From Hydrurus foetidus (lineage: Eukaryota), in assembly GCA_900617105.1 (NCBI GenBank), contig UYFQ01000521.1, forward strand, positions 1-61,227: a DNA stretch of 61,227 nt, written 5' to 3'. This document shows, piece by piece, positions 1 through 61,227 of the stretch. A program made the position numbers and the translations under genes. The notes below the pieces were generated by a model. The model was not told where the DNA came from, did not search any database, and was given only the letters and a program-made list of their open reading frames with translations. Each line of letters begins with the position of its first letter. The first letter of the stretch is position 1.

Positions 1-1270
1 GTTCCTATTAACTCGAAAGGTTAACGGAATAGTATGACATTCACTCTCATAAGAATGAAGTTTGGCCTTGGCGATATGTTGAAGTCAAGGGCAGGATCGA
101 AAGAACGAGAGCCTGATGTATATATATGAACAAATGTATGTATGCATATGTATCATTTCCCTAGAATATCACATTGGTTTGTTCGAGAGTCGTGCCAATC
201 AACGGTGGAAGGCAATAGATATGGCGTACTAGAGCCTATATTTCTTCTTGAATATTGCATAGCAATTTTCCATCATGAAGCTGCGTAAGATTCCTCGGAT
301 CAAACTTTTTATTTTTTATTTTTTATTTGTATTTTTGAATCATATAAACAGGATCGAACGTACGAGAGCCTATTGAATTCAATGTATTCCCGCGGAATAT
401 TGTTTTGTTTCGCTTCAGCACTAAGCTTTAAGCAACACCAAAACGAAGGTTGTGAGGCAAAGCCTTGTCCCCTTTTGAATATTGCCTAGCAATTTGTTCT
501 CAGCAGTATACTCTGATAAATATCTTTTCCATTTTTATTTTATGAGCGCTGAGTCCATAACTCTGCATGATGATATCGCTTTAATCGAGAAATTGTTGCA
601 AACGATTCTCTAGGATATGAGAGACAATTATGCAGAGGGGCGATCGTGTCTGCCTCCGAATTCTCTGTGTATCTTCTGTCAAAAGACATGCAGAAATCAC
701 CTGCTGACACAATGATATATCTCCTCGGAGAAATATGATTGTAACTCATCGAAGACAGAAGCCCCTCGTCAAAAAAAATTGCGAGGGCTTCGCCTCGTTG
801 GTCAAAAGGGTCCTTTGCGTTAGGAACAACGAATAAGTTGGTTTCAACCAACTCTTGTTGAGAAAATCTCTTAGGCGTGGAAGCCAAATTTTGAGTGGAG
901 AAAATTTTTGGTGTCCGTAAAGGATGAAGGAAGTAATTCCCACCAGCCAAAAGAAGTCCTTATACTAATTTGGTGTCGCTAGCAATGAATCTAATGTTCA
1001 AATTGCAAACCGACGAGTTTGAGAATGTCGAGTGGTGAAGGCTTTCGCGAATTCAACCAACTACGAACTTTGGAGACACCAACAATGGGTTCGAAGAGGA
1101 AAGAGGCTAAGCCCAACTTTCGCTAACTTAAACTAAGTTCTTGGAGCGTAGCTCAGCAAGAATTCCGACTCCGAAGATGTCGTGAGTAATAATACTCAGG
1201 TGTTGGAAGTAGTAACTAAAGTTTGGACGAGTAGAGGGAATTAGAGGTAGTAGAAATTTTCCCCGAGGAT

Positions 1271-1282
1271 AATAGATCTATT
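1271..1282 (-). other. Palindromic PBS-position motif AATAGATCTATT
   Basis: Perfect 12-bp palindrome overlapping the last base of the inferred LTR. Confidence 0.6.
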
Positions 1283-1486
1283 GTGGTCGGGAGAGATGCA
1301 GAAAGGGGTCGAGGAGTGGTGGCTTTCCACAGAGTCTATGCTAGAAGCTAGTTAATCCCCGGGTGGACGCCGCAGATGGTCACGACGGATACGCCGTTCA
1401 ACTGTAGTGCGTACAGCAGTAGTACCCGGCAGATCCGGCAGAGTCGGCACCCGGTAAAGATCGACGCTGGACCCGGTACTATCACA
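1282..1486 (-). mobile_element. Probable 5' LTR (205 bp) of a truncated gypsy-type element (Gypsy-0)
   Basis: On the minus strand it starts TGTGATAG and ends CGACCACA, like the Gypsy-3 LTR (TGTGACCC...GGCCACA). It interrupts a transposase frame right after CIDGNTR and is followed by the same type of 12-bp palindrome as the two complete gypsy elements. No second LTR or pol in the window, so LTR status is inferred. Confidence 0.55.
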
Positions 1487-1870
1487 CCTAGTATTGCCGT
1501 CGATGCATCCATGAGTAACCAACTGATATCGAATCAGTTTGTGATGTCCATCCATATGCCAAAGGTGGTGCGGTCCAGCAACATTGTACACACGCCTGGA
1601 ATCTTTAAATTAATGATCTCAGAATTTTGTCTAAGATGTTGAGCATGGTTACCTGATAATTTGTCTACTCAAAAATTCTCCACGCGCGACGACACCATCT
1701 TCATCGACACGATGCATGGTGTCACGAAGCTGCTGCCGGGTGAAGAGCATTCTCGAGCGAGAACGCAAGTCGCCTTGTATCATCCTCTCACCCCTCTCTG
1801 GCTTTAAAAATGTACATCACCCGACGATATGGTCAGCTTCCTCCTCCTCAAAGTCCTCGAGGTCCTGGGT
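1487..1870 (-). pseudogene. Fragment of an rve/IS3-type (IS3EU-like) DDE transposase
   Basis: Minus-strand translation gives PERGERMIQGDLRSR...RQQLRDTMHRVDEDGV and YNVAGPHHLWHMDGHHKLIRYQLVTHGCIDG, the motif string of eukaryotic IS3-like integrase-core transposases. It contains stops and is truncated by the LTR at 1486. Confidence 0.65.
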
Positions 1871-2764
1871 CAAAGCAGAGGTGAAAGGGACACTCAAAAA
1901 GATGTTTGAAAACCAGATGAAATCGGAATTCTATAAGTAGGAAAATTCTTGCAAATTTCGCGAGAGTTTTATTACTGTGTCGCTTTAGTTTAGTGAGCTG
2001 TGGGAAAACAGAATGCATGCAGTGACTTTGTCGTCGAAATATTTGCAACCTCTCAAGTGTCGACTTCAATGAATGAAGCAGAGATTGCTCAAAATATGCT
2101 AACCTATCATCCAATTCGTACCTGGTAGCCATTTCCATGCCTTTACTTCAGCAGGGTCTTCGTCAAGGTCCCGAGATGATGACTTACCTGCGTCAAGTTA
2201 GCGAAGTTGATCAACTTTGCCAGCTGTTGTCTCGAATGGGGGGCTGCCTCCGTTCATGAGAATTTCCCCAAGATTCAGCGACCTCTGTGGTCTCACAGAG
2301 AAAAAGGACTGTGAAGTTCTTCGTGTAATTGATGCAGCAAATCAGGAGCAAAGTTACCTGATGAGCAGCAGTGAAGCTCCTATCTAACTGTCAAGTATCC
2401 GTGTATTGCAACGTACTGCTGTACTACTGTGAGATGTGAGATGCGAACGGTCATCTTTCTCTCGATCATCTCTCTTCTCTCTCTCTATGACGTCCGACAT
2501 TTTTCGTATCAACAAAAAAACCGGCGTGCAAAAATTGTTGTTGAAGAAAAAATATTGTCGGAAAAAATTCAGGGGTTGAGTTTTCAATTTCGCAAAAAAT
2601 CTAGGGGTTCGACATGGCGCGCCATAACAGTAGCTTCAGAAAATCTACTTTTCGGCCATTTCCGAAATCTAGCGGATTTGACCGGCGTTAGCGGCCCACT
2701 AGAAATTTGGCGGGGACCCGGAAAATCATCGAATGGGCTCTAACTTTTTAACGGTAGTTCCGGT

Positions 2765-3098
2765 TGTTGACGGATCTTCGGTTTGGGTCACACGTACGGC
2801 TCTCGTTGTACAGTGGTTGAAGATCGCTCGGTCAAGACTCGTGGAATAAGCTTTGTATAAGCAGTAAGCACCTGTTAATTGACTGTGCTTCATCCCTGCT
2901 GAAGTCCCCGAGTCTCCTTCAACGCAACAACAAAAGTCATTTCTACTCTACGCTTGAAGTACAGCGACGATGCACGGGTCCCTTCATCGTCGACACGCAT
3001 GTACGCACACACACACGCACACAAATTAATCCGTACGTCTGTACGAATGCATAAGTACACAGATTGTGTCCGTGTCATAAACTACGATATCTCCAACA
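2765..3098 (-). repeat. Copia-1 3' LTR
   Basis: Direct repeat of 7525-7858; one substitution seen by eye. Confidence 0.97.
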
Positions 3099-3160
3099 CA
3101 CCCCTATGCCACATCACAATCATTACTATTCACGCATCAAGCATATGTTGTTATAATAAT

Positions 3161-6100
3161 CTAATCTACTGTCGTTGTGTCCCAGCCCGTAAGCCCTTGT
3201 CTTTCGCACTTGAATTGTGGACCCTGCAGCGGCTTCGTCAGAAGGTTCGCATACATCTCCCTCATCTTGAGGTGTCTCACTCTCGCCTCTCCTTGGTCCA
3301 CCCGCTCCTTGAGCCAGAAGTATCTAATGGTGATGTGGCGTGTGCGCTCCGCCGCTGACCGTCCTCTCTCGATAAGTGACATGCACGACATGTTATCCTG
3401 ATACATCGTCACCGGTCCGCACGCATGTCCTTGTCCGATGATGAAGTGTCTCAGATGAAGTGCTTGGTTAGTGGAGTCAGATAATGCAACAAGTTTGGCC
3501 TCCGTGCTCGACTTAGTGACGATCTGCTGCTTTGCCGACTTGCACCCTCATCCCCATCACCACGCAGCTTCCTGTGTGTGATCGCCCATCTGGATGCACA
3601 CCGTACGCAGCGTCAATGAGAACGCTAACCACGATCCCCTTCGCACCAGCCTCGAACACTACTCCTCTGTCCTTCGTCTCGTTCACGTATTTCAGTAGTC
3701 GCTCGAGCTTTGCAAGGTCATCCACACTGCTCCTAGTCACGCGTGTTGCCAGGTACGCCACAGCCGTGAGGCAGTCCGGCCTCGCACGCTTCGCCAAGTA
3801 AAGCATCTTCGGCACTGTGGAACTTTACTCGCTGCTCCTCAGTCGCCATGTCACTGTCGTCCCTCACGTCGAACAAGCTCGCCGTAGCCAGGGTCCTCGC
3901 AACCCCTGTCGTTCCGCTTTCCCTCCACATATCCGGTCATCGACACGCGTGCTACACCTGTAGTAGTAAAATCGAACACCATACCGAGATAATTCACAAT
4001 ATCTCCATACCTTTCTATCAGACCAGCTGACACTGACTCAATCATTTTACCATTTGCACTAGTGATCATCAGGTCATCTACGTTTGCACCCCATACTCGT
4101 CATGCTTGTTAAAGACACACATTGGGTGAGTATCCCAGATCGAACAGGCTTGCCCTCAGGTTCTCGTACCACAATGCGGCTGACTCCACACACCCGTATA
4201 GTGCCTTTTCCAACCTCACCACGATGTATAACTTATGATTTGTGTATTGCGCGTAGTGGGGTGCTAGTTTGATCATTATGCTCGACATGTTCCTGTTAAA
4301 CCTCATGTGCACCGCCAGTCCTGTGTCCATGTCCGAGTTGAGGAACGCCCAACTGATGTCGATCACTGTGATCGTCCGATTCTCGTGTTCCGCTATGCTG
4401 AGCAGTGTGAACACCGAGCTCGTCGCTACCGTTGGTGCAGATAGGTCGTTGTACAGGTCGCGGTCCTGCTGATTTCCTCCTGCGACCAGTCGTGCCTTCA
4501 GCTCATCAAACTCTCCACTAGCCAGGAATTTCTCCTTCAGGAACATGCTCGACCTGAAGATGCGATGCTTCTCCACTCCTGATAGTCCAATCACATCGAC
4601 TGGTCCCCACACCTTCTTGTCGATCATCTGCTTAAGCTTCTTCTCTATCACACTCAGTGCTGCATCACCCCTCGCTCTCAGCGCCTCGTTCACTGATATG
4701 TTCAGTACTTAGTCGCCCCAGTCTGTACCATCACCGTCATAGTCGCGAGTTAGCAGTGCGGTCCCGCTACCGTTCCTGAAAAAGTTCATTACCTCGTGTC
4801 TACTTACGCAACAGCGCGGTGCTGGTGCGGCCAGCAGTTCCGTAGCTCGGCTCACTGAATCTCTGGCGTCGCTATACTCGTACCGAATCTCACCGGCCGA
4901 AGTATAGCTCTCTGGTACGCCCCTCTCGTCCAATCCCTCCTCGGGGTCTCCGACGGGGCCTCGTGGTCCCGCTCGCATCTTATTCATACTGTCGACCAGA
5001 TCGTCCATGTCGTTATCACACTCATTTGTTCGTATATCTGGTTTGTCCTCTTCATACAGCTCGATGTCATCATTCGGGTCCGGCTCATTCGATGCTCCAC
5101 CGCTGTCATACTGTTGCACTTCAGGTTCGCCCCCACCGCCCTGATGCAGCTCACCGTCATACCCCGGGTATACTACCACCGCTGTCCATTTCCGTAATCC
5201 GGCCGGTTCGTAGTTCAGCCTGGATATACAGTACAGTACGAGCATGGCGATACCCACTGTCGACAGCGTGAACGGAAGGTAGTATGCTACATGACATCGC
5301 ACCAGTTCTCTAATGATTTGGATTTTTCTTTCAATTCTGGCGACGTGGCCGCCGGCTCCACTTACGTCAACTTCCACTCCAACGCTCGTCGACAAGGCTC
5401 TTAACAGCTCCCTCTCCGTCGCTCATGACCACGGATGTCCAAAAGTTCTGCGCAGCGAGGACTGCGATGAAGTGGCTGATTTTGATCTTTACTTGGGCTG
5501 CTGTCCTTGCTGGCTTCTTTAGATCTGCTGTGTTTAGGCTATATGCAATAGTTCGTCCTAGTGGTGTAGATACCCCAACTAAAATCTCTAGTTTGTCAAT
5601 AACCATAATGTCGATTGACAACATCTGATCCCTTTGAACTAGTTTCGCGCTGACTGTAATATCAGCGATAGCGGTAGCTCTCTTCACTGTTTTCCCTTTT
5701 AAAAAAGCTATATCTTTGCCCCATATCGCATCAGCGACCTGAAAGTCACTCGCTGTAACGTCGAAGTTGCTCCCACTGTTCACGATCGACATCGCCTGTT
5801 CCACCGTCGGAAAGCCCGTTCTAGCTAGCAGTTCGCGAGCTCGTCTCGCCTGCTCGATCTCTCATTTCGTGAACGACTTTAGATTCTCCACTACGGTAGT
5901 TACCAGCGCTGTCTCGTGCTCGACATCTCGCCAGTCGCACGAGTAGAACCTTCCCTCACTTCCCACAACTCGCTTCCTTCCGAATCGGTATATCCTCTTG
6001 CTACTCTTCGGTTGAAGGGTAAAGCAATCCCTCAGGTGATCATATCTTATTGACGCTCCCGAGTCGATCTGCGATGCGAACGACAAGATATTCGCTGACG

Positions 6101-7500
6101 CCGCACTGCTGTAGTACACTGTTCCGAACTCCCCGAATTCGCCTTCCCGATCCACGCCCACCCCTCCTCCTTGTTGGATTCCGCTTACTCGAATCGTTGA
6201 CTCCGACTTCCTCAGGTCAGTAAGTAGTTCAGCGTTGTTAAAGATGTTGAGCGAGGCCTCGTTGTCTAGTAGAACGTCGTCAGCAACATATCTCGTCTCC
6301 AGTGACAAGGGCTATGCCCCATTCGCTTGACTCTCCTTCGTAATCTTCGTCAGACTCCGCCACTGTCACGTGGACTTTTTCTGATGACGACGATTTCTTC
6401 TGCGGGCAGTTCCTCGCGTAGTGTCCCATGGTTTCGCATTTGAAACATTCGATGTCTGCTAGGGATTTCTTGCCGCCGCCTCCGGTTTTCCCCGCTTTCT
6501 TTTCCGGGTCCTTGGCGGCTGTGACGTGGACACTCTCCTCTGTTACGTACGCCGCGTTCGCACCCGCTGGTGCTGGTGTGGGTGCGGAGGGAGGGGCTCG
6601 GTCATTCCACTCAGAGGATATGTGGAAGGCTAGTGCGAGTGTGTTGGGGAACGCGCCCGGTTTGCGGCGTAGGGCGTCGTGCTTCATGTCGTCCAACATG
6701 ACCTTGTACCGTCGAGTGTCGAGTTTCCCAAGGAAGTAGTCCAGCGCTCGCTTGGACTCGGTCATTTCGGCGATCCCCACGGCTGCATTAGCCGTTACCT
6801 GTTCATCGAATCTATTCTTGAAAGTGACGATATGCTCTCGCCCACCTTGCCTCATAGAGCCGTACTTACTCACCTGTTCGTGTTGATTGTACTCTTGCAG
6901 TGCCTCTACACCTCCATACATATGTGTGAGGTGAGTTCTTCTGATAAGTGGCCACAGTAGAACACAATCCAGAGTGTCGTACGCGGTCTTGAAGTCCTGT
7001 TCTTCTCTGACCCTGCTCTGTGATTGTAGCGACATGCGCTTCCACATCATAGGGTACATTGTACGTTCGTTCTCCTTTTGAGTTTTTAGGTCTTTCTTCC
7101 TCTGGATGTAATCATTTTCTTTGAATTTTGCTCTCGAGCGTTCCGACGCTTTACATCTCCTTTCGTTCCTCGCCAGCCTAGCGGTGACGCGAGCAGGTCT
7201 CGCAGCGGCGTGCGCTGCGGCCTGTGGGTCAACTGCTGGCACCGGTTGGCCCTCTACCGCCTCTTCCTCTTCTTCAGAGCTGGAGCTTTCCGACGATGAA
7301 TCTGCAGGGTAATCCCTGTATGAAACTCTCAGAAGCTCATATCTCACGTTTGTGGTGAAGAACATGCCCACTATCCCGTATAGTTAGGTCACGACCGTCT
7401 GCATGTGCTCTCTCCATTTGATTATATTGTTGTGTTTGCCGTATTGAAGCGTACACTCCTCTGTACTTTTCAAAGCTTCTGCGGCGCGTTTAGGAGGCAT
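3161..7500 (-). pseudogene. Copia-1 gag-pol, broken by frameshifts, stops and deletions
   Basis: Fragments at 6280-7371 (gag with zinc knuckle), 5862-6308 (protease), 4709-5804 (integrase, partly deleted), 4109-4693 and 3851-4069 (RT), 3161-3815 (RT C-terminus and RNase H). Confidence 0.93.
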
Positions 7501-7514
7501 TAGAATGCCTGTGG

Positions 7515-7524
7515 CAGTCAATTA
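7515..7524 (-). other. Copia-1 PBS position TAATTGACTG, complementary to CAGTCAATTA in its own LTR (7636-7645)
   Basis: Directly abuts the 5' LTR; 10/10 reverse complement of an LTR-internal site; no TGG tRNA-acceptor signature. Confidence 0.8.
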
Positions 7525-7858
7525 TGTTGACGGATCTTCTGTTTGGGTCACACGTACGGCTCTCGTTGTACAGTGGTTGAAGATCGCTCGGTCAAGACTC
7601 GTGGAATAAGCTTTGTATAAGCAGTAAGCACCTGTTAATTGACTGTGCTTCATCCCTGCTGAAGTCCCCGAGTCTCCTTCAACGCAACAACAAAAGTCAT
7701 TTCTACTCTACGCTTGAAGTACAGCGACGATGCACGGGTCCCTTCATCGTCGACACGCATGTACGCACACACACACGCACACAAATTAATCCGTACGTCT
7801 GTACGAATGCATAAGTACACAGATTGTGTCCGTGTCATAAACTACGATATCTCCAACA
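7525..7858 (-). repeat. Copia-1 5' LTR
   Basis: Direct repeat of 2765-3098; the gag ATG (7500) lies 25 nt downstream on the minus strand. Confidence 0.97.
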
Positions 7859-8574
7859 CCGGTTCCAAGTGGTGTCAAGAACCAAGTCGGAATAAAAAAC
7901 CTGGTTGGATTTTGGTAGCTACGAGAACATTAAAATGAAAATTTTTCAAAAACCCTTTTTGAGTAGTGTCCCCCACTAAACAAACAGTGGTGCATCCATT
8001 TCTGAAGTCAGAAATTCTCAATTGAATTTTTTGCTTTCATTTCCCACAGTTTCAGAAGTGCTGAACTCAAATTCGATTACAAACGTGTTTTCGAAGAAAG
8101 TTAGTGACAAAATCGAATCCACAATAAGACTTAAAACGGAAGAGTTCTTGAGATACAATGACTACAGTCATAAACTTGGGTGTTTCCACGGTTTTCAGAC
8201 GTGATTTTCCACTGACTTCGTGGGGAAACACCCAAATTTATGACTGAAGTCATTGCATTTCAAGAACTCTTCTGTTTTAAGTCAAATCTTTATAGGTCTA
8301 CACTAATTCAATTATTGTAGATTCGATTTTGTCACTAAGGCCGATCCTTATCGTCTGAAAAAAAGAAACCTAAAATGCAAATTTTAGACGGATTTTTAAA
8401 TTATGCAATTCTTATCGACCCAATTTTCTCCATCCATTTTTTTACGTTCAAAAAACTTTTCGGATTTAGAAATCTTACCGGAGTGTCCACGTATTTTCTA
8501 GGTGCCTGAAATGTCATCTGAAATCTCATAACAGCAGTGATATAGGTGCAGCAGATTACAAAAATCGAAGCATT

Positions 8575-10447
8575 GTGATGGTGAAAGGCAATAAATCTAC
8601 CGCTGCAAAGCCAAATGCGGCTGTCAAAAAACATGTGAAACCTTCAGCAAAAGCTCGCTCCACTTCCTCGTCGTCCTCTTCATCCTCATCATCATCCTCC
8701 TCGCCGCCCTCTTCTGCAATGGTGGAATCGAATGCGGAAATCTCTCCAGTAGCGACAACAGTGGGACTTGTTCGAAGACTTCATTTTATATTGGATCCTG
8801 ACGAGCAGGCATCATATCGGAAGTTCATTTCCGAGATTAAACAGATCTCTGCGTTGGTCATTTTAGTCACAGGAATCGCAGTGCAAGAGTTAAAAGTTGT
8901 ATCTCAGAAATCTCAAGATCTCTTTTTTTCAAAGGGCCTTCAAAAGAGTTACGATGATTTATGTCGAGATGTCATTCTTGGTAAAAGAGTCAGTACTCTT
9001 CCATTTAAATTTCTGAACATCGGAACCGGACGTGCGAAGGAAATCATGACTGGAACCAAACTAAGAAAGAGATACAGCGCGATGAAAAGTTACATGAACA
9101 ATACTCTCGCTCCACTATGGCGTCGGTAAGAATTTTACAGTTTACAGATAGATAAATAGCAGCCCAATGGTTTAATCAATATCTATGATTCATCATATTT
9201 TGTCCCGCTGGTCATTCACCATCTGGCCGATCGAAAGAAGACATGTTAAACGAAGTGAGGAGAGAAGCATTCTCTATGCGAAAAACAAAGAAAAGTACAA
9301 TCGAAGACGAGAAGGACGAGGATGAGGATGATGAGGAGGGAGACGAGAATCCAAGCAACTCTTGCCCTCTATCAGCTGATGCATGGATATCGTGGTATCC
9401 CCAAGAATGGATTGGATGGGTGATGTACGGAACGCCATGCGATAAACCAACTCATCATTGGGTGACTCAACTTATCAGTGAAGGACCAACTGACGAACCG
9501 ACATATCATGAGGATGAAATGGGAAAGAAACCGAGCAAGAAACCCCCCGGAAGGGTGTTACAAAGGGAACGCGCCAACAATGATACTACTATCTCAAGAG
9601 TGAGCTCAGATTCCAACACGATGCTGTCTCATAGAATAGTACAGAGCGACAGAGAAGTGAGAATTGTTCAGAGTGCTCATGATTTGAAGATGATCAATAT
9701 TCTGAGAGCAAATGCGGTTACGGATGAGAAATTACAACAAGTGAATGAGCACTACGAAGAATTCTTATTGAATGAATCTGAACTATTGGGTGAGCGCATG
9801 AGAGAAAAAAGAGCTCTTCGTGAGAAGAAACAGTCGGATGAAAAAGCCAAGAAAGAAATGGAAAATAATAAACCCAGTAAAAGAGTCCTACCTATTCCAT
9901 CCCCCATCAACACTACTCTGGAAAGTAACCCCAACAACACTCTCACTGTAGCTACTCCATCTGAAAATGACATCCTCTATCCTCTCGACTACCGACATAA
10001 TGATGATAGCCCCTACAGTGGTCTGCAATATGGAAGAGAATTCTGCTCTCAGATGGACTTCTCACAAGATAGAGAAGAAGATGATAATAATGCTCAGCCA
10101 TCCGCATCATCAATTTCCAAACCAATCATGGACTTCTCCCTCATTTGTAACAGCCGTGTTCGTACCACTTCATCTGTTGCTCCCAAAAGTGGTCGTCCTC
10201 ACCTCCCGTGGAACCACCATCATCAATACTTACACGCAGTCGTTCACCTGCAGCCCCAAATCCTTTGGTGAATCCTTATCGCGGCAAAGACTGGGAATAT
10301 ATCAATACCGCATTACATCGCAAATTTCCCATGGAGGAGCCAGGTCTTATCTGGATGAAAGACTTCTCTTTTTGTGAAGATTCCCAAGATTTATGTGACC
10401 TAGAAGATTTAAAGAAAGGCGAGTTGGAAAATGACAAAACATGCTAA
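8575..10447 (+). CDS. Harbinger accessory protein (putative Myb/SANT-like DNA-binding partner), intron-containing, probably frameshifted near the 3' end
   Basis: ORFs 8575-9129, 9243-10271 and 10208-10447 lie inside the TIRs, opposite the transposase; GTAAG donor at 9126. Myb/SANT identity is inferred from PIF/Harbinger architecture and a TGTKLRKRYSAMK helix. Confidence 0.6.
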
Positions 10448-10680
10448 ATGACAATGATATGGATCAAGAAATTAAAGTTTGCTCTCAAGCGTTCTATGGG
10501 CGTATCAGACACTGATTCTGATAGTGGTTCTGATAATGATTCGGTGTATGTTGGAGAAGGTGAAGCAGATATGTAGATATTAATTTTTTTCACTTACAAA
10601 ATTATTTAAAAAAAATAGCACATTCCTTATCGTAGCATCCAAAAAAAACCACCCAAAAAAACAACTTCAAATTTAATAAT

Positions 10681-11982
10681 TTAGATAGTTAACCAACGTA
10701 TTTTACCATTTAACCATTGCACGTCGAAGTGTTTGATTAATTTCTTTTGTAGCAATGTATGTTCATTAGTAATTTCTACTTCAACATCACTATTAAGGGA
10801 GTTAGCAAAATTAATATTATTCATGTTGTAAGTCAAATAGCCACAACTGGAATGATCGATATTATTTTCCAATGTTCTTACCACGCGACGTTTATTACGA
10901 TCAGGACATATTTGCTCATCTTCATCATTGTGACAGTTGTGTAGTTCTGATTTCCATCTTATATCATATCCATCAAATTCATGCAGCATATTATGTAATA
11001 TAACACAAGAATATACTGCATTATCAATGTCACTTTTGCGATGCCATGTGGCAGCATTCTTCAGGAACTGAAATCGTTTCTTGAGGATACCAAATGAACA
11101 TTCCACATCCTTTCTAACACTCTCTGCTCGCTCAGACCACCGCGTAGACTTTGCATCGAGAGAGAATTTGAATGGGTTTTGCATAATTCTCCACTTATGA
11201 TAGCCACCATCTACCAATAAATATAGCCCCTTCTCCAGAGCCCATTTCTTGTCCGCTTCCAGATACTTGAATTCAGTTTGCGTGTACAGTGGGTCATACC
11301 TTACCTTGTTAACGAAGCCATCAAATTTGACGATAGTCATATCTGATGTTGTACCATAGTGTCCAATGGTCGTAGCTTGAAAACGTTTAGTATGATCCAC
11401 TGTCATCTCATATGCAATAGATGCATAGCTGTTCTTTCCATTCTTGTAAGAGTTGAACCACAGTGAGGGACACATTTCCCATCTAATGTGAACGCAGTCA
11501 GTAGATCCAATACATCCTGGAAAACCATCAGCTGCATATAAAGATGTCACAGAATTTAATTCATCTGTATTCCTTGGTCCATGGACATGGATTGGATACA
11601 TTTCTTGAGTAAATTTGTAAATGAATTGGTAAGTCCATTTCCTATGAACCTCACTAGATACGCCTGATAGCTCATAAAGTAGATCCCAGCTACATCCTTT
11701 CCCTAGAATGCGTAAAGTCCCCAAAAGTTTCAGACAGACTGGTGGATTTTCCCTCAAGCAAATGTCGTATTGTTTCTGTGGGAACCACTTTTCGGCAAGC
11801 AGTAATAGCTGCTGATACAATTCATAAGGCACGGTGAACCTATTGCGAAAGAATTTCGAATCCCTTGAATCAAGATCACTGAAATTCCTCTGCAAAAATA
11901 GATACCAGCAACTCTGTTTGAAATTCTCTCTAGTATATACTTTTCTAGTCCTAAGTGTCCCATCCCTTTTCCTTCCCACCAT
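10681..11982 (-). CDS. PIF/Harbinger DDE transposase (433 aa)
   Basis: Motifs FPGCIGSTDCVHIRW, YLLVDGGYH and ESVRKDVECSFGILKKRF supply the D-D-E triad. Confidence 0.95.
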   Translation of the reverse strand: MVGRKRDGTLRTRKVYTRENFKQSCWYLFLQRNFSDLDSRDSKFFRNRFTVPYELYQQLLLLAEKWFPQKQYDICLRENPPVCLKLLGTLRILGKGCSWDLLYELSGVSSEVHRKWTYQFIYKFTQEMYPIHVHGPRNTDELNSVTSLYAADGFPGCIGSTDCVHIRWEMCPSLWFNSYKNGKNSYASIAYEMTVDHTKRFQATTIGHYGTTSDMTIVKFDGFVNKVRYDPLYTQTEFKYLEADKKWALEKGLYLLVDGGYHKWRIMQNPFKFSLDAKSTRWSERAESVRKDVECSFGILKKRFQFLKNAATWHRKSDIDNAVYSCVILHNMLHEFDGYDIRWKSELHNCHNDEDEQICPDRNKRRVVRTLENNIDHSSCGYLTYNMNNINFANSLNSDVEVEITNEHTLLQKKLIKHFDVQWLNGKIRWLTI

Positions 11983-12848
11983 TTAATCTTCTACCAAAAT
12001 AGCTTCAACATCGTTCAGAGTTTCATTCCAGCAATCTCTGCTACGTTTCAATCTTTGGAGACCAATTTCAACATCATCAGGCTCCTCATCTCCATCACCA
12101 AGCTCATCATCCACATAAACAAGTTTGCTTATAGACATGATTGTTAATAAAATTTATGATTCTTCTGTGTCCACAACCACCACCTCGTTGCCTAAAGTAG
12201 GTAAAGAAATATTTTTAGATGAATACTTTGGCATCGACAGTAAGGCACTACATCCAAAAACTTTTAATTCAGATGCAAAATTACAGATGCAGTAAGGCAT
12301 GCCATCCAGATTCTTTCAGCCCAAAAAAGTTCGGAAAAAAAAACCAAAAAATAAAAATCCAGATCCACATTTTTCGGATGCGATAAGGATCGGCCTAACT
12401 TTCTTCGAAAACACGTTTGTAATCGAATTTGAGTTCAGCACTTCTGAAACTGTGGGAAAATGAAAGCAAAAAATTCAATTGAGAATTTCTGACTTCAGAA
12501 ATGGATGCGCCACTGTTTGTTTAGTCGGGGACACTTCTCAAAAAGGGTTTTTGAAAAATTTTCATTTTAATGTTCTCGTGGCTACTAAAGTTCAACTAGG
12601 TTTTTTATTCCGACTTGGTCCTTGACACCACTGTGTTCCGTTAAAAATTCTAAAAGGTGTGGGAAATGCGGAAATACGCTAATTACACGTTTTGAATTTT
12701 GAACTGCTTACTAGCAAGGTCAGTCAAGTTAGATCAGAACTCATATCAGCTTCACAAATTTGATGATGACAGTTTGCTAGGACGGTTGACTTGTTTAAAG
12801 AGGCGTAGTCAAGATTCTGAAATTTGAGATTTTGTATCGGATGCCAAC

Positions 12849-15800
12849 ATGAAAACTTTAGTCATTGGTGATGATGACACCGCTGGTACAGCCCATTTAC
12901 GATCTATGCTGGAGTTACTGCTCCTTGAAGATTCTTTCCTACCTCTCATGATGAATTGGGCGGCAGAGGAGGGTTGGTCCGATCTTATTCTGTTCCTCCT
13001 AGAAACAGACTCTCTCCGATTCCCTTCGATACTGATGAATGAAGCAACTAAAAATCATGCCAGATTTATACAAGATCCCTCCGCTCTTTCTCGGATATCG
13101 AAATCTTACATAGCTGAAAGTGATACCTCACCCAGAGGTGTCAAAGTTGGCCATTTATTGTCTTACGAGAAACTTGGTTCTGTTGCAAGATTGACATCAT
13201 GTGGGATTCCTCTTGCCGCTGTATTCTCCGTCATTTGCGATAGGACGTGGCAAAAGATTATGAGACTTGGAGAAAATTTACCCTCTAAAAAGTTTGTGTG
13301 GTCGGCTTTGCAGAAAAGCATCGTTGGCGATAAAAAGTTAGAGCTGATCACTGTGTTGAAGAAGGAGAGCTACCGAATATTCTTGATCAATTTCCTACAG
13401 CAAAGCCCTGCAGAAGGTGCTTGCTTGAAATGCTGTCTGCAAGTCCGATCTATATTAGATGCGCTTGAGCAGTTCAAATTCCCTTCATCACGCGACCAGC
13501 TTCGTGGTTATGCTGTTGAGAGTAAAGATCATCTGAACTCAACCATCGAATACAGCTGTCACATGCCAGAATCAGGAACTCAGAATCACAGAAAAGCGTC
13601 TTCTGAGTCATGTGGTGACCCCACCGTCGTTGCTGTGAAGAGGAAAGGCAGTTTTTTCGCTATTAGAAGGGTATCGATCACCGCACCTAAGTCAGTCGCC
13701 CCCCCCTCATCGATAGCGGTGAGAGGAGGGGGGGACAATCTCGTTTCATTTGCAGCTCCTGGGACGCCAATCGATGCTGCTGCTTCCATAACGTCACAGA
13801 CAGAACGGGGGGAGGACTATTCCGATCCCTTGGGGGCATTCGCTCTGCTGCTGCTTGAAACGCGTAAGTTGCACAGAAAGTTCTTCAGCACGTCAGGTTC
13901 CGTTGCTCCCTTTCCCACCCAGGCGAGCAGAGGGTCGGACTACGGCAACATGAGCCACAGCAGCATAAACAGCATCAACTCCCAACCCACGCATAAAGGA
14001 GGCATGGAGTCCCCGAGTGGCAGCAATAGCAGCAGCAGCTTTCATAATATACCGTGTGCTGGCCCATCGGAGACCTTACGGCTAGAGCTTACGGCCACTT
14101 TAGCGCAGACTTCCTCGGTGCATCTGGCTGATGTGGACACTCTGGAAAGGTAAGAGGAGGCTTCATTATGTGTGTTGAAGAGCGTATACGTTACATTCTG
14201 TCTGCTCATTTTCACCGTTAGCATCACTGACACCTCCTGTGCTATATCATATCATGTCATCCTACATCTTATCATATACTATCATATTATATAGTAAGGT
14301 ACCATATCATGCCATGTCGTGTCATTTCTTATCTTATTACAACACATCACATCATACTACTTCGTGTAAGATGTCATGTCATATAATTTACTGTCATGTC
14401 ACATCGTTTGTTCCCATATCGTCTTATACCGTATGGTATTATATCGTATCATACCGTATGATACAATGTCGTATTATGGCACAATAATATGTCATGTCAT
14501 ACCTCCACGTCTAATCACTAACGTTTTTCTCCTCCGTCCGCAGTTTGTTTACAATGACATTTGCTGGTAGATTAGAAAAATTGCTGAGCGAAGTGGAGAG
14601 GGAAACTTTCCAATATCTGCAACTCAGATTTCCACACTTCTTGAATTCTCCCGAATACGTGTTTTTAGTGGCACAAGAAAAAGCAGAAGAAAGTAAAAAA
14701 GTGAAAATATTCAGAAGTATGAATAATTTCCTAGATTTCGTGAAGGAAAATAACGAATCTCCCGTAATGAACGGAAAATCTCTCAATGAAATGTCAGTAT
14801 TTAATTTTGAGACACAAGAACCCGAACTAAAACAAAGTGTACATGGGAAGGTGTACGTTCATCATGAGGATTCGTACGTGCTGCATTTAAATCAGTACGG
14901 ATCGTTCTGCAAAGATGATGACGTCAGCGATTCTGAGAGCGACGTCCCTGATAAAAACAAAATGGGAAAAGGAATGGAAAATGACGTGATTCCAGTGAGA
15001 AGAAAAGCAGTAGGACGGTCGGGCAGCAATACGCAACACCCCTCTTACAAATCAATCCACCCAACTGGAGTCGAAACCTTAGCCGATCTGTACCCCTCTC
15101 TTGGCCGTAATGCGGCCATGTGCCTTTCCCCCTCTACTAAGGAAAATATGAATCCCTTTGGGGCACATTCCCGTTGGGAGTCCGATATGGTAAACGGTTT
15201 ACAGGCAGAGTGTAAGGACAGCTACTCTTCTAATTCCCATATGAGTATCGATCAACCTGTGGGGGAGTCGAAGAGTTCTGACTACAATACCAATTATAAT
15301 AATAATAAAAATGATAATAATAGTAATGGCACTGTTAATGGTGGCAGTAGTGGTAATAGGCTGTATAACGTGATCGGAGAAAGAGAGAGAGGAAGAGAAG
15401 GAAGGGAGTCAGAAGGGGAGATAATGACGGAAGACGAGAGGGAGAGGGAGGATATTAACACAGCGTTCCAGTTGACTTTTGCGGTCAACAGTTTATCGCC
15501 CAGAGTGTGTGTCCAGCTGGCCATGGTATTGAGCTCTAAAATGTGAGTACTCCGTTATTATCTCACATCTTATAAATTCTCAACATTTCTTGTTCATCTT
15601 GTCCTTCATCATTTTATATCGTGTTAGACTTTACCGCTATTATCTTACAAAATTTCTAAATCAGCCCTATTATCTCGTCGAAAACGGGACAATCTGGCGT
15701 TTTTTTCACTCATCATGGCTTGGACCGCGTACTTCTATTTTCCTATTCGATACCCTAACAGCTCCCTAATCGTAATAGTGACATATCACTCTTACTCTGT

Positions 15801-18598
15801 GTTCACCAAGGTCATTTCTATCACAATCCTTTACACACCATCGTTTCAGAAATTATCTTAAACCAACCGACCTTTTTCTTTTTTTTCAGGAGTGTTGTGT
15901 TGGTATCCTCTTCAACAGAACTACTGACCGCCACAATCTCCACACTGCCCCATCTGGTCAAGCCCATGAGACTGAGCGCTTCTCACTCGGTGACTCAGCT
16001 GACAGGGGTGGGAGACGTGGACAATTGGTGGAATGCCTATCTGACTAGCTACCACCTCGCCCTTGCGTCAAGACAGAACAGCAAAGATAATTCTCATTAT
16101 CATGCTGGTGAGACATTAGTGGGAGCGCAATGCGTGATTTGATATCACACAAAATAAGTGATTTAAAAAACACAACATACCATAACATTATATAATACAC
16201 AAAAAAAATGAGCCTAATGACATGACATGACGTACCATACCATACCGCAACATAATTCACTATGACAAATTGTAAATTGCAACCACATGACACACTAAAA
16301 CACGACATAACACAATTTACTCTCTATTTCGATTACCAACAGCTGTGCTTGGCAGCAACTCATCATCAGGGATCAGGGATCTAAAATCCGCCACACACGG
16401 AAGTGCTTTGAGGAAGAGTCATCTGGTGTGCGCTACATCTCTCGACTTTTACTCTTCCCAGATGCTGAAAGATTTTTGTTTCAGTGACTGCAAGTGCGCC
16501 AATGACGTGTGTGTCTACGACCTAGACACCTTTACGGTAAGCGATGCATATTGCCGCACTCACTGTGATACTATACTATACTCAATTAGATCTACTATAC
16601 TGACAAATGCTGTACCGAACTGTTCTACTCTCTACTTCGCTATTCTGCGCTATGAATATATTAAACCGTATACTACACCATACTATACTATGCTATACTG
16701 TAATATACCATACCGTATTATATTAAACTATATTATACCATACTATGCTTCACTATATTAAACAATATTATACCATACTATATTATACTGCCCTACATTA
16801 TCCTCTACTATACTATATTATAATATACTATACTTTACTATGATATACTATACTATACTGCACTATACCATACTATACTATACCATACTATACTGCACTA
16901 TATCAAATCATACTGTAATATGATAGACCATACTATACTATACTTTATTGTACCATTCTATACTGTATTATACTATACTATACCACACTATACCATACTA
17001 AACTACACTATATTATACTATACTTTACCATACTATACTACACTATACTATACAATCCTATACGATAATATATTACAATTGAATTATACTGCACTATACT
17101 ATGCTATACTGCACTATATTATACTATACTATACCATACTATACTACGCTATCATACTGTAATATAATATAGCATACTACACTATGCTATATTATACTAT
17201 ACTATACTTAACTATATTTCGATATGCTATACTATACTTTACTTTACTACAATATTCTACAATATACTACACTATACTATATTAACTATACTATACAACG
17301 CTATACCATACTATAATATACCATACTATACTATATTAAACTATACTACACTATACTATACCATACTATAGTATACCATACTATAGTATACCATACTATA
17401 CTATACTATATTAAACTATACTACATTATACGATACTGCACTATACAGTAGAATTCTGCACTACACCTCCCTTCATTATTCCTTGCTATCAGAACTCCAT
17501 TCCAACCCTCACCAATATCATTTACCCCTTCACTGCTAGGTCATATCACCTCAAGAGAGAAAGGTGTTTACACTCGGCCCTCCAGCCGAGTCTAAATGGA
17601 TGAAAGATCTCCTATGCTCGAAAACGTTCCAATGTTACAACAGCCCAGCATTCCGATCACTTCACATCGAAACATGCAAATTGCTGGACAGATTAAAACG
17701 TAAAAGCAGTCAAGCACAAAAACGAAATAAAAAAAATAGTAGTGAAAAGTTGACTAGAGAGAGCGGCAAGACTCAACGCAACGGTAGCCAATTGTTGGGC
17801 AAAATACTTGAAGTGTCTGTTTCAGAAATCGAAAAATCCGAGAGCATAAATTGTCTTCAGAGAGAAGTAGTCGAGATTTCGTCAGCCGTAATGGATGCGT
17901 TTAGCCGTTACTTCACGGCTATTTTTTATCACGCCCTTCCTGCTAGTATTCTTTACTATCCTACACAAAAAGTGGTCGCGTGTGATTTGCAATTACTGCA
18001 ATCCCATCTATTTGCTGCCAGAGAAAGAGTCAGATTCGCTGAAATTGCACAGAGCAAAAAGAAAATCCTGTCTCTGAGTAGACCAGTCTACGCAGCATCA
18101 AATGCTCCGGAATCTGCACGTTCTAGTCCCATGCACATACCATTGTACGTGTGTCCTGTGAGCCCTCGTGTTGGAGAGCATGCGCACATGGAGACTGGTA
18201 ACATCAGTAACTCAGATCGACATGAGGAGAGTGGGACGAACGATCACGGGAGCAGCAGTGCTGTGAATGGGGTAGGAAGAGGAGGGGGTTCAGGGATGGG
18301 GGAGAACAGAGGACTCATGCAGCGACACTTCACCTGCGTAGATGATACTGATAAGGCCATAGAGAATGACAGCGGCAAGAGTAACAGGCTCTCCTTACCT
18401 CTCCCTCCTCCCCTCTCTTACAAGGCCCACATCCCTCCCCCTGTGGAGACCCCGGACCTACCGATTCCAGAGAGGGTGTGTCCCTTCAGGGTTGCACAGC
18501 GGGTAGAGGAGTCTTTCTCGCATCTCATAGTGACATCACCTGCTTTCTTCGACCTGGTCAAACGGCACGGACCGGTCCTGCAACACTTTCGATTCTAG
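12849..18598 (+). CDS. Five-exon gene (~1256 aa), putative RGS-like plus DENN-like domain protein
   Basis: Exons 12849-14149, 14544-15542, 15890-16107, 16343-16536 and 17540-18598 join in frame through GT-AG introns. RGS-like ETFQYLQLRFPHFLNSPEY; DENN-like LSSKMSVVLVSSSTELLTATISTLPHL and FSHLIVTSPAFFDLV. Gene structure is solid; domain calls are by eye. Confidence 0.75.
14240..14510. repeat. Degenerate pentamer satellite (ATCAT/GTCAT) in intron 1
   Basis: Visible 5-bp periodicity. Confidence 0.85.
16565..17450. repeat. Degenerate (TACTA)n pentamer satellite in intron 4
   Basis: About 0.9 kb of TACTA/TACCA/CACTA units. Confidence 0.95.
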
Positions 18599-19588
18599 CT
18601 GATCAGTCTACAGCACTTCTGTTCTGCTCTCTTTCCTGTCCTCCTTTCTTCGGTTTTCAATTGTACTTGAACTGCTGCTAATTCATTTGGGATCTTATCA
18701 GTACATCCTCGACTTACTCTAATGACCTTGACGGCCATTCGCAGTAATTCAACGGAATGTCGTACTAAATAAATGTTGTGCAGATAGCACCGCTGTGAGA
18801 AATCATGCTGAGTGTTGCGAAAGACGAAGACAGGGACGGACGGACTTAATTCCATTTCACAGCCCGTAGATAAAGTAGCGAATTACATTATTTTCTCTTT
18901 TACTGCCTTGCATCGACCGATATTTTCTTTTCTTGCCTTACGTACAGTGGGGTGTAAGAAGTGTATCAATATATATCTGTTATGTCTGAATCGAATTTAC
19001 GAGGATAGTAGTACGTGATTAATCAAATAAAAAGTGGACTTTTGCTTTCCCTCGTCGTTGTACTGCACTGTGCCACACTGTACGGTACTTCAAGATCTCC
19101 CGCTAGGTTTTTTCTCGGCCTTCTCTTCGATACTGACTGAGCCTCAGCGCGTGAAGAAGTGAAGCCGCTAATGCTTTACCGTAACTTACGGCTACTAAAG
19201 ACCGTCTTGAATGTAAATAACCGGGAGGAAGGGAGGGGGGCGAAGTGAAGGGGGAGTGCTACGCTGCTCTCCACCGCATGCATATTCCCTCGTGAGGACG
19301 AAGTCTAATCCAGTCTAGTCAAAACGAGTCAGCCATCTCTTACATTTGCACGGCATGAGAGACAAATTCACCGATATTGCTCCTCTCCTTTTCTCTGGTT
19401 AACAATGCACGGTGCGATGCCATGCTGTGTGGTAATGGTGCCTCTCGCTGCTATTCTAGTATCTTCAATTTAAACGCCAAAAGTCAAATTCCACCTACGA
19501 GCATGAAAATTTTCAGGGACGATTAGTTTGGGCGACGGTACAATGTACTTGCGGGAAGGAGAAATAGAGTGTAACATGGTGTTTCGTA

Positions 19589-21042
19589 TTATACGGTGGC
19601 AGACAGGTTCTTCAACTTGCTTGAGAGGTATTTCATGAATGACAGGTCATGTTGTAACGGCACTTCACAGCGGGGATGGCGATAATCATCTTCACTGTTA
19701 AGGCGCTCAACCACTCTTAGATGCAGAGGAATGTACATGAAATGAAAATGAGGCGGCAACACTGATGGAGGCGGAGAAGGTAAATGGCACATCTCGTCAC
19801 ATGGACTTCTTACCCTGCATTTTCAGGCTGTTGACCCGGACCCATAGATTCGACTTCTGCCTGCACCCCTAGAAAATAGGCAAGACGGTGGGCCTCGTCG
19901 TAGAGGGGGCAGATGAACAGCTGGTTGATGAAAATGCCTCCGTTTTTTTTGTGGTTTATGAGGCACGCAGAACCTTCTCTGCCTTCTTTAATAGCGCGGC
20001 TGATTTTTGCGACCTCGACGCGATCTGTCGCACTCCCCTGTAATTTAAAATGTTGGACTTAATGTTCAGTGATCGCTATTTTGTTGATTACATCGCTGTA
20101 GGTGAGTCACACACCAGTTGGGCTCGCGATGAAGTATCAATTTACTGCTCTTGCAGTATCGTTTCAGAATAGCATCGTAAGATGATTTAGTCATGCATTC
20201 ACATTGCAGGTGTAGCTATGGGTAGCCCTGCCAAAAGTCGGTTTAGTGGTAATCAGAGAGGTGCTTTCACCTGCAGAAATCGGCAGTTCCTAAGAAGAAT
20301 TTCTTCTCGTGCGTATCCAGTTAACGTGCAGAACGCGTTACTGTAGAAACGCGAAGATTTGTTGAGGTTATTAATGGGTAATGGTGAAGGGGCATTATCT
20401 AGCTCTGACAAGAAAAATGAATTATCTGGGTTATGATTGATGCAATGACTCCATACAGTGAAAGAAGAAGGGTTTCACCTTGCAAATATCAAAGGATTAG
20501 CATGGAGATTTGGGTCCGATACCGTGAAACAGCACTTATCACTCTGCTGGTTCAACATTTCTGCAAATTGATGATCGTGTGAAATGTCTCAGCACAAAAG
20601 TTGGTGGTTGTTGAAGTTGTTGGCACTTGATACGAGAGATACAAAAACAGTAAGGTTTATACTGTTGGAAAGAATTATGCAACGACCACGCGCCTATCGT
20701 CATGCTGACCTACGACTATGCTGTCTTTGACGCAGAGAGTACATCCGGGGATGAACTTTCCCTCGTTGCTAACGATTTCTGCCTTCTCTGAAAAACACGA
20801 GACGAAGAATTTTCTAGGATGAAGAAAAGAGAATCTGCACCTGGAAAATTGATAGCATTCGATCGCTTACCTGTTTTTCCCTTGATCGGAGGTTCCGTTG
20901 CTAACTCAGTCAGAAGGAACGACTTTGGCCGAGGGAGCTTCCTTGATTTCTTAGTTGCCACTGTTGCTTGTGTCAGATATCTTGCAACTACAACTACGGA
21001 AAAGTACAGGATGAGCCCAGAGACGGCAGACTGTTCTGACAT
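19589..21042 (-). CDS. Single-LOV-domain (flavin blue-light sensor) protein, ~250 aa, six exons
   Basis: Exons 21042-20871, 20787-20710, 20560-20479, 20340-20271, 20037-19814 and 19715-19589 splice in frame and give CFTVSDPNLHANPLIFASNAFCTLTGYAREEILLRNCRFLQGSATDRVEVAKISRAIKEGREGSACLINHKKNGGIFINQLFICPLYDEAHRLAYFLGVQ. The first and last exons are less certain than the LOV core. Confidence 0.9.
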
Positions 21043-21536
21043 CTTGTCGACAGCTGTTGAGGAGGAAAAAGGGTAATGGACAGTGGGTTTCTGTCTTGAA
21101 CACCGTCACGTCCCTACCCAACATAAATCATGATTTGGTATTGCATGAGATGACGGCGACTTCGGACTTCCAGTCCTTGTTCAACATCTGCACCCCCTAG
21201 AGCTATAACACAGATCCTAGATCCAGCATCACTGGCACGTGTCGCGTGACTCGTGTCTCGTGTCCGATTCTTTTTAAATAAATTCCCCGTGTGTCCCTTT
21301 TTCTTTTTTTCAAATCGCATTTGAAAGAGCTTCAAAATACGTTGAAAACTGGAGACGCGAATTATTCAAAACTTCCTCTAAACATGTCACGCCGAGGAGA
21401 AGGCGGTTTCGGCGGCTGGAGATGTTAATGCACGGAGAAGTTCCCGGAATCTGAAAACATTTTTGCACGTGGCCAAATCTGCCCGATTTCATTCGGGGCG
21501 AGAGAAAGTGACCCTCCGCTCGGTGTATAGAGTGGG

Positions 21537-22013
21537 ATGATACCTTCCACTTCAATGGATGCGACTCGGGAGAAGATCGACATACTTAATGTCTCCGGTG
21601 ATGGTGGGATACTTAAATGCATCACGCTGGCTGGGACTATACCGATTCCTTGCAACGTCATCGCAAGAATATTGTACACGGGCAAATTGGTAGATGGAAC
21701 AGTATTTGACAGCACATCCTTTCGGGAAGAACCGTTTACTTTCAAAGTTGGCAGCAGAGAAGCCGTTCTCGCCCTGGACTTAGCAGTCGCAGGAATGAAG
21801 ATGGGGGAGAAATGCCACCTAATCTGCACATCTGAATATGCATATGGTAAAGTAAATGTCGGGCTTGTTCCGCCGTATTCAACAGTTGAATATGATATTG
21901 AGCTCCTAGGATGGGACCAATTGCCTTCGTACAAACTTGCTGCATTACCAATAGTCACGATATCGGTATTCTTGATTTTGTTGGCTTGTACAGCGCAATC
22001 GCTGATGCAGTAA
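21537..22013 (+). CDS. FKBP-type peptidyl-prolyl isomerase with a C-terminal hydrophobic anchor
   Basis: DGGILK, YTGKLVDGTVFDS, MKMGEK, EYAYG and YDIELL motifs; C-terminal LAALPIVTISVFLILLAC. Confidence 0.92.
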   Translation: MIPSTSMDATREKIDILNVSGDGGILKCITLAGTIPIPCNVIARILYTGKLVDGTVFDSTSFREEPFTFKVGSREAVLALDLAVAGMKMGEKCHLICTSEYAYGKVNVGLVPPYSTVEYDIELLGWDQLPSYKLAALPIVTISVFLILLACTAQSLMQ

Positions 22014-22467
22014 AGCACATGCGGAACTGCTTCGAAGTCAATCGCGCTTCAAAAAAGTTTGGGTCTTTCGTCTTCTGCTCAATTTTTCTCTGCGGCACTG
22101 ATTTCTAGCCTAATAGTTCAATTTTTTACACGTCAGCGGAATGTGCTTCCGCACAAATGAGTCTGTGTGCGCAATGTTGCTGGTAAGTTTCTCTTCAGAC
22201 GAGATTAAAAGAACGTGCGCGATGTGACGAAAAGCTAATTCTTAAAAGCTGGATCCAATACAATTATATACGGTGACGGATTCTGTCTGAAAAGTGACAA
22301 GCCTCCACGGAGAGCAGCGAATTGCTTCTGTACTGTATGCACCACTATTTTTATGGAAAGATGCTCTCCCGGGTTATCAGTAAGCACGATTTTTCACGAG
22401 ACTTTCACAAGATTAAGTAGGAATCGGACGGAAACTACTGACAGTCAGTGAACGAAAGGTAATGTTC

Positions 22468-23045
22468 TCACTTGGCCATTGGATGTGAGGAAACGTATGA
22501 TATTGCGTCAGCAACTGACAAAATTTTATCAGCCTCCTGATCTGGGATTTCGATGGAAAATTCCTCTTCGATCAGCATGACGATTTCTACGGCATCTAGT
22601 GAGTCAAGGTCCAGATCCTCTTTAAAACGAGCAACTGCGGACACGTTGGCCTTCTTAATCTGAACAGGAAACATTAGTTGATATTGAATTCTAGGAATAG
22701 TGCTTACATCCTTCGGGAATTGAGTTCTTCATCGCCATTGTGCTGCGGGAATGTGGATTTACCTTATCAAAATTCATCACGACTTCCACTATGCGATCAG
22801 AAACTTCTTTCGAATCTAGAAATGGCTGGGCAGTACATAAGCAAATCAGATATAGAGGTACACGTGACTTTTGTTCGCCCTAAATTTACTGGGTATAAGG
22901 TTATCACCTCATCTTTGCTCCCACTGCAGAAAGACTTGAAAACATTTATCGTCATAGGAGCAACAATGGTTTTAGCATTAAATGCCACCTTGTTGAAAAT
23001 AGTAGGACGTGCACTGCATCTGATGAGGCTGACTAGTCTGGACAT
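22468..23045 (-). CDS. Mitochondrial acyl carrier protein (NDUFAB1-like), three exons, 130 aa
   Basis: Exons 23045-22908, 22825-22763 and 22659-22468; basic N-terminal presequence; DLDLDSLDAVEIVM phosphopantetheine site; EEEFSIEIPD. Confidence 0.93.
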
Positions 23046-23251
23046 TGTTGGGTTCTGAATTCGTCAATGTACGTAGGGAAATTGTGGAAGTCCAGTTGTT
23101 GCGCACAGATTATCGAAGCCTTCGGCACTGCTCCCTCTTTGGAGCTGAGAGCTGAGTGTAGAACATTTTACGTTTTGTATTTTGTGGACATCAAAATACT
23201 GATTTTGGGCACTTTCTGTGCATAATAATAGTGTATGCTGGAGCATAAGAA

Positions 23252-25993
23252 ACGACCGTAACTGCCGTAGGCTTTGAGGACGGAAACCTTTTTTTTGCGT
23301 TGTACAGTCAATAATTAGAAATACATGTTTCGGAGTATCATTACGTTGTTTTAAAGCAGTTGAATTAATTAGATCAAATAGCCTATGCTACATCGCCAGG
23401 AAAGTACTAAAAAACAGAAGGTCTTTTAACAATCATTTTTAAATGATAAATTGATAAGAAAAAAATTTTATAAATTGAAAAATTGTAATGTCTTCGCATG
23501 TAATAAATCTAAACGAGCGTCTTCTTTTAATCTGAGTTTTAATTTAGTTCCTCCTGAAATTTTCGTTGTTAATCTTTCTAAAGAACATCCACCACATAGT
23601 GATACATTATCTATGTTAGTTGATCTCGATAACCCTACAAATGATATTCCATGTTCTTTTTCACTTATTATAATGCTTTATTGCTTCATTTAATGTTACT
23701 TCTGAAGATCGCACTTTATTTGTAACATCACCATTGCCAAAAGGAAAATAGCATGGAAATGAACACACTAAAATATTTGGTGTATTATACTCATCAATGC
23801 ATTCAGTTCCTAGAATTGGCCATGGGATAGTATTATTAGGATCAACTAAATTTTGAACGATTGCTTCTGCTTCATCTCTATCAGGTAAAGGTAAACCTAG
23901 ACCACTTTCTAACACATTATTTTGATCTAATTGTAATTCATTAATAGGTCCATTTTGAATACCTTCATCATCATCGCTCTCATCATAATTGTTGTTATTG
24001 TTATCATTTTCGTTATCATTACATCTAAGATTTATGTCATGAACTATTAATTCATTTAATATGGAACCATTTTCTGGTAGTATATTAATGTTTTCCATAT
24101 CGATTATTATATTTTCATACGATTTATTCCACTTTTTTAAAAACAATAGCCATTTATGTATATGGTTTCTTCTAACTTGAAAATCTTTGTAATCGGATGG
24201 TTCACTGCCTCTTTTACTACGGATATTAATGATACCAATATTAGTGACGAGTCGTGGTAGGACTGCGCATAAAGGAGCAATGTCCTGTAAAATGTTAACC
24301 ACATTACCCGAGAAACCCATATTTTGACCATTAACAGGTCCTTTTAATTTCATGAATGACATAATAGGTACTGATCTTGCAATGAGTGCTTCTTCTGTAT
24401 GAGTTAGTTTGTAATTTACTTGTAAATTTTTTAATTCATTTCTAGCTATGGGACTATCATGCCACATAGGTGACATATTATTCTCTTTACTCATCTTTTT
24501 AATTTCTGCGTTTTCATTAGTACATCTTTTACAATTGTATGTATCGTTCCTCTTTACTCCACCTTTCTCTTCAAACCAATTTTCATTACATAATTCACAG
24601 TATACTAATTCATTAACATGTATTTTTTCAACGAATATTTTTGCATATTTTTGTACAATGTTTTGGTTGCGCAAGCTAACAAATGGTTTAATACCATTTG
24701 CTGCTTGTTGAAGAGCTTCGTTTAAAATTCTTCTATTAAGTATGTCATTATTTTCATTCTCATCATTATTGATTAAAAATGGCATTTCATTTTCATTTTC
24801 ATTAACAACTAAGTCATCAATTTCCAAACCCTCAACTTCATTTCCGTCTGCAATATTATTCACGTTATCATTTTCCATGTTATTGTCAATATTTTCGTTA
24901 ATATTTTGATTAAGATTTTCGTTATTAAGTTGTTAATTTCTATTTACATTATTTTGAATTCTTCTGCGATATCTTGCATTCCGTTGTATTCTTAGTGGTG
25001 TCGGTTGAGAATCACCAGCTCTGTGTGGTGCAACTCTATTCCTAGTAGGATTTCTTCTATCTAGTACGATCGGTACATCAACTACTGCTGGCGGAGTTTC
25101 GACATAATGTTGATTCTGAATCTCCTCATTCCTTATCATGTGTTCCTGTTGAGCAGCAAGATTTACTCTGAATGAATTTTGAACGGGGGCATCCGAATTA
25201 ACTCGCTGTTCACCTGATTTGAAGCCTCTCCAGCGTCAGCAAAATCCATCTCAATCCCATTTTCCTCTGCCGCAAAACCCCCCAACGAGAAAAAAAAGTC
25301 GGCTTGGTCTTCGTATTCCTTGGGTAAAAATTAGTCGTCAAATAAAATGGCTACAGTTTTAGGTGCAAAAAATCACAGTGCTTTACATCGTTTTCATCTC
25401 CTCCATGAGATTCTAGTCTACTGCGTGCTTTGACTGGGGATCTTGTGATGGATAGTTCCAATTCGTTCTCTTCTTGAGAACTTTGCGTTCGTGATGATCT
25501 TGCAGTGTCAATTCGTCTTGAAATAGATTCTCTGCGCCTCGATTTCGGCATTGTGACGTGCTATTTTTGAGGTTGAGCGAAAAAATGTGAAAGTTAGCGC
25601 ATTTCAGTCGAATTTTAGCTCCTGATGCTCTCAACTCACATGAAATATAGGCTCAAGGTTTAAAAAGCTGTAGCGTCAAGCTTCACAGCTCAAAAAATCA
25701 AGACATCACAGGAAAATGTACCTGAAAAAGAGCTTTTGCGCCACGCGTCAGAACTCAAAATTTTGGGCACATTTCAAAAATCCGTCTTGACCATGTTTCG
25801 AGGAAACACTGATGCCACAATTTGCACCATTTACTTTTGCATGCAGTGGTGTCTTCCAGGATGTCTTACATTTGGCGTATGCCACGTTTTGTCGTGTAAT
25901 TTAAAGATGATGGTTTGGCACCCCCCCCCTCTGGAAATTGAAATTTTGTACGTACGTACGTTCGTGGGGGATAATCTACGACCTTACGGTCGT
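23252..25993 (-). mobile_element. Internally deleted Helitron (Helitron2/Helentron-like); boundaries tentative
   Basis: AT-rich block holding the RepHel N-terminus and the helicase tail; 10-bp inverted repeat ACGACCGTAA (23252-23261) / TTACGGTCGT (25984-25993), the latter within an ACGACC-TTAC-GGTCGT hairpin. Confidence 0.6.
23468..25139 (-). pseudogene. Helitron RepHel remnant: N-terminal region fused out of frame to the PIF1-helicase C-terminus
   Basis: 23661-24878 has CELC...CKRC, TEEALIAR, GFSGNVV, LPR, VRRNHIHKWLLFLK and FPCYFPFGNGD, typical of the region before Rep. 23468-23665 in another frame reads GISFVGLSR...ERL...RLKEDARL (helicase motif VI and tail). Confidence 0.85.
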
Positions 25994-27305
25994 GATAAAT
26001 TAAAGAAGTTCTTCAGATGCTTATGACATTTCAGATATCTTATCGAGGGGGAGAGTCAGCGACTTTCATCTTCATTAAAGAATACCCCGAAGTCATGCGA
26101 GGTCAGTCACCCAATTGTTATCGAGTGGACCCAAAACTGCAATTTTCACAACCAGTCTACTTTCTACAGCGCAAAGATATGCAATGCATAACTGAAAAAG
26201 GTTTCTACTGATAAGCAGTACGTAATCATCTCGCAGTTGATGGGTGAGACAATCCAAGAAGAATGTTTTCACCATCAATCCTCTGACCAGATCGATAGAT
26301 AGATATCGTCCTCATTCTTTGCTAAAATTCCGACACATACCATTTTGATTCATAAGTAGAAAGTCATTGAAGACAAAGTTCACAGTTCCGATGAACTCTC
26401 TACCGGATACATACAGAACTTGCATTTCTCATAAGGCTCGGTTAACAATGGTTGCTACTGCAGAGCTCCAATCCGACGTTACTTATAAAAGTTGATTTCA
26501 CCGAAGTCGTCCAATTCCATACGCATGACTAACTGTGATGAAGGTGATACTTTGTTCAGTCATCCCCTTGCTAGTTTTTTCCTCATCTCCTCCGTCTCTA
26601 ATGATTATTGATCCTCAATTGACCAACTTTCCGGTACTATTGCAATTTCCAACCGTAACACACGTTACAATCTGACCGTAACATCCTTTGCCCCCATTTT
26701 GCTACAGAGTTTTCATGCACTGGATCACGGACGTCGCTCTGTTCGTTCAGATAAGATGTGCTTTGATCTAATCTTGATCGTGACGACTGAAGACAAGATG
26801 CGATTATTCGATTCGTAGGACATTAATTGGGTTGTCCTGATTCCAGCTATCAGGAAGTTGAGAATGAAGGGGAATTTGATTTCACGCTATTCGATAATCG
26901 GAATTCAATCCCCTTCATTTTACATCCAGTAAATCACTGAAATATAAGCGTACCCCTATTCATGCTACAGCCTAATACCATCAGGATTATGTACTCATTC
27001 ATTGATTGTATTGCGGGGTATGTCATATTTATGAGTATTAAGTATTGAGTATCGTGGAGTAAAAAAGAGACACATGTTAATGTGTAGGGTGGGTGAGGTG
27101 GTGAGCAAAGCTATTAGACGTGATGATGCGTACAGCGATTCACAGAGTGCGATGAAGTGTTTATTGTCTCGCTGAATTACGAAGCATCTATCACACAATG
27201 ACGTCGCAGATATTGAGGTATTCATTTTCATCAGCTTAACGGCGGCACGTGCATGAAAAGAATCAGCAAAATCGCGAGTACAGTACGTGCGATGTACTCC
27301 CTCTA

Positions 27306-27650
27306 TGTTGTGATTAGTGGACTCACAAGGGCATACGTATGTGCCAGTACGGCTGGCCACAAGCTCCCCACTGTCCTCTCCGACTGCTCTATACTCGTTG
27401 CAACTCGTTTGAAAAAGAAGAGGTTCGTATCGGCTACGAGATTGGGTTAATTAGCACTGCTGCAACGCAGTAGTTATCGGGTTCGGTTGGTAGTTGTTTC
27501 AAAGAGTTGGTAGCTAATCTGGTTCAATCGTATGTAGTACGGCACTGCTTTGGAGCAACACCGTACGTGTGGTTCAAATATGAAATACAGATAATAGCAT
27601 CACAATTTGTATACGGAATATCTAGTCTACATAATACTGATATTACTACA
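27306..27650 (-). repeat. Copia-2 3' LTR
   Basis: Direct repeat of 37745-38089; two substitutions seen by eye. Confidence 0.96.
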
Positions 27651-28274
27651 CACCCCTATGATGTGTTATCGTATTCAATTCAAACAGGTTTATTCAATTA
27701 TAATTTCAAAAGCGTTAGATTAATTCATACATGTTCATTTATAAATAAAGTTTCATCAATGGCTCCGGAATGTTACGTCAGTGTCTTGAAAATCGATCTC
27801 AGCGGGAAAAGAATATGGTAGAAGTTTGTGATAGGAATATGTAGGTGTTAGAAATAGTTGGCGGTTGGAATTGTAGGTTATAGAAGGAATGCTCGTGCTG
27901 GAGTCTTCATCATGATGGATCTTCAGCTAATGTATCTCGACCATGTGTGGTGTAGGCTCGAGTGTAGGTATCTTGAGTGTTCGGGTCTTGGAGGTTGATG
28001 TTGTAGGATAGCAGAAATTTGTTGGGATTGCAGATTCATAAAAATAGATTCATATAATACATAACGTTGATTTTGGCCAAAGTAGTAGAAAGGTTTTGGC
28101 AAAGCGTAGGTAGAAGAAAAATGTCAGAGTGGAATACTCAGGTTGTGGCGTGAGTCGGGGCCTAGGACGAAGGACGTAGGTTTTTGTGGGACGAAAGCAC
28201 GAGGTCAGAGGACGAAAGACGAAAGACGAAAGAGGAAAGAGGAAAGAGGAAAGAGGAAAGAGTTGGTTGCGAGA

Positions 28275-31200
28275 AAAGAAGTTGAGAAGTTGATATTTTT
28301 AAACGATCACTGTGATTCGAATTTAAAATTCTTTGCACAAAAGGAAGTGATGTTTTATAATCTTCTAGTGTGATATTATTGAATGTTAATGCACGATGAT
28401 GTCTATTAACTTCTTTATTCATGCGCTCAACAATAGCATTTTCTTCTTTAGAGTATGCTAAAGTAAGACAGTGTTGAGTGCCAATAAGAGTTAGAAACTC
28501 TTTAATAACTTCTGAAATGAAGTGTGGCCCATTATCAGAACGGAGTCGGAGAGATGCGCCGAAACGACCGAAATGTTGTAAGAGGCATTTAGCTGTCGAA
28601 AGTGCCGTAGCATCTTCTGTATGAAACAGTTCAACCCATCTTGTGAACGTATCGATAATTACGAGTACGTACCCGCCGTCTGGAAACGGTCCTATGAAGT
28701 CTATGTTAAGGTATTCCATAAGTGTGTAAGTGGAAGTCGAGAAGCCATGAGCATGTATGGGTATTTTGATCATACTCATCTTCTGACAACACTAACAGTG
28801 ATCTTTGAACCACCTGACATGCTGACGCATATATTGCCAGTCTATCTTTTTGTCAGTGAGTCGCTTTAGAGTGCGCTCAAGACCGAAACGACCAACTTGT
28901 GAGTTGTGTACTTTACTAATAGTATTGTACTGCTCACGTGTTAGTTTGAATTTCTCAACAGTATTAGCAGTCATAATTGCTTCAGGAGTATATTCCTAAG
29001 GAAAATCAACCATGTTATTGCGACAGAGTCGAGACATCGAATCAGCTATATCATTGTTAACACCAGGAATATATTCGATTTTAAATGAATATTCGAATAG
29101 GGCCATAAACCACCGAACAATCATTGGATTTGAACTATCCTTAATGTATAACAAGTTACGATGATCTGTACGTAAAGTAAACATACGATCACGTAATAGT
29201 GATCTTAAATACGTGCACGAACAAAAGATAGCATATGCTTCTTTTTGTATAACAGCCCAACGAAGCTAAGCTTTGTTAAATGATTTACTGACAAATGCTA
29301 TGGGCATCTCTTGACCGTCAACTAACTGGAAAAGATAAGCACCTACACCATATTCCGATGCATCAGTGTGCAAGTATATCGGATCGGTGTCACTTAAAAA
29401 GTGCGTAGTCGTGCATTTTGAAATCTAAGATTTGATCAAATTGAATGCCTTAAGAGCTTCTATTGTCCAAGTTATACTTATACTTATTGTAGTTAAGAAG
29501 CAGCTGATGCAACGGGTATACAACAGTAAATGCATTTCTAACACAGTCATGCAAATAATTAAACAATCCTAAAAAAACTTTTAAGTTGTTTAGATAGTAC
29601 TGGTTTAGGAAAATTTAAGACAGTCCGTATTTTTTCTTGTAACATTCTAAGTCCATCTGCAGATAAAACTTTGCCAACATAGTCAATTTCGGCGTAGCCT
29701 AGATAAGACTTATTAGCCTAGATAACATAGTATTTTGTGTTTTCTAAAGCGTTCAAAAACAAGACGAAGTCTAGAAATGAGTTCGTCAATGTCTTTACCG
29801 AAAACATTGCAATCATCGATATACATTTCGCATATAAAGTATATCAACCTTGCCAACACAACAGTTGACATGATCCGTTGGAAGTATGAAGGAGCTTGTT
29901 TAGGCCCAAAGGGTAAACGAGTAAATTGACATACACCGCAGAAAAGTATGAATGCAGTATAAGCGCGTGCAGCAAGTGTAAGTGGTGCTTGATGATATCC
30001 TTGTGTAAGGTCAAGTACAGCAAATACTTTTGCTTTATGTGCACCTATTCGTCGCAACATTTCACCAATGTGCGGAATAGGGTGTGATTCATCTTCGGTA
30101 CAACTATTAAGATTCCGAAAATCAATACACATGCGCTTAGTTCCATCAGACTTTGGAACCAGTAAAACTTGGCTATAATAAGCCGCATTTGATTTTTCAA
30201 CAATCCCTTGTTTTTCAAGCTTTGTAATTTGACTAAGAATATCAGCTTGATCAACTGTTGATTTAGACCATGGAGGTTGTCTATTTTTAGAGACTTTCCA
30301 TTGGCTATCATTGACATTAAAGTTAAATGGTGGAATATCAGCAGGAGTGGCCGAAAGTTTACTGCTGAATACATCCTGAAATTCGTGTACTAGTAATCGA
30401 AGTTTATTTTTCTGATTTTCATCACCTGTTATATGTATTAGCGAGAGTGGGTCTGTATCAGGGAATTCATCTATCCAAGGTGAAAACGAGTCCTTGATCA
30501 AGTCGTCGATTTCATCTTCATCAGGAGGCACTGCTCCAAAAAGTCTCTTAGACTCTTGAATTAGCGATGCTAGAATGACATGTGTTTGGGTGACTGCCGG
30601 TTTCACCTTTTGGGGTAAAGGATCCACTTTTGGGGAGCCGTCGGAGGGTTGCAACTTCTCCTTAGGCTGACAGCCACACGTTATATCCACATACTCAGAA
30701 GATAAAACTTTCGCTAACGGGATTGTGCTTGATGAAGCATTGGCAGATATTTGATCGGGGAATCGTGAAAACAAATTGAATTCACGAATTGTTTTTCGTC
30801 CCACTATTAGATCAAATTTCGAATCGTTTAAAACAAAAGCCGCGATTGGAAGGTATAATAATTATTTAAATCATGGCAAAAAATAAGAAAGAGTTAAGTC
30901 TATAGTGTCAGAATTATCATAACAATGATTATCTAAACCACTACAAACTTTACATAGTTTCTCTGGCGAGTTAGAAACAAATTGTGTAAAATTATGTTTT
31001 ACAATAGTGCGGCGATGAATAAAGTTGCCCGCGAACGATCCGGTGTCCAAAAGAGTGTAAACTCTATCACTTCTTTCCAGCATAAGCTCCTGTGAAAGAG
31101 GAGCAAGGAAGAATGGAATAAGTTGTGGGTCATCGGGGAGAGTAGATGATAAATTGAGGTTGCAAAGTTGCTCACCTTTGTGTTTCTTCGCGTTTTGTGT

Positions 31201-32553
31201 CGCATCTGCTGTTGAATTAGCAGATTTGGAAGTCGAAGATGACGACGAAGAAGAAGAAGAAGAAGAAGAGGAAGATGAAGAGGTTGGAGGCCTAGGCGAA
31301 GTTGGAATAAACTTGGCTTTGGGATCAACTTTCATCAACTGCTTATGACCCTCAGAGTTGATGTAGGGTGAGTCTGTACTGCTAAAGTAGGGAGACGAAG
31401 TGTAGAAACACGTGGCGACTAGATAGCCGAGTTTCCCACAACCTGTGCAAAGAGGTCTGTCTGATTTCTCTGATTGCACAGATTGCTCGTCCTCTCGTGG
31501 ACGTTTTTTGATTTTGTCCTGAGAGGAACGAGGAGGGGCTTTGATTTGGCGGGAGTGATCACCATACAAAGGGGAGACATCAATGAACCGTAAGGCATCA
31601 ATTTATTCTCGTAGCTTAGCAAGCTGCGCAAGCCATACGAATCGAAAGTCTTCGATTGTAATGAGTCTCGGTGTTGTGTTGTTAAGACTACGCTGTAACA
31701 CTGCTCTCCAATTAATTGGTTCGACTGGCAACTTATCGATGAGAATTTCAGTTGCCTGAAGTTGGAGAGTGGGTGTTTCATTAGGGAATGCCTCGACAAT
31801 ATCAGCTAGAAGCTGATCTGTCTTGTCTTCCACTGATTTGTTCTTCAGGTCGAATTGAATTGCGACTTAGGAGATAGTTTCAATGAAACTTAGTTTGTCA
31901 GTTCGATTGACAGCAGATGTAGGAACTGTGATGTTTAGTTCTCTACAAAAGTATTGATTCGTCCAATACTTCCAATTGTTACAAGCATCACGACGATCAG
32001 GATCTGTCGCGAATTTACGCTTGAGAAGCGTTGTAAACGATTGGTGGTTTGAAACATGGACGACATCAATAGGTTTAAATGGAGTTCCATTTGAAAGGAG
32101 AACCTCCATTACCCGAACTACTTCCTGACGAGAGGGCACAGCACTCAATTTAGGAGCTCTCTCACCCGTCTGCACATACTGCTGAGGAGGTGCCATCGTC
32201 CTTGGAATAGGATTCTCAGCCAAAGCTGGTGTCACAGATGAATCTGGTATCGCAGCCGCAGCTGGTATCTCAGCCGAAGCTGGTGTCACAGCCGGAGCTG
32301 GTAAAGCAGGTAATGCAGAAATACGGACATCAATGGCAGACATGACCGCAGGCTCCGAATTCCGCTGAGGAATCGGTGCAGACAGGTCGCCGGCGTGGTC
32401 CTGGGCCGCTGGTGGCCCAGGAGACTCGATATCTCCGCGGCGTTGCGTATGCTCCAAATAACGTTGTCGCGCTGCAATGGCTACAGCCCGAGGTAGAGTA
32501 CGTCGGCGTGCGTTGGTTGCCTTTGCTTTTTTCTCCTGGCGACGTAAGGCCAC
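28275..32553 (-). pseudogene. Gypsy-2 gag-pol, fragmented, integrase C-terminus deleted
   Basis: ORF pieces at 31867-32553, 31603-31833, 30871-31569, 29713-30804, 28996-29184, 28792-28974 and 28162-28779. Confidence 0.92.
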
Positions 32554-32624
32554 GTAGGAGTGGTAGGCGCGAAAACTTGAAAGCGAGAAAGGAATTTCTC
32601 CGAGAAAACTTCGGTCGATAGCCG

Positions 32625-32636
32625 AATATCGATATT
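32625..32636 (-). other. Palindromic PBS-position motif AATATCGATATT
   Basis: Perfect 12-bp palindrome overlapping the terminal A of the Gypsy-2 5' LTR. Confidence 0.8.
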
Positions 32637-32906
32637 GTGACGAGAGTCGGGGCCTAGGACGAAGGACGTAGGTTTTTGTGGGACGAAAGCGCGAGGTCAG
32701 AGGACGAAAGACGAAGGAGGAAAGAGTTGGTTGTGAGATAACGTTGTGGCTATAGTTTACAGTTGAATAGTTCAGGTGATGTGTACGCTAAGAGCACTCA
32801 CATCATGTGGAACTAAGACCTAAAACTGGAATCTGAGCGTATTGTACCTATTGTACCTAGTTAATCTAGACACATTGTATCCCCCTGGGGATGCAATAAG
32901 GCTACA

Positions 32907-35900
32907 AGGTGATGTTGAGTAGTAAGTCTCGAAGAGCTCTGAACTGCTCGCCTTGAAGGGGTTTTGTCAGCATATCTGCTAACATGTCATTTGTAGATTT
33001 ATAGATCACTTTAATTTCGTATTCTTTTATCCGGTCGGTAAGAAAAAGTACCGGATATCGATATGTCTTGTCCGTTCGCTGTTCAATCTTCCGTTGGTAA
33101 TAAGTTGGATAGTGGATTTGTTGTCTTGAAATATGATGGCTGGTCTGTTGGTGTATCCTTGAGCTATGATGAAGTATCTGGTCCATAGTACTTGATTCGC
33201 TGAACCACTAAGTCCCACTAACTCTGCCTCCGTACTCGACTTGGTGGTAAGTCTTTGAGTGGAGCCTTTTGCATAGATGGATCTTTTGCCGAGAGTGATT
33301 GTGCTTTATCTAAGATAATGCAACTTGGCTGTAATGGAGTGAAAATGTTCACGCGCAGAAGAGGTTATCAATGGGTTAGAAGTTTCCGGTAAACCGAAAA
33401 TAAATCCGTCTTAGCCGGTGTCGGTGACACCCCTATAATATCTTTACAGTCTTCTAGCAGCTTCTTGATGAATCCTTCCATGGTTATAATGACCTTTCCC
33501 GCCATCTCAAAATTGAACGTCATACCTATGTAATTAAGTAGTACTTTTCCTCGATGTTTTGTTAGACCAGGGTGTAGTTTTTCAATTTCGTCAGTAACAT
33601 AATCAACATGTTTTTCATCACAGCATGTGATCATCATACCGTCAACGTGAATTATTAGTGTGGTTTGTTTATTATTTGATTCAGTTCTGTTAAATAGAAA
33701 TATGTCATAAGGGTTAACAGTATACCCTAATAATGATAAGTTATGTGAGTTTTTAATTTAGTGGATTCTACACACCCATACAATGCTTTTTTCACTTTAA
33801 CAATGCATGTGCCTTTATCATTAATATATATAATATACGATTATATCAATAGATGTCAACACTCCAGTTTAATATTTATTCAGTCGCATATACACAGTAT
33901 GAGTGCCCTCTAAAGGCATGTCACTATTCAAAAATGCACCAGGAAAATCAATAGTAGCAATCGATCTACATTCATGGGCAGCAATTGAAGCAACAATAAA
34001 CAAGCTAGTAGTACTAACAGTTGGTGAAGATCCATTGTCATATATATCTCTGTCTTGTAAGTGGTCTCCTGCTACTAATCTAGACTTAAGCTTGTCAAAA
34101 TTACCGTCCGCCGTATACTTATTCTTTAAAACATGCTACTAGTTATGATGTTACTTCTTGAGTCTGACTAAGAGAGCTGATGAACACTCCCTCCCAAACA
34201 TCTTTTTCACACATCTGTTCCATTTCTTTTCTAATGGAATCTACAGCAATATTGCCTAACTTATCAATGCCATCTTTAACAGTCATGTTGAAAGCATATG
34301 AAAAATTGGTGGATGGTACATGATTCACAGCACTACATCTTATAGTGTAAATTCCTCTCCTAGGAACCCATTTGCCTGGTTGATGATTTCTAGCGCTACG
34401 TCTCAAAGCAGGCTGTTCTATCGCAGGCAGTGCATCAGTAAGTACGTCATCAACAGCGTACGTATCATCAATAACATCGGATGGTTGATATGGTGTAAGT
34501 ACTTCATGTTCATCGTGCACGTCATCAACATCAGGTGTAAAATATTCAGTCAAAGTATCGTCATACTCAACAGTTTCAATATTCAAATCATCAGTTTCTA
34601 TCCGTGTGTAGTCAAAATCATCTTGAGTTATTCATGTCACTCATATCATTAATGTCAGGTACATCAGGTATGTTATCAATATCGTTTATGTCATTCATCA
34701 TATATGGAACGGGTGCATCATGCTGTACATTCATTTCATCAACATATGAATCATCACACATTTCATCTGTGTGAGGTGTCACTGCATGGCTGAATCTACG
34801 CATATTTTTGTTATATATATTTTCATCATCATAGTAAAGTCCATCATCAACTATCACACGCTTATTCTGTTCAAATATAGGTTGACTAGCATTATTACTT
34901 TTGTTAATGTTTCTCTTTTCAGATAATCCATTAATGTAAGTAATAACTTCATCAGCCATAGGTAATGATGTGGCTTCTGTACGTTTAACTATCTGTTCGT
35001 TATTGAGTAACATGTAATACCAAGATCCCTCAAGGTTGCCTGCACTCATCAGAGCGGTAGCATCTGAAGTTCTGGCTTTATTACTGTTATCAATGTTGTC
35101 AGAATGTACTTGAACGTAGGCACCAAAACCATATTTCAATTCTTTATCTACGTTAATTTTTCTACCGTATAGTTTCTCCCTAGGGCTAACATAGTCAACA
35201 GTGTTCCTAGTCGGAACCAACACTATATGGTTAACAGCATATCTAACTAACCATCCTTCTAGTTTCTCAGTTAACTTAAAAAGGTAATGTGTTAATAACT
35301 GCTCTGACTCTCTCTTTAATCTGCATTATCTTACGCTCAACTACTGTGACTGCCTCTCCTGCACCTGTCATATCTAACGCAGTGCCTATGCTAGCTAGCT
35401 GGGTTTCAAACCAAACTGAATTGATCGCACCTTCGCCATCAACTCTAACTAGGTCTAGTTTGAATCCATACTTAGTAATATGTCTAACATCACTCTCTAG
35501 GCTAGTCCACAGTGTAAGGTTGGCTCAATTATTTAACTTATTCGCCATAACATATTCTAATGGCTTAACTACGGCAATTAAAAATGGGTTGCCGTTAACA
35601 AACATAATGTCTATATACATTATCTGATTCAAATCCTGGATATTATCTCACAATGGCTGTTCATCTTCAACCTGTGCCTGATGGCTTGGCGTTTTTCCCT
35701 TTAGGGAGCCCAAGTCAGGTCCCCAGATATCCAACGACCTAACTATATCTTGTGCTGTAATGTTACTGTTAACTAGTTTACCTTGACCTATCAGCTAGAC
35801 TAACTGACCAGGACTAAGGTAACCTAATTTCCTCTGATATTCTCTCGCTAACTCAGCTTGTTTAACCTGTCTAACTGTGTACTTTTTCATCTTATCATTC

Positions 35901-37726
35901 ACAGTTGTAACTAACATCAACTTAGGTTTACTTACCATACTATTCAGGTCACATATATAAATGTTATATTTAACATCCCTATTAAAGGAATTATAAATTC
36001 ACCTTTTTTAATTTGCAAAATGAAAAAATCTTCTTTACTATCATACTTCACTGAGTAACTATTATTTACCATGTTTGCAAAAGATAAAATGTTCGCTATA
36101 CAATCAGGGTCATAGTAAACTACTCCAAAATCTGTTCTCCCACATTCTCTGATTGTCAATGGCTCTCCTTTAGTATTTACTCCATTAACTACCAAGGGTG
36201 TGTGGGCAGATACAATGTCATAGAATAGTGTATCAGATCTAAATACAGATTCACCAGCGCATGTGTCAAGCAGCAGTAGATCATCACCAAACACTTCAGG
36301 ATTGTCTGTAATATCTATGCTAAATATGTTACTATCTACGGCTATGGTGTCCGTCTCTATCTCGGAATCTTGATCATCTATAAATTTGATTTGTACATAT
36401 TTAGATATACGTACGTGCTTATCATTATCATCGACAACACTAGTCACATTATTATTCACATTGCTAATTATGTCATCATGTAAAGAATCATGTAATCGAC
36501 TTACTTTCCCTTTCCTTTCCCGGGTGGTGTCGTGGATTTTCCTCCTGGGCTCTTGCCTCCTTCCTCTCCCCAGTATTGGGCTACAGTCTCGGCCACGTCT
36601 GCTCTACATTCGTAGGCAAGATGGCCGAATTTCCCGCAGTTATTGCAGGGTCCGCGCTTATATCCTTTAGGAGGTGTCGCTGTTGCAGTGTATACCGCGG
36701 CTGTCGGAGATCCTCTCTCGCTGTTGGTGCTATCCGATGAGTCAGCTCCATCCTTCACCCACCTAGCGCCAGCGCGCTCTTCCCGTTATGTCCTCCGGGA
36801 TATCCTCCTCGACCGCCTTTCTTGCCTCCTCTTCCAATCATAGAAACGGCATTGGCTCGTTCCATCGCACCCGGTGAGTTGTTTAGTACTTGGATGCCTC
36901 ATTGTAGGCCTCGTCCAGACAGTCTAGCCAAACCTTCAAGTTATTGATATAAAAATTCTTGAACTCTGAATAGTAGTTATTCAGTCCCAAAATAAACTTT
37001 ACTGCCATCCTGCCCTCAGGATATATCTCATCTATCCCCGTCCTGCCAGCCGCCTCAAACGCTTGTTGAATAGCGGTGAGAGCCTACTTGGTGTTGGTCA
37101 GGTACGTACTTAAATGCTCATGTGATAGCATCACCAGATGATCATATCGCTGCTGGATATTGTGCATCTGGTGCTCTGCTCCAAGTCTCGAATCTCCCAC
37201 ATGAGTCGCAAGTATTGCTTGCAGCAATTTTTGAGGGTCCTGCTCGGATTCAGCTTGAATTCCTGCAGTGACTTCCTTCACTCTGATCTTAGAGTTCTCT
37301 GACATTTGTCCCACCATTGCACCCACCATCTTCTTCCAGCTTTGTTCTGGCTTTGTTGTATTCAACTCGCTCGAGTTTCCATACCTCCCTGCCGTCCTGG
37401 TCAGCTCCTTCACCAGGTGGTGGTGGTATCGGTATGACTGGGTAGTCTCCCAGAGTACCGTCTGCTCCAAATATCAGACTGACTTTTGATTTCAAAGTCA
37501 TCATTGCATGTTCCTTCATTTTCACCATGAACTTAGTTACTACACCAGGGACAAAGTCCTTTCCTGGTGGTAAGTCTAAGTATGCTTCGATGGTTGGGAT
37601 ATTTCCCTTAAGGTGGTTGTTAGCGCTGGCTCCTCTTCCACGATTGTTGAAGTATCCTCCTCCTTTACCACGTCCTTGTGGCGGAGGGTTTCCACGCCCT
37701 TTCATAGTTGCAACTTCTTGTTGCAT
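32907..37726 (-). pseudogene. Copia-2 gag-pol, fragmented
   Basis: ORF pieces at 37289-37726, 37084-37470, 36501-36758, 35944-36459, 34618-35223, 34143-34586, 33368-33637, 33027-33218 and 32902-33186. Confidence 0.92.
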
Positions 37727-37733
37727 TCTATGA

Positions 37734-37744
37734 AGTGCGAATTA
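37734..37744 (-). other. Copia-2 PBS position TAATTCGCACT, 10/11 complementary to AGTGCTAATTA in its own LTR (37887-37897)
   Basis: Directly abuts the 5' LTR; one central mismatch. Confidence 0.7.
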
Positions 37745-38089
37745 TGCTGTGATTAGTGGACTCACAAAGGCATACGTATGTGCCAGTACGGCTGGCCACA
37801 AGCTCCCCACTGTCCTCTCCGACTGCTCTATACTCGTTGCAACTCGTTTGAAAAAGAAGAGGTTCGTATCGGCTACGAGATTGGGTTAATTAGCACTGCT
37901 GCAACGCAGTAGTTATCGGGTTCGGTTGGTAGTTGTTTCAAAGAGTTGGTAGCTAATCTGGTTCAATCGTATGTAGTACGGCACTGCTTTGGAGCAACAC
38001 CGTACGTGTGGTTCAAATATGAAATACAGATAATAGCATCACAATTTGTATACGGAATATCTAGTCTACATAATACTGATATTACTACA
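37745..38089 (-). repeat. Copia-2 5' LTR
   Basis: Direct repeat of 27306-27650; the gag ATG at 37726 follows on the minus strand. Confidence 0.96.
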
Positions 38090-38108
38090 CTCTATACTCT
38101 ATACTCTG

Positions 38109-38643
38109 TGTTCGGTATGAAGTATTAACAGGAGTATATGTTGATGTATAATGGCGTCATGACATCACCTCACTGGTGTAGTGGTTAGCGGAGCGCGCCG
38201 GCCTGCATATACCCTGGGGATCGAGTCCCAAGGTTTTCCTATTTTTACTCACGCTTATGTACGCACCGTTTTTATAATGCGTACGAATCTTTACTTCAAG
38301 ATACGAAAGTGCAAGTCCACGTTTTTACTTTCGTCAACTGACAAGACGAGAGTAGTATGGATGTAGACATGTAGTCAACAGCTAGTCTACCATCGCATAC
38401 TTCTTTATCACGTAACTAAGTTGAGAAGTTTCGACAACTCACAACCTTCCTTCATCCAAGAGGTCTCGTCAAATAGGAAAGCGCGCCTATTTGATCTGAG
38501 ACTCACAGATAAGGACACAGAACACATTTACAAGGATAAAGATTCACTGTTCAATATTTGATCTCACAGCTGAACGTTTACTGAACGAGTAAACGGTGAG
38601 GAATCAAGGGAACGCATTTACGGTTTTCACGAAAAGCCAATCA
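38109..38643 (+). repeat. Copia-3 5' LTR
   Basis: TG...CA direct repeat of 43862-44396. Confidence 0.98.
38167..38237 (+). promoter_or_regulatory. tRNA-like RNA polymerase III internal promoter (A box and B box) in the Copia-3 LTR; second copy at 43920-43990
   Basis: TGGTGTAGTGG at 38174-38184 and GGATCGAGTCC at 38218-38228, 44 nt apart as in tRNA, followed by T4 and T5 runs. The acceptor stem does not pair, so it is not a tRNA gene. Confidence 0.6.
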
Positions 38644-38653
38644 TAAAGAAGTA
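38644..38653 (+). other. Copia-3 PBS position TAAAGAAGTA, complementary to TACTTCTTTA in its own LTR (38398-38407)
   Basis: 10/10 match (11/11 counting the LTR terminal A); directly abuts the 5' LTR. Confidence 0.82.
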
Positions 38654-38727
38654 ACCACCTTAGCGCGATAGCTTCCGCTAAGTCGAAGAGTCCAGAGAGC
38701 ATCTGGCCGCAGAGAGGATCTGCTGAA

Positions 38728-41700
38728 ATGTCCGGACGCGGACAAGAAATGAGAGGGCACCGAAGGTGGGCCGGCCGAGGCCGCGGAGGAAGAGGATTCC
38801 CCCCACCAGCTCGAGATGGGCTGAAGTCAGAGACAAGGTTCACAGGAGCCAATCCAGAGCTCCCATCACTTAACTATGGAGCCGCCCAAAAAGAAAATCG
38901 ACCGATAGAGTTTCTTCAGCTCTTCGGTGAACATTGCGCCATAAACTACAAGGCGATCATCGCTCAAGCATTCTGGACGTCCCCGCCAGAGTTTGGAGAA
39001 GACATCCTTGAGCCAGAAATTCCAGATCCCATCCCAAATACCAACGTTGGCAAGGTTATGATCGCCGACTACACAAATGACAGGAAAGAGTGGAAGGCCG
39101 AAATGAAAAAGACAGAAGACCACAAGAAAGCAATATTCGCATTAGTTTACTCCCAACTAAGCGAATCATCAAGGAGTGAGGTGCAAGATCACGAAGATTG
39201 GGCCGACAACTTCCTAGCAAGGGATCTACTCTATTTAATCACAAGAATCCGGGCTACACACATATCAAGACAAAGTGGAAATCCTGGCCAAGACATGGAG
39301 AGGGTTCGGACCATATGGGCAAATATGAGGATGCAAGCCAATGAAACCAGCTTTGCGTTCAGGAAGCGTGTAGAAGATTATCAGCTTGAAAGGACATCAG
39401 TCGGTCTATTGGAGATTCCCAACGAGGAGCTTGTAATTGGTATCCTCAACCGATTAGACATGGCACGGTACACATCGCTCGTAAGGGACTACTTGGACAA
39501 CGAACGCCGAGGTATCGCTGAGCTCCCCGAGCACCCCGCAACTCTCTGGAAGGAGATCAAAGATACACAAGTAATAAGATTCAGGGGTATCGGCGGAGTG
39601 AATCTCCATGGTGTATACTTGTCGACGACTGATGAGGCAATGGCAGATGAAACTGACCTTGGACGTACTAGTCAGGGCAGAGGACGCGGGAGATCGACAA
39701 GAGGCCGCGGAAGAGGTCAAGGAAGAGGCCAAGGCAGAGGTCAAGGAAGAGGTCAAGGAAGAGGACAGGGCAGACCTGCACCCGAAGCACCCACAAAGTA
39801 CGAACCCATCAAACCAGCAGATATTATTTGCTGGAATTGTGGGAAGAAAGGCCACCGGTCTTCAGCTTGTCCGTTAAAAGTTGTACAGTTCATGGATGCC
39901 ACGGAGGATGCAAGCATTTTTCTCGCCACCATCGAGAGCTTCCGACCAGAACATGAAGACCACATACCAGATGTCCCTGAAGATAAAAACATTGTGTCAG
40001 TGTTTGTGTCGAGAGCAAAGACGGACTACAGTTCAGTGCTGATGCTGGACACACAAGCAAGCATACACTTAATTTCAAATCCAGACTTACTGATCGATGT
40101 GACCACGTCACCTCATGCGATAACAGTACAGGGCATCACAGGAGATCGGACTAAAGTTACCTTGATGGGGAGGATCCAAACAATAGGTATCGATGCATAC
40201 CATGACACAACCGTAGCAGCCAATATTTTAAGCTATCAGAGGTTGCTGCAAACGCACAGCGTCCAATACAGAGAGAGCGACGATACATTTGTTGCCACTC
40301 CATTCGTGCTCGGACCAGTGCTTGTATTCGGGTGCATTAATGGCCACTACATACTCGACTTGACCACAGTGGTGAACACGTACTTCACAAGTGTCAACGA
40401 GAAGGCTGCGAAGTACAGCAAAAGGCAGCTGATCAACGCCAGGAAGGCATATGAGTTCATTATCCGCATGGGCTTTATCAGTTATAAATCAGCCGCAGAA
40501 GTCGTTCAGCGTGGCAGCATCAATGACTTAGGATTCACTCGGTCCGACCTAGTGAACGCACAAGATATATATGGAACACCAGCGGCATATCAGTTGGGAC
40601 AAGGGACACAAAGAAAGAACGCACCAGCAGAAGACGATCCCATACCTTTACACGAATCAGTAGAACAAGAGCTTCAAGTGGACCTCTTCTTCTTCCTAGG
40701 ACAAGCCTTCTTCATTAGCATTTCAGTCCTGCTTGGTCTGATAATGGTAACGCATTTGGGTCCCGGAATCGATCGGAGCAAGGAAGCAAGGGTGTCTCAT
40801 GGCGATGGTGCAAAATCCAAGGCTGGAAGATCATTACTTATGCACATCAACCAATACGCTGCGAAAGGGTTTTCAATTAAACGTGTGACGAGTGATGGCG
40901 AAGCATCCGTTCGAGCTGTACGTTCCGATGTGGAGGCCCTTGGTGTCGAATTGAATATTCTTGGTCATGGGTCCCATACTCCCCATGCTGAAGCTGCTAT
41001 AAGACATATCAAAAATAAAGCAAGGTCAACAATGTACAGTTTACCATATCCGCTACCATCAAAATTGGCAGCTGCATTGATTGCATTCGTCGTGCACACA
41101 GCAAATATGGTTCCAAAAGTCAATGCTGTTGGACACTTACCAGCACATACCGCATTTATGGGAAGAATCCCCAACTTTGCAAAAGATGCTCCACATGCGT
41201 TTGGTACAGCTGGCTTTCTGCAACGAGTACAAGGGCCATTGAGCAATACTGCAGCTCCTCGGGGAGACTACTGCATCTGGCTTGGGACAACCCATAATCT
41301 GGCTGGGACACATCGCTGCTTAAACCTTGATACACTTAGAGAAATCACGGGTGACACATTCAGACCAGCACTATTGACCAACGCAGCCATCCTGCGACTG
41401 TCACAACTGGCAGGTGTAACAAGAACACGCCCTATCTCAAGTGAAGTAGAAGCGCCGCTGCAAAATCCTAATCCTCGCTATGCACTGGATCCGACTCGAG
41501 GGGTAGAGCCAGAGCGAGAGCAGAACGAACAGTTTCCACAGAACGAAATGGTTACTGATATTGTTACTGCAGACTCCTTAGCAAGCGAATCGGCCCCAGT
41601 GGCAGATGGAAGTGGAGAAATGGCTGTTGCAGTCGAGACCATAGAGAGAGCTGTAACATTTGAAGGACTACAGCAAGACATGATCGACGTTGAAAGCGAA

Positions 41701-43623
41701 ACACTTCTTCAAGAGGACAACCAACTGGAGATACAAGAAGAGCTATTGGAGATCCCTGACAGAACAGTCACACAAGCTGCAGAGCTGGTCACTGTGAGGA
41801 ATACCATCAACAAAGGGTACAATCTCAGAGCATCAACTCGAGACAAGCATGTCTATTCAACGTTCTCTATTCAAGCTGCAAGAAAAGTGTTTGGAAGAGA
41901 ATTATCAGACAAGGCTACTGATGAAGAGTTGCGAATGTGCATTAAGAAAGATGTGTGGGAATACCTTGAGCCAAGTTACATTACAAGAGGTGCGATCCCT
42001 TCCAGAATGTTCCTGACTCCCAAGAAGTTACCTAATGGTGACATTGATAAAATTAAAGGAAGAATTGTGGCAGGAGGCCATAGACAGGATCGATCACTTT
42101 ACGAAGATAATGAAATTTCTTCACCAACAGTGGCCCTCACCTCAGTCATTGCTATGGCTGCACTCGCAGCAAGAGAAGGACATCACGTCATGACACTTGA
42201 TCACAAAGCTGCGTATTTGAATGCGAGCATGGAAGGCCCCCCAGTAGAAATGATGTTGTCACCCGAAGTCAGTGAAATCCTGTGCACCATCGACTCCAAG
42301 TACAGGAGATACATCAGAAAGGACGGGAAGATCGCTGTGCGGCTGAAGAAGGCTCTGTACGGATGTGTACAGAGTGCTGTGCTCTGGTACCGAGAACTTT
42401 CATCAACTCTCGAGCAGTTGGGGTTCCAGAGGAATCCCTACGACATATGTTCGTTTACAAGAATGAGCGATGGTGCAATGGATAAAATACTTGTGTATGT
42501 TGACGACTTATTCATCACCTCAAGTAATACAGACGCTCTGCAGAAGATCGCTGATGCGCTAGGAGCAAAGTATCCGACTGTTACTGTGAAGACAGGACTG
42601 CAGCATGATTTCCTTGGGATACACTGGGACTTTAGCACCAAAGGTCAGGCGGCGTTGTCTATGGAAGGATATGTGAAAGATGTAATCAGTAAATTTCAAG
42701 TCAAGAAGAAGAAGAGCACACCAGCAACTGATAGACTATTCTTAAACGATTCAAACAGCCCTTTGTTGGGGAAAATCAGAAGGGAGTCGTTCCATTCATG
42801 TGTGATGACACTACACTACCTTGCTAAGAGAACAAGGCCCGATATACTAACAGCAGTATCCTTCTGCGCAACTCGAGTCCTGTTCCCAACTGAGGAAGAC
42901 TCCAAGAAGCTGGACAGGATATTAGGCTTCCTACTCGGTACTCAACATCAGCAACTTATACTCAAGATTGGGAGCAAGCTGCAGCTGAGAGCCTATGTTG
43001 ATTCATCATTTGGAGTATACGAAGATGGGAAGTCAGTGACAGGAATTGTGATAATGTTAGGAGGAGCAACCATATATGTCAAGAGTTCTAAGCAAAAGAT
43101 CGTTACCAGGTCATCCACTGAATCGGAACTCGTCGGTATATCGGACGCTTTGTCTCAGATACTGTGGTCGAGGGAGTTTCTTCTTCAGCAAGGATTGTCT
43201 CTTGGACCAGCTGTGATATATCAGGACAACCAAAGCACTATATTTCTTGCGAGTAAGGGCAGATCTACAAGTGACAGAAGCAGACATATTAAAATTAGAT
43301 ATTTTTTCGTGTCACACTACATCGAAACCAAAGAAATTGTGGTCGATTATTTACCGACAGCAGAGATGGTCGCAGATATTTTGACGAAGCCCCTGCATGG
43401 TTCATTATTTTTGAAGTTCGCTGCTGCTATGACTGGGGCACCCGAAGCTGTGGGACTAGTTGAAAGTCCCAAAAGAAAACATCTGCAACACCCAGAGCCA
43501 CTGCAAAATCCCAAGTTCCAATCGCTGCATACCCCAGAACCAGTAGAAATTCCCAAGAGACAACTGCTGCAGAATGGATCGGACTGTACACGCCAGCTAT
43601 CTACTTCACAACTGCAGCTATAA
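38728..43623 (+). CDS. Copia-3 gag-pol polyprotein (1631 aa)
   Basis: Zinc knuckle CWNCGKKGHRSSAC, PR MLDTQAS, IN (LQVDLFF, TSDGE, AEAAIR), RT (KGRIVAGG, KALYG, YVDD), RNase H (YVDSS, TESE, YQDN, ADILTK). Confidence 0.98.
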   Translation: MSGRGQEMRGHRRWAGRGRGGRGFPPPARDGLKSETRFTGANPELPSLNYGAAQKENRPIEFLQLFGEHCAINYKAIIAQAFWTSPPEFGEDILEPEIPDPIPNTNVGKVMIADYTNDRKEWKAEMKKTEDHKKAIFALVYSQLSESSRSEVQDHEDWADNFLARDLLYLITRIRATHISRQSGNPGQDMERVRTIWANMRMQANETSFAFRKRVEDYQLERTSVGLLEIPNEELVIGILNRLDMARYTSLVRDYLDNERRGIAELPEHPATLWKEIKDTQVIRFRGIGGVNLHGVYLSTTDEAMADETDLGRTSQGRGRGRSTRGRGRGQGRGQGRGQGRGQGRGQGRPAPEAPTKYEPIKPADIICWNCGKKGHRSSACPLKVVQFMDATEDASIFLATIESFRPEHEDHIPDVPEDKNIVSVFVSRAKTDYSSVLMLDTQASIHLISNPDLLIDVTTSPHAITVQGITGDRTKVTLMGRIQTIGIDAYHDTTVAANILSYQRLLQTHSVQYRESDDTFVATPFVLGPVLVFGCINGHYILDLTTVVNTYFTSVNEKAAKYSKRQLINARKAYEFIIRMGFISYKSAAEVVQRGSINDLGFTRSDLVNAQDIYGTPAAYQLGQGTQRKNAPAEDDPIPLHESVEQELQVDLFFFLGQAFFISISVLLGLIMVTHLGPGIDRSKEARVSHGDGAKSKAGRSLLMHINQYAAKGFSIKRVTSDGEASVRAVRSDVEALGVELNILGHGSHTPHAEAAIRHIKNKARSTMYSLPYPLPSKLAAALIAFVVHTANMVPKVNAVGHLPAHTAFMGRIPNFAKDAPHAFGTAGFLQRVQGPLSNTAAPRGDYCIWLGTTHNLAGTHRCLNLDTLREITGDTFRPALLTNAAILRLSQLAGVTRTRPISSEVEAPLQNPNPRYALDPTRGVEPEREQNEQFPQNEMVTDIVTADSLASESAPVADGSGEMAVAVETIERAVTFEGLQQDMIDVESETLLQEDNQLEIQEELLEIPDRTVTQAAELVTVRNTINKGYNLRASTRDKHVYSTFSIQAARKVFGRELSDKATDEELRMCIKKDVWEYLEPSYITRGAIPSRMFLTPKKLPNGDIDKIKGRIVAGGHRQDRSLYEDNEISSPTVALTSVIAMAALAAREGHHVMTLDHKAAYLNASMEGPPVEMMLSPEVSEILCTIDSKYRRYIRKDGKIAVRLKKALYGCVQSAVLWYRELSSTLEQLGFQRNPYDICSFTRMSDGAMDKILVYVDDLFITSSNTDALQKIADALGAKYPTVTVKTGLQHDFLGIHWDFSTKGQAALSMEGYVKDVISKFQVKKKKSTPATDRLFLNDSNSPLLGKIRRESFHSCVMTLHYLAKRTRPDILTAVSFCATRVLFPTEEDSKKLDRILGFLLGTQHQQLILKIGSKLQLRAYVDSSFGVYEDGKSVTGIVIMLGGATIYVKSSKQKIVTRSSTESELVGISDALSQILWSREFLLQQGLSLGPAVIYQDNQSTIFLASKGRSTSDRSRHIKIRYFFVSHYIETKEIVVDYLPTAEMVADILTKPLHGSLFLKFAAAMTGAPEAVGLVESPKRKHLQHPEPLQNPKFQSLHTPEPVEIPKRQLLQNGSDCTRQLSTSQLQL

Positions 43624-43861
43624 CCGTCTTGCTCACCGTGGCCACAGTGCTTCCGACGGTATATATACAAGAAGTGTGCAGCCTTCTATTGTGGATTAAA
43701 TTGTGTCGATTGCTGAGAAGTGCGCAGCGTCGAGCTCGCGATTTGTGCCAAGAATTTGCGTTTTCGATCATGAGAGCCATCAATTTTTTTTTTTAGACCC
43801 CCCCTCGCCAGCACCATGAATTTTCGAATAATCTTGGAAAGCTACGCCGCATTAAGGGGTA

Positions 43862-44396
43862 TGTTCGGTATGAAGTATTAACAGGAGTATATGTTGATGT
43901 ATAATGGCGTCATGACATCAACTCACTGGTGTAGTGGTTAGCGGAGCGCGCCGGCCTGCATATACCCTGGGGATCGAGTCCCAAGGTTTTCCTATTTTTA
44001 CTCACGCTTATGTACGCACCGTTTTTATAATGCGTACGAATCTTTACTTCAAGATACGAAAGTGCAAGTCCACGTTTTTACTTTCGTCAACTGACAAGAC
44101 GAGAGTAGTATGGATGTAGACATGTAGTCAACAGCTAGTCTACCATCGCATACTTCTTTATCACGTAACTAAGTTGAGAAGTTTCGACAACTCACAACCT
44201 TCCTTCATCCAAGAGGTCTCGTCAAATAGGAAAGCGCGCCTATTTGATCTGAGACTCACAGATAAGGACACAGAACACATTTACAAGGATAAAGATTCAC
44301 TGTTCAATATTTGATCTCACAGCTGAACGTTTACTGAACGAGTAAACGGTGAGGAATCAAGGGAACGCATTTACGGTTTTCACGAAAAGCCAATCA
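43862..44396 (+). repeat. Copia-3 3' LTR
   Basis: TG...CA direct repeat of 38109-38643. Confidence 0.98.
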
Positions 44397-44505
44397 CTCT
44401 GTACTCCTCCATCTTCCAACCTTCAATCTTCATCATCTGTAATACCCATCATATGCAATTCTGTGCACTAAAACTTCACGCAATCTTATCCTTCTGAGAG
44501 AAACC

Positions 44506-45690
44506 ATGAATGTCATCAAGGAGATAGAGCGCATAAATGCTAATGAATTTGCGTCTGGTATAATCGGCGGAATCGTGAAGGGCTCATGGCATGAAAAGTA
44601 TAGAGATAGTGCGTGGGTTTACATTGGTGGAATGACTTTTGAATTGTCCGAGGGTGACATTTTATGTGTGATGTCTCAGTGGGGAGAGGTTGAGGACATT
44701 AATCTCGTTCGAGATAAGGCCACTAATAAATCGCTCGGATACGCTTTCGTCAAGTACGAGGACCAGCGCAGTACAATTTTAGCTGTTGACAATTTCAATG
44801 GCATTAAGCTTCTGGGGCGCACCCTAAGATGTGACCACGTCGATAAGTATAAGCTCTCGAAGGACGTCAGAAAGAGGGAAGAGGACAAGTTAGATGATGA
44901 TCCAGAAGCAGAGCCCGATGTTGGTCCGGGTCATGCGTACAACGACCAGGAGATGGCAAATGCTTATTCCATTAGTTCAGGACCCGATGTTTGGGCTCCC
45001 GTGAGATCTGAGCAATCATCAAGCTCCTCAGGAAAAAATGAAAATGATATCTACAATCATAAAAAGCACGGCAGCGAAGGGAAGCTCACTTCGAAAAAAG
45101 AGAAGAAAGTTAAGAAACACAGTAAAGAGCCGAAAGATAGCCACAAACGAAAGCATGAAAGACGATCAAGTCCAAAAGTGACTGGAGATAGTAGGGACGG
45201 GAAGAGTTCGAATAAATTTAGGGAAGACGCTAGCAGTGATAGAGACAGAAATAGAGACAGAGATAGGGACCGTGGGGACAACGTGAAGGTCGAATCCGTT
45301 AGGCCAATATCAGCGCCTGCGAACAATTCTTCGTCAGCAGCAGCCATGAAGTCGATACTTTCCTCAGGTATTGCTTTCTCATAAATGCATTGAATCATAA
45401 ATGTGAAAATCGATTTGATAACTGATCAGTGCTTTATCTAAGAGTAGATTGTGGCAGATTGTACTTATGCAGACTCGCACTAACTACTATCATGTCAACC
45501 GCTCCTAACTCACTGCTATGCAAATCATTTCACTGCATCTCTAGGCACAGCTGCATCTTGGAGGGGGGTGAAGGACCCTTCCTTGGAGGGGGTAGCAGCA
45601 ATGGGACTGAAGAGGGACTTCAACAAGAGCAGAGAAGGGAACAGAAGAGAAGAATTCGCTGGGATGGGAGGCATGAATCGCACTAGATGA
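44506..45690 (+). CDS. RBMX2: RES-complex RRM splicing factor RBMX2/Snu17(Ist3) homologue, two exons
   Basis: SWHEKYRDSAWVYIGG, SQWGEVEDINLVRDK, YEDQRSTILAVDNFNG and LRCDHV; exons 44506-45367 and 45545-45690. Confidence 0.93.
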
Positions 45691-45932
45691 TGGATATGAG
45701 AGTCTCATACGCATGTCTGCATCTCATCGACTTGTCTCACTCCTCCTTGCATGGTTGGTCATCAAGAACTTTTAGAGGAGTGCGTACCTGCACTCGCACG
45801 TACTTTTTTCCGGCCCATGCGACCATTAGGCTACAAGCAGCAATGACGACTGCATTATCATTGGGTTGACCAGCGTAGTCAAGTAAAGATCAAAATTAAA
45901 GCTTCGGTATTTATTAAAACAAATCACTAATG

Positions 45933-48900
45933 CTATGACGTGTACTGCACAATGGCTGCTTTCAAAGTGGGTAACAGTCGCTGATGGTAGGCCCAGTGCT
46001 GCAGCACACTCACAGCAACACCGGGCGATACGGTGAGGGCCGTTGCATCATGTTGCTGCGTTTCAGTGACAGACATGTCAGGGGAGGAAGAGGGAAAGGA
46101 TCCAGATGAAGGTTGTACAGCAGTGTAAGAGAACAGAGAAGCGCGGCAGTATAAAGTGGATGGAGCGTCTCTATCGTGACTCCCAATCTTTTTACCGTAT
46201 AGCCAATTATTTAGTGCTTGATTAAGGTATCTTCTGTGTGCATCGGATCTTGGATCTTCAAGAGTGGAATCTGAGAGCGTTTGCAGAATAGAAGAGGTTG
46301 ACTTTCCGCGCGTTCCTAAAAACTTATTACTTTTCGCTGTTTTCAGTCCGCAATACAGTGACGGTCGCAGCAGCACCAGAACTTGGGTCGGATTCTGATC
46401 GTCATCATCGTCCGCACAACCCTGAGGCACATCAGCGGAGTGCGCGCACGAACATTTAGCACCGTACGCTACATGCGACAGGCAAGGCAGTGTGATGGAA
46501 TTGTCCACACCGTGATTGTGGCTTCCTTCCCCCTTCCTCTTCACGCAGATCGAATCAGCCGCAAGACATGTACCGCTGCTGCGTGATACATCCCCTATAT
46601 TTCCCGTGCTAACTAAATCCAACATATCAACAATAATGACCCTCTTCCTCTGCCTTCTTTTCAATCCGGTGGGTAGGAGATTTATTAAATTGCGAATCCA
46701 AAGTGAATCACTACTTTCAATTTCCGCCCCATTCCCTTCGTCTACGGTCACATCCTTCAGAGTTTCCATTTTCAAAGAAGGAACTGAAGATTGGTCCAGA
46801 AGACTGCTGCATTCATTGTCTTCAGAAAGCAGCGGAATACCTTTGACAAGATTTAGAGCAGGATCTGTGAGTAACTCTATCAAGGCTAAGAGCACCTGAT
46901 GTTCCGAGGGCGCTGCCATGCGTCTGCTGGCCATCGAGAGGGTGAGTTGCTCTTGAGTGATAGTGGCGCTGGTCCCGTCCTTGAACACCAGCGACAGAGT
47001 CGGCTGAATGATGCACTTTGACTTACACAGTGTCCTCGCCTGTGAATTATCAGCAGTCACTGGATCACCAATATTATCAGTTTCACTTTTCACATGGGGT
47101 GCTTTTCTTTTTTTCGATATTTTACTTCCGTTGAGAGTTTGAGCGACACTTGAATCAGTGACAGTGGTGTCCTTGTTTTGTGAAGACTCGCTGGCCACTC
47201 TTGACCGCCACAACGTGCACACAGCCGTTTGAATCAGAGTGTGGAAGGTCTCTCTCTGCTCCACCTCGATCTTGATCTCGGATGCGCAGTATGGCAGCCA
47301 CAGGATGGCGTGCATGAGCACTACGCCTTTCGGACCCAAGTCCACACTGCCACTGCTCAAATCTTCTCCACGGCTGCCCTGCGATTTGTCAACCGCTGAT
47401 CTGCCTTCCTTCACTTCTGCTGATACACTGCTTCCTATAGATCCTGTACCTCCACACGCATCAGATTCCAGCACTTTTAGTTTGCTTAAAGATTTGTGAG
47501 GTGCCGTTTTGTTGGACTTTCCGTCCCAGGACCACCCTCCTGCTCTATGCGGCATCAACTTTACAATTCTAGGGGCAGACTGACTAGTATTAGAAGGAGC
47601 ACCAACCGGTCCTGCTGCCAATTGACTAGGACTAGTATTAGTGCTGGTACTAGTTGTGTTGTGACTGTTGGAGGTTATGCTTGGCAGAGAATCCACTGCA
47701 TCGCCCAGCACACCAGCGAGACCATGCGCTATCAAAGCTGCTACAATCTTGCTCTGTAACAATCGTATTTCATATTGGTCAGAAGGGTACTATACTATTG
47801 TATTCATGTGCTGCATCAGTCATAGTCATGTTCTATCGCACACACTGTGTGGTCTAGTGTGACGGAATTTTAACGTAACGTAACGTAACGTAACGCACCG
47901 TGAATTCTGCCGTGCGGCCTAGATTAGCACCCACACATCTTATCCCCATTCTCTCAGCAGCTGTTATAAGAAGAGAATTGATAAAATTGTTTGGAGACGT
48001 GTCAGAAAGGAAAACAGTGACGGCTCAGCGGGGTGGACTCATCACGCAGATATTGACAGGAGAAATACTGGACACATTGATGTTACTTTCTGTATGGAAG
48101 CTGATTAGAGATATACTCATGGGTCAAGTTCACATGAGGGAGAGGAGATACGAGTGAAAGTGGCTGCAATACTGCGCCAGTTCAGAATAATAATGCTTGG
48201 TACGAATTCATTTGTTACAGAAAGACTACGTTAATTAATCACGACCACTCTGCAGTCCGCAGTATACTGTGATGGCAGAAAGTTCGAATTGCATAACATC
48301 AATTGACAAATGCTAGAACAGCAACAGGGGCGCAGACGAATACCTACCGGTTATAGCAGATGCAACCTCCAAATCTGAAGCATCCCGAACAGCACCAAGA
48401 ATGCATATTATACGGTGGCTGCTCGATTCAGATTCACTTGAGGTGTTTGTAGCGTGATTATTCCCAATTCCATTTCGATTTCCGTTCCCATTTTCAATGC
48501 TTCTCCTGCTGCTGCTGTTGCTGCTGACATTTGTCGCACTGGTGTCGACAGTACACACGTCCTCCTGATGGCTGGTATACGTTAGTCCGAATACTGGCAG
48601 CTCATGTGGGTAGTCTTCGTGGAGGAGGAGGATGGTGGTGCGGTGCGACTCACTGTTCAGGTTGAGGGAACGGTTGTATAGTACTGCGAAAGTATCCTCC
48701 AACCGGCTCTTAGTGCTACTATTACTCCTAGCAGCGCTGCTACCCTCACTTCCATCGAGCTGGCTGCCCTCACCACTTTCGTCTATGCACTTTGCAATAT
48801 CATTCACTAGATGTGTCTTTTGTTGACTCTGAGAGCACTTCGACCCGAGCCAGTCAGAATAGGCCACTAAAATGCTCGCTTTGTTCCTCTTTTTTAGTAT

Positions 48901-61227: not shown

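What the first reader, a model, noticed from the sequence alone, without database searches (positions are those of the whole stretch)
38398..38653. Self-priming signature in an intact copia element, shared by all three copia families
Seen: the Copia-3 PBS position TAAAGAAGTA is the exact reverse complement of 38398-38407 in its own LTR. Copia-1 (10/10) and Copia-2 (10/11) show the same arrangement with different sequences; each PBS starts TAA directly after the LTR CA. A chance perfect 10-mer in about 500 bp is roughly 5e-4 per element. Established: Schizosaccharomyces Tf1 primes with the first 11 nt of its mRNA after RNase H cleavage, a mechanism best known in Ty3/gypsy elements. I recall a similar proposal for a diatom copia element but cannot verify it. 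Inference: a copia lineage with tRNA-independent priming, with transcription starting at about 38398.
Basis: partly seen in the sequence, partly recalled or inferred. Interest (0 to 1): 0.85.

Follow-up and report, generated by a model that had tools for sequence, protein, structure and literature searches.

The report
Self-priming copia retrotransposons of golden algae
Three unrelated jumping genes in a likely golden-alga genome, and most of their distant relatives, have no tRNA-binding site but a stretch that pairs with the predicted first bases of their own RNA, so this whole branch likely starts copying itself without a host tRNA, a trick proven so far only in the yeast element Tf1 and its kin.

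Summary
Observation confirmed. In all three copia elements (LTR ends fixed by 5-bp TSDs) the bases directly after the 5' LTR are the reverse complement of a site inside that LTR: 10/10, 10/10, 10/11. The same holds in 39 of 60 testable relatives, against 1.7 in shuffles. The sequences all differ and pair almost only with their own LTR (2 of 1,482 cross-pairs). The pairing stops at a C-A initiator-like motif in 31 of 39, against 14 of 102 chance duplexes, which indirectly places the RNA start there (38397/38398). The host is likely a chrysophyte; diatom proteins nest in the same clade, which is far from tRNA-primed copia. Best reading: self-primed reverse transcription (0.85). No start site, primer or cleavage was observed, and Tf1's flanking 'pretzel' helices were not found. 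Self-priming is already predicted for plant TAR copia (PMC6317226), so this is a new variant: probably a separate origin in a large stramenopile branch, not found in print by my searches. This scan noted the same thing before in other, mostly diatom, genomes.

The parts
38104..38108 (+). E3 left target-site duplication (CTCTG; right copy at 44397-44401)
38109..38643 (+). E3 5' LTR (TG...CA, 535 bp); predicted U3 to about 38396, R+U5 from 38397/38398
   Evidence: the U3/R split is inferred
38395..38399 (+). E3 initiator-like motif (GCATA); predicted transcription start at A38397 or T38398
   Evidence: motif position conserved across relatives; start site not mapped
38398..38407 (+). E3 predicted self-primer (first bases of the RNA)
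38644..38653 (+). E3 primer-binding site, directly after the LTR's CA, exact complement of 38398-38407
38647..43623 (+). E3 single open frame (first ATG 38728): Gag with CCHC knuckle, protease (D468), divergent integrase, RT (YVDD at 1284), RNase H with conserved acidic residues
43850..43861 (+). E3 polypurine tract abutting the 3' LTR
   Evidence: same motif type in relatives
43862..44396 (+). E3 3' LTR
7525..7858 (-). E1 5' LTR (334 bp; 3' LTR at 2765-3098; coding region broken by stops and frameshifts)
7636..7645 (-). E1 predicted self-primer (initiator A at 7646)
7515..7524 (-). E1 primer-binding site (10/10)
2765..3098 (-). E1 3' LTR
37745..38089 (-). E2 5' LTR (345 bp; coding region broken; gypsy-type RT and integrase inserted between RNase H and the 3' LTR)
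37887..37897 (-). E2 predicted self-primer (initiator A at 37897)
37734..37744 (-). E2 primer-binding site (10/11)
27306..27650 (-). E2 3' LTR

Best explanation
These are Ty1/copia retrotransposons of a stramenopile branch in which the bases right after the 5' LTR pair with a site inside the element's own LTR, and that site is predicted to be the first 10-20 bases of the element's RNA, which likely serve as the primer of reverse transcription in place of a tRNA. Shown: the pairing, its position flush with the LTR end, its element-specific sequence, and its 5' boundary on a C-A initiator-like motif. Inferred steps: (1) Pol II starts at the A of the TCA(H)W motif or one base after it; (2) the RNA 5' end folds back over R-U5 (median 137 nt) onto the primer-binding site; (3) the RNA is cut at the 3' edge of the duplex, likely by the element's RNase H as in Tf1, giving a free 3' OH; (4) RT extends it through U5 and R. 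Because plus-strand synthesis normally copies the primer back into the new binding site (established for LTR elements), each cycle would rewrite the site from the RNA start. That would explain why the match stays perfect while the sequence drifts freely.
For: Window: 3 of 3 copia elements, shuffle frequencies 1e-3, 3.5e-4 and 5e-3. Relatives: a perfect, CA-anchored complement of 10 bp or more in 39 of 60 regions, against a mean of 1.7 (max 4) in 40 shuffles and 3, 3 and 1 for direct, complement-only and reverse-only matches. After de-duplication, 39 of 61 (two window elements included) carry 39 different 10-mers, cross-pairing in 2 of 1,482 tests, and none begins TGG. The anchoring CA forms a terminal inverted repeat of 4 bp or more with the PPT-adjacent LTR start in 24 of 30 (background 10.6%; 7 had no PPT in the region). 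The duplex ends at a CA in 31 of 39, against 14 of 102 chance duplexes in the same regions (p 2e-13). 22 of those 31 read TCAHW (background 12%) and 30 of 31 CAHW (background 40%), matching the diatom Inr-like TCAH+1W (PMC4686930) and the oomycete INR YCAYTYY (PMC3599244). The helix is predicted to form in 30 of 31 leaders (E3 z -4.08). The RNase H acidic residues are invariant in the family. Control: of 22 canonical copia loci, 11 hit a tRNA-type PBS motif (9 convincing by eye) and 1 has a self-primer-like site.
Against: No RNA evidence was available: no transcription start, primer or cleavage product was observed. 22 of 61 regions fail the fixed rule; many pass a looser, after-the-fact search, but some (for example L004, L059) still show nothing. 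Three of the 39 hits (L019, L030, L075) are probably chance hits at the wrong CA. The flanking duplexes that Tf1 requires were not detected (16 of 31 stronger than shuffles for either flank; p 0.76 and 0.64), and shuffling the spacer barely changes helix probability. The window's own duplexes are short and AU-rich (-7.7 to -11 kcal/mol), E2 has a mismatch, and all three have G, not T, before the CA. No host tRNA set could be compared.
Confidence: 0.85

Rival explanations
1. The element's own sequence is the primer, but not by Tf1-type cleavage in cis. The primer would come from a short separate transcript of the LTR promoter (including solo LTRs), from a second RNA copy in trans, or from a cut by a host nuclease.
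For: No Tf1-type pretzel flanks; duplex length varies from 10 to 21 nt; the spacer sequence hardly matters for folding. This is a sub-case of self-priming and shares all the sequence evidence of the best explanation.
Against: The helix is predicted to form in cis in 30 of 31 leaders. An intact RNase H is present, and Tf1 shows that such a domain can cut an RNA duplex (PMC7175516 passage). The base after the primer pairs with the LTR's last A in 19 of 31, a modest hint of a defined junction.
Confidence: 0.25
2. The 5' end to post-LTR helix is real but serves packaging, dimerisation or translation control, while priming uses a tRNA, a half-tRNA or another host RNA at or near the same place.
For: No host tRNA set was available to exclude a match for any one element; long-range 5' helices are common in retroelement leaders (own knowledge).
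Against: 39 different AU-rich 10-mers (82% AU) lie flush with the LTR end, where a tRNA would have to bind. tRNA-type motifs occur in 7 of 61 regions, none at the inferred LTR end, whereas canonical copia controls show them there. A tRNA-primed lineage keeps its binding site constant (PMC6317226).
Confidence: 0.07
3. The primer is the copy of the same sequence in the 3' R region of the transcript, which circularises the RNA, rather than the 5' end.
For: The sequence is present in both LTRs, so the transcript carries it twice.
Against: The pairing stops at the initiator-like CA in 31 of 39, as expected if nothing lies upstream in the RNA. In the 3' copy, U3 lies upstream and could have extended the pairing.
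Confidence: 0.04
4. Chance or an assembly artefact.
For: The sites are short and AU-rich; many relative loci are collapsed, circular-looking contigs.
Against: The window's elements have TSD-defined ends; shuffles, orientation controls and cross-element controls are all near zero; two-LTR relatives L011, L041 and L046 show the same pairing.
Confidence: 0.01

Closest known systems
Tf1/Tf2 of Schizosaccharomyces pombe and the Tf1/sushi group (Ty3/gypsy chromoviruses)
   Same: Binding site after the 5' LTR complementary to the first ~11 nt of the element's RNA; no tRNA; RNase H available for the cut (passages of PMC7175516 and bioRxiv 10.1101/2022.12.06.519325).
   Different: Other superfamily (copia domain order, RVT_2). 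No sign of the two flanking 'pretzel' duplexes. Primer length 10-21 nt, mode 15. No TATAWA box 18-40 nt upstream in 0 of 31. The mechanism is proven for Tf1 and only predicted here.
TAR lineage of plant Ty1/copia (Houba, Osr-1; REXdb)
   Same: Copia elements with self-priming predicted from a complement of 10 bp or more in the 5' LTR, in 89% of 203 elements; 5-bp TSD; single ORF (PMC6317226 passages and Additional file 5).
   Different: TAR is a plant lineage (its member Fourf is filed under Tork in GyDB). The clade here is stramenopile-associated and lies 0.88 substitutions per site (SH-aLRT 100) from 27 canonical copia RTs. No named TAR sequence was in the tree.
CoDi elements of diatoms (Maumus et al. 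2009, PMC2806351)
   Same: Stramenopile Ty1/copia lineages distant from canonical copia. Five Nitzschia inconspicua and Fragilaria crotonensis polyproteins nest with support 100 among loci that carry the self-primer.
   Different: The paper's main text describes no priming mechanism. No named CoDi sequence was available, so the CoDi group is undetermined. The window's host is likely a chrysophyte.
Fungal GalEa elements with a Conserved Hairpin Site (PMC5445492)
   Same: Copia elements without a tRNA binding site.
   Different: Their site is a conserved palindromic 9-mer whose complement lies 12-41 bp downstream, and the authors found no complement in the LTR. Here the site is variable and its complement lies upstream, inside the LTR.

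Membership tests
Ty1/copia superfamily | Domain order PR-IN-RT-RH with an RVT_2-type RT | tested here: met
   RVT_2 E 1e-25; PR D468, IN acidic residues 679/750, YVDD 1284, RH 1450-1580 in that order
Ty1/copia superfamily | TG...CA LTRs, 5-bp TSD, PPT next to the 3' LTR | tested here: met
   3 of 3 elements
Ty1/copia superfamily | Integrase recognised by the standard rve and pre-integrase (HHCC) profiles | tested here: inconclusive
   No Pfam integrase hit on E3, although acidic residues are invariant in 70 relatives; the integrase is divergent
Tf1/sushi group | Ty3/gypsy chromovirus polyprotein | tested here: not met
   Copia order, RVT_2, no chromodomain
Tf1/sushi group | Binding site complementary to a site in the element's own LTR | tested here: met
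Tf1/sushi group | [quoted passage not shown] | tested here: inconclusive
   Indirect only: initiator-like motif at the boundary in 31 of 39; start not mapped
Tf1/sushi group | Three-duplex 'pretzel' structure around the primer helix | tested here: not met
   Flank duplexes no stronger than shuffles, 16 of 31 each; a crude energy test
Tf1/sushi group | RNase H cuts the RNA duplex to release the primer | not testable with these tools
   Needs biochemistry; the catalytic residues are present
TAR lineage (plant copia) | RT-RH clusters with TAR elements | tested here: inconclusive
   Separated from 27 unnamed canonical copia RTs with support 100, but no named TAR sequence was included and both sets were sampled by motif
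TAR lineage (plant copia) | Land-plant host | tested here: not met
   The flanking host gene is closest to chrysophytes
CoDi I/II (diatom copia) | RT clusters with named CoDi1-7 elements | tested here: inconclusive
   Diatom polyproteins nest in the clade; no named CoDi reference was available
Fungal GalEa with CHS | Conserved palindromic 9-mer after the LTR, with no complement in the LTR | tested here: not met
   39 different sites, each with a complement upstream in its LTR; the window's sites are not palindromic

The most novel reading that the evidence does not exclude
A whole deep branch of Ty1/copia, spanning chrysophytes and diatoms and probably including the dominant CoDi-type elements of diatom genomes, has been tRNA-independent since its origin. 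It uses a minimal self-priming design: one helix whose primer is the host's initiator motif and the bases after it, with no pretzel. It arose independently of Tf1 and TAR, and a further case among half-tRNA-primed copia (L086) suggests that copia RTs switch to self-priming repeatedly.
Probability: 0.6. Interest if true: 0.75.

Novelty: new variant of a known kind. Interest (0 to 1): 0.62.

Why it matters
Priming by a host tRNA is treated as the rule for LTR retrotransposons and retroviruses. Self-priming is proven only for Tf1-type gypsy elements and predicted for one plant copia lineage. If a large stramenopile copia branch self-primes, the mechanism arose independently in both superfamilies, and a copia RNase H can probably cut RNA duplexes too. 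These elements would also escape control by tRNA fragments and be missed by tRNA-based PBS finders. The rule gives a base-exact transcription start for every element, testable with existing diatom CAGE or 5' RACE data and with transformable diatoms.

Tried and rejected
No whole genome is held for the window, so copies elsewhere and host tRNAs could not be examined. Sequencing runs: no RNA holder listed; the three runs are contigs and cannot show a start site. Whether other E2 copies carry a perfect 11/11 match was not determined. IMG/VR scans found no relatives and 0 and 1 canonical copia motif hits. ARAGORN found no tRNA in the window. Rfam found nothing at 37600-38900, so a tRNA-like look of U3 near 38170-38230 is rejected. 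PDB gave only low-complexity RGG hits. The ESM Atlas gave RVT_2 clusters with too few taxa to place the lineage. The representatives search counted 5,715 proteins at E 1e-30 or better but has no names and includes other copia. A TATA box upstream of the predicted start was not found (0 of 31). A mismatch-tolerant search without the initiator anchor picked wrong sites in several elements, E3 included, and was not used for counts. The initiator-anchored search is lenient and after the fact, and is not counted as a test. Dropped rows: 17 of 77 loci gave no testable region (short, or no RNase H or Gag anchor); 2 near-duplicates were removed; 1 element with a 477-nt spacer was left out of the folding tests; trees kept only rows with at least 250, 330 or 380 aligned residues. 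Literature: searches listed no paper that proposes self-priming for diatom, chrysophyte or other stramenopile copia (one search listed 30 of 2,695 papers, none containing 'self-prim'). Subscription journals and Repbase/GyDB entries were not searchable.

Full report
1. What is in the window. Self-comparison gives four LTR pairs. Three flank RVT_2 (copia) coding regions and one flanks a gypsy chromovirus. The copia LTR ends are fixed independently of the finding by TG...CA termini and exact 5-bp target-site duplications. E3 (38109-44396, +) is intact: one 1,658-codon frame, LTRs differing at 1 of 535 bases, and protease, integrase, RT and RNase H catalytic motifs in copia order. E1 (7858-2765, -) and E2 (38089-27306, -) are broken, and E2 carries a gypsy-type insertion. 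Their RT-RNase H regions are 37-40% identical to each other. The neighbouring RBMX2-like gene has its best named matches in Mallomonas annulata (74%), Paraphysomonas imperforata (72%) and Epipyxis (66%), against 55-59% for brown algae and oomycetes. The host is therefore likely a chrysophyte; this rests on one gene.

2. The ten bases after E3's 5' LTR (38644-38653) are the exact reverse complement of 38398-38407; E1 is 10/10 and E2 10/11. Shuffled LTRs match as well in 20 of 20,000, 7 of 20,000 and 20 of 4,000 trials. The chromovirus in the window has no such match.

3. It is a trait of the lineage. A 70-protein alignment fetched 77 metagenomic loci; 60 gave a region that could hold LTR plus binding site. 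With one fixed rule (perfect reverse complement starting right after a CA, 40-700 nt upstream), 39 of 60 reach 10 bp and 25 reach 13 bp. Forty dinucleotide shuffles give a mean of 1.7 (max 4) and 0.075; direct, complement-only and reverse-only matches give 3, 3 and 1 at 10 bp. Without the CA anchor, 32 of 45 best duplexes of 11 bp or more still start at a CA (13% expected). That CA is the LTR end: it forms a terminal inverted repeat of 4 bp or more with the PPT-adjacent LTR start in 24 of 30 (background 10.6%), and in L046 the two LTR copies diverge exactly there. After removing two near-duplicates and adding the window's elements, 39 of 61 are positive. They have 39 different 10-mers, which pair with another element's LTR in 2 of 1,482 tests, and none begins TGG. 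The positives span 33-85% RT-RNase H identity and are spread through the tree. About three of the 39 are probably chance hits (L019, L030, L075). Of the misses, some are truncated contigs (L037, L040, L050); many show a shorter, once-mismatched or split-contig site when searched afterwards (E2, L010, L011, L015, L026, L041, L049, L051, L061, L074, L077); a few show none (for example L004, L059).

4. The pairing boundary looks like a transcription start. In 31 of 39 positives the LTR-side arm begins at, or one base after, the A of a CA. Chance duplexes in the same regions do so in 14 of 102 (Fisher p 2e-13). Bases not used in the selection fit an initiator: 22 of 31 read TCAHW (12% of all CAs) and 30 of 31 CAHW (40%). 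The diatom Inr-like consensus is TCAH+1W (PMC4686930, passages), and the Phytophthora INR is YCAYTYY with starts usually at the A (PMC3599244, passages). The A itself is paired in 17 of 31 (about 30% by chance), so the start may be the A in some elements and the next base in others. For E3 this gives 38397 or 38398. The window's three elements have G before the CA, a weaker fit. No TATA box is seen (0 of 31). R+U5 has a median of 137 nt. Leaders folded from the predicted start form the helix with probability 0.5 or more in 30 of 31 (E3 in both MFE and centroid, z -4.08). A shuffled spacer does as well (p 0.06), and neither flank of the binding site pairs better than shuffles (16 of 31 each). 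So there is no support for Tf1's three-duplex pretzel (bioRxiv 10.1101/2022.12.06.519325, passages).

5. Against tRNA priming. The host's tRNAs could not be compared. A tRNA-primed lineage keeps one or a few sites (PMC6317226, Additional file 5), while here the site is free in sequence, 82% AU and tied to its own LTR. As a control, canonical copia loci were fetched with a recalled RT motif from contaminant contigs in prokaryote assemblies. Of 22 loci with a testable region (29 regions), 11 hit a tRNA- or half-tRNA-type motif (9 convincing by eye), 1 has a repeated palindrome, and 1 (L086) has a true 14-bp self-primer-like site. The same motifs hit 7 of the 61 in-group regions, none at the inferred LTR end. 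The motif names are from my own knowledge.

6. Mechanism. Shown: pairing, position, covariation and the initiator-like boundary. Inferred by analogy with Tf1, where the first 11 bases pair with the PBS and RNase H cuts between bases 11 and 12 (PMC7175516, passages): the RNA 5' end folds onto the site, is cut at the duplex edge and primes minus-strand DNA. Copying of the primer into the next generation's binding site would keep the match perfect. I put self-priming at 0.85. Within it, cleavage in cis by the element's RNase H is the likelier route (about 0.6 overall) and a primer supplied in trans or cut by a host enzyme about 0.25.

7. Placement. Relatives of L046, a positive, include Nitzschia inconspicua and Fragilaria crotonensis polyproteins at 56-60% (5 of 120 listed). 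They nest with SH-aLRT 100 among positive loci; their own LTRs were not seen. All 84 in-group rows are separated from 27 canonical copia RTs by a branch of 0.88 (support 100; E3 median identity 42% within, 28% outside). Both sets were sampled by a motif at the same site, no named CoDi, TAR, GalEa or Ty1 was included, and the trees are fast single searches, so the clade is unnamed and an independent origin is inferred, not tested.

8. What is known. Neumann et al. 2019 (PMC6317226; passages and Additional file 5 read; files 1 and 3 too large to read) predict self-priming for 89% of 203 plant TAR copia elements and cite earlier proposals for Houba and Osr-1. Maumus et al. 2009 (PMC2806351; abstract, term search and the first third of Results read; supplements unavailable and could bear on this) do not mention priming, Tf1 or tRNA. 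Donnart et al. 2017 (PMC5445492, passages) describe tRNA-less fungal GalEa elements with a different hairpin. PMC3601003, PMC5341516 and PMC5776459 (passages) add nothing on stramenopile priming. Nine searches listed no paper with this claim for stramenopile copia; the library lacks most subscription journals. After my analysis was done, the scan's own notes showed six earlier reports of the same idea in other genomes, five of them named as diatom; none is similar in sequence to E3. They are not independent evidence. This window adds a likely chrysophyte host and three families side by side.

9. Verdict. A real, lineage-wide feature; self-priming is very likely but not demonstrated. New variant of a known kind: the mechanism is known from Tf1 and predicted for plant TAR, but a large, separate stramenopile copia branch that uses it, with an initiator-defined primer and apparently no pretzel, was not found in print. 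Interest 0.62.

Noticed in passing
L086, about 500-560 nt after the RNase H end (contig JANYEO010000145.1): A canonical copia, nested among half-tRNA-primed elements in the tree, has a perfect 14-bp self-primer-like site directly after its LTR end, preceded by CCA in the LTR. Possibly another independent origin of self-priming; the host is an unknown eukaryote (contaminant contig).
   Followed up: partly
L029, L033, L074, L037 (subclade with L038; L037 lies apart in the tree): LTRs appear to start CG and end CG instead of TG...CA; in L029, L033 and L074 the self-complementary site follows that CG directly.
   Followed up: partly
window 50128-57562 (+): Gypsy chromovirus with identical LTRs and a 4-bp TSD. 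No tRNA-type site and no LTR complement after the 5' LTR; instead a 10-nt palindrome followed by a hairpin, reminiscent of the fungal GalEa hairpin site. Priming unexplained.
   Followed up: partly
window 38090-38108: E3 is inserted only 19 bp from the start of E2's 5' LTR, head to head.
   Followed up: no
window about 27650-33000 (-): Gypsy-type RT and integrase lie inside E2 between RNase H and the 3' LTR; the ends of the insert were not defined.
   Followed up: no
window 37737-38210: Contig depth over the E2 LTR is far higher than over coding regions, with many loose ends at 38089, suggesting many E2-type LTR copies. Summed contig depth is not a copy number.
   Followed up: no
window 38427 / 44167: One contig of run X2 joins opposite strands within the predicted R region of E3, 17-30 nt after the predicted start: a possible fold-back copy.
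   Followed up: no
window 7868-12632: PIF/Harbinger-type element with 238-bp inverted ends and a Plant_tran transposase, 9 bp from E1's 5' LTR.
   Followed up: no
window 23661-24932 (-): DUF6570 frame, likely part of a Helitron-like element (own knowledge).
   Followed up: no
window 59559-61227 and 16669-17446: Long degenerate (TGG)n array running to the window's end, and a (TATAC)n array.
   Followed up: no
other pieces of the same assembly: Earlier notes on them describe Brevundimonas-type bacterial DNA, so the assembly appears to be mixed.
   Followed up: no
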